Assembly (NCBI GenBank): GCA_963782055.1
Contig: CAWAIF010000003.1
Coordinates: 800,001-864,000, forward strand
DNA length: 64,000 nt
Direction of reading: 5' to 3'
Origin: an uncultured delta proteobacterium
Lineage (GTDB): Bacteria > Myxococcota_A > Polyangia > Polyangiales > Polyangiaceae
The notes beneath the pieces were generated by a model. That model did no database searches and was not told where the DNA came from. It was given only the letters and a program-made list of their open reading frames with translations. Positions 1 to 64,000 of this stretch are shown one piece after another. The position numbers and the translations under genes are program-made. Positions within the stretch are counted from its first letter, which is position 1. Every line of letters starts with the position of its first letter.

Positions 1-2
1 AG

Positions 3-1283
3 AACAAGTTCTTCAACAACATCCCCGACTCCCTGCAGGAGAACCTGCGGAAGATCGACGAGCTCGGCGGACCGTCGACGTTCAATCACTACGCCTGGGG
101 GTGGACCTTCGCCGGGAACACGCCCTTCCGGCGCTGGAAGCGTGAGACCTACCGCGGCGGCGTCAGTGATCCGTTCATCGTCCACTGGCCGAAGGGCATC
201 AAGGCGAAGGGCGAGCTGCGCACGCAGTACGCGCACGCGATCGACATGGTCCCGACGGTGCTCGAGCTGCTGGACATCGAAGCCCCGCAGTCCATCCGGG
301 GCGTCACGCAGTCGCCCATCCAGGGACACAGCTTCGCCCAGGCGCTCGATGACGCGAAGACGCCCACGAAGCACCTCACCCAGTACTTCGAGATGATGGG
401 GCACCGCGCCATCTACCACGAGGGATGGCGCGCGGTGTGCCCGTGGCCGGGGACGTCCTTCAAGGAATCCGGGATGTTCTTCGGCGCCCCGATCGACAAG
501 GACAAGCTGGCCGAGCTCGATGCGAAGAGCTGGGAGCTGTATCACATCGACGAGGACTTCGCGGAGAACCACGACGTCGCCGCCAAGAACCGCCAGAAGC
601 TGATCGAGATGATCGCGACATGGTACGTCGAGGCGGGCAAGTACGATGTCCTCCCCATCGACTCGCGAGGCACGCTCCGCTTCGCCGACCCGCGGCCGCA
701 GCTCGCGACCGATCGCACCAGCTACACCTACTACCCCGGCACGCAGATGGTCCCCACCAACGCGGCGGCCAAGGTGCTCAATCGGCCCCACAGCATCACG
801 GCCGACGTGGAGATCCCCGAGGGGGGAGCGGACGGCGTGCTGCTCTCTGCGGGAGACGTGCAGGGCGGCTTCTCGTTCTACGTGCAGCACGGCAAGCTGC
901 AGTACGTCTACAGCTACGTCGGCAGCAGCTTCTCCCACGTCGTCGCGACGGTTCCCGTCCCGGAGGGGCGCCACAAGCTGCGCTTCGAGTTCGAGGTGAC
1001 CGGCAAGCCCGACATCCCCCACGGCAAGGGCGCGCCGGGGCGTGGCCTGCTCTACATCGACGGCAAGCTCGTCGGCCAGGGCGACATCCCGCTCACCATG
1101 CCGCTCTCCCTCGGGCTCGGCGGAGGCTTCGTCTGCGGTGCCGACAGCGGCTCGCCGGTCTGGACGGAGTACCAGCCGCCGTTCAAGTTCAGCGGCACGC
1201 TCCACAGCGTGACCGTCGACGTGAGCGGAGAGCTCATCGAGGACGCCGAGCACGCGATGAAGGTGATCCTCGCGCGGCAGTAG
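3..1283 (+). CDS. Arylsulfatase (AtsA-like), 5' end outside window
   Basis: Open frame from base 3: NHYAWGWTFAGNTPFRRWKRETYRGGVSDPFIVHWP...HAIDMVPTVLEL, YFEMMGHRAIYHEGW, WELYHIDEDFAENHDVA are typical of long bacterial arylsulfatases with a C-terminal beta-sandwich extension. Confidence 0.9.
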   Translation, partial: NKFFNNIPDSLQENLRKIDELGGPSTFNHYAWGWTFAGNTPFRRWKRETYRGGVSDPFIVHWPKGIKAKGELRTQYAHAIDMVPTVLELLDIEAPQSIRGVTQSPIQGHSFAQALDDAKTPTKHLTQYFEMMGHRAIYHEGWRAVCPWPGTSFKESGMFFGAPIDKDKLAELDAKSWELYHIDEDFAENHDVAAKNRQKLIEMIATWYVEAGKYDVLPIDSRGTLRFADPRPQLATDRTSYTYYPGTQMVPTNAAAKVLNRPHSITADVEIPEGGADGVLLSAGDVQGGFSFYVQHGKLQYVYSYVGSSFSHVVATVPVPEGRHKLRFEFEVTGKPDIPHGKGAPGRGLLYIDGKLVGQGDIPLTMPLSLGLGGGFVCGADSGSPVWTEYQPPFKFSGTLHSVTVDVSGELIEDAEHAMKVILARQ

Positions 1284-1484
1284 CGCGCGCGCAGCTCAGC
1301 GCACGCTCTCGCGCAGGTGAACCAGGGTCTGGTCCGCGTCGTCCACGCGGATCCTCCGAGCCTCCGGACGCGCGCGTCATGGTGTGGCCCGCACCGTCCG
1401 CGCCGCGAACGAACCCGCTGCGGGGCGCTCCGCTGCGGTCGGAATATTGGGCGCACCCGCCTCGCGCGTCGCGTCGATCCGCGG

Positions 1485-1500
1485 TGGTCAGGCGCTTGCA
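1485..1500 (+). promoter_or_regulatory. Putative sigma54 (-24/-12) promoter
   Basis: TGGTCAGGCGCTTGCA: GG-N10-GC spacing with a TTGCA -12 element, about 100 nt upstream of the small ORF at 1598. Confidence 0.5.
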
Positions 1501-1597
1501 AGACGGACCGGCGCGCGATCGCGTTGGAGGGCAGCGAGGTGCAGGTTCTTCACCGGGCGACCAAGGCGTTCTGCTGGCGAGACGAAGGAGGTGCACC

Positions 1598-1732
1598 GTG
1601 AGCACGGTGGGTGACGCGACGAGGGGAGCGGTGAGCGTTCCGGGCGAGGAGCACCACGACGGCGCGACGCTCGCGGTCGTCTTGATGCTGCTGGGCGTCT
1701 TCGCCTTCACCGCCCCGGTGGCGTCGCTCTGA
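1598..1732 (+). CDS. Small 44-aa membrane peptide (not a separate entry in the ORF track)
   Basis: Near-perfect SD AAGGAGGT at 1585-1592, GTG at 1598; MSTVGDATRGAVSVPGEEHHDGATLAVVLMLLGVFAFTAPVASL* with one C-terminal hydrophobic helix; stop is 7 nt before the next ATG. Confidence 0.6.
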   Translation: MSTVGDATRGAVSVPGEEHHDGATLAVVLMLLGVFAFTAPVASL

Positions 1733-1739
1733 GGCGACC

Positions 1740-2864
1740 ATGGAAGAGAAGCCCACCGCGCGCGACGACACCAGAGACGTGATCACCCCGAGGGCCCGTC
1801 GCCTGGTCTCGGTGTGGACGCTGGCGATCGTGCTCCTGTACGCCGTCTCTGCCTTCTTCGGGGCGCGCACGCTCCGCGGCTACGAGGCCGAGACGGAGCA
1901 GGCGCGCCAGGACTTCCTTCAGGCCGCGACCATCGACAGCGCGCATGTGCCCGACGCGGCCGTGCTGGCGAAGGCCACCGAGGTGAGCGTCGGCATCTAT
2001 GTCAACGCCATCGGAGACGTCTCCACGCGGGACGGGACCTGGACGGAGGACTTCGACATCTGGTTCCGCTGGCAGAACTCCCCTGACGCCCCCATCGACC
2101 CGGGCGCCACCTTCCAGGTCGTCAACGGCGCGATCACGGAGCGGGACGAGGTCGTCTCCTACGCCACCGGAGCGGAGCGGTACGCGCGCTACCGGGTGAG
2201 GGCGCGGTTCACCAAGGCCTTCGACCCCGGGCGCTACCCCTTCGGCAACGATGCGCTGACGACACAGGTGGAGGACGGCGCTCACGGCGTGGACCGCGTG
2301 CGGTACGTAGCCGACGAGCAGAGCAGCGGGGTCAACCGTCGCGCGGTCCCGCGCGGCGTCGCCGTCACGCAGACCCTCGTCACCGTCAAGTACCTGGCTC
2401 ACGAGTCCACGCTGGGCGACCCGCGCGCCGGCGCGCCGAAGACCCACTCGCTGCTCGTCTTCGCGATGGTCGTGGCGCCCACGAGCAGCCAGCTGTACCT
2501 CAAGAACTTCCAGGCGCTCTTCGCCGCGATCGCCGTCACGTTCATCGTGTTCTTCATCAGGCCGATCCACGTGGACGCTCGCTTCGGACTGCCGGTGGGG
2601 GCCATCTTCACGGCCACCGCGAACAACCTCATGGTCGTGGGCAGCCTCCCGCCGACAGGGCGCTTCACGCTGGCGGCGATGGTCAACGCCGCGGGCCTGG
2701 CGACCATCTTCCTCACGCTGGTCGAGTCGGCCATCTCGCTGTACCTGCTGGACACGCTCGGCCGCGAGCGACTGTATCGATGGATCGACCGGTGCTCCTT
2801 CGTCGCGCTCCTGCTCGGCTACCTGTCGCTGAACGTCGTTCTGGTCTGGGCGGCCACGCGATGA
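1740..2864 (+). CDS. Prokaryotic pentameric ligand-gated ion channel (Pro-loop, GLIC/ELIC-like) with N-terminal TM anchor
   Basis: beta1-beta2 EVSVGIYVNAIGDVSTRDGTWTEDFDIWFRW, FQVVNG, Pro-loop FDPGRYPFG, four TM helices (YLKNFQALF..., DARFGLPVGAIFTA..SLP, FTLAAMVN..., WIDRCSF...). Confidence 0.82.
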   Translation: MEEKPTARDDTRDVITPRARRLVSVWTLAIVLLYAVSAFFGARTLRGYEAETEQARQDFLQAATIDSAHVPDAAVLAKATEVSVGIYVNAIGDVSTRDGTWTEDFDIWFRWQNSPDAPIDPGATFQVVNGAITERDEVVSYATGAERYARYRVRARFTKAFDPGRYPFGNDALTTQVEDGAHGVDRVRYVADEQSSGVNRRAVPRGVAVTQTLVTVKYLAHESTLGDPRAGAPKTHSLLVFAMVVAPTSSQLYLKNFQALFAAIAVTFIVFFIRPIHVDARFGLPVGAIFTATANNLMVVGSLPPTGRFTLAAMVNAAGLATIFLTLVESAISLYLLDTLGRERLYRWIDRCSFVALLLGYLSLNVVLVWAATR

Positions 2865-3160
2865 CTCCTCGCCGCACGGGTGGTGTGCTCGTCGTGGCGT
2901 CGGTGCTCGCCCTCTGTTGCCCCGCGCGCGCCTCGGCGGGCCTCGTCGCAGAACGACGTGGAGCTCGTCGGCGGGGACCCTGGCGTTCGCGGGAGCGGGT
3001 TCTCGTTGGAGGGGCGATGGTGCTCGGCTCGGTGTTCGCCGCGCGACGCGTCGCGCTCTGGGCCCAGTGCGACGCCGTCTGGCCGCTCGGCGTGCCGGCG
3101 CCATGTCCGCCGGGCTTCGCCAGCGGACGGCGGCGCTCTGAGACTGCGGTCGAGCCGAAC
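2861..3160 (+). other. Possible secreted-protein gene remnant
   Basis: ATGA overlap with the channel stop; starts with a signal-peptide-like MTPRRTGGVLVVASVLALCCPARASA, then degrades and runs into the convergent tolC gene. Confidence 0.3.
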
Positions 3161-3161
3161 G

Positions 3162-4664
3162 TCAGTGCGCGACGAGCCGGGTGTCGCGGCCGAGGGCGTG
3201 GTCGAGGCGCACGCGGGCCGTACGCGCGTCGATGCGGGCGTTGAGCATCTGGAGGCGCGCGCGCGTGAGCTCGGTCTCGGCGTCGGTGAGGGTGGTGGAG
3301 GTCACGCGCCCGGCCTTGAACAGCTCGCGGGCGACGCGTACGGCCTCGTGCGCCGAGGTGAGCTGCTTCTCGGTGCTCTGGACGGAGAAGTCCGCCTCCT
3401 GCACGCCCTGGTAGGCCTGCGTGACCTCGATCGCGATCCCGTCGAGCAGGGTCTTCTTCTGGGCCTCGAGCGCCGCAGCGCGGCTCGACGCGTCGGCGCT
3501 GTTGGCGAGGGCGGTGGGGATGTCGTTCGGGCTCCACGTCAGGCGCGCGCCGGCGTCCCAGGTCGGAAACCACGTCTCGCTCTGCGGGAAGATGCGCTGG
3601 TTCGGGCTGGCGTACGTCGCGTCGCCGAAGGCGGAGAGCTGCGGGTACATCCCCGCCCGCTGGACGCGCGCCTGCGCCTTCACCGCCTCGATGTTGGCGT
3701 CGATGCTGTGGATCTCGAGGCGCGTGGAGTCGGCCTGCCCGATGAGCGCCGGCAGGTTGCCCTGCACCGGCGGGAGCGGGCGCGCGTCGATCGTCTCGCC
3801 CGACGTGAGCGTGACGCTGTCGGCGACGTGCATCGCGACGCGGAGCTGTTTGGCGGCGAGGTCGACGAAGTTCTGCGCCTGCACGACGGCGAGCTCGGCG
3901 CTGGAGACCGCGGTCTCCCCGCGCAGCACGTCGACCTGCGAGGCGTTGCCGACGGTGAACAGGTTCTTGGTGTCGGTGAGGTGCGTCTTCTGGTCCTGCA
4001 GCGCGAGCGTGGCGACGACGAGCGCGCCGCGGGCGCGTAGCCAGTTGTAGAATGCAACCTCCCCGTCGGACGCCGACTTGGCGCGCGCCGTGGCGACGTC
4101 GTAGCGCGCGGCGTCGCGCGCGTGGGTGGCGGCCGTGTAGTTCTCGTTGATGCGCAGGAAGTAGTCGGTGATGGGGACGACGAGCGTCGCCTGCAGCAGC
4201 CAGTTGTTGAAGACCAGGGGGAAGGCGAACGCCGAGGCGGGGATGGCGATCAGGGAGTTGGGGTCCACCTTGCATCCCGGAAGCCCCGCGTTCGGGGTGC
4301 ACGGCGCCGCCGACGCGACGAGCGATCCGCTGGTGCCCGCCGAGAAGACCGACGGCGGGGTGAACTCGCTGAGGCGCGTGTAGCTGAAGACGCCGGAGAG
4401 GCGCGGCAGGAAGGCGTACCAGGCGGCGTCGACGCGCGCCGCCGCGCCTCGCAGGGCCTCCTCCGCGGCCTTGGCCTGGTAGCTCGTCTTGCCGGCCGCG
4501 GTGCCGACCGCGGTGGCGGTGAGCCCTCCGGGCTCCGCCTTGAGCGCCTCGTTGAAGGCCTGGTCCTCTGCGGCGGCCGCCGACTGCGCGCCTTCCTGGG
4601 CGAAGGCACGGATGGGGAGGAGAAGCGCTGCGGCCATGCCGGCCATCAAGAGAGTGGTTCGCAT
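3162..4664 (-). CDS. TolC-family outer membrane efflux protein
   Basis: Signal peptide; two OEP-like repeats (FLPRLSG...; YPQLSAFG...; ARELFKAGRVTSTTLTDAETELTRARLQ...LDHALG). Confidence 0.85.
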   Translation of the reverse strand: MRTTLLMAGMAAALLLPIRAFAQEGAQSAAAAEDQAFNEALKAEPGGLTATAVGTAAGKTSYQAKAAEEALRGAAARVDAAWYAFLPRLSGVFSYTRLSEFTPPSVFSAGTSGSLVASAAPCTPNAGLPGCKVDPNSLIAIPASAFAFPLVFNNWLLQATLVVPITDYFLRINENYTAATHARDAARYDVATARAKSASDGEVAFYNWLRARGALVVATLALQDQKTHLTDTKNLFTVGNASQVDVLRGETAVSSAELAVVQAQNFVDLAAKQLRVAMHVADSVTLTSGETIDARPLPPVQGNLPALIGQADSTRLEIHSIDANIEAVKAQARVQRAGMYPQLSAFGDATYASPNQRIFPQSETWFPTWDAGARLTWSPNDIPTALANSADASSRAAALEAQKKTLLDGIAIEVTQAYQGVQEADFSVQSTEKQLTSAHEAVRVARELFKAGRVTSTTLTDAETELTRARLQMLNARIDARTARVRLDHALGRDTRLVAH

Positions 4665-4977
4665 GAGGTCCTCGTCGGAGCGGCAACTTAGAGCCGATCG
4701 GTCGGGTGCACCACCGCCGTTGGATGCGCTTCAACAATTCTTCATCTCCCGCGTGCCGCTGTCTGAAAACCGACGGGCCGCCGGGTGGCTCGGCGGACGC
4801 GTGGCGCGGCGCGGGTGGGCCGACCGTCGCTCCCTCGAGCGGGTAGGGGGCAGTTCATGTGCGCGCTAACGATCTCGCGCGCGGCAGGGATTTCCCGGGG
4901 GACGGGACCCGCGAGGCTGGGGGGCCCGTGGCGGGGCGTCGCCGGCGCGCGCGCGCAGCGCCTCGCGAGGAGGGCCC

Positions 4978-5970
4978 CTACCAGACGGCGTCCTGATCCT
5001 CCGCCACGCCGAGCACGTCCTTCACCGTGACGCGCTCCTCGCCCAGCCGCACCGTCCCCGTCCACACCCCCGCCGGCTGCACGAACCGCGTGCGCACGAC
5101 GCCGAAGTTCTTGTTCTCCTCGTGCATCGCCCCGGGGTCGAAGCGCAGGTCCACCGCCTCGTCCGCGCTCGTCACGCGCCAGCCCGCGAGCGGCGCCTCC
5201 CGGTCGAAGTCGAAGCGCCCCTCCGCCAGCGGGTGCACCTCTCCGCGCCACCACGCGGCGCACTCGGCGTCGCCGGTGAAGCCCTGAACCAGGTTGAGGC
5301 CGAAGGGCTCGCCCGCCTCCGTCGTGCCGAGCGCGAAGGCCCATCGCCACGCGGTGCGCCGGCCGAGCAGGCCGTGCGTGTAGTCGTAGCCCCCCAGGCC
5401 CCCCTCCAGGTTCACCGTCCGTCCGCCCGCGCGCAGCGAGCCCGACGCCGCGAGCAGCAGCCGCTTCTCGGTCACGTTGACCACGCCCCCGCGCACCGGG
5501 GCGATCGCCGTGATGGACGGCGGGGCCTCCCGCGCGTCCAGACGGGCGTCCAGGTCGATCCCTGCGCTCATCCCGCGCACCGCGAAGACGCCCGCCTCGC
5601 GCGTCACCGTGATCTGCAGCGCGCGCGAGCGAAATTGCATTCTGCAACCATCCTGCGCGCCGTCGGAGACGCGCGCGGCGCGCGGGCCGCCCACCGCGTC
5701 GGCGTGCGCGAGCATCCGCCGCGTCTTGCGATCGTAGGCGAAGACGAACCCGTTGGACGCGTAGCCCAGGTTCACCACGCACGCCGCCACGTAGACGTCG
5801 CCGCTGGCGAGCCCCACGTAGACCCAGCGCTTGCGTCGCAGCGCGTTGGCGACCGCGCCGGAGAGGGGCGAGAGGTCGACGTGCGCGACGGCGCCACGGT
5901 ACGACCCGTAGCGGGGCGCCCCTGCGCCGTCGAGGACCGAAGCGGGTGCTTCCAGAAGGTCGCGGGCCAT
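4978..5970 (-). CDS. DUF2804-family protein
   Basis: RRKRWVYVG, DYTHGLLGRRTAWRWA, GLNLVQGF, FVQPAGVWTG, GVAEDQDAVW C-terminus resemble DUF2804. Confidence 0.65.
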   Translation of the reverse strand: MARDLLEAPASVLDGAGAPRYGSYRGAVAHVDLSPLSGAVANALRRKRWVYVGLASGDVYVAACVVNLGYASNGFVFAYDRKTRRMLAHADAVGGPRAARVSDGAQDGCRMQFRSRALQITVTREAGVFAVRGMSAGIDLDARLDAREAPPSITAIAPVRGGVVNVTEKRLLLAASGSLRAGGRTVNLEGGLGGYDYTHGLLGRRTAWRWAFALGTTEAGEPFGLNLVQGFTGDAECAAWWRGEVHPLAEGRFDFDREAPLAGWRVTSADEAVDLRFDPGAMHEENKNFGVVRTRFVQPAGVWTGTVRLGEERVTVKDVLGVAEDQDAVW

Positions 5971-5987
5971 GCCATGGTCAGCCTGGC

Positions 5988-6482
5988 ATGAGAAGGGCGG
6001 TGGTGGTCCTGGTCTTCGCGGTCGGCCTCGCTTGCGGCAAATCCAGCGCGCCGGAGGAGCCGCCGGCGCCCGCGCCCGTGGAGGCGGCGCCCGTGGCGAA
6101 GGGCAGGGTGGAGCTGGTGGACGCGCCGGAGGGCGACGTGCCCACGCTGGTGACCCAGGCGCGTGCCAGCGCCGAGTCGCGGCACCGCAAGCTGCTCGTG
6201 TACATCGGCGCGACCTGGTGCGAGCCGTGCCAGCGCTTTCACCACGCCGCGGAGAAGGGGGAGCTGGACGCCGAGTTCCCCGACCTCACCCTCCTCGTCT
6301 TCGACATGGACCGCGACGGCGTGCGCCTCGGGATGGCGGGCTACCAGCCCGAGTTCATCCCCTACTTCGGCATCCCCGACGCCCAGGGCAAGGCGACCGA
6401 CGAGGCGGTGATGGGATCCATCAAGGGCGCGGGCGCGGTCGGCGAGATCGTCCCGCACCTGCACCAGCTCCTCGGTGAGTGA
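5988..6482 (+). CDS. Thioredoxin-like lipoprotein
   Basis: Lipobox GLAC after a hydrophobic N-terminus; LLVYIGATWCEPC CxxC motif. Start moved to ATG 5988. Confidence 0.8.
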   Translation: MRRAVVVLVFAVGLACGKSSAPEEPPAPAPVEAAPVAKGRVELVDAPEGDVPTLVTQARASAESRHRKLLVYIGATWCEPCQRFHHAAEKGELDAEFPDLTLLVFDMDRDGVRLGMAGYQPEFIPYFGIPDAQGKATDEAVMGSIKGAGAVGEIVPHLHQLLGE

Positions 6483-6501
6483 CACGCAACGGAGACAGGC
6501 G

Positions 6502-7536
6502 ATGCAGACCGAAGCCATGGTGATGAACAGGACGGGCGGGCCGGAGGTGCTGGAGCGCGCCACCATCGAGCTGCCCGAGCCCGGCCCGCGGGAGGTGCGC
6601 GTGCGCGTGCGCGCCGTCGCCCTCAACCACCTGGACCTCTGGACCCGGCGCGGCTTGCCCAACATCCGCTACGAGTTCCCTCACCGCCTGGGCGCGGACA
6701 TCGCCGGCGAGATCGAGGCGCTCGGCCCGGGCGCGCGCAACGCGACCGTCGGCCAGAAGGTGATGATCAACCCGGGCCTCTCCTGCGGCGTGTGCATGCG
6801 CTGCCTGGACGGCGACGACAACCTCTGCGCGAAGTACCGCATCTTCGGCGAGGGGACGCAGGGCGGCTACGCGCGGCAGATCAACGTGCCGGACACCAAC
6901 CTGCTGCCCATGCCGGAGGGTCTGTCCTTCGTGCAGGCCGCCGCCATCCCGCTCGTCTTCCTCACCGCGTGGCAGATGGTGGTGCGGCGCGGGGAGGTGA
7001 AGCCCGGGCAGACGGTGCTCGTGCAGGCGGCGGGGAGCGGCGTCTCCAGCGCGGCCATCCAGATCGCCCGCCTCTTCGGCGCGCGCGTCCTCGCCACCAC
7101 CAGCACCGAGGAGAAGGCGAAGCGGGCGAAGGCGCTCGGGGCCGACGAGGTCATCAACTACACCACGCACGACTTCGTCGCCGAGACGAAGAAGCTCACC
7201 GGCAAGCGCGGGGTGGACGTGGTGATCGAGCACGTCGGCGGCGACGTCTTCGTCAAGAGCATCCGCGCGGCGGCGTGGGGCGGGCGCGTGGTGACGTGCG
7301 GCGCGACCGCCGGCTTCACCCCCCAGATCGACCTCAGGCAGATCTTCTTCCGGCAGGTGCAGGTGCTCGGCTCCACGATGGGCCGCAAGGGGGATCTCTT
7401 CACCATCCTGGAGCACGTGAAGGCCGGGCGGCTCGCGGCGGTGGTGGACCGCACCTTCCCGCTCTGGGAGGCGGCGAAGGCGCACCAGCTGCTGGAGGAC
7501 CGGAAGGCGTTCGGCAAGGTCGTGCTGGAGGTGTGA
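6502..7536 (+). CDS. Zinc-binding dehydrogenase / quinone oxidoreductase (MDR family)
   Basis: ALNHLD (catalytic Cys replaced), structural Zn CGVCMRCLDGDDNLC, AAGSGVS, GKVVL; GGAG SD before ATG 6502. Confidence 0.9.
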   Translation: MQTEAMVMNRTGGPEVLERATIELPEPGPREVRVRVRAVALNHLDLWTRRGLPNIRYEFPHRLGADIAGEIEALGPGARNATVGQKVMINPGLSCGVCMRCLDGDDNLCAKYRIFGEGTQGGYARQINVPDTNLLPMPEGLSFVQAAAIPLVFLTAWQMVVRRGEVKPGQTVLVQAAGSGVSSAAIQIARLFGARVLATTSTEEKAKRAKALGADEVINYTTHDFVAETKKLTGKRGVDVVIEHVGGDVFVKSIRAAAWGGRVVTCGATAGFTPQIDLRQIFFRQVQVLGSTMGRKGDLFTILEHVKAGRLAAVVDRTFPLWEAAKAHQLLEDRKAFGKVVLEV

Positions 7537-8721
7537 TGCGCTCTCTCCGCTCCCACTTCCGGCGCGCGATCCAGGCCGACCCGGAGCGCGTGCACCTCGC
7601 CGCGCACAGCCATCACCTCTGGCCGGACGCGAGCTTCGACGCGCACGTGGCGGCGTGGGAGGACGCCGCGCGCCTCGCTGACCGCAAGTGGGACAAGGTC
7701 TTCGGGGAGGTGTGGCCCGCGGCGCAGTCGCACGTGGCGCGCGCCCTGCGGCTGCCCGACCCGAAGACCGTCGCCTTCGCCCCCAACACCCACGAGCTGG
7801 CGATGCGCGTCCTCTCCGGGCTACGCGCCCCGACAGGTGAGCGGCCGCACCGCATCCTGACGACCGACGGGGAGTTTCACTCCTGGAAGCGGCAGCTCGC
7901 CCGGCTGGAGGAGGACGGGCTGGCGAAGGTCACGCGCGTGCCGGTCGAGCCCTTCGCCACCTTCACCGAGCGCTTCGCCGAGGCGGCGCGCGGCGATCTC
8001 GGATCTGGTCTACCTCAGCCAGGTCTTCTTCAACTCCGGCTTCGCGGTGGAGGACCTGGCGCGCATCGCCGGCGCGGCGCGCGCGGAGACGGTGGTGGTG
8101 GTGGACGGCTACCACGGCTTCTGGGCGGTGGACACCGACCTCTCGGCGATCGCCTCGCGCGTCTTCTACCTCGCCGGTGGCTACAAGTACGCGATGAGCG
8201 GCGAGGGCGCGTGCTTCGTCCACGCCCCGCCGGGGTGGCTGCCGCGCCCGCGCGACACGGGGTGGTTCGCCGACTTCTTCGCCCTCGCCGCCGCGCAGGG
8301 TGGCCCGGTGCCCTACGCGGCGGACGGGTCGCGCTTCTTGGGCGCGACCTTCGACCCGACGGCGCTCTACCGCTTCGTCGCGGTGATGGACTGGCTCGCG
8401 AAGGAAGGCGTGGACCCCGCCGCCGCGCACGCCCACGCCCACGCGATGCAGGCGCGCTTCCTCGCCGCGCTGCGCGTGCACCCGGGGCTGCCGGTGCGGG
8501 AGCAGGACCTGGTGGTCCCGCTCTCCGACGCACGCCGCGGCAACTTCCTCGCCTTCCGCACCCCCCGCGCGGGCGAGCTCCACGAGAAGCTGTATTCTGC
8601 AAATATCGTCACCGACGCCCGGGGCGACCGGCTCCGCTTCGGCTTCGGGGTCTACCACGACGAGGCCTCGGTGGACGCCGGGGCGGCGCGCGTGGCCGCC
8701 GTCCTCGCCCCGAAGGGGTGA
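7536..8721 (+). CDS. Class V PLP-dependent enzyme (kynureninase/cysteine desulfurase-like), frameshifted near 8001
   Basis: HLAAHSHHLWPD, APNTHEL, TTDGEFHS in the first frame; removing one G at about 8001 gives DLDLVYLSQVFFNSG...VDGYH...GGYKY (PLP Lys)...LRFGFG. Confidence 0.8.
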
Positions 8722-8733
8722 TACAGTGCGATC

Positions 8734-9873
<1,140 letters not shown>

Positions 9874-9877
9874 GGGC

Positions 9878-10576
9878 TCAGCCGCCGTCGAGCTTCCAGA
9901 GGGAGGTCTCGTCGACGAGGTAGCACCCCGCGTCGGCGTGGTCCGGAGTCTGGACGGTGACGGCGAGCGTACCGGAGGCGGTCGCCGTCCAGCGCACCCG
10001 CACGGGCTGATAGGTCGAGGAGATCGGCAATGACAAGCTGGAGATGCCGGACCCACCGGCGCCCATACCCGCCGTCACCGTGCCGATGCTGCTCGCGTCG
10101 GGGGCATCACGGACGCACGCGACGAACTCGTACGTCTCCCCCACTTTCACGGCGAGGTTCTGAACCTTCTGGTTGATCTGATCCAGGCCGCCGGTCGCGC
10201 ACACGCGGCACGCGACGCTGCCGGCGAGGGGCGCGCCGAAGTCCGCCGCCAGCGTCGATTGGTAGGCATTCCAGCCGCCGCACCCGGTCTCGAAGCCCGC
10301 GTTGGCGAGGGGGACGGGCGCGCCGAAGAGCGCCGCGCCGCAGGCATTCACGTTCGGCCCGGCGTCGGAGGCGTCGGCCGCGGACCCATCGGCCGTGGAC
10401 CCATCGGTCGCAGACCCGTCGGCCGCCAGCCCGTCGGATGGCGATCCGTCGGATGATGGCGACGCGTCCGCCCCGCTGCCCGCGTCGCCCCCCGTGAGCG
10501 CGGAGAGGTCGGTGATCACGGCGCATCCGGCGAGCGACCAGACGGCGGCGGAGCCCGCGATCACGACGAACCGCAT
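9878..10576 (-). CDS. Lipoprotein with Asp/Gly-rich linker and carbohydrate-binding (CBM4_9-like) domain
   Basis: Lipobox LAGC; DG[S/L] repeats; LANAGFETGCGGW...CYLVDETSL resembles a CBM-like jelly-roll. Confidence 0.6.
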   Translation of the reverse strand: MRFVVIAGSAAVWSLAGCAVITDLSALTGGDAGSGADASPSSDGSPSDGLAADGSATDGSTADGSAADASDAGPNVNACGAALFGAPVPLANAGFETGCGGWNAYQSTLAADFGAPLAGSVACRVCATGGLDQINQKVQNLAVKVGETYEFVACVRDAPDASSIGTVTAGMGAGGSGISSLSLPISSTYQPVRVRWTATASGTLAVTVQTPDHADAGCYLVDETSLWKLDGG

Positions 10577-10715
10577 CCCGGACCACGCTAGCACGAGTGA
10601 ACTCCGCGCGCGGAGTGAACCGTGGCGGGGGCGCCGGTCCGCTGTTGCCGCGCGAGCGAAACGCGGGCACGATCGCCCCGCGCTCGGGGGGCACGCGACG
10701 CATCACACATCCACG

Positions 10716-12632
10716 ATGAGGCCGTTCATGATCGCCCGCTCTCCGCGAAGACGATTCGCCGCGCTCGTGCTGTCCGTCTGCATGGGCATCGTCGGGCTGG
10801 GGCTCGTCCCTGGCTGCGACGGCGCGGACTCTCCCGGTGACCCCACGACAGCGGATGCAGGCTCGAGCTCGGCGGCCGACATCGTGAGCTTCACGATCAA
10901 CGGCTCCGCGGCGACGATCACGGGGACCGACATCACGCTCGTGCTCCCCGCCGGCACGGACCTGAAGGCGCTGGCCCCGACCATCGTCACCTCCCCCGGC
11001 GCCACCGTGAGCCCCGCCTCCGGCAGCCAGGTCGATTTCACCTCGCCGGTCAGCTTCACGGTGACGGCGGCGGACAACAAGACGTCGAAGGTCTACGTCG
11101 CGACCGTCACCGTCCCCGCGTACCTGCGAGCCTTCTACGTCTCCAACGACGGCGACGACTCCGCGTCCGGGACCACCCCCGCGACGGCGTGGAAGACCAT
11201 CGCGCACGTCAACGGGCTCACGACGCTGGCGCCCGGCGACGCCGTCCTCTTCGAGCGAGGAGGCACGTGGCGCGAGACCCTGGTCGTGCCGGCGTCGGGG
11301 GACGACACCAACGACATCACCTTCGGCAACTACGTGGGGAATCACGGGACCGCCAAGCCGAAGATCCTCGGCTCGGTTCAAGTGGCCGGCTGGACGGAGA
11401 CGAGCCCCAACAGCCACGTGTGGCAGTCCACCAACACCTTCCAGGACCCCAGCACGCAGCCGGCGATCGCGGACATCTTCTTCGACGCTGCGGGCGCCGT
11501 CACCTGGGGTATGTACGAGAGCGCCGGCACGAGCGCCCTGAAGGCGGAGTATCAGTGGACCTGGAGCGGGGGCTCCATCTACGTCTACGGAGCGAGCGAC
11601 CCGGGCAAGAAGTACACCGCCGTCGAGGTGCCGCAGAACAAGTACGGGTTCGACCTGAACAACGAGCAGCACCTGCACTTCGACGGGATCGACGTCTCGT
11701 ACACGCGATGGTCGGGGTACGGGTACAACAACTCGAAGTTCAGCCAGAACGAGCGATTCGGGCTGACCATCGAGAACGCCGAGATCTCCTACCTGGGCTC
11801 CTACATGGCCGTGAACGGCATCACCGACATCTCGATCGGCGACGTCGGCTACGGGACCGAGCTCGCCTACACGAACATGATCGTCCGCAACAACAAGATT
11901 CACGATTGCGGACGAAGGGGCCTCTCCTTTCACCTGTACGGGAACGGGTTCACCGCCAAGAACATCCTGATCGAGGGCAACGAGTTCTTCGACGGCTCCC
12001 ACACGACGGGGCCCGACTTCAGCGTGGGCACGGGCTACACGGCCAGCATCAGCGACGTGATCATCCGCAACAACCTGATCTACGAGAACCCGGGGAGAGC
12101 CGCCAACATCCACTCCGAGCTGATGTTCTTCCAGAATCGCGTGAGCTCGGCCACCCTCGGGAACGTGTCGATCTACAACAACGTCTTCAGGTTCGCGAAC
12201 GGCTACGGCATCTTGGCTGAGGGGGTTTTGGGCTCGCTGAAGATCTTCCACAACGTGTTTGACGGCTTCAACACCATCGGCACCGCGCAGATCAGCGTGC
12301 AGAACAACGGGCAGGACGCCCACGCGACGATCAAGGACAACGTGTTCTACTCGGCGAGCAAGAAGGGTACCGGCGTGGAGACGTACGGCGGCCAGAACGT
12401 CGCGTTGGTCGACAGCGCGTACAACGTCTTCTTCAACACCAAGTCCACCCTCGGGGCCGAAACGGGCAGCCTGACCGCCGACCCCATGTTCGTGGACCCG
12501 GCGACGTACGACTTTCACTTGCAGGCTGGCTCCCCGGCGATCAACGCGGGAACGGACGTCGGGATCGCCTCCGACCGCGACGGCAATCCACGCGTGGGCG
12601 CGCCGGACATCGGTGCGTACGAGTTCCAGTGA
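10716..12632 (+). CDS. Lipoprotein: DUF5018-like Ig domain, right-handed beta-helix, choice-of-anchor-Q-like C-terminus
   Basis: Lipobox VPGC; DIVSFTING...SPGATVSPASG..DFTSPVSFTVTAAD; YVSNDGDDSASGT..AWKTI..PGDAVLFERG; IRNNLIY/IYNNVF repeats; ADPMFVD..DFHLQAGSPAINAG..DIGAYE. Confidence 0.8.
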   Translation: MRPFMIARSPRRRFAALVLSVCMGIVGLGLVPGCDGADSPGDPTTADAGSSSAADIVSFTINGSAATITGTDITLVLPAGTDLKALAPTIVTSPGATVSPASGSQVDFTSPVSFTVTAADNKTSKVYVATVTVPAYLRAFYVSNDGDDSASGTTPATAWKTIAHVNGLTTLAPGDAVLFERGGTWRETLVVPASGDDTNDITFGNYVGNHGTAKPKILGSVQVAGWTETSPNSHVWQSTNTFQDPSTQPAIADIFFDAAGAVTWGMYESAGTSALKAEYQWTWSGGSIYVYGASDPGKKYTAVEVPQNKYGFDLNNEQHLHFDGIDVSYTRWSGYGYNNSKFSQNERFGLTIENAEISYLGSYMAVNGITDISIGDVGYGTELAYTNMIVRNNKIHDCGRRGLSFHLYGNGFTAKNILIEGNEFFDGSHTTGPDFSVGTGYTASISDVIIRNNLIYENPGRAANIHSELMFFQNRVSSATLGNVSIYNNVFRFANGYGILAEGVLGSLKIFHNVFDGFNTIGTAQISVQNNGQDAHATIKDNVFYSASKKGTGVETYGGQNVALVDSAYNVFFNTKSTLGAETGSLTADPMFVDPATYDFHLQAGSPAINAGTDVGIASDRDGNPRVGAPDIGAYEFQ

Positions 12633-12669
12633 AGGGCGCGCGGCCAGGATGACGGACTGAGCGGCCGCT

Positions 12670-15135
12670 CTACCCCTCCAAGATCGCCGGATCCATCCCC
12701 GCCCGCCGCACCAACTCGGCCAGCCGCGTCTCGTCCACGCACGCCTGCGCGATCGCCGAGAGCGCGCGCAGGTGCTCCTCCGGCTGGTCCAGCGGGCTCA
12801 CGAGCAGCAGCACCACGTGCGCCGGGCGCTCCAGGTTGGGGAAGCGCACTCCCTCGCGCGAGAGGCCGAGGAAGAGCAGCGGGCGGTTCACGCCCTTCAC
12901 CCTCACGTGGGGCAGCACCACCCCCGGCTTGAGCTCCGGCGCGTCGTCGCGCAGGGCGAGCGTCAGCGCGGAGAGGATCCGCTCGCGTCGCGCCTCCGTC
13001 TCGTGCGGGTCGCTGGCGAGCAGCTCCCGCAGCGCGTCCTCGTACCCCGACGGCAGGTTCGCCACCACGCGCTCGGGGGTGAGGTAGGCGTCCAGGGAGC
13101 CCTCCTCCGCCGGCTCGGGCTGCCGCTCCTCGCCGGTGGGCTCGCCGGGGTAGACGAACATCAGCGGCACCGCGCTCGTCGCCCCGACGACCAGCCGGGC
13201 GAGCCGATCGAGCCGGGCGTTCCACGCGAGCGTGCCACGCCGCGCGTGCAGCAGCACGACGAGGTCGTCGCGGTGCACCAGGTATTCCAGGCGCTCGCGC
13301 AGCCCGCGCGACGTCACCGGGGGGAGAAACTCGGTCGGGACCGCGGGCTTCATCGCCCCCACGTCGCGCGCGATCGCCTTGCCGTCCTCGTCGATCACCA
13401 GGACGTTCATCTTCGCGTCGAGCTGGTGGGCGAGGCGGCGGATGGTGCGCATCGCCTCCGGGAAGCCGGGCCCGTGGTTGGCGAGCTGCGGCACGAGCAC
13501 CAGCACGCGGTTGACGGCGTTGAGCGCGCCCGGCAGACGCGCCACCACCAGCTGCACGCGCGTGCGCTCGAGGAGCTGGTCGAGCACGCTGCCGAAGACC
13601 GCCGACGGGGCGCCCGACCGGCTGTCCCACCCGAGGACCACGGTGGACGCGCGGCGCTCGGCGACGCCACGGGCGATGCCGCTCGCCACGTTGTGGTCCA
13701 CGCGGGTGACCGCGTGCACCGGCACCGACGCCCCCGACGCCCGCAGCACCGCGTGACCGAGCATGCGCTCGGCGCGCGCCACGCCCGCCTCGATGCCCTC
13801 GCCCTCGTCGCCCACCACCATCAGCGGCAGGAGCGGCTCGGTGGAGCCGGTGGGCCGGAGCAGGATGGCCAGGTCGACCAGCGCGTCGCGGCTGGTCGGG
13901 TTGGAGATGGGCACGATGATGCGCGTCGGCGCCTCCCCCGACGGCCTGGCGCGCTCCTCGCGCAGCGCCATCTCGCGCCCCCAGCGCGTCACGGCCCAGG
14001 GGCCCAGGCCGCACGTCACGATGATGATGACCACCACCGCGTCGACGGCGGGGAGGCCGAACAGGCCGAGGTCGTAGCCGACCAGGGCGATGGCCATCGT
14101 CGCTGCGGCGCGCGAGACCGAGAGGCCGAACATGACCCAGCCGTCCTCCGCCGGAAAGCGGAAGAGCTTCTGCGTGACGATCGCCGCGAGGCCCTTGGCC
14201 AGGATGACGCTGCCGGTGAGCGCCGCGATGGCGCGCCACGCCTCCTCGTGCACGAAGGCGCGCACGTCCACCAGCATGCCCACCGAGAGCAGGAAGAAGG
14301 GGACGAAGAGGGTCGTCGCGGCGAAGCGGATGCGGCTCATCAGCGCGCTCTGCTCCGGCACGAAGCGGTTGAGGGCGAAGCCGGCGAGCAGCGCGCCGAT
14401 GAGCGGCTCGATGCCGAGCACGTCGGCGCCGTAGGAGCAGGCGAAGAGCATCGCGAGGGCGAAGGCGAAGTCCAGCTCGCCGCCCGCGCCGAAGCGGCGG
14501 AAGAACCACCGCGCGAGGCGCGGCAGGCCGAGCAGGATGAGGGCGGCGTACGCGGGGAGCATTCCGGCGAGCCGTATCCAGAGGGCGATGCCCGCCCCTC
14601 CCTGCCGGATCCCGGCGACCACCGCGAGCACCAGGACGGCCAGGGTGTCGGTGATGAAGGTGCCGCCCAGGACGGTGGTGACCGCCGGCGTCTTCACGAT
14701 GCCGAGGCGGCTCGCGATGGGATACGCGACGAGGGTGTGCGAGGCGAACATGGCGCCGAGCAGCAGCGCGGCGTGCCACCCGTAGCCGAGGGCGAGGGAG
14801 ACGCCCCCGCCGATGACGAGCGGGAAGAAGAAGGACGTCAGGCCGAAGATCAGGCTCGGACGCCTGTGGCGGCGGAACTGCTCCATGTCCAGCTCGAGGC
14901 CGACCAGGAACATGAGGTAGAGCAGTCCGAGGGTGCCGAGGAGCTGGATGGCCTCGCCGCGCCGCAGCAGGTTGACGCCGTTCGGCCCGACGACCGCGCC
15001 GACCAGGATGAGGCCGATGAGGCCCGGCACGCGCATGCGCTCGAAGAACGTCGGCACGACGAGGAACACCGCCGTCGCGATGGCGAAGAAGAGCACCGGG
15101 TCGGTGGTCGGGAACGCGGGCAGGTGGAGGTGCAT
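12670..15135 (-). CDS. CPA2 cation:proton antiporter with USP-like domains and C-terminal PTS EIIA-like domain
   Basis: About 12-13 TM helices, GLELD, SHTLVAYPI, TDT; RIIVPISNP (USP-like); ELKPGVVLPHVR...HLRALSAIA (EIIA type 2). Confidence 0.85.
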   Translation of the reverse strand: MHLHLPAFPTTDPVLFFAIATAVFLVVPTFFERMRVPGLIGLILVGAVVGPNGVNLLRRGEAIQLLGTLGLLYLMFLVGLELDMEQFRRHRRPSLIFGLTSFFFPLVIGGGVSLALGYGWHAALLLGAMFASHTLVAYPIASRLGIVKTPAVTTVLGGTFITDTLAVLVLAVVAGIRQGGAGIALWIRLAGMLPAYAALILLGLPRLARWFFRRFGAGGELDFAFALAMLFACSYGADVLGIEPLIGALLAGFALNRFVPEQSALMSRIRFAATTLFVPFFLLSVGMLVDVRAFVHEEAWRAIAALTGSVILAKGLAAIVTQKLFRFPAEDGWVMFGLSVSRAAATMAIALVGYDLGLFGLPAVDAVVVIIIVTCGLGPWAVTRWGREMALREERARPSGEAPTRIIVPISNPTSRDALVDLAILLRPTGSTEPLLPLMVVGDEGEGIEAGVARAERMLGHAVLRASGASVPVHAVTRVDHNVASGIARGVAERRASTVVLGWDSRSGAPSAVFGSVLDQLLERTRVQLVVARLPGALNAVNRVLVLVPQLANHGPGFPEAMRTIRRLAHQLDAKMNVLVIDEDGKAIARDVGAMKPAVPTEFLPPVTSRGLRERLEYLVHRDDLVVLLHARRGTLAWNARLDRLARLVVGATSAVPLMFVYPGEPTGEERQPEPAEEGSLDAYLTPERVVANLPSGYEDALRELLASDPHETEARRERILSALTLALRDDAPELKPGVVLPHVRVKGVNRPLLFLGLSREGVRFPNLERPAHVVLLLVSPLDQPEEHLRALSAIAQACVDETRLAELVRRAGMDPAILEG

Positions 15136-15234
15136 CGTCGGCGTGGAGCCGCGCAGCGCACGCGCGCCGCCTGGCGGATCGACGGATGGTTCACCGCGGG
15201 CGGCGGGATGTCGAGGAGATCAGGAGCGTCGGGG

Positions 15235-15468
15235 TCAGTGGGTGATGATCGGTGGCTTCACGAACGCGTCGACCGCGGCGTCGGTGCCGGGTGGCGGGAG
15301 CGCGGAGTCGAACGACGCATCGGGAACGCCCGTGGTGGCGTCGGGGGGGGCCACGTCCACGGCCGCGTCGTCGCCCCCGCCGGCGTCTCTGTCGACCACG
15401 GCGCCCCCGCAGCGCGAGGACGCGAGACCCGACAGGACGATGGCGGCAAACAACCTGTGACGCATCAT
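15235..15468 (-). CDS. Small Asp/Ala-rich lipoprotein (77 aa)
   Basis: ATGA overlap with the upstream gene; MMRHRLFAAIVLSGLASSRCGG lipobox-like; repeated DA[G/A/T/S/F]; ends KPPIITH. Confidence 0.6.
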   Translation of the reverse strand: MMRHRLFAAIVLSGLASSRCGGAVVDRDAGGGDDAAVDVAPPDATTGVPDASFDSALPPPGTDAAVDAFVKPPIITH

Positions 15469-16169
15469 GCTCCAACCTCCGTCGCGCGCACTTGCTCGAG
15501 CGCCGCGCGAGCGCGCGACGTGTCGAGCCCGGCCTCGTCGAAGCCCGCCAGCACGAGCGTGCCGACCGCGTCGCAGGCGACGGCGCGCGTCTCGCCCAGC
15601 GAGAGCACGCCGTGCTCGTGCGCTCCCTCCGGGAGGACGTGGGCCTTTGGCCCCATCCAGACGCGGAGCGTGGCCCGGACCATGGTCGAAAGATAGGCGC
15701 CGACAATCGCGCGAAACGGCCGGAACGCGGGCGAGCCGACGAACGCCCACCCGGTGCGCGCGTGGAGGATCTCGTCGCCGAGCAGCTCCCGCAGCGCCGC
15801 GCGCGCGGCCGGCTCGACCGCCACGGCGTGCGACCGCTCGAGCCACGCGTTGGCCACCGTCTCGCTCATGCACGCGTGGCTCACGAGCGCGAGCGCCGCG
15901 CGCTCCTCGGGCGACACGCCTTCGAGACGGAGCTCCTCGCTCGACACCGCGCCCGGCCAGCGGGCGTCACCGCCGTGCCGCCGCGACATCTCGAGGCACA
16001 GGTTCGCATGCCGGAGCTCGTCGCCCGGCGCGCGCGCCAGCATCTCGAGGACCGAGGCCGGAAACCCTGCCGCGATCGCGTCGGTCACGAGGCGCGCCGA
16101 GTAGCTCGCGACGGCGAGCTCACTCTCCGCGCGCTCCTTCCAGTGGTTGGCGAGCCACACGGTACCCAT
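15465..16169 (-). CDS. Ferritin-like (di-iron four-helix bundle) protein
   Basis: WKERAESE, DELRHANLC, ACMSET, LGDEILHARTGW: two E...ExxH sets. Confidence 0.75.
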   Translation of the reverse strand: MGTVWLANHWKERAESELAVASYSARLVTDAIAAGFPASVLEMLARAPGDELRHANLCLEMSRRHGGDARWPGAVSSEELRLEGVSPEERAALALVSHACMSETVANAWLERSHAVAVEPAARAALRELLGDEILHARTGWAFVGSPAFRPFRAIVGAYLSTMVRATLRVWMGPKAHVLPEGAHEHGVLSLGETRAVACDAVGTLVLAGFDEAGLDTSRARAALEQVRATEVGA

Positions 16170-16260
16170 AGGGCGAGAGTGAACCCGATCGTCGAACGTG
16201 TCACTCCCCAGGCGTCACCTCGCGGTCATCACCACCGCGCCCTCGCCGCCGCTCTGCCGC

Positions 16261-16551
16261 TCAGCTCCTGGCGCTCTCGCCCGGCGTGTAGCCCGACCGG
16301 GAGATCAGGTAGTGCCCGGCGCGCAAGAGCGCGAGCGAGGCGACCGTGATGCCGAGAGTTGCCGCGAGGGTGAGCGCGAGGCCGGCGTGCTGAATGGACG
16401 ACCAGAACGAGCCGGCGACGATCGCCATGCCCACGGCGATGAAGCGCGTGAGGGTGGGCATGAGCTCGTCGTGAGCGCGAACGAGGCGGAGCGAGATCTC
16501 CCCGGTCACGATGCCAATGAGCACGTACGCGAAAATGGTGATGTCTCCCAT
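16261..16551 (-). CDS. Small membrane protein (3 TM)
   Basis: SD AGGAGG upstream on the minus strand; three hydrophobic segments. Confidence 0.65.
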   Translation of the reverse strand: MGDITIFAYVLIGIVTGEISLRLVRAHDELMPTLTRFIAVGMAIVAGSFWSSIQHAGLALTLAATLGITVASLALLRAGHYLISRSGYTPGESARS

Positions 16552-16612
16552 GCCGACCTCCTGATGGCCCTTCCGCCAGGGTCAGGCGGTTGGCGCGTGT
16601 CGCCGCAGGAAG

Positions 16613-16628
16613 TGCACGCCACGTGCCA
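16613..16628 (-). promoter_or_regulatory. Putative sigma54 promoter
   Basis: Minus strand TGGCACGTGGCGTGCA (TGGCAC, GG-N10-GC), about 60 nt upstream of ATG 16551. Confidence 0.6.
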
Positions 16629-16813
16629 CGCCGGCGCTTCCGTCGGGAAACCGTGGAACCCGCGGCGGCCAGTCGAGCGCATGGCTGGCTCGCGGCAAAT
16701 CACCGCGCGCCTGGTGCACACCCGACGCACGCGCTGCGCGCGCGAGACCGGACGCGCACTCGCTTCGCCTGCATCGTCCGCGACGGCTTGCTCTCGCGCG
16801 CCGCGAGGAGCGG

Positions 16814-17077
16814 CTACGCCTTGCCGGCGGTGCTGGCGCGGTCGGCGGCCGAAAGCGCGAAGACCAGGACGTTCGCGAGCAGCAAGGTGCCCGCCGTCGC
16901 GGCGACGATGAGCATCCCGCTCCGACCGGTGGGCGTCTCGGTGTACGGGATCGGCTGAACGCCTTCGCTCGTCCGGACCCACGCCAGGAGGTCCGAAGCG
17001 AAGTCGAACACGACGAAGGTCAGCAGCGCCTGGTACGCGATGATCGACGCGAGGAGTACCTTGTAGCGAGCGGCCAT
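16814..17077 (-). CDS. Small membrane protein (2 TM)
   Basis: MAARYKVLLASIIAYQALLTFVVFDF... and GMLIVAATAGTLLLANVLVFAL. Confidence 0.6.
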   Translation of the reverse strand: MAARYKVLLASIIAYQALLTFVVFDFASDLLAWVRTSEGVQPIPYTETPTGRSGMLIVAATAGTLLLANVLVFALSAADRASTAGKA

Positions 17078-17126
17078 GGATCGCCGGGTTAGCACGCCCT
17101 GCGCTCTGCGTGCTCGACCGGGTGGA

Positions 17127-18047
17127 TCAGGCGCCCAGAAAAGCCAGCGTCGCCTCCGCGAAGGCCTGCGTCGCATCCACGTGCATGAAGTGGGAGCCCC
17201 GCTCCACCCGCACGAACGGCGCGTCGGGAAACAGGGCGTGGAAGCGGTCGCCCACCACGGCCGGCACCATCGGATCCTTCGCTGCGTAGAGGAAGAGCAG
17301 GGGCACCGGGAACTTGCCGCCCAGGCCGCGGAGTGTCGCCTCGAAGTCGCGCATCGCGCGCACGTCCAGCGTCTGCCGGAGCATGCGCAGGAACGCCCTG
17401 CGCCCCTCCGGCGTGCGAAGCGGCTCGGCGTACTCGCGGTGCTCCTCGCGCGACTTGAGCGTCTCGTCGAAGTAGTGGACGTTCTTGTGGACCCAGCGCT
17501 CCGGATCGCGCGCGACGCGCGAGTCCACGACGCCGAGGGCGAAGGGCGCGAGGGCGAGCGCCCAGCGCAGCGCGGTCATGCGCGCCGTCGGCAGGCCGGG
17601 CGAGTGGACGTTCACCAGCTTGCTCATGCTGCCCGCGTCGAGGAGCGCGAGGCGCATGGCGAGGTAGCCGCCGAGCGAGTTGCCGACGACGGGCGCGCCC
17701 CGGATGCCCAGCGCGCTCATCGTCTCCCCGATGGACGTGGCCAGCGCGTCCGGTCCGTAGTCGGCGTCGGGCTTGCTGGAGCGCCCGGCGCCCACCAGAT
17801 CGGGCGCGTAGCAGGTGAAGTGCTCGCCCAGCGGCGCGAGGGCGTAGCGCCAGGAGTAGCTGGTGGTCATGAAACCGTGCACGAGCAAGAGCGGCGGGCC
17901 GCTCCCGTGCACGCGCACGTGCACGTCCACCTTGCCGAAGGGGGTGGAGTCGAAGCTCACCGTCTCGGCGCGCGCGGCGAAGTAGCCGTGCGGGAGCCGC
18001 GGCTCGTCGGGTACGTCCTCGAAGGCGAGCTGGTGGAAGGGGGTCAC
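17127..18047 (-). CDS. Alpha/beta hydrolase
   Basis: GTG start overlapping the upstream stop; LLVHGF, APDLVGAGRS, GNSLGG nucleophile, AKDPMV, GSHFMH. Confidence 0.9.
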   Translation of the reverse strand: MTPFHQLAFEDVPDEPRLPHGYFAARAETVSFDSTPFGKVDVHVRVHGSGPPLLLVHGFMTTSYSWRYALAPLGEHFTCYAPDLVGAGRSSKPDADYGPDALATSIGETMSALGIRGAPVVGNSLGGYLAMRLALLDAGSMSKLVNVHSPGLPTARMTALRWALALAPFALGVVDSRVARDPERWVHKNVHYFDETLKSREEHREYAEPLRTPEGRRAFLRMLRQTLDVRAMRDFEATLRGLGGKFPVPLLFLYAAKDPMVPAVVGDRFHALFPDAPFVRVERGSHFMHVDATQAFAEATLAFLGA

Positions 18048-19228
18048 AGGATTCGCTTCAAGGTATCTGCAAGATGCACGTATTCTTCCCGCGCGTTGTA
18101 TGCCTGCGCGGAGACGCGCAGCACGCGCTTCGGCGGCGCGGGCCAGGGCACCACCGGCACCTCGATGCGGTGCTGCTCGAAGAGCACGTCCTGCAGCGGG
18201 TCGCCGTAGAGGGACCGCGCGGGCACCGTGGGGTCGCCGTCGGGCAGGCAGACCGCGGCGAGGGTGCCGATCATGGAGTCCGGGCAGGGCGGCCTCTGCC
18301 CGAGCGCCGCGCACAGGATGCCGCTCGCCTCCAGGGCGAGGGCGCGGTTCTTCTCCATCAGCTCCGGCCAGCCGCCGGGGTGGAGGGTGCCCAGGAAGTC
18401 TATCGCCGCCGGGATGCAGAGCTGCGGGGAGGGGTCGCTCGTGCCCGTCCAGTCCATCTCCAGCAGGAAGCGGCTGCGGTCCTCGCGCGGGGAGTTGGCG
18501 CCGTGGCTGATGACCAGCGGCCGGATCCCGTTGCGCCGGTCCTCGCGCACGTAGAGGAAGGCGGACCCCTTCGGCGTGCAGAGCCACTTGTGGCAGTTGG
18601 CAGTGTAGAAGGGCACGCCCAGCGCGCCGATGTCCAGCGGCACCATCCCCGGCGCGTGCGCGCCATCGACCAGCAGATCCACGCCGCGCGCATCCAGCTC
18701 TCGCGCGAGCCGCGCCAGGGGCATCACCATCCCGGTGGGGCTGGTGACGTGGTCCAGCAGGCAGAGGCGGGTGCGCGGGGTGACGGCCTCCATGACGGCC
18801 GCCACCACGGCGTCCTCCGAGGGGGCGGGGAAGGGGACGCGCGTCACCACCACCGTGGCGCCCGCGGCGGCGGCGACGAAGTCCAGCGCGTTCTTGCAGG
18901 CGTTGTACTCGTGGTCGGTGGTGAGCAGCTCGTCGCCGGCGGCGAAGCGCAGCGAGCGCAGCACGGTGTTCACCCCGGTCGTGGCGTTGGGGACGAAGGC
19001 GATGCCGCCGGGCTGGGCGCCGACGAAGCGGCCGAGGACCTCGCGCGCGGCGTCCAGGTGGCCCTCCAGCTCGCGCACGAAGAAGGTGACCGGCTCGGCC
19101 TCCATGCGCGCGCGCCACCGCGACTGCGCTTCCAGGACGGGGATGGGCGTCGCCCCGAACGACCCGTGGTTGAGGAAGGTGATGCTCGGGTCGAGCGTCC
19201 AGTGCGCCGCGAGGGGCGACCGGCTCAT
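18044..19228 (-). CDS. Class V PLP enzyme (isopenicillin N epimerase / cysteine desulfhydrase / Egt2-like)
   Basis: FLNHGSFGATP, FVPNATTG, HEYNA, DHVTSPTG, DGAHAPG, NCHKWLCTPKG, WTGTSD, RVSAQAYN. Confidence 0.88.
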   Translation of the reverse strand: MSRSPLAAHWTLDPSITFLNHGSFGATPIPVLEAQSRWRARMEAEPVTFFVRELEGHLDAAREVLGRFVGAQPGGIAFVPNATTGVNTVLRSLRFAAGDELLTTDHEYNACKNALDFVAAAAGATVVVTRVPFPAPSEDAVVAAVMEAVTPRTRLCLLDHVTSPTGMVMPLARLARELDARGVDLLVDGAHAPGMVPLDIGALGVPFYTANCHKWLCTPKGSAFLYVREDRRNGIRPLVISHGANSPREDRSRFLLEMDWTGTSDPSPQLCIPAAIDFLGTLHPGGWPELMEKNRALALEASGILCAALGQRPPCPDSMIGTLAAVCLPDGDPTVPARSLYGDPLQDVLFEQHRIEVPVVPWPAPPKRVLRVSAQAYNAREEYVHLADTLKRIL

Positions 19229-22017
19229 TTCTTCTTCTTCGGCGGCGGGCGGGGCTTCGGTGGCTTGAGACCCAGCGCGTCGCCTGCGGCGCGCACGTCG
19301 GGATCCACGAGGCCGGCCTCGTAGAGGGCCTTGACGTAATCCGCGCCGCGGTGGCGGTCCTTCATCGCGCCGAGCGCCATGGCGGCGATGATGCGCGCCG
19401 GGACGGGCGCGAGCTCCGGCGGCGGGTCGACGCTCGCCGTCTTGCCGCGCGCGTCCTCCACCTTGCCGGCGGAGGCGGACGCGTACGCGCCGAGCCACGC
19501 CTGCATCGGGCCGAGCACCAGCGGGTACTTGGCCAGCAGCGGCTTGACCTCGCGCGTCTGGTTGCGCGCCACGAGGACGAAGACGCGCTCGGCGAGCACG
19601 CGCGTGGTGACCGTGCCCTCCAGCGCGGTCTGGCTGAGCTTGTCGGCGTCGTCCAGCTTGCCGTCGAAGCGGGCGAGGCGCGAGAGGCGGAGCGCGCGCA
19701 GTGGCTTGTCTTCCGTCCCCTTCCACGACTCGGCGATCTTGTGGGCGGTGTCGAGGTCGCCGGTGTCCATCGCGGCGTCCATCGCGACGAAATCGCTCCA
19801 CGGCGCGTCGTCGCCCGCGATCTCCGTCAGCCTGTCGGCGTCCAGCTTCTCGCGACCGCTGAGTACGTCCTGCGCGGTGGTGAGCGAGGAGAGGAAGGGG
19901 AGCTTGCGCTCGTCGGCGGGCACCGCCTCCAGCGCGCCGCCCAGCGCCGTGGCGTCGATGCGCTCGTACGCGGCCGCGGCGCGCACCACGGCGACGTCGG
20001 GGGAGTTGGCGTCCAGGTCCTCGGTGGCCTTGAGGGCCTCGTCCAGGCGATCGGCGAGGAGGGCGACGCGCGCGGCGAGCACGCGCGCGGGCGGGTAGAC
20101 CGCGGAGAAGGCGACCGCGGCCAGCGCGGCCTTGCGGGCGAGCGCCTCGTCGCCGGTGGACAGGGCGATGGCGCCGAGCCAGGACGCGACCCCCGGGCCG
20201 TCGGCGACCGCGAGGCCCTTCTTCACCTCCGCCTTGGTGGTCTCGTAGTCGTGCTTGTCGGAGGCCTGCAGGGCGAGCAGCGCGTGCGGCACGACGCGGA
20301 GGCCCACCGGCAGGTCCTGCTCCTTCGTCGTGATGGCCTGCGCGATCTCCGGCGGTGGGTCCCCGCGCTCCGGGTCGCGCGCCCACGCGAGGCCGACGAG
20401 CGCCTGGCCCTCGACGCGGTTCGGCCACTTGGCGCGGAACGCCTTCGCGAGCTGCATGGCCTTCTGCGGATCCCCGTCGATGGCGGTCACGCGCGCGAGA
20501 CCGATCTGCGCGACGACCAGATCGGGGTCGAGCTTCGTCGCCGCCTCGTAGCGGCCGGCCGCGCGCGGATCGCCCGCGCGCTCCAGCGCGGCGCCGGTCA
20601 TCAGCTGGTACCAGGGATCCTTCTGCGCGGGGCCGTCCCACTTGGAGAGCAGGCCGGCGGCGCCGACGGTGTCGCCCTGGAAGAGGAAGGAGGCGATCTG
20701 CGCGAAGGCGATGAGCTCCTCCTTCACCTTCACGTCGTGCGCGCGCTTGATGCCCCCCTCGAAGGCCACGTCGCCGCCGCCGTTGAGCAGTCCGGTGAGC
20801 GCGCGCTCGCGCAGCCAGTCGACGGCGGCGCGGTCGGAGCGCGAGTCCAGCTCGAAGACGGAGGAGAACTCCTTCTCCACGTTGGGCAGCAGCGAGGCCT
20901 GCCCCTTGCGCATGTCGGTCTCGATGCTGCCGAGCGTGGCCTCCGCCTGGGTGTGCGCCTTCTCCCGCTGCTTCTGGACGTAGAAGAAGCCGCCGATGCC
21001 GCCGCCGACGAAGAGCATCGTCAGGGCGAGCAGGGGGAGGGTGCCGCGCCGCTTGGTCCGACCCGGGCGGTCCCAGTGGACCGGCATCGGCACGCCGGTG
21101 GGGTTCTCGAAGACGCCGGCGAGGGAGAGGGCATCGAGGACATCGCGCGCATCGGGCACCTCGGGGGAGGCGGCGGTGCGGAAGGGGGAGGGGGCGGGCG
21201 CGCCGTCGCGCGGGCCGAGGTCGACGGGGGCGGAGGGCATCTCCACCGCGGCCGCGGGCGAGGCGAGCGGGCGGAACTGCTCCTGCGTCTCGGCGTTGAC
21301 GGGGTACTTGCGCGCGTCGGGGACGAGCAGCGGCTCGCTCGCGGGCTTCGGCATCGGGGGCGGCGCCTTGGCCGCGAGAGGCGGAGGCAGGATCTCCGCG
21401 CCGGCGAGGGGGGGCGGGACCGACGGAGGCCGCGGGGGCGCCAGCGGCGGGGGGATGGTGGGCACCTTCGGCGGTGGCGGCAGCGACGCCGGCACGCTGC
21501 GTACGGCTGTCTCCTCGTCGCTGAAGGACTCCATGCGCGAGCGCGCGGGCGCCTCCAGCGGGGCGACGCGCGCCACCTCCGCCGCGACGGCGCGCGCCCC
21601 GGCCTTGGTCTGCGTCGCCCGGAAGACCTTGGCGCGCTCCATCCAGGTGCGGCTCTCCTCGTCGTTGACGCCGAACTGCAGCGCCCGCTCGAAGACCTTC
21701 TCCGCCCGCTCGGCGTCGCCGCGGCGCAGGAGCACCTCCCCGAGCACGCGGTAGATCATGCCCTCCCGGGGGGAGATCTTGCCGGCCGCCACCAGGATGC
21801 TCTGGGCGTCGCCGAGCTTCTGCGCGCTCATGTACATGCGCGCCACGGCGAGGAGCACCGGGACGTTGGAGGAGTACTTCGCCTGCGCGAAATCGGCCAC
21901 CTGCTGGACGAGAGTCGTCCGCACCGACCCGTGCAGTGCGTCGCACAAGGCGATGGTGGCGCCCGGGTCCTGGGACTTCTTCCAGCGCTGAGCGAGATCG
22001 TCGATCGAATCGGGCAT
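19225..22017 (-). CDS. Bitopic TPR protein with Pro-rich cytoplasmic linker
   Basis: N-terminal TPRs (IYRVLGEVLLRRGDAERAEKVFERAL), PPP-rich linker, TM LPLLALTMLFVGGGIGGFFYV, Ala/Leu-rich TPR-like C-terminal region. Confidence 0.75.
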   Translation of the reverse strand: MPDSIDDLAQRWKKSQDPGATIALCDALHGSVRTTLVQQVADFAQAKYSSNVPVLLAVARMYMSAQKLGDAQSILVAAGKISPREGMIYRVLGEVLLRRGDAERAEKVFERALQFGVNDEESRTWMERAKVFRATQTKAGARAVAAEVARVAPLEAPARSRMESFSDEETAVRSVPASLPPPPKVPTIPPPLAPPRPPSVPPPLAGAEILPPPLAAKAPPPMPKPASEPLLVPDARKYPVNAETQEQFRPLASPAAAVEMPSAPVDLGPRDGAPAPSPFRTAASPEVPDARDVLDALSLAGVFENPTGVPMPVHWDRPGRTKRRGTLPLLALTMLFVGGGIGGFFYVQKQREKAHTQAEATLGSIETDMRKGQASLLPNVEKEFSSVFELDSRSDRAAVDWLRERALTGLLNGGGDVAFEGGIKRAHDVKVKEELIAFAQIASFLFQGDTVGAAGLLSKWDGPAQKDPWYQLMTGAALERAGDPRAAGRYEAATKLDPDLVVAQIGLARVTAIDGDPQKAMQLAKAFRAKWPNRVEGQALVGLAWARDPERGDPPPEIAQAITTKEQDLPVGLRVVPHALLALQASDKHDYETTKAEVKKGLAVADGPGVASWLGAIALSTGDEALARKAALAAVAFSAVYPPARVLAARVALLADRLDEALKATEDLDANSPDVAVVRAAAAYERIDATALGGALEAVPADERKLPFLSSLTTAQDVLSGREKLDADRLTEIAGDDAPWSDFVAMDAAMDTGDLDTAHKIAESWKGTEDKPLRALRLSRLARFDGKLDDADKLSQTALEGTVTTRVLAERVFVLVARNQTREVKPLLAKYPLVLGPMQAWLGAYASASAGKVEDARGKTASVDPPPELAPVPARIIAAMALGAMKDRHRGADYVKALYEAGLVDPDVRAAGDALGLKPPKPRPPPKKKK

Positions 22018-22144
22018 CAGGGAAACGGACCGAACGATAGCAGGCAGAGTGGGGCGCTGGAACCGGGTATGCGCGCAAGTGCTGTTCGAGCTCGTCCTTG
22101 GAGGCGGCCTTTACCCCGGCCCTCCCGCGCGCTAGCACTAGGGC

Positions 22145-22612
22145 GTGGGCACGCGCTCGAAGTCGAAGGGCAAGGCCGCCAAGGCGTCCAGCGTCGCTGA
22201 GCTGCAGGGCATCCTCCGCGGCGCCGGTCTGCGCAGCACGGCGCCGCGTATTGCCGTGCTGCGGTACCTGCAGGCGGCCGCAGCCCCCGTCAGCCACCCC
22301 GAGATCTTCGAGGCGCTGGCCGGGGAGGGCTTCGACCGCGCCACTCTCTACCGCAACCTGATGGACCTCACCGACGCCGGCCTGGTGCGCCGCACCGACC
22401 TCGGCGACCACGTCTGGCGCTTCGAGCTGCGGGGCGAAGAGCAGGCGGGGCACGTCGTCGAGCACCCCCACTTCGTCTGCACCGACTGCGGCGAGGTGTC
22501 CTGCCTCCCCGGCGTGGCGGTCAAGATCGTCACGCACGGCGACGCGCCCGAGTCGGTGTCCTCGCAGCGGGTGGCGGTGCAGCTGAGCGGTCGTTGCAAC
22601 GCGTGTGCGTGA
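22145..22612 (+). CDS. Fur-family transcriptional regulator
   Basis: GLRSTAPRIAVL, DRATLYRNL..L...G, HPHFVCTDCG, C-terminal CNAC. Confidence 0.9.
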   Translation: MGTRSKSKGKAAKASSVAELQGILRGAGLRSTAPRIAVLRYLQAAAAPVSHPEIFEALAGEGFDRATLYRNLMDLTDAGLVRRTDLGDHVWRFELRGEEQAGHVVEHPHFVCTDCGEVSCLPGVAVKIVTHGDAPESVSSQRVAVQLSGRCNACA

Positions 22613-22672
22613 ACCGCCGAAGGTGAGCCTGTAGCCGTCCTCTCAGGGAGACGGTTGCCCGCGGGATGCTCT

Positions 22673-22687
22673 TCCAACGGAGTTGCG
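22673..22687. promoter_or_regulatory. Candidate Fur-family operator (CAAC-N3-GTTG)
   Basis: TCCAACGGAGTTGCG inverted repeat directly before the TBDT ATG and just downstream of the fur gene. Confidence 0.35.
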
Positions 22688-25243
22688 ATGACGCTAAGAG
22701 TGCAGCTCGTGAGGGCGCCGCTCCGTCATGCATGGCCGCTTGGACTCGCCCTGGCGCTCGCCGCGGGGCCCGCGCTGGCCCAGCCCGAGACCCGCGAGAT
22801 CACCCACCCGGTGGCGATCCACGCCGGCCCCGCGGTCTACCCGCCGGAGATGGTGTCCTCCGGGAAGCACGCCGACGTGGTGCTCTTCGTCACGCTGAAC
22901 GCGGAGGGCAAGATCCGCGACGTGAGCCTCGCCGAATCGGGCGGCCCCGCCTTCGACGAGGCGGCGATGGAGGCGGTGCGCAAGTGGACCTTCTCCCCGG
23001 CCACCGTGGACGGCAAGCCGGTGCCCGCGCGCATCAAGGTGCCCTTCCACTTCGCGCCGCCCGCGCCGCCATCCGCGCCCACGCCGGGGCCCGTCAAGCC
23101 GCCCCCCGTCAAGCCGCCGCCCGCCGCCAAGCAGCCGCCCGCGCCGGCGGAGGAGCTGCCCCCGCAGCCCATCGAGGAGGTGCACGTGCTCGGGCGCACG
23201 CATCTGCCCAAGCGCGGCGGCGGCGACTTCGACATGCCCATCGGCCACCTGGCCGCGGTGCCGCACCGGGACGCGGGCAAGATGCTCGAGAGCATCCCCG
23301 GGGTCTACGTCGGCAACGAGGGCGGCGAGGGCCACCCTTACCAGATCGTCATGCGAGGCTTCGACTCGCAGGAGGGCCTGGCGGTGGAGACGACGCTCGA
23401 CGGCATCCCGCTCAACGAGGTGGGCAACCCCCACGGCAACGGCCTGGTCGACGAGCACTTCATCATCCCCGAGCTCGTCATCAACCTGCGCGCGCTGGAG
23501 GGGCCGTTCGCGCCGCAGCAGGGCAACTTCGCCGTGGCCGGGTCGATCCTCTACGACGTCGGCCTGGAGCGCACCGGGCTGAACGTCTCCGGCACCTACG
23601 GGTCCTTCAACACGCGCCGGCTCCTGCTCACCTACCGGCCGCAGGGCTGCACCGACCGCACCTTCGGCGGCGTCGAGCTCTACGGCACCGACGGCTACGG
23701 ACAGAACCGCGCGGCCAACCGCGCCACCGCGATGGCCGGCTACGAGTGGCACATGGGCCGCTACGGCTACCTGCGCGTGCTCGGCACCTCGTACACCGCG
23801 CACTACCAGCAGGCTGGCGTGGTGCGGCGGGACGACGTGAACGCCGGCCGCGTCGGCTTCTTCGACACCTACGACCCGTCGCAGGGCGGCGACTCCACGC
23901 GGCACTCAGTAGGCATCACCTTCGGCGATCGCTTCGGCGCCACGCGCATCACCCAGTCGGCCTTCTTCACGTACCGCGAGTTCGGCCTGCGCGCCAACGA
24001 GACCGGCTTCGTCGAGGACGTGCAGCAGCCGTGGCAGTCGGCGCACGCGCAGCGCGGCGACCTGACCGACCAGCACGACACCACCTTCACCGTCGGCGGA
24101 CGCGGGGCCGCGCGCTACCGGTGGAAGGCGCTCGGCTCGCGCCAGGAGGTGGAGCTCGGCTATCTGGCGCGCTTCGACGCGGTGGACTCGCTGGTGCAGC
24201 GCGACCGCTTCGGGACCAACGTGCCGTACCTCACGGACTTCAGCCTGGCCTCGTCCATCAGCAACATCGGCGTCTACGTCGACGCCAACCTCAAGCCCAC
24301 GCGGTGGATCACCGTCCGGGGCGGTGCACGCGGGGAGCTGTACGACTACGTCGTGCGCGACCGGTGCGCGGTGCCGCAGCCGCCCGCGGGCGTGACCGGT
24401 CCGCCCGACACCGAGTGCTTCTCGGTGGACGAGCAGGGCTACCGCAACCCGCAGCAGACCACGTCGGAGCAGGCGGGGGCCTTCCTGCCACGCGGCACGG
24501 TCATGCTCGGACCGTGGCGGGGCTTCACCTTCAGCGGCAGCGTGGGCGCCGGGACGCGTAGCCTGGATCCCTTGTATATTGCACAGACCGCCGACGCCAC
24601 GCCGCCGGAGATCATCGCCTACGAGGGCGGCGTCAGCTACCAGCGGCCCATCGGCAGCGTCGACCTCACCGCGCGCTCGGTCTTCTTCGTCACGCACGTG
24701 GACAAGGACGTGCTCTTCGACCAGGCGGAGAACCGCATCACCGAATCGACGGCGACGACGCGGTCCGGGTGGACGGGCGCGGTGCGCGCGACGGGCGCCT
24801 TCTTCGACGTCTCCGCGAGCGCCACCTTCGCGCGCTCGACCTTCGACCTCGACCACACGCTCGTGCCCTACGTACCGCCGGCGCTCCTGCGTCTGGACGG
24901 CGCGCTCTTCCGCTCGCTCTTTCCCATCGCGCACCACCGGCTGGAGGGGCGCGTCGGCCTGGGCGTCTCCTACGCCGCGTCGCGCCCTCTGCCCGAGGAC
25001 ACCTGGTCGGATCCCGTCGGTCTGGTCGACCTCGGCGCGTCCCTCACCTGGCGCGGCTTCACGCTGAGCGGTCAGCTCACCAACCTGCTCGACACGCAGT
25101 ACAAGAGCAGCGAGGACACCTACGCCTCCGACTTCCACACGCAGGCGCAGCCCACCACCGCGCCGGCGCGCCACTTCGTGGCCGGCATGCCGCGGGCCAT
25201 CTTCGGAACGCTCAGCTACACCTTCGGCGGCGGACCGACCTGA
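22688..25243 (+). CDS. TonB C-terminal domain fused to a TonB-dependent receptor
   Basis: Signal peptide; YPPE...FDEAAMEAVRKWTFSPATVDGKPV (TonB_C); Pro linker; plug GGEGHPYQIVMRGFD..NPHGNG..GPFAPQQGNFAVAG; barrel ending NLLD...PRAIFGTLSYTF. Confidence 0.88.
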   Translation: MTLRVQLVRAPLRHAWPLGLALALAAGPALAQPETREITHPVAIHAGPAVYPPEMVSSGKHADVVLFVTLNAEGKIRDVSLAESGGPAFDEAAMEAVRKWTFSPATVDGKPVPARIKVPFHFAPPAPPSAPTPGPVKPPPVKPPPAAKQPPAPAEELPPQPIEEVHVLGRTHLPKRGGGDFDMPIGHLAAVPHRDAGKMLESIPGVYVGNEGGEGHPYQIVMRGFDSQEGLAVETTLDGIPLNEVGNPHGNGLVDEHFIIPELVINLRALEGPFAPQQGNFAVAGSILYDVGLERTGLNVSGTYGSFNTRRLLLTYRPQGCTDRTFGGVELYGTDGYGQNRAANRATAMAGYEWHMGRYGYLRVLGTSYTAHYQQAGVVRRDDVNAGRVGFFDTYDPSQGGDSTRHSVGITFGDRFGATRITQSAFFTYREFGLRANETGFVEDVQQPWQSAHAQRGDLTDQHDTTFTVGGRGAARYRWKALGSRQEVELGYLARFDAVDSLVQRDRFGTNVPYLTDFSLASSISNIGVYVDANLKPTRWITVRGGARGELYDYVVRDRCAVPQPPAGVTGPPDTECFSVDEQGYRNPQQTTSEQAGAFLPRGTVMLGPWRGFTFSGSVGAGTRSLDPLYIAQTADATPPEIIAYEGGVSYQRPIGSVDLTARSVFFVTHVDKDVLFDQAENRITESTATTRSGWTGAVRATGAFFDVSASATFARSTFDLDHTLVPYVPPALLRLDGALFRSLFPIAHHRLEGRVGLGVSYAASRPLPEDTWSDPVGLVDLGASLTWRGFTLSGQLTNLLDTQYKSSEDTYASDFHTQAQPTTAPARHFVAGMPRAIFGTLSYTFGGGPT

Positions 25244-25292
25244 CCGCGAGCGCGCCGGCGGCGTGATCGCAACGGACCCCTGACGTCCCGTC

Positions 25293-25490
25293 TCACTCGA
25301 CCTTCGTCTCCTGCCCGGCCTCCAGCGTGTAGCGCATCCACTCGGTGAGGGAGATGCGGCCCTTGCTCTTGCAGACGGGACACACGCCCTCCGGTCCCTC
25401 GCCGGTCCAGACGATGCCGTCGATGCAACGCGGCACCGGGCAAAGACGCGTGAGGTCGATGCGCGTGCTCGACTTGCGTTTGGTGATCAT
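25293..25490 (-). CDS. Small zinc-finger protein
   Basis: CPVPRCIDG...CPVCKSKG, a DnaJ-like CxxCxGxG-type pair in a 65-aa ORF. Confidence 0.6.
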   Translation of the reverse strand: MITKRKSSTRIDLTRLCPVPRCIDGIVWTGEGPEGVCPVCKSKGRISLTEWMRYTLEAGQETKVE

Positions 25491-25506
25491 GCGCCGCCCG
25501 TGGTCC

Positions 25507-25522
25507 AGCAACGTACGTGCCG
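25507..25522 (-). promoter_or_regulatory. Putative sigma54 promoter
   Basis: Minus strand CGGCACGTACGTTGCT (GGCAC-N5-TTGC), 16 nt before ATG 25490. Confidence 0.6.
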
Positions 25523-25619
25523 CCGTGGTGACACGGCGAGCAGGCCATGGCGTGCCGCGTCAACGTGACAAAATGCATCGGGCGGCTCGAGCGTCGTAGC
25601 GCTTTGCCACAAGCGCGCC

Positions 25620-26591
25620 TCACGCGGGCGCGCCGGGCAGGGGCACCGCGTCGAGGGGGACGACGCCCAGCTCCGCGCGCACCTGCTCCACCGGACGCGT
25701 CCACTCGGCGCGGAAGTCCCAGTCGGTCGAGATGTCCCTCTTGATCAGGGCGCCGCGCGCGTGATGGCGCACGAACCGGCGCACGTCGATTTGGTGCGCG
25801 ACGCCCGGGGCGAACGGGGAGATGCGCAGGCCGATCTGGAACTGGAGGGCGACGGTGAAGAGCCAGAAGAAGGGGTCCTCCCGCCGGAAGCCGGCCATGA
25901 AGGCCACCACCTCCGCCTCGCCCGTCGGCGTGATGGGGTAGCCGCCGAGGACGTGCAGCATGTCGTGCCAGACCCCGCGCTCGCCGATGCCGCCTCGCTC
26001 TCCGGGAAAGCCGAGGTCGTTGTGCACGACGAAGTCCCAGTAGGCGCGGCCGAGCGTCCCCTGCGCCAGCTTGCCCAGGTCGTTGTAGCGGCGCGCGAGC
26101 TCGGGGTCGGTCGCCAGCCCGAGCAGCGGGCCGAAGGTGCGATAGAGACCGCGCGCGCCCTCCTCGTGCGCCGTGCGCAGCAGCTCGTCGCGCGCGTAGC
26201 CCCTGCGCGTGAGGTCCCACTTCATCGCCTCGACGTGCCCGTGCGCGAGCTGCGTCAGGTTCTTCACGCGAGGGTCGGCCACCTGCAGCGCGCCGGCCAG
26301 CTCGCCCACCACCGTCGCTTCCACGTCGAGGACCTCGCCGTCGATCACCGCCATGAGAATGGCGGCCTGAACGACGTGCTCGCGCTCGGTCGCGTCCAGC
26401 CCCAGCGCCGCCAGCTCCGCGCCGCGCACCGGCGTCAGGGCGTCCAGGTCGGTGGAGAGCCCGAGGGCGTCGCGCGCCGTCTCTAGCAGCTCGCGCTCCT
26501 CGACGGTCACGTCGCCGTCGGCCACGCAGACGGTGTGCATCGCCCGCAGCAGCAGGGTGCCGTGATCCGCCGCCACGTCGAAGAGGAACAT
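25620..26591 (-). CDS. TerB-like N-terminal domain fused to Coq4-like metal-binding domain
   Basis: VCVADGDVTVEERELL...MAVIDGEV (TerB); L..GTLGRAY, HDMLHVLGGYPITPTGEAEVVAF (HDxxH-x11-E). Confidence 0.7.
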   Translation of the reverse strand: MFLFDVAADHGTLLLRAMHTVCVADGDVTVEERELLETARDALGLSTDLDALTPVRGAELAALGLDATEREHVVQAAILMAVIDGEVLDVEATVVGELAGALQVADPRVKNLTQLAHGHVEAMKWDLTRRGYARDELLRTAHEEGARGLYRTFGPLLGLATDPELARRYNDLGKLAQGTLGRAYWDFVVHNDLGFPGERGGIGERGVWHDMLHVLGGYPITPTGEAEVVAFMAGFRREDPFFWLFTVALQFQIGLRISPFAPGVAHQIDVRRFVRHHARGALIKRDISTDWDFRAEWTRPVEQVRAELGVVPLDAVPLPGAPA

Positions 26592-26692
26592 GCGCCGTAG
26601 GGTAGCTCTGCCGGACGCCCGAGAGAACGCCGCGATGCGCCGGCGGTGGTGGTAGGGCCCGGTGCCCCGCGCATCGGCTACACTGCGCGGCG

Positions 26693-28588
26693 ATGACGCT
26701 GCCGCCGGAGCTCGAGAAGACGGTGCGTGCGGGGATGGAGACCCTCTCCGACCTCGCCGCCACCATCGTCAAGAACCCGCGCGCCACCATCGTCCCGGTC
26801 GAGACCTCGCCCCGCAGCGGGCGCCGGGCCCTCGCCGCCCTGCGCGGCCTGAAGCGCGACCCGGCGTCGCTCCAGCTCGAGTCGGTGCTGGGGGAGGGCG
26901 GCATGGGCATCGTCCACCTCGCGCGGCAAGTGGCGCTGGACCGCCGCGTCGCCGTCAAGACGCTCCGCCCGCAGCACGTCAGCAGCGAGAACGTGGAGAG
27001 CCTGCTGGGCGAGGCGTGGCTCGCCGGATTGCTGGAGCACCCCAACGTGGTCCCTGTCTACGACCTGGGGCTGGACAAGAACGGCGTCCCGGTGCTGGTG
27101 ATGAAGCGCATCGAGGGGGATGCCTGGTGTGATCTGCTCGCCGACGACGCCGTCGCGCGGCGCCACGCGCTGGAGCGCGACCTGCTCGAGTTCCACGTCC
27201 AGGTGCTCATCCAGGTCTGCAACGCCGTGCACTTCGCGCACTCGCGCGGGGTGGTGCACCGCGATCTGAAGCCGGACAACGTGATGATCGGTCACTTCGG
27301 CGAGGTGTACGTCGTCGACTGGGGCATCGCCGCGGCGCCCGGGCCGGTGCGCCACATGGCGGGCACCCCGGCGTACATGGCGCCGGAGATGCTCGGCGCC
27401 TCCGCGAGCGACGAGGTCACCGCCCGCACCGATGTCTACCTGCTGGGCGCGGTGCTCTACGAGGTGCTCGCCCGTCGCACGCCGCACGCGCCCGGCGACA
27501 TGCGCGCCATCGTCTCGAGCATCCTGCTCTCCCAGCCGGACGTCCCCGCGGACGCCCCGGAGGAGCTCGCCGATCTGGTGCGCGCGTGCATGAGCCGCGA
27601 CCCGGCGAGCCGCCCCCAGAGCGCGCTCGAGGTCCGCAAGCTGCTGGAGCGGTTCGTCGAGCACCGCGGGTCCATGGCGCTCGCCGCGCAATCGGAGGAG
27701 CGCTTGCGGGAGCTGAGCGAGCTCCTGCACGCGGAGAAGAAGGACATGATGCGCCTGTACAACGCGTACGGCGAGTGCCGCTTCGGCTTCCGGCAGGCGC
27801 TGCGCTCCTGGCCGGAGAACGCGCGGGCGAAGGAGGGGCTGCGCGAGGCGGTGTCGGCGATGCTGCGCTTCGAGGCAGAGCAAGGGGACGCGCGCGCGGC
27901 GTCGCTCCTTCTCGCCGATCTCGACGAGAAGCACCCCGACCTCGAGGCGCTGGTGGAGGTCGCGCGCCGGCGCGCCGAGCAGGAGCAGAAGAAGATCGAG
28001 GAGCTCCGCGCGCTGGAGAAGCAGCTCGACCCGCGCACCGGGCGCCAGACACGCCTGGCGATGGGCTTGCTGCTCGCCGTCCTCTGGACCGTCGCGCCGC
28101 TCTTCGGGCCGTGGGTCGTGAGCACCCACCCGCGGTACGAGGGGATCATCAGCGTGCCGATGGCGCTGCTCTCGGTGCTCATCGTCGTCGTGGGGACGCT
28201 CACCCGGCCGCGCTCGACGCCGCTCAACCGACAGCTCAATCGTGTCCTCATCTTCTGCATGCTCACGCAGGCGGGCGGGCTGCTCGCCGCGCACTGGCTG
28301 GGCCTGCCCCCCCACGAGACCATCTTCGGCCTGCTCGCCCTCTGGTTCGTGTGCATGGGCGTCGTCGCCGCCACGGTGGACCGGCGCGTGGGCATCGCCG
28401 CCGGCGCGTACCTGGTGGCGCTCGGCCTCGCGCTGCGGTGGCCGGAGATCCGCTACACCTTCGTCGCCGCGGCGAACCTGGTGGTCGTCTTCACGGTGGC
28501 CTTCATCTGGTCGCGCCGTGGCACCGAGCTGGAGATGGAGGCACAGAAGCGGGCATCGAGTGCCCACTTCGCGCGGTTTCGACTATAG
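26693..28588 (+). CDS. Ser/Thr protein kinase with C-terminal multi-TM domain
   Basis: GEGGMG, VAVK, HPNVVPVY, HRDLKPDN, DWG, GTPAYMAPE, DVYLLG; coiled coil and about 6 TM helices. Confidence 0.92.
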   Translation: MTLPPELEKTVRAGMETLSDLAATIVKNPRATIVPVETSPRSGRRALAALRGLKRDPASLQLESVLGEGGMGIVHLARQVALDRRVAVKTLRPQHVSSENVESLLGEAWLAGLLEHPNVVPVYDLGLDKNGVPVLVMKRIEGDAWCDLLADDAVARRHALERDLLEFHVQVLIQVCNAVHFAHSRGVVHRDLKPDNVMIGHFGEVYVVDWGIAAAPGPVRHMAGTPAYMAPEMLGASASDEVTARTDVYLLGAVLYEVLARRTPHAPGDMRAIVSSILLSQPDVPADAPEELADLVRACMSRDPASRPQSALEVRKLLERFVEHRGSMALAAQSEERLRELSELLHAEKKDMMRLYNAYGECRFGFRQALRSWPENARAKEGLREAVSAMLRFEAEQGDARAASLLLADLDEKHPDLEALVEVARRRAEQEQKKIEELRALEKQLDPRTGRQTRLAMGLLLAVLWTVAPLFGPWVVSTHPRYEGIISVPMALLSVLIVVVGTLTRPRSTPLNRQLNRVLIFCMLTQAGGLLAAHWLGLPPHETIFGLLALWFVCMGVVAATVDRRVGIAAGAYLVALGLALRWPEIRYTFVAAANLVVVFTVAFIWSRRGTELEMEAQKRASSAHFARFRL

Positions 28589-28595
28589 GTCGCGC

Positions 28596-30704
28596 ATGCG
28601 CAAGCTCGCCCTCGTCCTCGCCCTCGCCACCGCCTGCGGCGGCGGCACCCCCACGCCGGTCCCGCCCGTCACCTCCGCCCGGCCGGTCGTGGGCGCGGTC
28701 AAGGCGCCCGAGGGGCCGCCGCGGGAGGACGCCGGCCTCGTCCCGCGCAGCGTCTTCTTCGGCAACCCCGACCGCGCGCGGGTGCGCATCAGCCCGGACG
28801 GCAAGGAGCTCTCCTTCCTGGCGAGCGAGGCGGGCGTGCTCAACGTCTTCGTCGCCCCCGCGGACGAGCCATCCAGGGCGAAGGCGATCACCCACGAGCC
28901 GAAGCGCAACCTGCGCATCTACGCGTGGGCGATGGACAGCAAGTCGGTGCTGTACCTGCAGGACAAGGAGGGCGACGAGAACTGGCGGCTGCACGCGGTG
29001 GACGTCGCCACGGGCAAGGACCGCGAGCTCGTCGGCATCGACGGCGTACAGGTGCAGCTCCAGGACCTGAGCCCGAAGCGCCCGCACGAGGTGGTCATCG
29101 GCCTGAACGATCGCGACCGCAAGGACCACGACCTGTACGTGCTGGACATCGCCTCCGGCAAGCGCACCCTGCTCCAGAAGAACGAGGGCTTCGAGGGCTT
29201 CGTCGTCGACGACGACTTCAAGGTGCGCTTCGGCCTGAAGCCGCGGAAGGACGGCGGCACCGACGTCATGGAGCCCGCCGGGACGAAGGCGAAGCCGGAC
29301 TGGAAGCCCTTCACCACCATCCCGATGGCGGACCACCTGACGACCGAGCTGGTGGACTTCGACAAGGCGGGCAAGACGCTCTACATGCTCGACAGCCGCG
29401 GGAGGAACACCTCCGCCCTCGTCTCGGTCGACCTGAAGACGAAGAAGAGCACCGTGCTGCTGGACGATGGCCAGGCGGACCTGGAGTCGCTCTTCATCCA
29501 GCCTGTGCAGAAGACGGTGCAGGCCGCGGAGGCCAACTACGAGCGCCGCCGCTGGCACGTCATCGACCCGGCGTTGCAGCCCGACTTCGACACCCTGCGC
29601 GCCGTGAGCGAGGGCGACATCGCCATCACCTCCCGCTCGCTGGACGACACGCGCTGGCTCGTCGCCTACGAGACCGAGGGCGCCACCCGCTACTACCGCT
29701 ACGACCGGCCGAAGGCGACGAAGGGAAAGACCAAGAAGAAGGAGGAGCGCAAGGCGACGTTCCTCTTCGTGAGCGACGACGCCCTGGCGAAGGTCAAGCT
29801 CGCCAAGATGCGCCCCGTCATCCTGAAGTCTCGCGACGGGATGGACCTGGTCAGCTACGTGACCCTCCCCGCGGGCACCGACCCCGACGGCGACGGCGTC
29901 CCGGCGAAGCCGCTGCCGACGGTGCTCTTCGTGCACGGCGGCCCGTGGGCGCGCGACGAGTGGGGCCCCAACCCGATGACGCAGTGGCTCGCCAGCCGCG
30001 GCTACGCGGTGCTGCAGGTCAACTACCGCGGGTCCACCGGCTTCGGGAAGGCCTTCGTCAACGCGGGCAACACCGAGTGGGCCGGCAAGATGCACGACGA
30101 CCTGGTCGACGCCGTCGCGTGGGCCAAGGCGCAGAAGATCGCCGACCCGGCGAAGGTGGCGATCCTGGGCGGCAGCTACGGCGGCTACGCGACGCTGGTG
30201 GGCCTCACCTTCACGCCGGACCTCTTCGCGTGCGGCGTGGACATCGTCGGGCCGTCCAACTTGCTCACGCTGCTGTCCACCATCCCTCCGTACTGGCACT
30301 CGGCGTTCGAGGACATGACCCGCCGCATCGGCGACCCCCGCACCGCCGCGGGCCGCAAGCTGCTGCTCGCGCGCTCTCCCCTCACCCGTGTCGACGCCAT
30401 CCGGAAGCCGCTGCTCATCGGCCAGGGGCGCAACGACCCGCGGGTCAAGCAGTCGGAGTCCGACCAGATCGTGCAGGCGATGCAGAAGCGGGGGATCCCG
30501 GTGACGTACGTCCTTTACCCCGACGAGGGTCACGGCTTCGCGCGCGCCGAGAACAAGCTCTCCTTCGACGCGGTGGCGGAGATCTTCCTCGCCCAGTGCC
30601 TGGGCGGCCCGTATCAGCCCATCGGAGACGACTTCAAGGGCTCGTCCATCACCGTCCCGGCCGGCAAGGACCGGATCTGGTCGCTGAGCAGGTCCCTCCC
30701 CTGA
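28596..30704 (+). CDS. S9 family peptidase (lipoprotein)
   Basis: Lipobox ATAC; beta-propeller; VHGGP, GGSYGG, GRNDPRV, DEGHG catalytic triad. Confidence 0.93.
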   Translation: MRKLALVLALATACGGGTPTPVPPVTSARPVVGAVKAPEGPPREDAGLVPRSVFFGNPDRARVRISPDGKELSFLASEAGVLNVFVAPADEPSRAKAITHEPKRNLRIYAWAMDSKSVLYLQDKEGDENWRLHAVDVATGKDRELVGIDGVQVQLQDLSPKRPHEVVIGLNDRDRKDHDLYVLDIASGKRTLLQKNEGFEGFVVDDDFKVRFGLKPRKDGGTDVMEPAGTKAKPDWKPFTTIPMADHLTTELVDFDKAGKTLYMLDSRGRNTSALVSVDLKTKKSTVLLDDGQADLESLFIQPVQKTVQAAEANYERRRWHVIDPALQPDFDTLRAVSEGDIAITSRSLDDTRWLVAYETEGATRYYRYDRPKATKGKTKKKEERKATFLFVSDDALAKVKLAKMRPVILKSRDGMDLVSYVTLPAGTDPDGDGVPAKPLPTVLFVHGGPWARDEWGPNPMTQWLASRGYAVLQVNYRGSTGFGKAFVNAGNTEWAGKMHDDLVDAVAWAKAQKIADPAKVAILGGSYGGYATLVGLTFTPDLFACGVDIVGPSNLLTLLSTIPPYWHSAFEDMTRRIGDPRTAAGRKLLLARSPLTRVDAIRKPLLIGQGRNDPRVKQSESDQIVQAMQKRGIPVTYVLYPDEGHGFARAENKLSFDAVAEIFLAQCLGGPYQPIGDDFKGSSITVPAGKDRIWSLSRSLP

Positions 30705-30709
30705 TCCGC

Positions 30710-31600
30710 TCAGTTGGGCGGGACGTTGCAGTCGCAGCAGGTCTGGTTGGTGATCGTCGCCAGGGCCTTCTTCAGGGCGGGGCCGTCGCTCGCCTTGAAG
30801 TAGAGGGGGGTGGTGTAGCTCTGGATGTTCGCGCTTGCCTTGCAGCCGGCCGAGGTGCACGTGCACGAGCTGGCGAAGTTGGACGCGGTGTGGCCGGCGC
30901 ACGCCAGGTTGTTGAGGAGCACCGGGTCGTCGTCGCCGCCGAAGCCCACGACGAACGTCTTGATGCCCGCCTTCTCGAGCTGCTGCGCGATGCCGATGTC
31001 GTAGTCGCTCGTGTTGCACGAGCAGCACTCCCCGCCGTCGGTGACGAGCACCACGTACTGCGGCCGGTCGCCGGTCTTCGCGGCGGCGAGGGTGCTCAGC
31101 GCCGACTGGAGCGCCCCGCCGATGGGCGTGCCGTAGTCGAGCTGCGGGGACATCGTGGTGAGCGCGTTGCCGACGGCGGCGCTGGCCCCGAGCTTCATCG
31201 GGACGACGAGCTGGCTGGAGCAGGTGGCGCCGCCCACCTGCGGCAGCACCTCCAGGCCGAAGCGCACGCTGGTGTCGGTGGGCGGCTTGGTGATGGCCTC
31301 GATCGCCGAGATCGCCAGGTTGATGCGGCTGCCCTGGTTGGCGACCCCGAGGCTCATGCTGTCGCTCCGGTCGAGGATGATGAGCATGTCCGGCGGGTCG
31401 CACGACGGGCCCGCCTCCGCAGGGTGGACGTCGGGGCTGGCGTCGGGGAACTGGAAGTCGCCCGAGTCGCCCGCGCCCGCGCCCGCATCGGCGGCGGGGT
31501 CGGCCCCCGGACCGGGGTCGGAGGGCTGCGTGCTGGCGACGCACCCGGCGAGAAGGAACAGGGGAACGAAGGCGAAGGCGAAGCGGGGACGAGGGCTCAT
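30710..31600 (-). CDS. Cys-rich VWA-domain lipoprotein (CglB-like)
   Basis: Lipobox LAGC; MIDAS DRSDS, GTP, VLVTDG, GIKTFVVGFG, LNNLACAG; many Cys. Confidence 0.8.
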   Translation of the reverse strand: MSPRPRFAFAFVPLFLLAGCVASTQPSDPGPGADPAADAGAGAGDSGDFQFPDASPDVHPAEAGPSCDPPDMLIILDRSDSMSLGVANQGSRINLAISAIEAITKPPTDTSVRFGLEVLPQVGGATCSSQLVVPMKLGASAAVGNALTTMSPQLDYGTPIGGALQSALSTLAAAKTGDRPQYVVLVTDGGECCSCNTSDYDIGIAQQLEKAGIKTFVVGFGGDDDPVLLNNLACAGHTASNFASSCTCTSAGCKASANIQSYTTPLYFKASDGPALKKALATITNQTCCDCNVPPN

Positions 31601-31615
31601 GATGGCCCGAGGCAG

Positions 31616-31631
31616 TGCAGCGCTCGTGCCA
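31616..31631 (-). promoter_or_regulatory. Putative sigma54 promoter
   Basis: Minus strand TGGCACGAGCGCTGCA, 15 nt before ATG 31600. Confidence 0.55.
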
Positions 31632-31759
31632 CGGTCCGCCGCGCGCCGGAGGCCTGAAAAGACGGGCTCGGCGGTGGGCGGGAGGCGCACCCGGCCCGGT
31701 GCTCGCCCCTGGGGGCATTGCGGCCAGGGGTGGGGGAGGAGTGACCGCCTACCGGCGCG

Positions 31760-33205
31760 TCAGGGCCACTGGTCGGCGGCGAGCCCGTCGGTGCCGCCCG
31801 AGGCGCCGCCCGTTCCGCCGGTGCCGTGGAAGAGCAAGGGGTTGCCGTTGAGCGTCACGCTGCCGGCGCCGCCCTGCACGGCTGCGTACGACACGCCGCC
31901 GCCGCCGCCGCCGCCCTGTCCGCCGGTGCCACCGGTGCCGCCATTGCCACCCGCGGCGCCGCCGTCCAGCGTGTAGCCGCTGACCAGAGTCCCGCTACAG
32001 AAGTTGCCGAAGCAGCCGACGCCGGAGAGCTGCGTGGCGCAGGTGACGCCAGCACCCTTCGCGCCCCCCGTTCCCGTGCCGCCGGCGCCGCCGGCGCCGC
32101 CGGTGCCGCCATTGCCGCCGTTGGCGGCGGTGAGCTTGCCGCCGAAGACGGTCACGTGCGCATCCCAGACGTAGAGGGCGATGCTCGCCCCGCCGCCGCG
32201 CCCGTAGGTGCCGCCGGTGCCGCCGGCGCCGCCGCAGCCCGCGGTGCCGCTCTTGCCGCAGACCTGCGAGTTCTTGGTCGTGCAGCTCGTCGGGCAGTTG
32301 TCGGTCCACCCTGCGCACGTGGCGCACGCACCCGCCTTGCCCGCCGTGCCGTTGGCGCCGACCGCGCCGACGCCGGCGTCGCCGCCGCTGGTCGTGATGT
32401 AACCCGTCGACGAGAAGGTGCCCGCCGCGCCGCCGTTGCCCACCGACCCGGTGCTCCCGGTGGCGCCATTGCCCCCCGCGCAGCCCGCGTCCGTCGCGTT
32501 CGCTCCCACGGAGCCGCCGGTGCCGTCGTCGCCCTTGCCGCCGGGGCCAACGTCCACCACCACCTGGTCGAGCGTGACGTTCGTGGCCGAGCCGGAGACG
32601 AAGACGCCGTACATCGACTCGCTCGGGTCGGCCGCCGGCTTGCTGATGATGTGGAGATTGCGCAGCGTGGCGGACCCGGTGAACGACGCGGTGACCGTCG
32701 TGTTGGTGACGCCCTGGATCGTGACGCCGGTGCTGGTGGTGGCGTCGCAGACGGGCGTCCACGTGCCGCCGCTGTCGCTCCAGCCGCCTTCGATCGTCAG
32801 GGGTGCATCGAGCGTGATGGACTCCTGGTATGCGGCGCCGCCCGCGGCGTCGGTCGCCGGCGGTGCGGCGACGTACAGGGTCGTCTTGCCGTTCGCCGCC
32901 TTCGCCGCCGCGATGGCGTAGGTGATGGACTTGCAGGGGTTCTGCCGCGTGCCGCAGCCGTTCACGTCGGTGCCGCTCCGGGCGACGAAGACTCCTGCCG
33001 TGTCGTCGGCGGTGCGCGCGGCGCAACCGGTGGCGGCGTCGCCGCCGCCCCCGCTGTCCGGCTGCACGTTGGAGCCATCGAGCGAGGCGTCGGGCGGGCT
33101 GGTCGGCGAGTCGCCCACGCACGCCTCCATCGCCGCCATCATGGCGATTCCCGTCCCCATCACCAAGAGTCCCCCGAGAAGCGTGCGGCTGTACCTCATA
33201 CCCAT
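31760..33205 (-). CDS. Gly-rich (PGRS-like) lipoprotein with DUF1565-like N-terminal domain
   Basis: Lipobox MEAC; VFVARSGTD..CGTRQNPCKSITYAI; long GGxGGxG tracts. Confidence 0.75.
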   Translation of the reverse strand: MGMRYSRTLLGGLLVMGTGIAMMAAMEACVGDSPTSPPDASLDGSNVQPDSGGGGDAATGCAARTADDTAGVFVARSGTDVNGCGTRQNPCKSITYAIAAAKAANGKTTLYVAAPPATDAAGGAAYQESITLDAPLTIEGGWSDSGGTWTPVCDATTSTGVTIQGVTNTTVTASFTGSATLRNLHIISKPAADPSESMYGVFVSGSATNVTLDQVVVDVGPGGKGDDGTGGSVGANATDAGCAGGNGATGSTGSVGNGGAAGTFSSTGYITTSGGDAGVGAVGANGTAGKAGACATCAGWTDNCPTSCTTKNSQVCGKSGTAGCGGAGGTGGTYGRGGGASIALYVWDAHVTVFGGKLTAANGGNGGTGGAGGAGGTGTGGAKGAGVTCATQLSGVGCFGNFCSGTLVSGYTLDGGAAGGNGGTGGTGGQGGGGGGGVSYAAVQGGAGSVTLNGNPLLFHGTGGTGGASGGTDGLAADQWP

Positions 33206-33306
33206 GAGCTTACACGAGGGCTGGCTCGTGCGAAAACTCACAGTTTGCACCGGACATCCGCATGGCGCGCGGCGACCGCTGGAGGACGGCGGCGACGCGA
33301 AGGTCC

Positions 33307-34134
33307 TCAGGGGCGCGCGATCGGCCTGAGCGCGCCGCTCGGGATCCACGTCTGCGTCGGGCCCCAGCGCACCTCCGTCCACGCCGCGCGGGTGCCCAGC
33401 ACCTCCACGCGCGCCGCCTCCGGCAGCGCCGTCGCGCCGGGGACCGGGATCCCGTGCTCATCGGTGGGACGAGCCTCCGGGACGACGACCACCGCGTCGC
33501 GGAAGTAGAGGCGGTCGGCGCGCGCCGCGCGCGAGAGCGCGGCGAAGATCACGGTGCTCGGCACCGCCGCGAGGATGGTGACGGCCGCCGCCGCGCGCAC
33601 GCGTGAGCTGCGTCCGAGCCAGCGCATGAAGAGGCCCACGCCGACGGCGAGCGACCCGACGAGTGCGAGGTAGGTCCACGCGTCCTCCGGGAGCGCGTGG
33701 GTGAGCGTGCGCCAGGGGGAGTCAGTCTGGTCCATGTCCACCGCCGTGCCCTCGCGCGCCTTGCGCCGCGCGACCTCGGCGCGGACGGCGGCCGCGGCGC
33801 GCATGGCGTTCTCCCGCAGCGTCGGGTCCGCGGCGAGCGCGCTCGCCTCGTCGAAGCCCTGGGCCGCGCGGCCGAGATCCCCCGGCTGCTCGGCGCCCAT
33901 GCGCACGCGCATCGCATAGGCCAGGCCGCGGTCGTAGCTGGCGGATGCGTCGGTCACGCCGCGATCGGCCAGCGCCTCGAAGTTGGCGACGGCGTCCTGC
34001 GGGCGGCTCTGCTCCAGCGCCTTCACGCCCGCCGCGAAGAGGCTCGCCGTCTCGTCCGCGGCCCGCGCCGTCCCGCCCGCGAGGAACAGGAGCGCCATCG
34101 TCATGATCACGGCCACCGCTCCGCGCCGCTTCAT
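33307..34134 (-). CDS. batE: BatE-like TPR/TM/SH3 protein
   Basis: Signal peptide, TPR (SYDRGLAY), two TM helices, SH3-like LPEAARVEV..WTEVRW..WIP; last gene of the bat cluster. Confidence 0.7.
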   Translation of the reverse strand: MKRRGAVAVIMTMALLFLAGGTARAADETASLFAAGVKALEQSRPQDAVANFEALADRGVTDASASYDRGLAYAMRVRMGAEQPGDLGRAAQGFDEASALAADPTLRENAMRAAAAVRAEVARRKAREGTAVDMDQTDSPWRTLTHALPEDAWTYLALVGSLAVGVGLFMRWLGRSSRVRAAAAVTILAAVPSTVIFAALSRAARADRLYFRDAVVVVPEARPTDEHGIPVPGATALPEAARVEVLGTRAAWTEVRWGPTQTWIPSGALRPIARP

Positions 34135-35996
34135 GCGCGCGACCCCGGGAGCTTGTCGAGCAGCGCCTTGCCGCGCCGGGCGCGGTCGCGCGCGCCATCG
34201 AGCTGACCGCCGTCCGGCGAGAAGCGCGCCGCGGCGCAGCTCTCCAGCACGTCGCGCAGGTCCGCCGCGACGTCCTTGGCCACGCCCGCCTGCGTGAGGA
34301 CGTCCACCATCGACTCGCCCCCGACGCCGCGCACGTTGACCCCCGCCCGGGCGATGGCGCCGGCCTCCACCACGCGCATCGTGGAGCCGTCGATGGCGCG
34401 CGCGTCGGTGCCGCTGAGGTCCTCCTCGAGCGTGCGGATGCGCTCTCGCAGCTCCGTCTCCGGTGACTCGCGGCGGCGGCGCATCCTCTCGCGGAGCCGC
34501 TCCGAGATGCTCTTGCCCGAGACCGCGCCGGCGAAGGCCAGGATCGGCATCCCCAGCAACACCCAGAAGAGGCCGCGGTCGGCGAGGTGGTCCTTCTCCA
34601 CGCGCGTGCCGCCCAGGGTGGTTCGCATCGGCGGGAGGTTGTCGAGGACGCGGGCGGAGCTCTCCGGGGCCGCGCCGACCCCCGGCGTGACGGTGATGCT
34701 GCCGAGCGCGGCGCGCGCGACCTCGTACGACTTCGCGTCCGGGTCGTAATAGGGGAGCGTCATCTCCCCGAGATCGACCTGCCCCTGCTGCGTGGCGTGG
34801 ACGACGTAGTCGAACGTGCGCTTCCCGCCGAGCTTGCCGTCGTTCGAGGTGATGTCGTCCTTCACGTCGGGGTCGAGCCACTCGACGCCCGGCCGGGTGG
34901 GGACGGTGAGCGAGCTCGGCAGATTGCCGGTGCCGGAGAGCACCACGCTCACCGCGACAGCCCCGCCGCGCGGGACGGTGCGCGGGGCCACGCTGGCCGT
35001 CAGCGTGTACTGCCCCACGTCTCCGACCACGTAGCCCGCGGGCCGGCCGGCCATCGGCGGCGCGACGGCGTGCACGTGCAGCGTCTCGCTCAGCCGCTTC
35101 CCGCCGCCCTGCACCATGCTCAGGCGCATCGGGGTGATGGTCAGGTCCCCCGTCTTGAGGGGGAAGAGGGCGTAGCGTCTCACGAGCGCCACGCTCCACA
35201 CGCGCCCCCCCGCCTCGCCGAAGCCCATCTGCTCCACCTTGTTGTCGTCCTTCATGAGCGAGCGGCGAAGGAAGTCGCTGGTGCTCGGCTCGTGCGGGTC
35301 GGTGAAGTCCGGCTGGTTCGCCGAGAGGTCGACGTACAGGTAGACGGAGAGGGTGACCTGCTCGCCCACCACGGCGGTGTCCTTGTCCAGGGTCGCGTGG
35401 AGGAAGGCGACGGTGTCGCGCGCCTTGGAGAGCGCCAGCTTGGGGTCGGTGGGCACCTCCGGCATCTGCGGCTGCTGATCGATCTGGAAGCCGGGGAAGT
35501 TGGGCATGCCGCTCCCCTGGAGCAGATCGCGAAACTGGCTGAAGGGATCGAAGGGGTCCGGCGCGCCGGACTGCCGCCCGTTACCCAGCGTGCCCTTGGC
35601 GACCACCGTGACGTGCAGCTTGTGGGTGGCGTAGCGGACGCCGTCGACCGCCACCGACACCCCCCCGAACTCCAGGCGCCCGGTGGAGGTGGCGTGGAGC
35701 GTCCAGGTGGTGGAGAGGCCCCGCTTCTGGGATATCTGGCCGTTGATCACGGTGAGCTGCTGCGTCGGCATCGAGTTGGTGCCGATCACGGTGAGGCCCG
35801 GCGGGAGCTTGCCGATCTTCGCGTCGGTGGGCATGTCGCCGTCGGACATCGCCTGGAGCGTCACGCTGGTGGTGCCGTCCACCTCGATCCTCGGCGGGTC
35901 CACGGCGACGTTCATGTGCGGGGCCGCGGCGAGGGCGCTCACCCCGAAGAAGACGGTGGCCACGGCCACCAGGACGGCGAGCAGGCGCGCGCTCAC
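34131..35996 (-). CDS. batD: BatD family protein
   Basis: Ig-like repeats, VVGEQV, LFPLKTGDL, G.VGQY, SGTGNL, LPYYDP, C-terminal TM; operon position. Confidence 0.85.
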   Translation of the reverse strand: MSARLLAVLVAVATVFFGVSALAAAPHMNVAVDPPRIEVDGTTSVTLQAMSDGDMPTDAKIGKLPPGLTVIGTNSMPTQQLTVINGQISQKRGLSTTWTLHATSTGRLEFGGVSVAVDGVRYATHKLHVTVVAKGTLGNGRQSGAPDPFDPFSQFRDLLQGSGMPNFPGFQIDQQPQMPEVPTDPKLALSKARDTVAFLHATLDKDTAVVGEQVTLSVYLYVDLSANQPDFTDPHEPSTSDFLRRSLMKDDNKVEQMGFGEAGGRVWSVALVRRYALFPLKTGDLTITPMRLSMVQGGGKRLSETLHVHAVAPPMAGRPAGYVVGDVGQYTLTASVAPRTVPRGGAVAVSVVLSGTGNLPSSLTVPTRPGVEWLDPDVKDDITSNDGKLGGKRTFDYVVHATQQGQVDLGEMTLPYYDPDAKSYEVARAALGSITVTPGVGAAPESSARVLDNLPPMRTTLGGTRVEKDHLADRGLFWVLLGMPILAFAGAVSGKSISERLRERMRRRRESPETELRERIRTLEEDLSGTDARAIDGSTMRVVEAGAIARAGVNVRGVGGESMVDVLTQAGVAKDVAADLRDVLESCAAARFSPDGGQLDGARDRARRGKALLDKLPGSRA

Positions 35997-36973
35997 TTGT
36001 CCGCCATCCCGGTGACGCGGCGATGTCGTGCCGCGTGCTTGGCCACCTCGTGCTGGAAGGTGGGCGCGTTCTCCAGCTGCTCCAGGATGCGATCGTCCTC
36101 GCTCTGCGTGCTCGGCGGCGGGGAGCCGGCGTCCGCCTCGTCCGGCTGCGGCGGGGGCTGCCCCGCGTCGGCGCCGCCGTCGTTGCCGCCACCGTCCTGC
36201 CCGCCGTCGTTGCCGCCGCCGCCGCCGTCGCCCGCGTCGCCCGCGTCGTTGCCGCCGCCGCCGTCATTGCCGCCGTCGCTGCCGCCGTCCTGGCCGCCGC
36301 CGTCGCCGGGGCCGCCGTCGCCCGGGCCGCCGTCGTTGCCGCCGTCGCTGCCGGCGTCCTTCTGCTGGTCCTCGATGCGCTCCAGCGCGATGGCTCGGTT
36401 CCACGCCGCGTCGCGGCCGACCGGATCGCCGGCGTCCGCCTGGCCCGGCGCGAGGGCGAGCGCCTTGTCGTAGGCGTCCACCGCTTGCTGGTACTCGCCG
36501 GCGAGAAAATGCAGGTTGCCCTCCAGGTAGCGCGCGCGCGCGCGCAGGTCGATGGGCTGCGACTCGTCCGCAGCGATGGCCTGGACCACGCGCAGGGCGC
36601 AGTCGATCTCGGCGAGGCGCAGCTTGCGCTGCTCCGGGTTGTCTCCGGCGTCGACCTCTTCCTCGCCGAAGCGACGCCCGTACTGCTCGCCGATGCGGAA
36701 GAGCGCGAGGCCCAGGTCGAAGCCTCCGCTGGAGCGCTGGCGGACCGCGTCGGGCACCCCGATGTTGCCGTCCTTGCACTTGCCGGTGGCGAGGTAGTCC
36801 TGGAGCAACGCGGCGGCGGCCGCGGCGTCGCCGCCGTCCCCGAGCTCGCCCATGGCGCGCTTGACCTCCGGCGACTCGCGCTCGAAGGGGCGCGACGGGT
36901 TCCACCCGCACGCGGCGAGCCAGAGCGCGGCGCACCCGCCGAGCGCCACCGAGCGCCAGACGCGCCTACGCAC
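35993..36973 (-). CDS. batC: BatC-like TPR lipoprotein with DGG-repeat tail
   Basis: Lipobox LAAC; YLEGNLHF...AVDAYDKAL...AAWNRAIA; low-complexity tail; RILEQLE...DK end. Confidence 0.7.
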   Translation of the reverse strand: MRRRVWRSVALGGCAALWLAACGWNPSRPFERESPEVKRAMGELGDGGDAAAAAALLQDYLATGKCKDGNIGVPDAVRQRSSGGFDLGLALFRIGEQYGRRFGEEEVDAGDNPEQRKLRLAEIDCALRVVQAIAADESQPIDLRARARYLEGNLHFLAGEYQQAVDAYDKALALAPGQADAGDPVGRDAAWNRAIALERIEDQQKDAGSDGGNDGGPGDGGPGDGGGQDGGSDGGNDGGGGNDAGDAGDGGGGGNDGGQDGGGNDGGADAGQPPPQPDEADAGSPPPSTQSEDDRILEQLENAPTFQHEVAKHAARHRRVTGMADK

Positions 36974-38156
36974 GGCGCGCCTCGGGGGTGGCGGGGTCCT
37001 CTGTCGCCTCGCCGCGCTTCTTCCGGCGCCGGACGAGGTCCACCAGGAGGAAGAAGAGGCTGACGGTGAAGAGAGAGGCGAACACCGCCATGATCACCTT
37101 GCCCGTCGTCCACGGCGCCATCCACGGCGTGTCGAAGATCAGCGCCTCGCTGAGCAGGAGGGCGATGGAGAGCAGCAAGGGTAGCCAGAAGATCTCGCCG
37201 TACACCGTCTCCACGCGCTCGGAGAGCTCCTCGCGCATCATCTTGGAGAGGTGAGAGGAGACCTTGTCGATGCCCGTCTCCCCGTGCTCGCTGCGCACGA
37301 TCATGCCGCCCGTGGTGGTGGCGATCTTGGCGAGCTGCGCCTCGCCGTCGGCGGAGAGCTCGGTCGTCAGCGGCTTGCCGTGCTCGTCCTTGCGGATGCC
37401 GCGGACCCGCCCGTCCGGTCCCACGTCGGGGATCACCTCGGGGGCGCGCCCGCCGATCTGCACCACGTCGATGGTGGTCCCCTCCGCCGCGCACTTCTGC
37501 GCGACGGAGAGCGGGTCGCCCTCCAGGTCCTCGCCGTCGGTGACGAGCAGGATGACCCGCACATGGTCCTTCGTCGTCGGGTCGCGCTCCAGCAGCTCCC
37601 GCGCCCGCTCCAGCGCGCGCGCGGTGGCGGTCCCCCCGACGGGCATGTCGTTCGGCTCGAGCTGCCGGAAGAACTGGGCGATGGCCGCGCCGTCGCTGGT
37701 CAGCGGGAAGCTCATCGGCTCCCCGGCGAACGCGACCGCCCCGAAGCGCGCGCCGGAGAGGTTCTGGATCATCCGGGCGACCTCCGCCTTGGCGCGCGCG
37801 ATGCGGCTCGGCACCACGTCGCGGGCGTACATGCTCTTGGAGTAGTCGAGCACCACCACCACGTCGACGTTGGTCGCCGGAATGAGGCGCGTGCCCTTGC
37901 CGTACTGCGGCCGCGCGAGGGCGAGCAGCGCGGCGGCGAGCGCCAGCACCAGCATCACGCCCTTGACCGCGCGCCGCTGCGTGGCGTCGTAGGAGGTGAG
38001 TCCGGCCACCAGGTCGGCGTCGCCGAAGCGCTTCTCCGCGCGCACCCGCGCGAAGGAGGAGACGACGAACATCGCCGCGAAGCCGACGACGAGCACCGCG
38101 CACGCGACGAAGGCGATCACCCAGGGGAAGGAGAAGAGGTCGTAGGCGAAGCGCAT
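36966..38156 (-). CDS. batB: BatB VWA-domain membrane protein
   Basis: LARPQYG, LDYSKSMYARDVVPSRI, FAGE..PLTSD, GT, VTDGEDLEG. Confidence 0.88.
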   Translation of the reverse strand: MRFAYDLFSFPWVIAFVACAVLVVGFAAMFVVSSFARVRAEKRFGDADLVAGLTSYDATQRRAVKGVMLVLALAAALLALARPQYGKGTRLIPATNVDVVVVLDYSKSMYARDVVPSRIARAKAEVARMIQNLSGARFGAVAFAGEPMSFPLTSDGAAIAQFFRQLEPNDMPVGGTATARALERARELLERDPTTKDHVRVILLVTDGEDLEGDPLSVAQKCAAEGTTIDVVQIGGRAPEVIPDVGPDGRVRGIRKDEHGKPLTTELSADGEAQLAKIATTTGGMIVRSEHGETGIDKVSSHLSKMMREELSERVETVYGEIFWLPLLLSIALLLSEALIFDTPWMAPWTTGKVIMAVFASLFTVSLFFLLVDLVRRRKKRGEATEDPATPEARRA

Positions 38157-39310
38157 CAGGGGAACCTCCTGAGCAGGAGCGCGCGCAGCGCCGCCTCGAG
38201 GAGGAGGAGCAAGACGGCCGGACCCAGGAGCAGGGGGAAGAGGTCCTCCATCGCCGCCGACTGCGCCAAGAACTTCGTCTTCTCCAGGCTGTCGAGGATG
38301 GAGTGCATGCTCTGCTCGAGGCCCTTCTTGTCGGTCGCGACGAAGGACTCGCCGCCGGTGTCGGCGGCCATCTTCTTGAGCAGCTCGGGGTTGACCGGGA
38401 AGTGCTGGCGCACGTAGCGGGGCTGGCCGAAGAGGTCGACGCCGTCCTGCACCTGCACCTCGTCGCCGTTGCCGATCTGGACGGTGTAGACGCGCACTCC
38501 CTGGGTCTGCGCGAGGTGCGTCGCGTACTCGGGCGAGATGGCCCCGGCGTTGGAGTCGCCGTCGGTCAGCAGGACGATCGCCTTCGACTTGGCGTTGGAG
38601 CGGCGCAGGCGCGCCACGCCGGTGCCCACCGCGTCGCCGATGGCGGTGCCGTTGCCGTCGATGAGGTCGAGCTCCATCTTCTGCACCAGCGTGGTGAGCA
38701 GGGAGTAGTCGAGCGTGGGCGGGGAGAGGACGTACGCCGCCTTGCCGAAGACCACCACGCCGATGCGGTCGGTCTTGCGGCGGCTGATGAAGTCCAGGAT
38801 GACGTCCTTCGCGGTGTCCAGGCGCGTCGGGCGCTTGCCGTTCTCGTGGACGTTCGCCCCGCCCACCGTCGCCGACGCCGGCGCGTCCATCACCGCGCGC
38901 ATGGACCCGGAGAGGTCCAGCACGATGACGATGTCGATGCCGCGCTCCCCCGCCTTCTCGCCGTGGAGCACGTTCTGCGGCTGCGCGAGCGCCATGAACG
39001 CGACCGTGAGCGCCGCGCCGCGGAGCATGCCGGGGAGGTAGCGGAGGCGCGTGCGCCAGCCGCGCGGGCCGCCCGTGAGCCCCGCGAGCGTGGAGAGGAA
39101 GACGCGCGGCGCGCGCCCCTCCCCGCCGACGGTCATCGCGTAGGTGACGATGGGCGGCAACAGCAGCGCGCCGAGCAGCCACCACTTCGCCGTCCACTTC
39201 ACGGCGAGCCACTCGTCGCCGCGGGCGAGGAGCGGGTAGAGCAGCGCGAGGGCGACGAGCACCCACCGCCCGAGCTCCACCAGGATGGCGCGCACCCACG
39301 GGCGGCTCAC
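38156..39310 (-). CDS. batA: BatA VWA-domain membrane protein
   Basis: LAQP, GIDIVIVLDLSGSM, DRIGVVVFG, GTAIGDAV, LLTDGDSNAG.ISP, TGGESF.A. Confidence 0.9.
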   Translation of the reverse strand: MSRPWVRAILVELGRWVLVALALLYPLLARGDEWLAVKWTAKWWLLGALLLPPIVTYAMTVGGEGRAPRVFLSTLAGLTGGPRGWRTRLRYLPGMLRGAALTVAFMALAQPQNVLHGEKAGERGIDIVIVLDLSGSMRAVMDAPASATVGGANVHENGKRPTRLDTAKDVILDFISRRKTDRIGVVVFGKAAYVLSPPTLDYSLLTTLVQKMELDLIDGNGTAIGDAVGTGVARLRRSNAKSKAIVLLTDGDSNAGAISPEYATHLAQTQGVRVYTVQIGNGDEVQVQDGVDLFGQPRYVRQHFPVNPELLKKMAADTGGESFVATDKKGLEQSMHSILDSLEKTKFLAQSAAMEDLFPLLLGPAVLLLLLEAALRALLLRRFP

Positions 39311-40503
39311 GCGTCACCTCCGGGGTCGGCGGGCGGTGGCGCCGCGGGCGCGGTCGGCGCGACGGGCGGGGTCGTCGGCGGCTCGGGCGGCGGCACCGTC
39401 GCCGCTCGCGCGGGGGACAGCGGCGGCATGGTGGTGCGCACGATCTTCTCGCCCGTCTCCAGCGCCTTGCGGCAGTCCTCGAGCGAAGGCGTGACGTTGG
39501 CGAACTTCACCAGATCGCACTCGCCGAGGAAGGCGACGATCTCCGGGAGCTGGCCGCCGGTGAGGGCGGAGCGGCGCAGCTCGGCGATCATCTCGTCGGT
39601 CGTCGACTCCAGACCATCGAAGCCGTAGCGCCCGCCGAGGTACTCGCGCAGGGCGTCGTTGACGCGGTCGAAGTAGTCGCCGAAGCGGCCGACGTCGAGC
39701 AGCCCCGCGTGGCGCACCTCGTCCAGCTTCTCCAGGGCGACCTCCCACGGCGGGCGCGGCGGAGGGGGCGGCGGCGCGGGCCGGGGGCGCGTCAGCCAGC
39801 GGCGCAGGATGTACGCGAGGATCGCGCCGGCGAGCAGGCCGACGCCCACCCACGTCGCCGCGCGCTTGAGGGCCGTCCACTCCTCGCGCTGCGGGCGCGG
39901 CGGCGGGTTGGCCTTCGGCTTGGCGTCGGGCGTCTCGGCGGTGGGGTCGTCGATGGTGATGTGGTGCTCGTGGGTGCAGACGGTGGCGACGTCGCCGCTC
40001 GCCCGCGAGACCGAGATGGGCAGCGGCGGCAGGGTGAGCACGTGACGGCCGGGCTTGTCCGGCAGCGCGACGAGCGGGAGCTCCAGGGTCGTCGTCACCT
40101 TCCCCGCCTTCTTCGGGTCGGGGGCGGAGACGGTGAGCCGGGCCCCCGCGCTGCCGTCCTGGTCGGGGAACGCCCAGCCGGAGGTCTTGAGCTGCTTGGC
40201 CACGTCGGAGGTCGATTGCAGGGAGAGGCCCGCGGGCAGGACCGTCTCGCCCTTGCCGTGCAGCACCTTCACGACGAGCGTCGCCGCGTAGCCGCTGCGC
40301 CCCCTGTCGGGGAGCGTGTCGGTGACCTCCGGTCGCTGCGCGCCTTGCGGGATGACCTCCACGCACCCGCCGATGGACGCGCCCTTTGGCGGAGGGGGCG
40401 GCGGCGGGGGAGACGCGGCCGACGGAGACTGCGCGAACGCCGGCGCGGCGGCGCCGGCGCCGAGCGCGAGGACCAACGACAGCAGGCCGCGCGCGCGGGT
40501 CAT
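39307..40503 (-). CDS. Membrane protein of the moxR-bat cluster (DUF4381-like position)
   Basis: Signal peptide, Ig-like domain, TM, PPWEVALEKL, LREYLG.RYG...ESTT.E, CDLVKFA. Confidence 0.75.
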   Translation of the reverse strand: MTRARGLLSLVLALGAGAAAPAFAQSPSAASPPPPPPPPKGASIGGCVEVIPQGAQRPEVTDTLPDRGRSGYAATLVVKVLHGKGETVLPAGLSLQSTSDVAKQLKTSGWAFPDQDGSAGARLTVSAPDPKKAGKVTTTLELPLVALPDKPGRHVLTLPPLPISVSRASGDVATVCTHEHHITIDDPTAETPDAKPKANPPPRPQREEWTALKRAATWVGVGLLAGAILAYILRRWLTRPRPAPPPPPPRPPWEVALEKLDEVRHAGLLDVGRFGDYFDRVNDALREYLGGRYGFDGLESTTDEMIAELRRSALTGGQLPEIVAFLGECDLVKFANVTPSLEDCRKALETGEKIVRTTMPPLSPARAATVPPPEPPTTPPVAPTAPAAPPPADPGGDA

Positions 40504-41438
40504 CGGGTGCGCACCCTCCGGGCGCGCCGGGCGAAGAGATCCTGCAGCGGCTTGACGAACGAGGCGTTGGTGTGGACCTCCACCGCGTCCATGCCCAGCT
40601 TGAGGAAGAGCTGCCGGCGCGCGGCCGCGAGCGCGCGCATGGCGTGGGCATGATGCGCGCGCACGCGCGGATCGCCGGTGTCGACGACGATCGTCGCGCC
40701 GCTCTCCAGGTCCTCGAAGGTGGCCAGGCCCACGTCGGGCAGCTCCATGTCGCGCGGATCGACGAGCACCACCGGGATGACGTCGTGCTTGGCCGCGGCG
40801 AGCGCCAGCGCGCGCTCGTAGCCCTGCGCGAAGAAGTCGCTGATGACGAAGGCGATGCTGCGGCGGCGCGCGACGCCCACCAGCGCCTCCAGCGCGCCCT
40901 TGAGGTCGGTCGCGGGGCCGAGCGGGTTCATCGCCGCCTTGGCGTGGACCTCCTCGCGGGCGTGAGTGCCGATGTTCGGATCGAAGCCGAGGATCTCCCG
41001 CACGACGCGCATGACGTGCTTCTCGCCCTTCTTCGGCGGCACGAGGCGCTCCACCTTGTGGGTGGCGAGGATCATCCCGACCCGGTCGTTGTTGCGGATG
41101 GCGCTGAAGGCCAGCAGCGCAGCCACCTCCGAGGCGACGCGCACCTTGGGGGCGCGGCGCGTGCCGAAGCGCTCGCTGGGGGAGAGGTCGACGACCAGCA
41201 TGACGGTCATCTCCCGCTCCTCGACGAACACCTTGACGAAGGTGTCGTTCATGCGGGCGGAGACGTTCCAGTCGATGCTGCGCACGTCGTCGCCGGGCTG
41301 GTAAGGGCGCACCTCCCGGAAGGCGAGGCCCTGGCCCTTGAAGCTCGAGGTGTAGGTGCCCGAGAGGTTCTCCGTCGCGAGGCGCGCGGTGTGAATCTCG
41401 ATGGTGCGCAGGGCGGCGAGGAGCTCCTTCGGGATCAT
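40500..41438 (-). CDS. DUF58 domain protein
   Basis: FKGQGLAFREVRPYQPGDDVRSIDWNVSAR, VKVFVEERE, DLSPS, NDRVG, ISDF. Confidence 0.92.
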   Translation of the reverse strand: MIPKELLAALRTIEIHTARLATENLSGTYTSSFKGQGLAFREVRPYQPGDDVRSIDWNVSARMNDTFVKVFVEEREMTVMLVVDLSPSERFGTRRAPKVRVASEVAALLAFSAIRNNDRVGMILATHKVERLVPPKKGEKHVMRVVREILGFDPNIGTHAREEVHAKAAMNPLGPATDLKGALEALVGVARRRSIAFVISDFFAQGYERALALAAAKHDVIPVVLVDPRDMELPDVGLATFEDLESGATIVVDTGDPRVRAHHAHAMRALAAARRQLFLKLGMDAVEVHTNASFVKPLQDLFARRARRVRTR

Positions 41439-41587
41439 CGAGGACGGCAGACCTTGGGGGGTGGGCGCGCGGGCGCTCTTGAACCCGGCCCGGGTAGACA
41501 GCCGGACGCTGGAAACTATTCCGCTTCGGGGCCCGGAGGATAGGCCAAAAGCCGGGCCGAGGCCCGGGGGCGTGCTAGGTGCAGCGC

Positions 41588-41986
41588 ATGAAGCAGTCGG
41601 CAGGGCTGTTGCTGTACACCGGGGTGGGGGAGGGGCGCCGGGTGCTGCTGGTTCACGCCTCCGGCGCGTACAACCGCGCCTCGCCGTACTCCATCCCCAA
41701 GGGTGAGCCGGAGGGGGACGAGCCGCTGGAGGCCGCCGCCCGCCGCGAGACGATGGAAGAGGTGGGGGTCGAGGTGAAGGGGCCGCTCGTCTCGCTGGGG
41801 CACGCCGACTACCAGAAGACGCGCAAGCGCGTGCACGCGTGGGCCGCGCCGCTGCCCGAGGGGGCGACGCCGCGGTGCGCGTCGTGGGAGATCGACAGGG
41901 CGGAGCTGGTGACGATGGCCCGCGCCCGCGAGCTCCTCCACCCCGACCTGCGCGTCTTCCTGGACGGCCTCACCGCGCTCCCCTGA
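41588..41986 (+). CDS. NUDIX hydrolase
   Basis: Complete Nudix box GEPEGDEPLEAAARRETMEEVGV; SAGLLLY, VLLVH, SIPKG, EIDRA. Confidence 0.9.
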   Translation: MKQSAGLLLYTGVGEGRRVLLVHASGAYNRASPYSIPKGEPEGDEPLEAAARRETMEEVGVEVKGPLVSLGHADYQKTRKRVHAWAAPLPEGATPRCASWEIDRAELVTMARARELLHPDLRVFLDGLTALP

Positions 41987-42008
41987 TGGGCGGCCGCCGC
42001 CATCCTCA

Positions 42009-42995
<987 letters not shown>

Positions 42996-43130
42996 GGCGG
43001 GCCATTTAGCACACATCCCGCCCGGTCCATTCCCGTGCCCGCGCCGTGCCGTGCCGGCGGCGTGCTTCGCCGGGAGCTGGTGCGTCGGGTGCCCCTGCGA
43101 GGGCACGCGCACGGGGCACTCCGCGTCACT

Positions 43131-43727
43131 TCACGCCAGGATCTCTTCGGTATCTCTCTTCATCGCCCCCGGCGCGGGCGCCACCACGTACGACAGGGAG
43201 AGCAGCTCGATCAGCATCGACCGGTACACCAGGGCGACGTCGTCCACGTCCACGTCGTCCTTCGACTCGCCGGTCCGCGCGTCCAGCGCCGCCTCGACGT
43301 GCTCGTTCAGGAAGGCCACCAGCGCCGGCTGCTCCTGCGCCACCACGTCCTCGACCTCCACCGGCTCGTGGGCTCGCGCGGCGCGCAGCTCCTCCTCCAG
43401 ACCGAGCGCCTCCTCGATGGCGCGCAGCAGCACCTCGTCCACCGGCGCGATGCGCCCGGCGAACTGCCGCTCGAACGCCAGCCAGACGGCGATGCCGAGG
43501 AAGTAGCCGAGGGCTAGGGCGGTGTCGTCCAGCGGGCGGGAGAGCACCGCGTTCAGCTTGGTGGCGAGCGCGGGCTGGGAAGTCTCGAACCGGGCGAACG
43601 CCGCGTCCAGATCGTCCTCGGCTTCGTCCGCCTCCGACGAGAGCTCCTCCTCGACCTTCTCGAGGGTCCGCTTGTCGATGACCGAATGGACCGGTATCGG
43701 ACGGATGGCGGCTCCGCGCGTCCACAC
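43131..43727 (-). CDS. Acidic hypothetical protein
   Basis: Coding-like codon usage; internal repeat QPALA/QPALV; co-oriented upstream of moxR. Confidence 0.7.
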   Translation of the reverse strand: MWTRGAAIRPIPVHSVIDKRTLEKVEEELSSEADEAEDDLDAAFARFETSQPALATKLNAVLSRPLDDTALALGYFLGIAVWLAFERQFAGRIAPVDEVLLRAIEEALGLEEELRAARAHEPVEVEDVVAQEQPALVAFLNEHVEAALDARTGESKDDVDVDDVALVYRSMLIELLSLSYVVAPAPGAMKRDTEEILA

Positions 43728-43775
43728 GCCATGGAGTCTACGGCAACTCCTCGCGGATGGCGACGGCCACGCGCG

Positions 43776-44393
43776 TCACTTGCTCTTGCTGCCGGTGAGC
43801 CACGCGAAGGCGATGCCCACCGTCGCCGGCAGCCGGATCTGCACGCCGAGCATGAGCTGGAAGACGTTGTCGACGGCGAACTGCCCGTAGCCGCCCTCGA
43901 CGAAGCCGCCGATGCCCGCCTCGCCGAACGCCACGCCGAACGCGCCGCCGTCATGGTCGAGGCCGCCGTACGACCCGGAGGCGAACTGCGCGTACTCCAG
44001 CGCGACGCGCAGCGCCATGCCGCGGCCGAGGTCGGGGCTCTGCGGGTCGTACAGGAGGCGGAGCTGGGCGCCGCCGTCGATGCGGATGATGCCGCGCTTC
44101 GTGTACCGCCGGTAGAAGGCGAGGGTCCCCTCCAGGTAGGCGCCGTGGATCTCGCGCACGTCGCCGCCCTCGAAGAGGTAGCCCAGGCCAAGGTCGACGC
44201 GGCGCCCGAGGAAGCCGGGGTCGAAGGCGAGGGGGAAGAAGCCCACGTGCACCGCGCCCGGCACGTCGATGCCCTGCGTGGAGGTGTCGCGCACGCCCGT
44301 CGCCAGGTCGACGCGCGTGGGAGGAACGCCGTACGGCATCGCGATGCACCCGGCGCAGCCCAGCGCCAGGACGCATGGCCACGCCCGGCTCAT
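43776..44393 (-). CDS. Hypothetical outer-membrane/lipoprotein, beta-strand rich
   Basis: ATGA overlap; CAGC lipobox-like; alternating aromatic/Gly strands. Confidence 0.6.
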   Translation of the reverse strand: MSRAWPCVLALGCAGCIAMPYGVPPTRVDLATGVRDTSTQGIDVPGAVHVGFFPLAFDPGFLGRRVDLGLGYLFEGGDVREIHGAYLEGTLAFYRRYTKRGIIRIDGGAQLRLLYDPQSPDLGRGMALRVALEYAQFASGSYGGLDHDGGAFGVAFGEAGIGGFVEGGYGQFAVDNVFQLMLGVQIRLPATVGIAFAWLTGSKSK

Positions 44394-44944
44394 CGACGCG
44401 ACCGCTGCGCCGGACGGAGCAGGCGCACGCACCAGGCGACGGCGAGCGCGGAGACGGCGAGCGCGACGAGCACGGCGCGGCCGAGGGAGGCCTGCACGAT
44501 GGGCTGCGTCCCGAAGTCCCCCTGGAACTGCGCGTAGGTGGCGCTGGTGGAGAGCCGCCGCTGCAAGATGGCCGCGATCAGCGCCGCCAGCGCGGCGGGC
44601 ACCCCGACGGCCGCCAGCATGCCGCCGGAGCGTCCGCCGCGGGCGAGCGGCGCGCCCAGCGCGAAGCCCGCCGGGACCGCCGCGGCGCAGGCGAGCACCA
44701 GGGCGAGGTCGACGGCCGAAGGCACCCGCCGCCAGGGCACGAAGTAGAGGTAGACCCAGTCGCCGTGGAAGGTGGTGAAGTAGCCGATGGCGGGGGCGTA
44801 GACGAGCGCGGCGTACGCCACCGCGATGCGGAAGGGGCGGGAGGTGACCACCGACCCGTCGTGGTGTGCGACCTCGGCCCGGGCGATCCACGCGAACGCG
44901 GCCCCCAGCGAGAGGGCGACCAGGACGGCGATCGGCAGCGGCAC
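44390..44944 (-). CDS. Hypothetical membrane protein (about 5 TM)
   Basis: GTG start, VPLPIAVLVALSLG..., FHGDWVYLYF. Confidence 0.65.
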   Translation of the reverse strand: MPLPIAVLVALSLGAAFAWIARAEVAHHDGSVVTSRPFRIAVAYAALVYAPAIGYFTTFHGDWVYLYFVPWRRVPSAVDLALVLACAAAVPAGFALGAPLARGGRSGGMLAAVGVPAALAALIAAILQRRLSTSATYAQFQGDFGTQPIVQASLGRAVLVALAVSALAVAWCVRLLRPAQRSRR

Positions 44945-45065
44945 GCTCCGATCGGTACCACACCGCCCGGGGCCCCGAAATCTCGGCCCGCCGCGCGATG
45001 GTTGGCAGGCGAACGATCGGCCGCGGGAGGGACCCGAGGCAGAAACGGCCCGCCGGTCCGTATGG

Positions 45066-45551
45066 ATGAGCATGCGTCCCCTCATCCTCCTCCCACTCGC
45101 CTGGGGCCTCGCCGCCTGCGGGGGGGCGCCGCCCCCTCCCGTCCAGTCGGCCGTCGTCGTGCCGCCCCCTGACACGTCGTCGGCACCCGCCCCCTCGAGC
45201 GCGCCGGCGCCCCCTCCTCCTGCCCCCACCGCCGCGGCAGGGCTGGCGCCTCAGGGCGGGCCGCGGCCGACCCGCCTCCCCGGCAGCCCGATCCACTTCG
45301 GAGGGGGCGACGGCGCCTCGCAGGCGGCGGCCATCGTCGTCCTCGGCGCCAAGGGGGAGACGGACGGGGTGGCTGCAGAATACAACTATCTGGAGCTGGT
45401 CTACGGGCAGCGCAACGTCGACTGGAAGGTCACCCAGCAGTCGCTGCTCTCCGACGCCGACCGCTCCTTCGACGCGCTGACGGTCGTCTTCCCTGGCGGC
45501 GCCACCAAGCTGGTCTACTTCGACATCACCGACTACTTCGGCAAGATGTGA
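45066..45551 (+). CDS. Hypothetical lipoprotein
   Basis: Lipobox LAAC, Pro-rich linker, compact domain GGDGAS..A..GVAAEYNYL..YFDITDYFGK. Confidence 0.7.
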   Translation: MSMRPLILLPLAWGLAACGGAPPPPVQSAVVVPPPDTSSAPAPSSAPAPPPPAPTAAAGLAPQGGPRPTRLPGSPIHFGGGDGASQAAAIVVLGAKGETDGVAAEYNYLELVYGQRNVDWKVTQQSLLSDADRSFDALTVVFPGGATKLVYFDITDYFGKM

Positions 45552-45624
45552 CCGCGCGCCCACGCGCCGGCGGGGCGTGGCCCCAGCCGCCGCGGCCGTC
45601 GCGCCGTGCTACGTTCCGCGGGCC

Positions 45625-46386
45625 ATGGACCGCCACCGACTGCAGGAACTGCTCGAGCGTGTCTCCCGGGGGGAGGAGAGCGTGGACACGGCGCTGGGCG
45701 TGCTCAAGAACCTGCCCTTCTCCGACATCGGCTACGCGGTGGTGGATCACCACCGCGCGCTGCGCCAGGGCGTGGCGGAGGTGATCCTCGGCCAGGGCAA
45801 GACGGCGGAGCAGATCGTGGGGGTGGCGCGCGAGCTGGCGCGCGCCGGCAGCAACGTGCTGGTCACCCGCGTGGCGCCCGACCTCGCCGCCACCGTGCGC
45901 GTGTCGCTGCCCGACATGCGCTACGGCGAGCTGGCACGCACCCTGACGCTGGAGCAGGCGGCCATCCCCGCCCTCTGCGAGCAGGCCGTCGCGCTGGTCA
46001 GCGCCGGCACGAGCGATCTGCCCGTCGCCGAGGAGTGCGCGGAGACGCTGCGCGTCCTTGGCGTCCCGTGCGAGCGCGTCTTCGACGTGGGCGTCTCCGG
46101 CATCCACCGCATCCTGCACCGCCGCGAGGTGCTCGAGCGCGCGCCGCTGGCCATCGTCGTCGCCGGCATGGAGGGCGCGCTCGCGAGCGTGGTCGGCGGC
46201 CTGGTCGACATCCCCGTCATCGCGGTGCCGACGTCGGTCGGGTACGGCGCGGCGTTCGGCGGCGTGGCCGCCCTGCTCGGGATGCTGACGAGCTGCGCGT
46301 CCGGAGTGACGGTGGTGAACATCGACAACGGGTTCGGCGCGGCGTTCGCGGCGGCGAGGATCCTTCGCGGCCGGAAGAGGGCGTGA
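45625..46386 (+). CDS. larB: Nickel-pincer cofactor biosynthesis carboxylase/hydrolase
   Basis: DHHRALRQG..EVI..GKT, AGTSDLPVAEE, DVGVSGIHR, AGMEGALASVVGG, PTSVGYG, SCASG..VVNIDNGFGA. Confidence 0.93.
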   Translation: MDRHRLQELLERVSRGEESVDTALGVLKNLPFSDIGYAVVDHHRALRQGVAEVILGQGKTAEQIVGVARELARAGSNVLVTRVAPDLAATVRVSLPDMRYGELARTLTLEQAAIPALCEQAVALVSAGTSDLPVAEECAETLRVLGVPCERVFDVGVSGIHRILHRREVLERAPLAIVVAGMEGALASVVGGLVDIPVIAVPTSVGYGAAFGGVAALLGMLTSCASGVTVVNIDNGFGAAFAAARILRGRKRA

Positions 46387-47669
46387 TGGGGCACGAGGGC
46401 CACGGGCACGAGCACGACCACGGGCACGAGCACGACCACGGGCACGGACACGAGCACGAGCACGACCACGGACAAGAGAAGCTGGGGAACCGGGCGGGGA
46501 GGGGGAAGGTGCTGTTCCTCGATGCGCCCAGCGGGATCGCGGGGGACATGACCATCGCCGCCCTCATCGACCTCGGGGTGCCGGTGACTGTGCTCGAGGA
46601 GGCCCTGGAGGCCGTCCCGCTCACGGGCTACCACGTGCACTTCTCCCACCGGGAGCGGAGCGGCATCGTGGCCACCACCTTCGACGTGCACCTGGACTCG
46701 CCGCAGCCGGAGCGGACGTACGGCGGCATCCGCGAGATGCTGGAGAAGACGGAGCTGCCCGAGGCGGTGAAGGCACGCGCCCTCGGCACCTTCCGGCGGC
46801 TCGCCGAGTCGGAGGCGCACGTGCACCGCATGCCCATCGACGACGTGCACTTCCACGAGGTGGGCGCGATCGACGCCATCGTGGACGTGGTGGGGAGCGC
46901 GGCGCTCCTCGCGTACCTGGACGCGGAGGTGCGCGTCTCCCCGCTGCCGATGGGCCGCGGCTTCGTCAAGGCGCGGCACGGCACCCTCCCGCTCCCGCCG
47001 CCCGCCGTGGTGGACTGCCTCCGCGGCTTCTCCACCTACGACGGCGGGCTGGACTTCGAGTTCGTGACGCCGACGGGCGCCGCCATCGTCGCCGCCAACG
47101 CCGCGCGCTCCGAGCGCTGGCCCGACATGACGCCGGAGGCGACAGGCTGGGGCGCGGGCGCGGCCGAGCTCGCCGATCGCCCCAACCTTCTGCGTGCGGT
47201 GCTGGGCGAGCCGACCCTCCGCGCGGGGGAGGCCCACACGCACGTGGTGCTGGAGGCCAACCTGGACGATGCCACCGGCGAGCTCGTCGGCGCCGCCATC
47301 GAGTCGGTGCTCGCCGCCGGCGCGCTGGACGTGTGGGCTGCCCCGGTGACGATGAAGAAGGGGAGACCAGGCGTCACGCTCGGCGCCCTCGCCCCGGCGG
47401 CGCGCGCCGACGCCGTCACGTTCGCCCTGCTGCGCGACACCACCACCCTCGGCGTGCGCCGGCACGGCGTCTCGCGCACCGAGCGACCCCGCCACGTGGT
47501 CGAGGTGGAGACCGCCTTCGGACCCATCCCCGTCAAGGTGGGTGAGGGCCCGTACGGTCCGCCTCAGGTCAAGCCCGAGTTCGACGCCTGCCTCGCCGCC
47601 GCGCGTACGCATGGGGTGACGGTGCGGGAGGTGCTCCAGGCCGCGCTGGTGGCGTTCGCCGCACGGTGA
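46386..47669 (+). CDS. larC: Nickel-pincer cofactor nickel insertase with N-terminal His-rich tract
   Basis: TGATG coupling with larB; SGIAGDM, AESEAHVH...VHFHEVGAIDAIVD, TPTGAA, EANLDD, MKKGRPG, TTTLGVR, KPEFD. Confidence 0.93.
   Translation: MGHEGHGHEHDHGHEHDHGHGHEHEHDHGQEKLGNRAGRGKVLFLDAPSGIAGDMTIAALIDLGVPVTVLEEALEAVPLTGYHVHFSHRERSGIVATTFDVHLDSPQPERTYGGIREMLEKTELPEAVKARALGTFRRLAESEAHVHRMPIDDVHFHEVGAIDAIVDVVGSAALLAYLDAEVRVSPLPMGRGFVKARHGTLPLPPPAVVDCLRGFSTYDGGLDFEFVTPTGAAIVAANAARSERWPDMTPEATGWGAGAAELADRPNLLRAVLGEPTLRAGEAHTHVVLEANLDDATGELVGAAIESVLAAGALDVWAAPVTMKKGRPGVTLGALAPAARADAVTFALLRDTTTLGVRRHGVSRTERPRHVVEVETAFGPIPVKVGEGPYGPPQVKPEFDACLAAARTHGVTVREVLQAALVAFAAR
46392..46472 (+). repeat. 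CAC-GRN hexamer repeats encoding an (H-x)n tract
   Basis: HEGHGHEHDHGHEHDHGHGHEHEHDHG, 13 His in the first 28 residues. Confidence 0.85.
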
Positions 47670-47738
47670 TCCAGGCGTGGTGATATGCTGCGGCCGCGCG
47701 TCACGACGGCGCGCCGAGAACCATTCAGGGTTGGACAC

Positions 47739-48857
47739 ATGAACTGCCCGCAGTGCAACACGCCGGCAAAGGCCACCGACAAGTTCTGCAACTCGTGTGG
47801 ATTCCTGCTGCAGCAGGCCGCGCCCGCGGCGGCGCCTGCCGCAGGCGGTCCGCCCCCCGCGTTCGGCGGTCCGCCGCAGGGCGGCGCGCCGCCCGCGCAG
47901 CAGCAGGGTTTCGGCGCCCCGCCGGGCTTCGGCGGCCCCCCCGCGCCGCCTCCGTACGAACCGCCGCCTGCGTTCGGCGGGGCTCCTCCGCAGCAGCAAG
48001 GCTTCGGTGGTCCCCCTCCGCAGCAGCAAGGCTTCGGTGGCCCTCCGCAGCAGCAAGGCTTCGGCGGTCCCCCTCCGCAGCAGCAAGGCTTCGGCGGCCC
48101 CCCTCCGCAGCAGCAAGGCTTCGGCGGCCCCCCTCCGCAGCAGCAAGGCTTCGGTGGTCCCCCTCCGCAGCAGCAAGGCTTCGGTGGTCCCCCTCCGCAG
48201 CAGCAAGGCTTCGGTGGTCCCCCTCCGCAGCAGTACGCGCCGCCGCCGCAGCAGCAGTACGGGGCTCCTCCTCCGCAGCAGCCCGCGTACGGCAACGCGC
48301 CGGCCGCCCAGTGCGCGCAGGGCCACGAGATCCCGCCCGGCGCGAGCTACTGCGCGATGGGCCATCCCCTCGCCGTCCAGGGCATGGACCAGTACGCCGG
48401 CGGCCAGGCGCCGCCCGCCTTCGGCGGCGCCCCGCAGGGCTTCGCCCCGCCGCCCGCCGGCCAGCCGCAGAGCTTCGGCAGCGCGCCCACCGCGCCGCCG
48501 GAGCAGTCCGCGCCGCAGCTCACCTCCACCTCGCTCCGCGGGTTCCTCGTCACCTTCCAGAGCAACGGGGCGGGTGACTTCTGGCCTCTCAAGGGCGGCC
48601 GGGTCGTCGTCGGCCGGGCGCAGTCGGGCGATGGTCTGGACATCCCGCTCGCCGACGCCACCATCTCCTCCCGCCACGCCGCCTTCGTGGTCGATGGTCT
48701 CGCCGGCACCATCCTCATCGAGGACACCGGCTCCACCAACGGGACCTACGTCAACGAGGAGCACATCGGGATGAACGGCCGCCGCAATCTGCGGGACGGC
48801 GACAAGGTCCGCTTTGGCGGGTACACGACCATCGTCAAGATCATCGGTAACGTGTGA
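47739..48857 (+). CDS. Zinc-ribbon / low-complexity / FHA domain protein
   Basis: CPQC...FCNSCG; PPPQQQGFGG repeats; CAQGH..YCAMGH second ribbon; FHA GR...SSRHA...DTGSTNGTYVN..LRDGD. Confidence 0.9.
   Translation: MNCPQCNTPAKATDKFCNSCGFLLQQAAPAAAPAAGGPPPAFGGPPQGGAPPAQQQGFGAPPGFGGPPAPPPYEPPPAFGGAPPQQQGFGGPPPQQQGFGGPPQQQGFGGPPPQQQGFGGPPPQQQGFGGPPPQQQGFGGPPPQQQGFGGPPPQQQGFGGPPPQQYAPPPQQQYGAPPPQQPAYGNAPAAQCAQGHEIPPGASYCAMGHPLAVQGMDQYAGGQAPPAFGGAPQGFAPPPAGQPQSFGSAPTAPPEQSAPQLTSTSLRGFLVTFQSNGAGDFWPLKGGRVVVGRAQSGDGLDIPLADATISSRHAAFVVDGLAGTILIEDTGSTNGTYVNEEHIGMNGRRNLRDGDKVRFGGYTTIVKIIGNV
47985..48233 (+). repeat. Coding tandem repeat, 30-bp unit x8 plus partial
   Basis: Unit CCTCCGCAGCAGCAAGGCTTCGGYGGYCCC; the second copy is 27 bp; encodes PPQQQGFGGP. 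Confidence 0.95.
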
Positions 48858-48858
48858 G

Positions 48859-51385
48859 ATGGAGAGAAGAGAGCCGCAGCACCCCAGGTTCAACCCGTTC
48901 GTGAGGTGGGCGGTCGCCGTCGCGATGGCGGCCGTCGCACTCGCCCTGCCACGCGCTGCCCTCGCCGTCCCGGAGGCCCACATCCTCCGGATCGACCCGC
49001 GCGCCGGCATGACCGGGGGCGCCCCGCTGCTGACCACCGTCGTGGAGGTGGTGCAGTTCAACTCCCCGTCGGAGGCGCTCGCCCCCTGCAACAACCTGAA
49101 GGGCAACGCTGCGCTCGATTGCTGGTCGAGCACCGTGGAGAAGGACGGCGTGCTGTGGAGCCCCTTCCCCTTCCCGGAGGCGAACGCGCTCTTCACCGCC
49201 AGCGTGGCCGGCGCCGATGTCCCCGCGAAGCTGGAGGGTCACGCCGAGAAGTGGGGTGACGCGGTCAAGGCGGGCGAGCCCAACGTCGGCACCGCGTGGG
49301 TCGTGTCGCTCGACGCCTCCAACGGCATGGGCGCCCGCTTCGCCGACGCCAAGCAGGTCGCCTACTCCTTCATCCAGGCGATGCAGCCCAACGACCTGAT
49401 GGAGCTGGTCGTCTTCGACTCGCGCGATCACCAGTACCTCGCCGACTCGAAGTGGAAGACCTACAAGGAGCGCAACGATCTGGTGAAGGTCCTCGACGGC
49501 GCGGCCGTCAGCCACGACGGCGGCGACCGCTCCCTCTTCTCCATCATCAAGGGCGTCATCGGCGACGCGTTCGGCAACCTGGGCAACTACTCCGCGCCGC
49601 AGAGCATCCCGCTGCACCAGGCGCTCGTCGTGCTCTCCAACGGCACGAGCAAGGCGGACGCGAGCACCACCGGCCCCGTGGCCGAGGCCTTCAGCGACTA
49701 CCTCAACAAGGGCCGCTTCCCGGACGACAACACCGCGCAGGTGAAGACGCCGCTGCCGGTCATCTCCATCTGGTTCCCCAACGCGTCGAGCTACGTCGGC
49801 AACCTCTATCGCAACAACGAAAACCAGTTCATGCAGCAGCTCGCCAACGTGAAGATTGGCGGGTTCTTCTCGGTGGTGCGGCAGGGGCAGGGCCAGCAGC
49901 ACGGCCCCACCATCGTCAAGGCGGTGAAGAAGCGCTTCGACGCCATGTACCTGGTGAAGTGGCGCCTCGCCTGCCTCAACCCCTCGGTGGAGCAGAGCTT
50001 CGCGCTCAACTTCAAGAACACCAAGCCGCAGATCGTCGGCGACTCCAGCTTCAAGGACGTGCCCATCGGCATCGACCCCACGCAGTGGCCGCTGGACATC
50101 GACGAGCAGCGCACCAAGGCGGATGCCGAGGCGAACCCGCTCTACCCGGGCGGCACCTTCAAGGTCTACGGCGACTTCTGCTGGGGCGGCGACAAGAACC
50201 GCGCGGAGGCCTACTTCGTGCCCGCCGGCACCAAGCCGGACCCCAACGCCTCCAGCCCCGACCCCGCCACCGCCAAGAAGGCGATGCAGTCGCTCATCCA
50301 GCAGAACATGCGGGGCGGCGCCATCGAGGCGGGCGACACCTTCGTCACCTTCAAGGTCCCCGACGAGGACAAGATCCTCGACGGCACCGGCGACGCGACC
50401 GTCGCGCACGTCATCGTCTACGACAACGGGGCCAAGCGCGCGAGCGGCCACGACGAGAAGTCCATCCTCACGCTGAAGGCGACCAAGAAGCCCATCCCCT
50501 GGCTGCTCTTCGCCGGCATCGGCGGCGGCGTCGTGGTGCTCGGCCTGCTCATCGTCGTCATCATGCGGGGTGGCGGCGGCGGTGGTGGCGGCGGTCGCCG
50601 GCGCGGCGCGGCTCCTCCCCCCAGCCGATCGTGGCCGGCGGCGTGCCGCCCTACGGGGGCGGTGGCGGCTACGGTCCCCCGGGCGGCGGCGGCTACGGGG
50701 GCGGTGCGCCGCCCTACGGCGGCGGTCCCCCGGGTGGCGGCTACGGTCCACCTCCCGGAGGAGGAGGCTACGCGCCAAACCCTCCGTAGGCGCCCCGTCT
50801 CCACTGGAGGCTCGCGCGGCATCGGCGGAGAGCCCGGGGATCGGCGGCGCCGTCGCGGCGAGTCTTCCTGTGCCGGCCGCGGTCGCCCGCGCTCCGCAGC
50901 CGTCCTCCCCGGCGATGGTGGAGGTGCGCTGTCCGGCGTGCGGCGCGCCCACGATGGTCACGCCCGGGCAGTCTTCCTTCTGCTTCTCGTGCGGACAGCC
51001 GGTCCCCCCCCAGCTCGCCTCCGCCGGACAGTATCCGCTCACCGGCGCCATGCCCGCTCCCACTCCGCCCCCCAACCCGTACGCCTCCGCCGGTAGCGCC
51101 GTGCTCGCCGGCGCCTCGGGCACGTACACCGTCCGATCCGGAGGGGACGTGCTGGTGGGGCGCGACCCCGCGCAGTGCGCGATTCACCTGACCGAGCCGC
51201 GCGTCAGCGCCGTGCACGCCCGGCTCAAGCTCGAAGGAGGCCAGCTCATGGTGCGTGACGAGGCCTCCAACAACGGCGTGTGCGTCGCCGGCCAGCGCAT
51301 CCCCCCCGGCGCGTGGACCCCGGTGCCGAGCGGCACCGCGCTGCGCTTCGGTCCGGTGGAGTTCGCGGTGAGGCTCGAGCCGTGA
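48859..51385 (+). CDS. Signal peptide-VWA-TM-Gly/Pro/Tyr-rich-zinc ribbon-FHA protein, interrupted by two apparent 1-nt deletions
   Basis: VWA-like VSLDASNGM...VVLSNG; TM WLLFAGIGGGVVVLGLLIVVIM; adding one C in the C-run at about 50617-50622 gives QPIVAGGVPPYGGG...; adding one C at about 50789 (TAG to TAC G) gives PYGAPSPLEAR...CPACG..CFSCG...VGRDP..VSAVHA..SNNG. Confidence 0.75.
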
Positions 51386-52600
51386 TGCCCGGACCCTCGC
51401 CGGGCGTCGAGGTCGCGCTCCGGACCGATCCGGGACGCGACCCGGACAAGCAGGTCAACGAGGACGCGTGCGGCGATCGCGCCACGCCGTTCGGGCACCT
51501 CGTCGTCGTGTGCGACGGCATGGGCGGACACGAGGGCGGCCGCGAGGCGTCGAGCGCCGCGCTGGAGTCCATCCTGCGCACCTTCGAGATCGCCACGCCG
51601 GGCACCGACCCGCGCGAGGTGCTTCGCCTCGCCGTCGCGCGCGCCAACGACGTGGTCTTCGAGCTGGGCATCGGCAAGGAGGCGGGCGCGCGCCCGGGCT
51701 CCACCGTCGTCGCCATCCTGGTCCACGACGGCGGTACCGAGGTGGCTCACGTCGGCGACAGCCGCTGCTACCGCGTCCACCAGGGGCAGATCGCGCAGAT
51801 CACCAAGGACCACTCGGTGGTGCAGAAGCTGGTCGACGCCGGCGCGCTCACCCCCGCGCAAGCCGCGCACCACCCCGACGCCAACCGCATCACGCGCGCG
51901 CTCGGCAGCAAGCTCGGCGTGGAGGTGGAGCTCGCCGGCGCGCCGCTTGGCCACGTGGCGGGCGACACCTTCGTGCTCTGCTCCGACGGCCTGAGCGATC
52001 TGGTGGAGCCGGAGGACATCCTTCGCATCGTGACCTCCGCGCCGCCGGAGCAGGCCGCCGGGCAGCTCGTCGATCTGGCCAACGCGCGCGGCGGACACGA
52101 CAACATCACCGTCGCGGTGTGCCGCCCGCGCGAGACGGCGAAGGCGTCGACGTCGCTCGCCGCGGGGGCCACCGCGAGCAGCCCGCGCGTGGCGCCCACC
52201 ATCCCGGCCACCATCGCCGAGTCCGGGCCCGCCCTGCCCGCGCCGCCGCCCACCGGCGAGCCGCGGGAGGATTCTGCCGAGCGCCCCGCCGCAGCGTTCC
52301 CGCAAGCCGCCGCTCGGCGTGCTCATCGGCGTGGGTCTGGTGCTGGCCGGCGCCGCGGCCGGCGGATACGCCGTCTGGCTGCACGAGGAGGGGGAGGAGC
52401 ACCGCCACCACCACGACGTCCCCGCGGCGTTCAAGACCGACCTCGCGCCGGCGACGACGACGCAGGCGGCGTCGGCCGTCCCGCCCCCGCCGCCTCCGCC
52501 GGTCGTCGACGTCGACGCGGAGCCGCTGCTCCCACTGGCCGAGCCCGATGCCGGCCATCCGAGACACCACCACCACCGTCCGGGGTCCGAGCCGGAGTGA
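51385..52600 (+). CDS. PP2C-family Ser/Thr phosphatase with C-terminal TM, frameshifted near 52265
   Basis: NEDA, VCDGMGG, GST, HVGDSR, LCSDGL, GHDNIT; removing one base near 52262-52270 continues ILPSAPPQRSRKPPLGVLIGVGLVLAGAAAGGYAVWL...HHHH to stop 52600. Confidence 0.85.
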
Positions 52601-52622
52601 CTTGTTGTACCCTCGGGGCGCC

Positions 52623-55600
52623 ATGACTCGACGCTCCCGTTCGCGCCTGCTCCTGCTCGCCGCCACGTCCATCGCGGCGGTGGGCGCCCTCGTCGCCGCG
52701 TGCGCCCCCGCCGCCCCCGAGCCCGTCGTCTCGGGACGCGCGATCCCGCTGACGCGCGACGCGGGGCCGCCCGCGCCGCCCTTCGTCACTCCCTCGCGGT
52801 GGTCGCTCGCTTATTCCCCCCGGTGGCGTCCGCAGACGTCGGTCACCGTCGGCGACGGCGTCACGCTCTGGGTGGGCGAGGGCGGCGAGCGCTGGCTGCA
52901 GAGGTCCTCGGGGATCGAGGCCGCGGCGACGCTGCTCCCCGAGCGCATCGTCGGCGTGCAGCGCGCCGATGCCGGGTACCGCTTCGTCGGCGAGTCGGGC
53001 GCCGTGTACCTCGCGCGCGAGGCACTGGGTGGCGCCCGCCGCGTCTCCGACGCCGTGCCCGGCGCCCGGTCCATCGCGATCGGCAAGAGCGCCATCGTCA
53101 TCGCCACGCACGAGGGCGATCTGGTCCGCAGCGCCGACGCGGGGCACACCTGGACGAAGGTGAAGTTGCCGCAGAGCGACGGCATCGCGGTGAGCGTCGC
53201 GATGAACGGCGCGGCGGGCATCGTGCTGGCGGCGCCGCAGCGCATCTACGGCACCAAGGACGACGGCCTGACGTGGTCGCCGGTCAAGAGCCCGGCCATC
53301 GGCGCCACCCGCGTGACCTCCCACGACGGCGCGGTCTGGCTGGAAGGCGATGGCGACAACCTGCGCTTCGACCCGGCGTGGGGGACCTTCAGCGCCGCCA
53401 CCTCCGCGCACCACGCGGGCACGGTCAACCTGGTCGCACACGACGATCACTCGGTCACCACCACCAGCCGCTACCTGGACGGCAAGCGCGCGCTGGAGAT
53501 CGACGGCACGCCTTCGCACGAGTGGACCGTCGCCGTCGGGGAGCTCGGGGCGATGCCCGCGCCACGGCCGTTGCCCGAGCTCGTCGGCTGCGAGTTCGTC
53601 AACGGCGCCATCCGCGGCAACACCGTCGTGCTCTCGTGCGACGCGCGCGGCACCGTGGCGGACGGCATCGACCGCGACGCCTCCGCGCCGCACACCTATT
53701 ACAACACCGGAGCCCGCAGCTCCGGGGCCCCCGACGGCGGCACCCTGGGCTTCGTGACCAAGATCTACCGGAGCGACGACGGCGGCCGAACCTACCGCGA
53801 CGACGCGACGGTCGAGGGCGGCATCCCGCAGGCCAACGACCAGGCCATCGCCCTGGGTGGTGGCGACTGGCTCTACCTCGGCATGCGCTGCGGCACCGGT
53901 TACTCGCCCGCGTGCCTCCCGGCGCGCGTCCGGCCGAACCGCGCCAACGGCTGGACCGAGCTCCCTCAGGGCGATCGCCGCGCGGGCAACGTGCGCTTCG
54001 CCGGGAGCGTGCTCGACACCAGCGTCTACAGCATCGGCGTGCGCGACGAGGAGGCCTACCTCTTCCAGTGGAAGGCGGGCGCGGGCGCGCCCGAGCCGCT
54101 CGGCAGGATCGCCGGGTCGCTCGAGGCACGGGCGGTGTCCCTGTCCATCGACGACGACGGCGCGGTGCGCGGCTTCGTCCGCGGCGACGGCAAGCCCCAC
54201 GGCTTCGTCTACCGGCAGGGGCAGGGCATGAGCACCCTCGACCTCCCCGCCGAGGCGACGCGCGCCGCCTTCTCCGGCGCGCGCGGCATCGCCATCGACC
54301 GCCGCGGCAAGACGTTCGAGACCGACGACAGCGGCAAGACCTGGGTGCCCGCCGCCTTCCCAGCCTTCGTCACCGACATCGACCAGTGCACCACCTTCGG
54401 CTGCACGACCAACCGTGGCTTCCGCGTCGGCTGGGACATGGCCGCGCCGCCGCCCGCCGCGAGCCAGCCCGCGCCATCGCTGCTGTACGCCAAGCCGCTA
54501 CGCTGCTCGGCCAAGGACAAGTGGGTCACCCTGGGCGGCGGCACCATCCCCAGGGTCGCCAGCGTCGATCACGGGGCCTCCCGCTGGGTGATGCCCGTGC
54601 GCGGGAAGGACGGCCGCATCACCCTGCTGCTCTCCAAGCGCGGCGACCCGACGACCAAGACCACGTCGCTCTCCATGATGGGCCCGGCCCCGGGGCCGCC
54701 CCTGCACGGCTCCGGCACCACCATGCACGTGCAGCCGGAGGGCGTGGTCGTCCTTCGCTACAGCTATCTCCGCAAGCGCACCGGCCTCGGCCGCTACAAC
54801 CCGGTGGACGCGCAGATCGCCTGGTACCGCGACACCACGGGCAAGGTCGGGCACGGCAAGGCGCTCGGGAACCCGGCCTTCCGCGTCAACCGCGACCCGC
54901 AGGACGGCTACGACGCGGAGGTCCCTGCCTACCGCAGGATGCCCGAGGTGCTCTCGCTCCAGCCGAACGGCGTCTACTTCCACTCGCGCGCCTATTCCGA
55001 CGAGGAGGCCGACGACGACGAGCCCGCGAAGCCCGCTCCCTTCGTGCTGCTGCGGGACAACGGGCGGACGGAGAAGCTCAAGTTTCCCAAGGCCGACGAC
55101 GATGGCATGACGATGGTGGCGCCCCTGGACGGCTCGCCGGACGTGCTCGTCGCCAACGACCAGGTGTGGAGCCTCTACCGGCCCAACGGCGCCAAGGCGA
55201 TCCGCTGGGCCGTGATGGGCGGCCTGGAGGATGACGACGCGCCCGTCAACCTCGTCTCTCTCGGCGGCAAGCCGGTGCTCGTGGCCACGGCGCGCGACGC
55301 GGGGCGCGCCTGGGGGATCCGCCTCGGCGCCACGCCCGACCTGGGGCCGATCTTCGCCCTCCCCACGCAGAAGTCGCTGGGCGACCAGCCCACGCCCTGC
55401 GACGGGGCGGTGCCCCACGATCCCTCCGTCCTTCGGTTCGACGCCCCGTGGGTGGTCGGCTCACGCCACCCGGTGATCGTGGACGTGGACGGCGTGGCCC
55501 ACGTGCTCGCCACCGATCGCGCCGAGGTGCGCGGGAGCGCCACCAAGCCCGGGGCCTGCGTCGCCGCCTTCGACGCCACGCTCCCCTCCGGCGTGGACGA

Positions 55601-55826
55601 CGACGACGACGACTGGGGCGCGCTCGTCTTCATGGACGATCTCGCGCACTCCCTCATCTTCCGCGCGGACACGACCGACTGGCCGGCGCAGGTCTCGGTC
55701 CGACCGATGGAGTGTCAGTTCACGGCCGGGCCGCTCCCCAGGTCCTTGCAGGACGCGCCCGGCTTCACCTCCGTCGCGTCCAAGAATCTCGGGGGCATCC
55801 CCGTCGTCCGGCCCCTGCGCCGCTGA
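52623..55826 (+). CDS. Large lipoprotein with BNR/Asp-box beta-propeller repeats
   Basis: Lipobox VAAC; SADAGHTW, TKDDGLTW, SDDGGRTY, TDDSGKTW Asp-boxes; CTTFGC..RVGW. Confidence 0.75.
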   Translation: MTRRSRSRLLLLAATSIAAVGALVAACAPAAPEPVVSGRAIPLTRDAGPPAPPFVTPSRWSLAYSPRWRPQTSVTVGDGVTLWVGEGGERWLQRSSGIEAAATLLPERIVGVQRADAGYRFVGESGAVYLAREALGGARRVSDAVPGARSIAIGKSAIVIATHEGDLVRSADAGHTWTKVKLPQSDGIAVSVAMNGAAGIVLAAPQRIYGTKDDGLTWSPVKSPAIGATRVTSHDGAVWLEGDGDNLRFDPAWGTFSAATSAHHAGTVNLVAHDDHSVTTTSRYLDGKRALEIDGTPSHEWTVAVGELGAMPAPRPLPELVGCEFVNGAIRGNTVVLSCDARGTVADGIDRDASAPHTYYNTGARSSGAPDGGTLGFVTKIYRSDDGGRTYRDDATVEGGIPQANDQAIALGGGDWLYLGMRCGTGYSPACLPARVRPNRANGWTELPQGDRRAGNVRFAGSVLDTSVYSIGVRDEEAYLFQWKAGAGAPEPLGRIAGSLEARAVSLSIDDDGAVRGFVRGDGKPHGFVYRQGQGMSTLDLPAEATRAAFSGARGIAIDRRGKTFETDDSGKTWVPAAFPAFVTDIDQCTTFGCTTNRGFRVGWDMAAPPPAASQPAPSLLYAKPLRCSAKDKWVTLGGGTIPRVASVDHGASRWVMPVRGKDGRITLLLSKRGDPTTKTTSLSMMGPAPGPPLHGSGTTMHVQPEGVVVLRYSYLRKRTGLGRYNPVDAQIAWYRDTTGKVGHGKALGNPAFRVNRDPQDGYDAEVPAYRRMPEVLSLQPNGVYFHSRAYSDEEADDDEPAKPAPFVLLRDNGRTEKLKFPKADDDGMTMVAPLDGSPDVLVANDQVWSLYRPNGAKAIRWAVMGGLEDDDAPVNLVSLGGKPVLVATARDAGRAWGIRLGATPDLGPIFALPTQKSLGDQPTPCDGAVPHDPSVLRFDAPWVVGSRHPVIVDVDGVAHVLATDRAEVRGSATKPGACVAAFDATLPSGVDDDDDDWGALVFMDDLAHSLIFRADTTDWPAQVSVRPMECQFTAGPLPRSLQDAPGFTSVASKNLGGIPVVRPLRR

Positions 55827-55837
55827 CGCGGAGGGGG

Positions 55838-56326
55838 TCAGTCGCTCGCCGCGTCGGCGCTGCCGGAGTCGGCGGTCGCGTCGGCGCCCGAGTCGCCGCC
55901 GCCGGCGTCGGTGTTGCCCGAGTCGCCGCCGCCGGCGTCCTTGGCGCACGCCCCGGAGGACGCCACCGGACGGGGCGCGTAGCCCTCCGGCGCGCAGAGC
56001 GGCACCGTCTTGCCGTCGCACCCGCAGGCGACGTTCGCCTCGCAGCCGGAGACCTGCGTGTAGGGCTGGCACTCGCCCGCCGCCCCGCACCCCTTGTCGA
56101 CCGCGAAGACGCAGCGGTGGGTGTCGGGGCAGTCCCTGTCCGCGGTGCAGAAGCGACCGTTCGCGTCGCCGCCGCCCTCCGGAAAGACGCCGTTGCCGCT
56201 GGACGAACCAGGATCGTAGGGGTCGTCGTAGTTCTTGTCGCTCGTCGGCGGAGGGAGGGTGGTGTCGGAGCACGCGAGCAGCAGCGCGGCGGTGACGCAG
56301 CCGAGGACGAGGGAGGAGGCGCGCAT
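55838..56326 (-). CDS. Small Cys-rich lipoprotein (Kazal-like motif)
   Basis: Lipobox LLAC; C..DRDC..C..C..C, ACGCDGKT; duplicated DAGGGDSG tail. Confidence 0.7.
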   Translation of the reverse strand: MRASSLVLGCVTAALLLACSDTTLPPPTSDKNYDDPYDPGSSSGNGVFPEGGGDANGRFCTADRDCPDTHRCVFAVDKGCGAAGECQPYTQVSGCEANVACGCDGKTVPLCAPEGYAPRPVASSGACAKDAGGGDSGNTDAGGGDSGADATADSGSADAASD

Positions 56327-56370
56327 CGCGGGAGGCATTGCAGGAAGTATGCGCCCGGTCGTTCGCCGGC

Positions 56371-56895
56371 TCAACGTGGTGCGATGCCCTCGCTCAGGGC
56401 CCGCGCGACCGCGAAGACGTGCGCGTCCTCCCGCCCGGCGTCGCGGATCGCCTCGGCGAGGCGAAGCGCATACTCCGCGTTGTCCCCGCTCGGGCCGCGC
56501 GCGCTGCGCACGGTCTGCACGATGGCCTCCAGCGGCGCGGGGCCGAGGTACTGCGGGTTGTCCGGCCCGGCAAAATAGACGAGCGCCCGCACCGCGCGGC
56601 CGTCCTCCAGCCGCGCGTCAATCTCCAGCCGCACGTAGCCGCCCTGCTCGCGCACGTCCAGGTGCGCGAGCACCTCCTCGCGACGCGCCTCCTCGATGCG
56701 ATAGGCCATCCCCCAGAGCTCGACGTCCGGCGCTTGCACCAGCGTGACCACGCGGCCGGGGGCGTCAACAACGCCACGATGATCGACCGAGCCCTGCCAG
56801 AAGCGTCGCTCCCAGCCGCGCACCGTCGCGCCCACCCGCTCGGCGAAGGGGAAGGTGGGGCGCCAGATGAGCGATCCATACCCGAAGACCCACAT
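56371..56895 (-). CDS. chaC: Glutathione-specific gamma-glutamylcyclotransferase
   Basis: MWVFGYGSLIW, RRFWQGSVDHRG..PGRVVTL, LDVREQGGY, GPSGDNAEY. Confidence 0.92.
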   Translation of the reverse strand: MWVFGYGSLIWRPTFPFAERVGATVRGWERRFWQGSVDHRGVVDAPGRVVTLVQAPDVELWGMAYRIEEARREEVLAHLDVREQGGYVRLEIDARLEDGRAVRALVYFAGPDNPQYLGPAPLEAIVQTVRSARGPSGDNAEYALRLAEAIRDAGREDAHVFAVARALSEGIAPR

Positions 56896-56999
56896 GCCGC
56901 CGGACTCTACCCCCGACCCGCAGCTCGTGGGGCTGGCGATGGGGACGAGCATCGCCCCGGCCCGATTCGGCGGAGCCGAATGGTGCACGGTGATTTAGG

Positions 57000-58637
57000 A
57001 TGCAACGCATGCTCGACGTGCCGCTCCCCATCGCCTGCCCCGTCAACGAACCCATCCTCGGCTACATGCCAGGCTCACCCGAGCGCCAGTCCCTGCGCGA
57101 CGCGCTGGGCGACCTCGCCGGCGAGCGGCCGGACGTCCCCCACGTCATCGGCGGCAAGGAGCTGCGCGAGGGCGCGCCCTTCGACGTTTGCGCCCCGCAC
57201 GACCACGGCCTCGTCCTGGCGAAGTGCCACCAGGGCGGCGGGGCGATGGCGAAGAAGGCGATCGAGGCGGCGCTGGCCGCCGCGCCCGGGTGGGCCGCCA
57301 CCCCCTTCGAGGAGCGCGCCCGCGTCTTCCTCCGCGCGGCCGACATGCTCGCCGGCCCCTGGCGCGCGACGATCAACGCCGCCACCATGCTCGGCCAGAG
57401 CAAGACGGCGTTCCAGGCGGAGATCGACGCGGCGTGCGAGCTCATCGACTTCCTCCGCTTCAACGTGCACTTCGCCTCCCGCCTCGCGGAGCAGCCCTAC
57501 TCGCCCGCCGGCGTACGCAACGCCCTGGAGCTCCGCCCGCTGGAGGGCTTCGTCCTCGCCGTCACGCCGTTCAACTTCACCGCCATCGCCGGCAACCTCC
57601 CGAGCGCGCCCGCGCTCATGGGCAACGTGGTGGTGTGGAAGCCGGCGGAGAACCAGAGCCTCGCCGCCTATCACACGATGCAGCTCTTCCAGGCGGCCGG
57701 CCTTCCTCCCGGCGTCATCAACGTCGTCTACGGCGAGGGCGCGCCGGTCGCGCGCGCGTGCCTGGAGGACCCGCACCTCGCCGGCGTCCACTTCACCGGC
57801 TCCACGCGCGTCTTCCAGGACATCCAGCGCGGCGTCGGCGAGCACATCGCGAGCTACCGGAGCTACCCGCGCGTCGTCGGCGAGACGGGCGGCAAGGACT
57901 TCGTCTTCGCCCACGCGTCGGCCGACGCCGACGCGCTCGCCGTCGCGCTCGTGCGCGGCGCCTACGAGTTCCAGGGGCAGAAGTGCTCCGCCGCATCGCG
58001 CGCGTACGTGCCGCGCTCCCTCTGGCCGTCGGTGCGCGACCGTATCGTCGCCGAGATCGGCGCGATCCGCATGGGTGACGTGCGCGACTTTCGCACCTTC
58101 ATGGGCGCGGTGATCAACGAGCGCGCGTGGACGCGCCTCTCCGGCTGGCGCGACCGCCTGAAGAAGGACGCGTCCTGCGAGGTCCTCGCCGATCCCGGGT
58201 GGTCGCGCGATGCCGGCTGGTTCGCCGGTCCCACGCTGGTGGAGGTGAGCGATCCCTCGCACGACGTGATGCAGCAGGAGCTCTTCGGGCCCCTCCTCTC
58301 GGTGTACGCCTACGACGACGCGAAGGTGGACGAGACGCTGCGCCTGGTCGACAAGACGAGCCCCTACGGCCTGACAGGCGCCATCTTCGCGCGCGACCGC
58401 GGGGTCATCGCGCGCGCCATGCACACGCTGCGGCAGGCCGCGGGCAACCTCTACATCAACGACAAGCCCACCGGCGCGGTCGTGGGGCAGCAGCCCTTCG
58501 GCGGGGCGCGCGCGTCGGGCACCAACGACAAGGCCGGCAGCGCGTACAACTTGCTGCGCTGGGCCTCGCCGCGCGTGGTGAAGGAGACCTTCGTCCCGCC
58601 GGTGAAGGTCGGCTACCCGTACATGTCCGAGGGCTGA
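57000..58637 (+). CDS. pruA: Delta-1-pyrroline-5-carboxylate (L-glutamate gamma-semialdehyde) dehydrogenase
   Basis: NEP..Y.PGSPER, TMLGQSK..QAEIDAACELIDFLRFN, PFNFTAI, FTGST, ETGGKDF, FQGQKCSA, GTNDKAGS. Confidence 0.95.
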   Translation: MQRMLDVPLPIACPVNEPILGYMPGSPERQSLRDALGDLAGERPDVPHVIGGKELREGAPFDVCAPHDHGLVLAKCHQGGGAMAKKAIEAALAAAPGWAATPFEERARVFLRAADMLAGPWRATINAATMLGQSKTAFQAEIDAACELIDFLRFNVHFASRLAEQPYSPAGVRNALELRPLEGFVLAVTPFNFTAIAGNLPSAPALMGNVVVWKPAENQSLAAYHTMQLFQAAGLPPGVINVVYGEGAPVARACLEDPHLAGVHFTGSTRVFQDIQRGVGEHIASYRSYPRVVGETGGKDFVFAHASADADALAVALVRGAYEFQGQKCSAASRAYVPRSLWPSVRDRIVAEIGAIRMGDVRDFRTFMGAVINERAWTRLSGWRDRLKKDASCEVLADPGWSRDAGWFAGPTLVEVSDPSHDVMQQELFGPLLSVYAYDDAKVDETLRLVDKTSPYGLTGAIFARDRGVIARAMHTLRQAAGNLYINDKPTGAVVGQQPFGGARASGTNDKAGSAYNLLRWASPRVVKETFVPPVKVGYPYMSEG

Positions 58638-58643
58638 CGCGCG

Positions 58644-59870
58644 ATGGGCGCCGAGCCCGGCGACGAGGTGACGTTCGATGGAGAGCGCCTCGTCCAGTGG
58701 GAGGCCGACGCGCGGACGCGGGCGCTGTCTCGCTGGGGCCCGTGGACGGTGGTCGGGCTGATCGGCGTCGCCATGATGCGCCTGGGCGACCACCCGGGCG
58801 TGGCCCTCACCCCGCTGCTCGTGCTGTCCATCCTGGCGCTGCTGGCGACGCGCTTGCGGCAGTCGCGGGCGGCGGCGTGGCGCGCCGTGACGGTGGTCGC
58901 CTCGCGCGCGGGCCTGCGCGTCGGCAACGAGCACGTCCCGGACGTCGAGCTGGAGTCGGCGATGGTCGAGCCGGAGCTGGACGGCGGCCCGGTCGTGCGT
59001 GTCCGGCGGAAGCGCGCCGCGCCGCTGCTGGTGCGGGTGACCGACGTGGAGGATGGCCGGCGTCTGGTTCGCGCCCTCGGACTCGACCCCACCCGCCGCC
59101 TCGCCGAGATGCGCGCGCCTTCATGGGTGCTGACGCGCTACCCGCGCGCGACGCCCTTCGTCGTCGCGGCGGCGGCCATCCTCTGGGCGCTCCCCCTCTT
59201 CTCCTCGTCGCCGCTCTTCGTCTTCGCGCGGTGGGTGCTGTACCTCGCGAGCATCGCGGTGGTCCTCTGGCCCAGCCGCGTCGCCGTGGGCGCCGACGGC
59301 CTGCTCATCCGGTGGCTGGCGTACCGCCGCTTCATCCGCTTCGCCGACGTGAGGGACATGCACGTGGTGGAGCGGCGCAACCGTCGCGTCGCGCGCATCG
59401 TGCTGCGCTCGGGGGAGGCGCTGGAGCTGCTGCTCACGACACGGCAAGGCGCGCCGCGGAGCGCGGCGCTGGTGGAGCGCATCGAGGAGGGCCTGCTGGC
59501 GGCGAGGGCCAGCGCCGGCGAGTTCCTCCCCTACCTCCCGGCGCGCGCCGACAAGCCAGTGCGCCAGTGGCTGGAGGAGCTGCGCGGCTTCGGCATGGGG
59601 ATGGCGACCCACCGGACGGCGGCGGCGGACCCGGAGGCGCTGGCGCGGGTGGTGGAGAGCGCCGCGGCCACCCCCAAGGATCGCGCGGCGGCCGCGGTGG
59701 CGCTGGCGGCGAGCGACGGGGGCGTCCCCCGCCTGCGCGTCGCCGCCGAGGCGGTGGCGGAGCCGAAGCTGCGGGTGGCGATCGACGCGGTGGCGGGCGG
59801 TGACGAGGCGGCGCTGGAGGAGGCGCTGGACGAGCTGGAGCGCGACGCGAGGGTGGCTGCGGGCTCCTGA
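58644..59870 (+). CDS. Hypothetical membrane protein with two TM-pair/PH-like modules
   Basis: Two hydrophobic hairpins, each followed by beta-rich segments (VAVGADGLLIRW..FIRFADV); helical C-terminus. Confidence 0.65.
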   Translation: MGAEPGDEVTFDGERLVQWEADARTRALSRWGPWTVVGLIGVAMMRLGDHPGVALTPLLVLSILALLATRLRQSRAAAWRAVTVVASRAGLRVGNEHVPDVELESAMVEPELDGGPVVRVRRKRAAPLLVRVTDVEDGRRLVRALGLDPTRRLAEMRAPSWVLTRYPRATPFVVAAAAILWALPLFSSSPLFVFARWVLYLASIAVVLWPSRVAVGADGLLIRWLAYRRFIRFADVRDMHVVERRNRRVARIVLRSGEALELLLTTRQGAPRSAALVERIEEGLLAARASAGEFLPYLPARADKPVRQWLEELRGFGMGMATHRTAAADPEALARVVESAAATPKDRAAAAVALAASDGGVPRLRVAAEAVAEPKLRVAIDAVAGGDEAALEEALDELERDARVAAGS

Positions 59871-60154
59871 GGCCTGTTTCCCGCCGCCGCGTCGGATTGT
59901 CGGCATGCTTGCGCTCCGACGCGCGGCGCGGATCCGCGAGCGACCCCCATCCAGCCAGAGAGGAAATTTCCTACCATCTAGCCAAGCCGTCTCCTCCTTG
60001 GTACTACCGCGCCTCGACAGTACTGCCGCGCCAGCGTGGGCGGCGTTTCGGGGATCCGGGGCTCGTGGAGTGGAGCGGCACGAGCAAGCGACCTCGCGGT
60101 GTCGGGGGCCGATTCCCACGACGACAAGGCCAACGGCCGAGAGAAGGAGAAAAC

Positions 60155-61456
60155 ATGGCGACGAAGGGCTGGATCAAGAAGGCCTCCTGGCCGGTGCTGG
60201 CGCTGGGGCTCGCGTCCCCGCTGTTCATTCACTGCGGGGGGAACATCCCGGGTGTGAACAACATCCCTGGCGGGGAGAACCTCCCGGGCGGCGCCAACGC
60301 GCCGAAGTGCCCGGACATGGCGGACGCCGACGGCGCGCTCGATTTCGACTGGGCGGGCAACTACAAGCTCGACGCCAAGGTCGCCAACCAGGTCAAGGGC
60401 GGTGTCGCCGCCTCCATCGAGATCAAGCAGGTCTCCGACATGATCGACGCGGACCTGAAGACGGGCTGCGGCGGTCTGGCGAAGGACCTCGGCGCGACGG
60501 GCGACTTCAAGACCGGCGAGGAGGCCTGCAAGGCCGCCATCAAGGTCGTCGGCGACGTCAAGGCGAAGCTGGGTGGCAAGCTCACCGTCGCCCTGAAGAT
60601 CGATCCGCCGAAGTGCGGCGCCTCGCTCGACGTGGTCGCCGACTGCGCGGCCAAGTGCGACCCCAACATCCAGCCCGGCAGCGCCAAGGTGGAGTGCGAG
60701 CCCGGCAAGCTGCAGGGCCAGTGCTCGGCGCAGTGCTCCGGCTCCTGCGACGTCGAGGGCGGCGCCAAGTGCGACGGCCAGTGCTCCGGCAAGTGCGACG
60801 CGCAGGTCAGCGGCACGTGCAGCGGCACGTGCAACGGCAAGTGCGACGGCAAGAACTCGCACGGCTCCTGCGCGGGCAAGTGCGACGGCAAGTGCGACGG
60901 CCAGATCCAGGGCGAGTGCAAGGGCTCGTGCTCCGGCTCGTGCAAGCTCAAGGCGAAGGCGGAGTGCAAGGGCACCTGCAGCGGCAGCTGCTCGGCCGAG
61001 ATGAAGGCCCCCAAGTGCACCGGCGAGGTGAAGCCCCCGTCGATGAGCCCGGAGTGCAAGGCGCACTGCGACGCGAAGGCGGAGGCCAAGGTGGAGTGCA
61101 CCCCGGCGCACGTCGCCGTGGCGCTCTCCGGCGGCGCCGACGCCAAGCTCCAGGCCAAGTTCCAGATGGCCCTGGAGAAGAACCTGCCCCTCATCGTCAA
61201 GGTGGCCATGGGCATGGGTGACCGCGTGACCAAGCTGGCCGGCGACGTGAAGGATGTCGTCGGTGGCGTGCAGGGCGCGGTTCAGGGCGCGGTCTCGGCC
61301 TCGCCGATGATCGGCGCGCAGCTCACCTCGTGCGTGGCGGCTCCCTTCAAGGGCGCTGTCGACGCCGCGGCGGCGGTGCAGGCCAACGTGAAGGTCTCGG
61401 TCAACGTCTCCGCGAGCGTGTCCGCCAAGGGCAGCGCGAGCGGCAGCACGAAGTAA
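60155..61456 (+). CDS. Cys-rich lipoprotein with six C-x3-C-x3-C triplets
   Basis: SD AAGGAG at 60144-60149; lipobox-like FIHC; CSAQCSGSC, CDGQCSGKC, CSGTCNGKC, CAGKCDGKC, CKGSCSGSC, CKGTCSGSC. Confidence 0.85.
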   Translation: MATKGWIKKASWPVLALGLASPLFIHCGGNIPGVNNIPGGENLPGGANAPKCPDMADADGALDFDWAGNYKLDAKVANQVKGGVAASIEIKQVSDMIDADLKTGCGGLAKDLGATGDFKTGEEACKAAIKVVGDVKAKLGGKLTVALKIDPPKCGASLDVVADCAAKCDPNIQPGSAKVECEPGKLQGQCSAQCSGSCDVEGGAKCDGQCSGKCDAQVSGTCSGTCNGKCDGKNSHGSCAGKCDGKCDGQIQGECKGSCSGSCKLKAKAECKGTCSGSCSAEMKAPKCTGEVKPPSMSPECKAHCDAKAEAKVECTPAHVAVALSGGADAKLQAKFQMALEKNLPLIVKVAMGMGDRVTKLAGDVKDVVGGVQGAVQGAVSASPMIGAQLTSCVAAPFKGAVDAAAAVQANVKVSVNVSASVSAKGSASGSTK

Positions 61457-61473
61457 CTCGACCTTCGAGACGC

Positions 61474-61517
61474 GGCGGCGGGGATGCCTCGAAAGAGGCG
61501 TCCCCGTCGTCATTTTG
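61474..61517 (+). terminator. Rho-independent terminator
   Basis: 17-bp stem GGCGGCGGGGATGCCTC / GAAA loop / GAGGCGTCCCCGTCGTC (three G-U pairs) followed by ATTTTG. Confidence 0.8.
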
Positions 61518-61589
61518 TGCGCGCGCGCGCCTTCCTGCGCAGAGAACCCGCGTGCAAAGAGCGTCCCGCCCGGGTGCTAGTCTCGTGTC

Positions 61590-62141
61590 ATGAGGCCGCC
61601 GCCGATGCTCGCGATCGCCGCGGCGGTCACGCTCGGTGGCTGCGGCGCGCGCACGGGCCTCGGCGTGGCCGGCGGGTCGGGCGCCGGGGACGCGGGCCCG
61701 CGCGACGCCGCCTGCGTGTCACGGACGCTCACCCGGCAGGTCCCGGTCGCGTCGCCGTGGTTCGACACCGGCATCGATCTCGTGGCTGGCGCGCGCCTCG
61801 TCGTTCACGCCACCGGCACCGTCCGCTACGGCGGCGGAGGGTTGCAATTGACCGACGCGAACGGCGGCAACTTCGACGGCCAGAAGTTCTTCGGCAGCGC
61901 GGTCCTTCCGGGGGCGGTGGTGGTGAGCCTGATCGGCAAGACGGGTGGCTCCGCGACGGTGGGGACGGGGGCGCCCGTTCCGGAAGGCACGCCGGGCGAC
62001 GGCACCGGCTTCGTGGGCACGAGCTACGACCGGACCGTGCCGTCCGGCGGCCGGCTGTTCCTCGGGTTCAACGACCAGCGCGACGCCTTCGGCGACAACA
62101 GTGGCGCCTTCACCGTCGCCGTGATGGTCGTCTGTGAGTGA
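61590..62141 (+). CDS. Lipoprotein with LecA/PA-IL-like lectin domain
   Basis: Lipobox LGGC; WFDTGI..GARLVVHATGTVRYG, SLIGK, GRLFLGFNDQRDAFGDNSGAFTV. Confidence 0.7.
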   Translation: MRPPPMLAIAAAVTLGGCGARTGLGVAGGSGAGDAGPRDAACVSRTLTRQVPVASPWFDTGIDLVAGARLVVHATGTVRYGGGGLQLTDANGGNFDGQKFFGSAVLPGAVVVSLIGKTGGSATVGTGAPVPEGTPGDGTGFVGTSYDRTVPSGGRLFLGFNDQRDAFGDNSGAFTVAVMVVCE

Positions 62142-62228
62142 GTCGTGGCATGAGCATCCACGCCCCGGGCCATGATCTCCGTCGCGCGCGCCGCGAAGCA
62201 CGGGCCGTCCCCGACCCCGTGCGGATCG

Positions 62229-62894
62229 TCATCGATCGCTGACGCGCCGGGCGACCAGCACCTCGGAGGGAACGCCCCACATGGAGACCACCTCCCAGTG
62301 CGCGACCGTCCACGCCTCCGGGTCGAGGTGCTCGCGCACGCGCACCGGCCGGCAGCCGCCGACCAGGCTCGGGGCGAGCGCGTAGAGGCGATTCCACGTC
62401 GCGCACACGGCCCGGGAGACCGCGCCGCGCCCCTCCGTCAGCGCGACGACGCAAAGCGCGCCGCCGGGCGCGAGCACGCGGCGCGCCTCGACGAGCACAT
62501 CACGCATCACCGGCTCGGAGAGCAGGTCCAGCACATAGGCGACGACGAATCGATCGAACGCGCCGTCGGCGTCGGCGAGTCCCTTCGACGCGTCCTCCTC
62601 GCGCACCGCGGCGCGCTCGGCCCACGGCGCGAGCCGCCTCCTCGCCAGCCGGACCATCGTGGAGCTCACGTCCACGCCGACGTAGCGTGCGTCCGGGGGG
62701 AGCCGCTCTCGCAGGAGCCGCTCGGCGAACCGTCCGGTGCCGCAGCCCAGCTCGAACACCGAGGAGGCGTGCTCGAAGTCGGCGTGCGCGACGAGACGAT
62801 CCAGCGCCGCGTTCTCGTAGAACTGCAGGTCCTGCTTCGCGCCGAACCGGTCGTAGAAGCGCTTCGCGTCGTCCGGGCCGAACGTGCGTGGCAT
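62229..62894 (-). CDS. Class I SAM-dependent methyltransferase
   Basis: FYDRFG, VFELGCGTG, GVDVS..M, FDRFV, RRVLAPGG. Confidence 0.88.
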   Translation of the reverse strand: MPRTFGPDDAKRFYDRFGAKQDLQFYENAALDRLVAHADFEHASSVFELGCGTGRFAERLLRERLPPDARYVGVDVSSTMVRLARRRLAPWAERAAVREEDASKGLADADGAFDRFVVAYVLDLLSEPVMRDVLVEARRVLAPGGALCVVALTEGRGAVSRAVCATWNRLYALAPSLVGGCRPVRVREHLDPEAWTVAHWEVVSMWGVPSEVLVARRVSDR

Positions 62895-63029
62895 GCGCCC
62901 AGCGTAGGGCCGCCTCAGCCTTCCAGCCAGGCCGGCGGCCTGCCCTTGGCCAGACCCCGGCCGGGCGGGCCCGCACCAAGAAAATGCGATATGACTGCCT
63001 TCCCCCGTTCGTTTGCCGCTCGTACCCGC

Positions 63030-63611
63030 ATGACGACCTTGGCTTATCCCCGGCTCTTCGCCGGACCGTCCGACCCGCCCGCCGAGGCGGACCTGCCTGC
63101 CCGGGCGCTCGCCGGGGACGCCAGCGCCTGGAACGCGCTCGTCCGCCGGCACAACCACCGGGTCGTGGTCGCCCTGCTCGGGCGCGGCTTCGGCATCGAC
63201 CGCGCCAAGGACATCGCCCAGGAGGCCTGGGTCCGTCTCATCGAGCAGCAGCGCGCCGGCAAGCTGAGCGAGCTGCGCCTGCCCGCCCTGGCGGTGGCCC
63301 AGGCCACCTTCCTCGCCCTGGACGATGCCCGTCGCGAGGGACGCACCCGCGGCCTGGAGGAGGGCCAGGAGTTCGTCGACCCGCAGCCCCTCTCGGAGGA
63401 GCGCGTGATCGGCGAGCAGCGCCTCGCCCTCGCCGAGAAGACCCTCGCGCGGTGCTCGCCGATGGCGCGCCGCGTGTTCACCCTGGTCTACGGCGGAGGC
63501 GGTCTGAGCCACGCCGACGTGGCCGCGCAGGTCGGCCTCTCGGTGCAGCGGGTGCGGCAGATCGTGTGCGAGGTCCGCAAGGAGCTTCGAAGCGTGCTGG
63601 AGGAGCCATGA
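63030..63611 (+). CDS. ECF-type RNA polymerase sigma factor
   Basis: AGDASAWNALVRRH, AKDIAQEAW, region 4 RRVFTL..GLSHADVAAQVGLSVQRVRQ; alternative start 62991. Confidence 0.8.
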   Translation: MTTLAYPRLFAGPSDPPAEADLPARALAGDASAWNALVRRHNHRVVVALLGRGFGIDRAKDIAQEAWVRLIEQQRAGKLSELRLPALAVAQATFLALDDARREGRTRGLEEGQEFVDPQPLSEERVIGEQRLALAEKTLARCSPMARRVFTLVYGGGGLSHADVAAQVGLSVQRVRQIVCEVRKELRSVLEEP

Positions 63612-64000
63612 GCGAGCGTCACCTTTCTGCCGAGCGCCTCGAGCAGTACGTCATCGGCGCGCTCTCCGAGCCGGAGGCCTCCGAGGTGGAGCGCCACGTC
63701 GCGGCCTGCCCGGCGTGCGAGGCTCGCCTGATGAACGAGGCCAGCCTGGAGCTCGCCTTCGCGCAGGTCGCCTCCACCCGCAGGGTGGAGCCCTCCGTTC
63801 GTCGCGGCGTCTCGCGCGTCGTGCCCGCCGCGGTCGTCGGCGCCCTCGCCATGGCCGCCGCCGCCGTCGTGTGGTTGACGCCCGCCGCCCCCGTCGACTC
63901 TCGCGCCGCCGCCGCCCCGCCGCCGCAGGCGAGCTACGAGACCGGCGACGCCTCGACCGCGACCGCCCAGCTCGACGGCGACGCCCTCATCGGCATGCGC
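63608..64000 (+). CDS. Zinc-binding (zf-HC2) transmembrane anti-sigma factor, 3' end outside window
   Basis: ATGA overlap; LEQYVIGALSEPEASEVERHVAACPAC (HxxxCxxC), then TM VVPAAVVGALAMAAAAVVWL. Confidence 0.85.
   Translation, partial: MSERHLSAERLEQYVIGALSEPEASEVERHVAACPACEARLMNEASLELAFAQVASTRRVEPSVRRGVSRVVPAAVVGALAMAAAAVVWLTPAAPVDSRAAAAPPPQASYETGDASTATAQLDGDALIGMR

Follow-up and report, generated by a model that had tools for sequence, protein, structure and literature searches.

A likely programmed -1 ribosomal frameshift in the VWA-FHA membrane protein gene of a conserved, kinase-less FHA/PP2C operon of the Polyangiaceae

The second gene of a conserved kinase-less operon encoding FHA, VWA-TM-FHA and PP2C-TM proteins, found in a 64,000-nucleotide stretch of contig CAWAIF010000003.1 (the window) from an uncultured member of the Polyangiaceae, is likely the site of a programmed -1 ribosomal frameshift that would yield an FHA-less default product of about 643 aa and a minor form of about 842 aa. 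Many genomes switch frame at this one position, a slippery sequence flanked by a hairpin, which is what makes programmed frameshifting likely. The features of the region are as follows, all on the forward strand.

47739..48857 (+): gene 1, soluble protein with CxxC Zn ribbon, repeats, twin CxxGH motif and C-terminal FHA
47745-47798 (+): CxxC Zn ribbon of gene 1
48312-48365 (+): twin CxxGH motif of gene 1
48859..50789 (+): gene 2, frame-0 product of about 643 aa (X read at the C-run break)
49252..49950 (+): VWA domain of gene 2 (model residues 96-328), with predicted beta-rich segments on either side
~50497-50566 (+): TM segment of gene 2
50617..50622 (+): run of six C (C6) where the frame breaks, in this genome only
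50763..50767 (+): Shine-Dalgarno (SD)-like GGAGG, 9 nt 5' of the heptamer
50777..50783 (+): slippery heptamer A AAC CCT in X XXY YYZ phase
50783..51385 (+): -1 frame ORF of 200 codons (linker, Zn ribbon, YPLTGxM, FHA)
50789..50851 (+): predicted stimulatory hairpin, beginning 5 nt 3' of the heptamer, basal helix GGCGYY/RRCGCC
50930-50992 (+): Zn ribbon of the gene 2 tail, -1 frame
51032 (+): YPLTGxM threonine motif between Zn ribbon and FHA, -1 frame
51385..52600 (+): gene 3, PP2C phosphatase with linker, TM segment and short His-rich outer tail
52623..55826 (+): gene 4, Asp-box lipoprotein of 1067 aa, a lineage-specific neighbour

The initial annotation had assembled gene 2 by indel repair, and this stands for the C6 run at 50617-50622, where the break is likely an assembly error. 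It does not stand for the junction at 50787-50789, where frame 0 ends in Asn-Pro-Pro-stop and the Zn-ribbon/FHA half goes on in frame -1. This break is kept in six other genomes of the genus (k141-named contigs among them) and in eight metagenome contigs (8/26 pattern matches), and 23 of 119 homologous database proteins end in NP[PR], which refutes an assembly error at this position; the supposed indel is biology. The view that every break is an assembly error or private mutation in an ordinary fusion gene accounts for the C6 run, probably for a break in the PP2C gene, and for the in-frame VWA-FHA fusions found in 61 of the 119 best homologues, which bear out the full-length fusion, but because the same junction recurs in all these sources we consider it almost certainly wrong. 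Comparison with relatives covered 21 gene regions, of which gene 2 alone showed a frame change, so breakage is not a general trait of the assembly. Two further private breaks mean that this genome's own copy could be damaged. The recoding signal, the most unusual feature of the region, had been taken for a sequencing error.

The -1 junction follows the standard plan of a frameshift cassette, consisting in order of GGAGG, 9 nt, the in-phase heptamer A AAC CCT, 5 nt and the hairpin, and the 16S tail of this genome has the complement of GGAGG. The heptamer was invariant in 17/17 aligned rows, seven of which had been selected by that pattern, and among 62,381 ectodomain codons it occurs in phase once. 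The basal helix of the hairpin pairs in 18/18 sequences with one compensatory C-G/T-A column; the hairpin of this genome itself gave z values of +0.4 and +0.68, its long version being no stabler than shuffles. A search of positions 47600-52700 against Rfam returned no matches at E<=1, and none of the other copies of the SD-plus-heptamer or site-2 patterns in this genome, of which 22 places were read, lies at a frame junction. The rules for -1 cassettes given in the available part of PMC4066793 are an in-phase X_XXZ_ZZN heptamer, an optional SD-like element upstream and a structure 4-10 nt downstream, and the 5 nt spacer of gene 2 lies within that range. As far as the same text describes the dnaX and IS3-family signals, they share with gene 2 the heptamer phase, the SD-like element, the downstream structure and the long and short isoforms, but the gene 2 family uses A_AAC_CCU and C_CCU_UUA instead of A_AAA_AAG and, unlike them, shows both polarities plus a +1 site and has a membrane signalling product. 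The same excerpt places CCN and mixed UUA A-site codons among the less shifty classes in E. coli, so that shift efficiency may be low, and lists C_CC.U among the active tetramers (PMC4066793).

Across the homologous loci, an in-phase heptamer of one of three motifs lies 0-1 codons ahead of the frame-0 stop in 20/20 loci split by -1. Another 24 loci, which are in frame, retain the heptamer with the opposite polarity, in that a shift would truncate the product, and most of them carry a -1 stop codon that we read as selected. The motif C CCT TTA is absent in phase from the 62,381 ectodomain codons, where TTA makes up 17 of 4,411 Leu codons, and among the invariant degenerate residues of the ectodomain in the same groups (91 and 53), none has a third base that is always A/T. 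An independent prediction was borne out as well: in-frame C CCT TT[AT] loci use CCT before Asn, which creates a -1-frame TAA, in 16/17 cases, versus 1/41 for CCT before Asn elsewhere. The downstream fold at 41 sites had a median z of -2.5, with 24/41 below -2 (controls: median -0.09, 20/246 below -2), and SD pairing was as strong as -6 kcal or stronger at 34/41 sites versus 62/246 controls. At several split loci the fold is no more stable than in shuffles, an SD is missing from several of those split at C CCT TTA, the hairpin helix also encodes conserved residues, and covariation amounts to one compensatory column per group, matched by 39/500 shuffles in the g76 group.

In known transcriptional slippage the hybrid is roughly 9 nt, longer than the 3+3 nt runs found here. 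A polymerase realigning by plus or minus one base on X3Y3 runs (AAACCC, CCCTTT, TTTCCC) with the help of a hairpin would explain why all three motifs have that form and why the site-2 hairpin precedes and includes the run. However, the runs are short, three loci (L014, L119, L204) retain TTT-Y alone, and codon phase follows the needed direction (X XXY YYZ for -1; XXX YYY or TTT-Y for +1), a link that slippage by the polymerase would not call for, and we regard such an origin as very improbable.

The off-frame half is under purifying selection. Its pN/pS is 0.37, versus 0.35 for the ectodomain, and the off-frame FHA retains the pThr-binding motif in 32/34 split loci, one miss being due to a contig end. 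In this genome, the -1 frame ORF shares 56% identity over 193 columns with the tail of the in-frame homologue P0024, and is predicted to complete the isoform of about 842 aa. If split genomes made only the short protein at a pause or rare-codon checkpoint (a hungry UUA, an SD pause), the FHA half would be a decaying relic, or one rescued by accidental slips. Natural FHA-less forms exist (L007, L063, L177, L178, L183), and a precedent, as far as the available part of PMC10732093 goes, is Streptomyces adpA, regulated through a UUA codon that lies in a linker between domains; yet off-frame FHA and ribbon have stayed free of stops over a pS of 0.4-0.6, and the motif of our genus, A AAC CCT, contains no UUA, so that a checkpoint of this kind seems a long shot.

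Somewhat less improbable, though still unlikely, is that there are two genes, the Zn-ribbon/FHA half being translated as a small protein of its own after internal initiation or re-initiation, with the SD-like element as its ribosome-binding site, which a hairpin would mask as long as the upstream gene is not being translated. The SD-like element is able to pair back onto the junction; an ATG, GTG or TTG with a strong SD lies 4-5 codons before the junction in 5/14 tested +1 loci; in 6/12 loci split at C CCT TTA a start codon with an SD may lie ahead of the ribbon; and where the stop is TGA, the overlapping -1 codon is GTG, CTG or TTG. Against this, the start codon is not conserved. None backed by an SD precedes the FHA in the seven loci of our genus, and L004, L008 and L111 have no start codon of any kind before ribbon or junction. 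Internal starts also leave the phase-locked heptamers, their retention in in-frame loci and the selected -1 stop unexplained.

Related genera probably carry a +1 slip at a second site, UUU-Y, located after the Zn ribbon. There, 17 loci are split by +1 at a TTT|Y that comes after an SD-hairpin; the junction reads TTT-Y in 17/17, TTT making up 139 of 1,563 ectodomain Phe codons. The hairpin of this class has a median z of only -1.7, and its SD sits about 19-25 nt from the site, a spacing unlike that of known +1 signals. The Pendulispora proteins P0071 and P0090 have the site-2 peptide in frame, and a shorter product is predicted for them. Seven proteins ending in APPLFP-stop had no DNA match at E<=1e-270 in the 383 genomes of the family.

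The signals were found in 76/85 loci of one subclade and in 0/74 loci outside it. In a FastTree tree and a 40-row quick tree, the frame state changed at least 10 times, and a single clade of -1 splits was rejected (p-AU 5e-5); the loci are related to each other, so the counts given here are not independent. In G164, gene duplication gives both FHA-bearing and FHA-less forms. We give about even chances to a broader reading, in which this subclade repeatedly evolved -1 signals (A_AAC_CCU, C_CCU_UUA, C_CCU_UUC) and +1 signals (UUU-Y, with a remote SD that the hairpin brings close and that drives the shift), with both polarities, all within one signalling gene, and thereby fixes how much of the receptor carries the FHA and how much does not; recoding would then replace duplication of the G164 type, and the +1 SD-hairpin-UUU-Y arrangement would represent a type of bacterial recoding signal not described before.

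All parts proposed for gene 2 (exported VWA, TM, G/P/Y linker, Zn ribbon and FHA) were found, and its frame-0 product comprises a signal peptide, ectodomain, TM segment and G/P/Y tail ending in NPP-stop, without the FHA. The signal peptide and single TM segment are predicted to place the VWA outside the cell. The ectodomain had no Pfam or NCBIfam match, and in the ESM Atlas the VWA clusters were below 0.9 for it, a lead only; its VWA region was modelled with a pLDDT of 88.3 and its C-terminal part with 76.5. The VWA model has a predicted Rossmann-type fold and aligns with VWA/I domains at Z 17-18 and rmsd 2.4-3.0 over about 180-194 residues; by Foldseek, its top match was 8s05, and integrin I domains gave target-normalised TM values of 0.70-0.73. 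Judged from 78 aligned rows, the metal site (MIDAS, DxSxS...T...D) is degenerate, with the D in 78, the first S in 42, the second S in 13 and the final D in 6, N replacing it in 55. The domain can thus be called integrin-like, as had been suggested, for its fold only.

The cluster is conserved: gene 1 precedes gene 2, which is single-copy and present in 347/383 genomes of its family, in 148/163 homologous loci, and the PP2C is the next gene in 102/141. As had been supposed, the kinase would be encoded elsewhere: among the 126 loci with at least 6 kb of downstream sequence, only 7 had a kinase match. A triple-FHA ABC transporter (FHA x3-ABC ATPase-ABC2 membrane) is the usual fourth member (83/126 loci), so that the full conserved operon is FHA, VWA-TM-FHA, PP2C-TM and this transporter; its gene in this genome is just beyond the window edge, and it was an operon member missed in the initial annotation. 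The Asp-box lipoprotein of gene 4, which had been counted as part of the cluster, has a homologue within 6.5 kb in just 8/126 loci and is a neighbour in this lineage only, outside the conserved operon; it has a lipobox and four Asp-box motifs, its Pfam BNR/Vps10 matches being under cut-off for the proposed beta-propeller. Gene 1 is as described, with Zn ribbon, FHA and a low-complexity linker of nine GFGGPP repeats (pattern GFGGPP(P)QQQ), and the CxxC ribbon recurs in 126/146 gene 1 ORFs, a Zn finger-linker-FHA architecture. Gene 3 has the catalytic motifs of a PP2C, but to reach its TM segment and His-rich tail the frame must change near 52279-52290, at a break that is private to this genome, present in no relative and probably an error. 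As regards the T6SS threonine phosphorylation pathway with its TagH/Fha1-type FHA, the TagH model scored 29 bits (cut-off 120), and no T6SS genes were recognised among the 14 loci listed.

We infer the following course of events, including the isoform roles, the phosphosite and all partner links. Gene 2 would encode a protein that crosses the membrane once and has a VWA fold in its outer part, and pairing of 16S to GGAGG, together with the downstream hairpin, would hold the ribosome at the site, where tRNA-Asn and tRNA-Pro(GGG) would slip from AAC CCU to AAA CCC and pass the UAG. One mRNA would thereby give the FHA-less default and a minor isoform with Zn ribbon and FHA; related genera would use C CCU UUA, in either polarity, or the +1 slip at UUU-Y past the ribbon, all versions stripping the FHA from part of the molecules. 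The shift rate would set the number of receptors able to join complexes that depend on phospho-threonine and include the soluble FHA protein, the membrane PP2C and the triple-FHA ABC transporter. The threonine of [FY]PLTGxM, beside the FHA, is a likely self-binding phosphosite, and the kinase would act in trans.

The actinobacterial FhaA-FhaB-PstP locus has the Ser/Thr kinases pknA/pknB adjacent to it, and in the Sulfolobus ArnA-ArnB system ArnB is cytoplasmic. In the available part of PMC6554272, fhaA-fhaB-pstP has the same order as here (soluble FHA with a G/P/Q/Y linker, membrane FHA, PP2C-TM), but in our operon no adjacent kinases, rodA or pbpA were seen, and a large VWA ectodomain is present. 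The parallel that had been drawn with this locus holds for gene order and for a PP2C-TM after two FHA genes, but not for the adjacent kinases (7/126 loci) or for the FhaB equivalog, which scored 34-45 bits against a cut-off of 125, and is an analogy only. Sulfolobus ArnA-ArnB-PP2A, as described in the accessible text of PMC6509490 and PMC12852372, likewise combines a Zn finger-linker-FHA protein, a vWA protein and a phosphatase with a kinase in trans; 8s05, the top Foldseek match of the VWA model, belongs with this system. Gene 2 differs in that its VWA is predicted outside and linked through the TM segment to an FHA of the same protein. The usual fourth gene resembles the Rv1747-type FHA-ABC transporter (PMC3138270), and a vWA-kinase-FHA-PP2C operon of Deinococcus has a similar vWA/FHA/PP2C grouping (bioRxiv 10.64898/2026.01.23.701218), but, in the parts of these sources available, both operons include their own kinase, unlike ours, and recoding was not seen there.

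Recoding of gene 2 is likely, and rare for an ordinary bacterial gene. To our knowledge, only a handful of bacterial genes outside mobile elements (dnaX, prfB, copA, chlD) are known to use programmed frameshifting, and ChlD carries a vWA domain. In the available text of PMC3711429 and PMC9227772, chlD (magnesium chelatase) resembles gene 2 in being a cellular gene whose split and fused forms alternate between genera, with recoding in an inter-domain linker, but its poly-A type signal separates enzyme subunits, whereas gene 2 would keep the VWA in both forms and toggle the FHA reader. The main text of PMC3711429 has no mention of Sorangium, Myxococc or FHA, and its supplementary cluster tables could list the gene 2 family; our literature searches turned up no description of this recoding. 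If true, this would be a bacterial isoform control of a signalling domain, comparable to eukaryotic splicing, and the natural variants of motif, direction and polarity form a ready series in which the origin and reversal of recoding signals can be compared. Many proteins of the gene 2 family are listed in databases as truncated hypotheticals.

The four genes placed by the initial annotation, which read them as an FHA / VWA-TM-FHA / PP2C / beta-propeller cluster like the actinobacterial fhaA-fhaB-pstP, are present as listed below together with their neighbors (window coordinates, except for the last line).

33310-42995 (-): Bat-type cluster (MoxR AAA+, DUF58, two BatA/BatB-like VWA proteins, TPR, BatD)
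45577-47669 (+): nickel insertion genes (larB-like, larC-like), immediately before gene 1
47739-48857 (+): gene 1, Zn ribbon, repeat linker and FHA
48859-50789 (+): gene 2, VWA-TM-FHA, with a -1 ORF at 50783-51385
51385-52600 (+): gene 3, PP2C with catalytic motifs present
52623-55826 (+): gene 4, lipoprotein of 1067 aa with four Asp boxes
60155-61453 (+): Cys-rich protein with CxGxCxGxC repeats, its N-terminus possibly of lipoprotein type
G000:C3:864122-867136 (source genome, just past the window end): triple-FHA ABC transporter gene (L142), intact

The operon is real; what the initial annotation misread was the frame break in gene 2, taken as an indel in need of repair. The reading frame of gene 2 changes twice, in a C6 run (50617-50622) and at Asn-Pro-Pro-TAG (50787-50789), so that the gene spans three frames; gene 3 has one break, ahead of its TM. 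The C6 and PP2C breaks, both located in C runs, were found in none of the relatives compared and are probably assembly errors, although they may be real damage in the source genome, since a frame change appeared in only 1 of the 21 gene regions tested there. In contrast to the private C6 break, the Asn-Pro-Pro-TAG break is conserved: in six further genomes of the same genus frame 0 ends CCA AAC CCT CSG TAG, and frame -1 encodes the Zn ribbon and FHA. A metagenome pattern scan returned 26 matches; eight are gene 2, each of them encoding the ribbon in frame -1, and the other 18 are unrelated. The -1 ORF shares 56% identity with the tail of the in-frame homologue P0024. The full-length fusion was confirmed for part of the best 119 database homologues (61 with FHA in frame), whereas the rest end in NP[PR] (23), continue through the ribbon into an off-frame tail (23), end in PL(x) (1) or are other short forms (11).

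In all 20 loci split by a -1 shift, an in-phase X XXY YYZ heptamer lies 0-1 codons ahead of the frame-0 stop (A AAC CCT in 7, C CCT TTA in 12 and C CCT TTC in 1, the latter at the downstream site). The heptamer is also kept in 24 in-frame loci (21 + 3), where a -1 shift would truncate the protein, immediately so in L002 (AAA CCC TAA). Among 62,381 control ectodomain codons, in-phase C CCT TTA occurred 0 times and A AAC CCT once; of the invariant degenerate residues (91 and 53), none had an invariant A/T third base. At the 41 sites the 55 nt downstream were predicted to fold more stably than shuffles, with a median z of -2.5 (24/41 below -2), versus -0.09 for controls (20/246), and an SD-like element lies upstream of 34/41 sites versus 62/246 controls. 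A basal helix begins 5 nt past A AAC CCT in 18/18 sequences, with a single C-G/T-A exchange; in the g76-rich group, 97% of hairpin cells pair, with covariation at one pair only. The source genome's own 63 nt hairpin was not more stable than shuffles. That genome has tRNA-Pro(GGG), tRNA-Asn(GUU), one tRNA-Leu(UAA) and the 16S tail CCUCC. The site would work like a dnaX/IS3-type -1 cassette, and its features agree with the cassette rules in PMC4066793, where CCN and mixed UUA codons in the A site belong to the weaker classes in E. coli.

In-frame genes that shift should carry a selected stop in the -1 frame. CCT encodes the Pro that precedes Asn in the PNP motif, creating a -1 TAA, in 16/17 loci with C CCT TT[AT] versus 1/41 elsewhere, a result that counts as one strong event rather than 17 because these loci are largely one genus. 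No SD-backed start codon was found ahead of FHA in the seven own-genus loci (0/7).

All signals fall within one clade (79 rows of the tree and 6 loci added later), comprising 20 -1 splits, 17 +1 splits, 24 in-frame loci with the heptamer, 15 in-frame with the +1 element, 7 without signal and 2 without FHA; of the in-frame loci beyond this clade, 0/74 carry either signal. Across the tree, at least 10 switches of frame state occur. A single clade of -1 splits, a group defined by sequence independently of the tree, was rejected (p-AU 4.9e-5; 11 of 40 rows). Purifying selection acts on the off-frame FHA of each split group (median pN/pS 0.37-0.49, versus 0.16-0.48 for the ectodomain), and the FHA motif is retained in 32/34 loci. 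Plain FHA-less genes also exist (L007, L063, L177, L183), as does L178, one of three paralogues in genome G164, where L179 and L180 bear FHA.

These data establish the architecture, the conserved junction with its signals, and selection on both halves. A programmed frameshift probably toggles the FHA domain on this myxobacterial VWA membrane protein. The ribosome would shift by -1 at A AAC CCU; in the source genome most of the product would then be the FHA-less protein (~643 aa), accompanied by some full-length protein (~842 aa), and each signal variant would remove FHA from some share of the molecules; both products appear viable because FHA-less versions also occur as plain genes. The alternation of split and fused forms resembles that of chlD (PMC3711429). 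In the literature searched, no description of a myxobacterial FHA-toggling frameshift was found.

A second element, proposed to act in the +1 direction, is less secure, because its spacing is unusual and a start codon stands just behind the SD in 5/14 loci tested. In 17 loci a +1 shift is needed after the ribbon; their junction is TTT followed by C or T in 17/17 (TTT makes up 139/1,563 ectodomain Phe codons) and lies 19-25 nt downstream of a sequence resembling (A)GGAGG(T), which can fold back and pair with the junction. The element is kept in 15 in-frame loci, the +1 frame stopping within 6 codons in 11 of them. Seven homologues (P0032, P0043, P0051, P0065, P0078, P0079, P0084) end in GAGSG(A/G)PPLFP-stop, right past the Phe-Pro of this site, and are possibly a third form with the shift at the stop codon; their DNA was not found in 383 family genomes (E<=1e-270).

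The ectodomain is VWA-like in its predicted fold (residues 96-328, pLDDT 88.3, Z 17-18), with archaeal ArnAB as the best Foldseek match and four invariant cysteines in the alignment. The integrin-like VWA initially proposed thus stands as to fold and not as to metal binding, for which the 78-row alignment offered no support, the MIDAS being degenerate (second Ser in 13/78 rows, last Asp in 6/78).

Gene 2 occurs, nearly always in single copy, in 347/383 genomes of the family (a tally including the unpublished G239, G281 and G282, whose sequence was not used), and in an order-wide sample in 55/59 genomes of this family, 7/7 of family f10 and 0/134 others; the two named homologues are Pendulispora. 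Neighbors were counted at 172 oriented loci after removal of 10 duplicates (L203, probably a repeat of L042, was retained). Gene 1 is upstream in 148/163 loci, PP2C downstream in 102/141, and a kinase nearby in 7/126. Synteny therefore extends to genes 1 and 2 and PP2C, but not to gene 4, which is a local neighbor because it lies within 6.5 kb in only 8/126 loci, versus 83/126 with the triple-FHA ABC transporter within 6 kb. The conserved core is FHA, VWA-TM-FHA, PP2C-TM and FHA3-ABC. In the source genome the transporter gene, 63% identical to the relatives' copy that directly follows the operon, is ~8 kb from gene 4. The operon parallels ArnA-ArnB-PP2A and fhaA-fhaB-pstP, yet membership tests placed it in neither, and the parallel with the latter drawn by the initial annotation is an analogy; the Deinococcus vWA-kinase-FHA-PP2C operon is a further parallel.

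A [FY][PAG][LVP]T motif precedes FHA in 66 of the 79 loci with a ribbon, and in 53/66 its +3 residue is hydrophobic (M, L, V, I, F). GarA/OdhI and Rv1747 are precedents for a cis phosphosite bound by FHA, and the motif's threonine is likely such a site. Our best guess for the pathway is a phospho-threonine-controlled assembly around the Rv1747-type ABC transporter, which the membrane PP2C would reset.

The adjacent PP2C gene is missing at five of the seven own-genus loci (L003, L004, L005, L006, L008). Gene 1 also contains a twin CxxGH motif (48312-48365), its second putative metal-binding motif, which is present in 58/146 gene-1 ORFs. Upstream of the operon, larC was found in 58/139 loci and rplS in another 58/139. 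The Bat-type cluster on the opposite strand, 5 kb upstream, is ordinary, and the Cys-rich repeat protein is typical of these myxobacteria.
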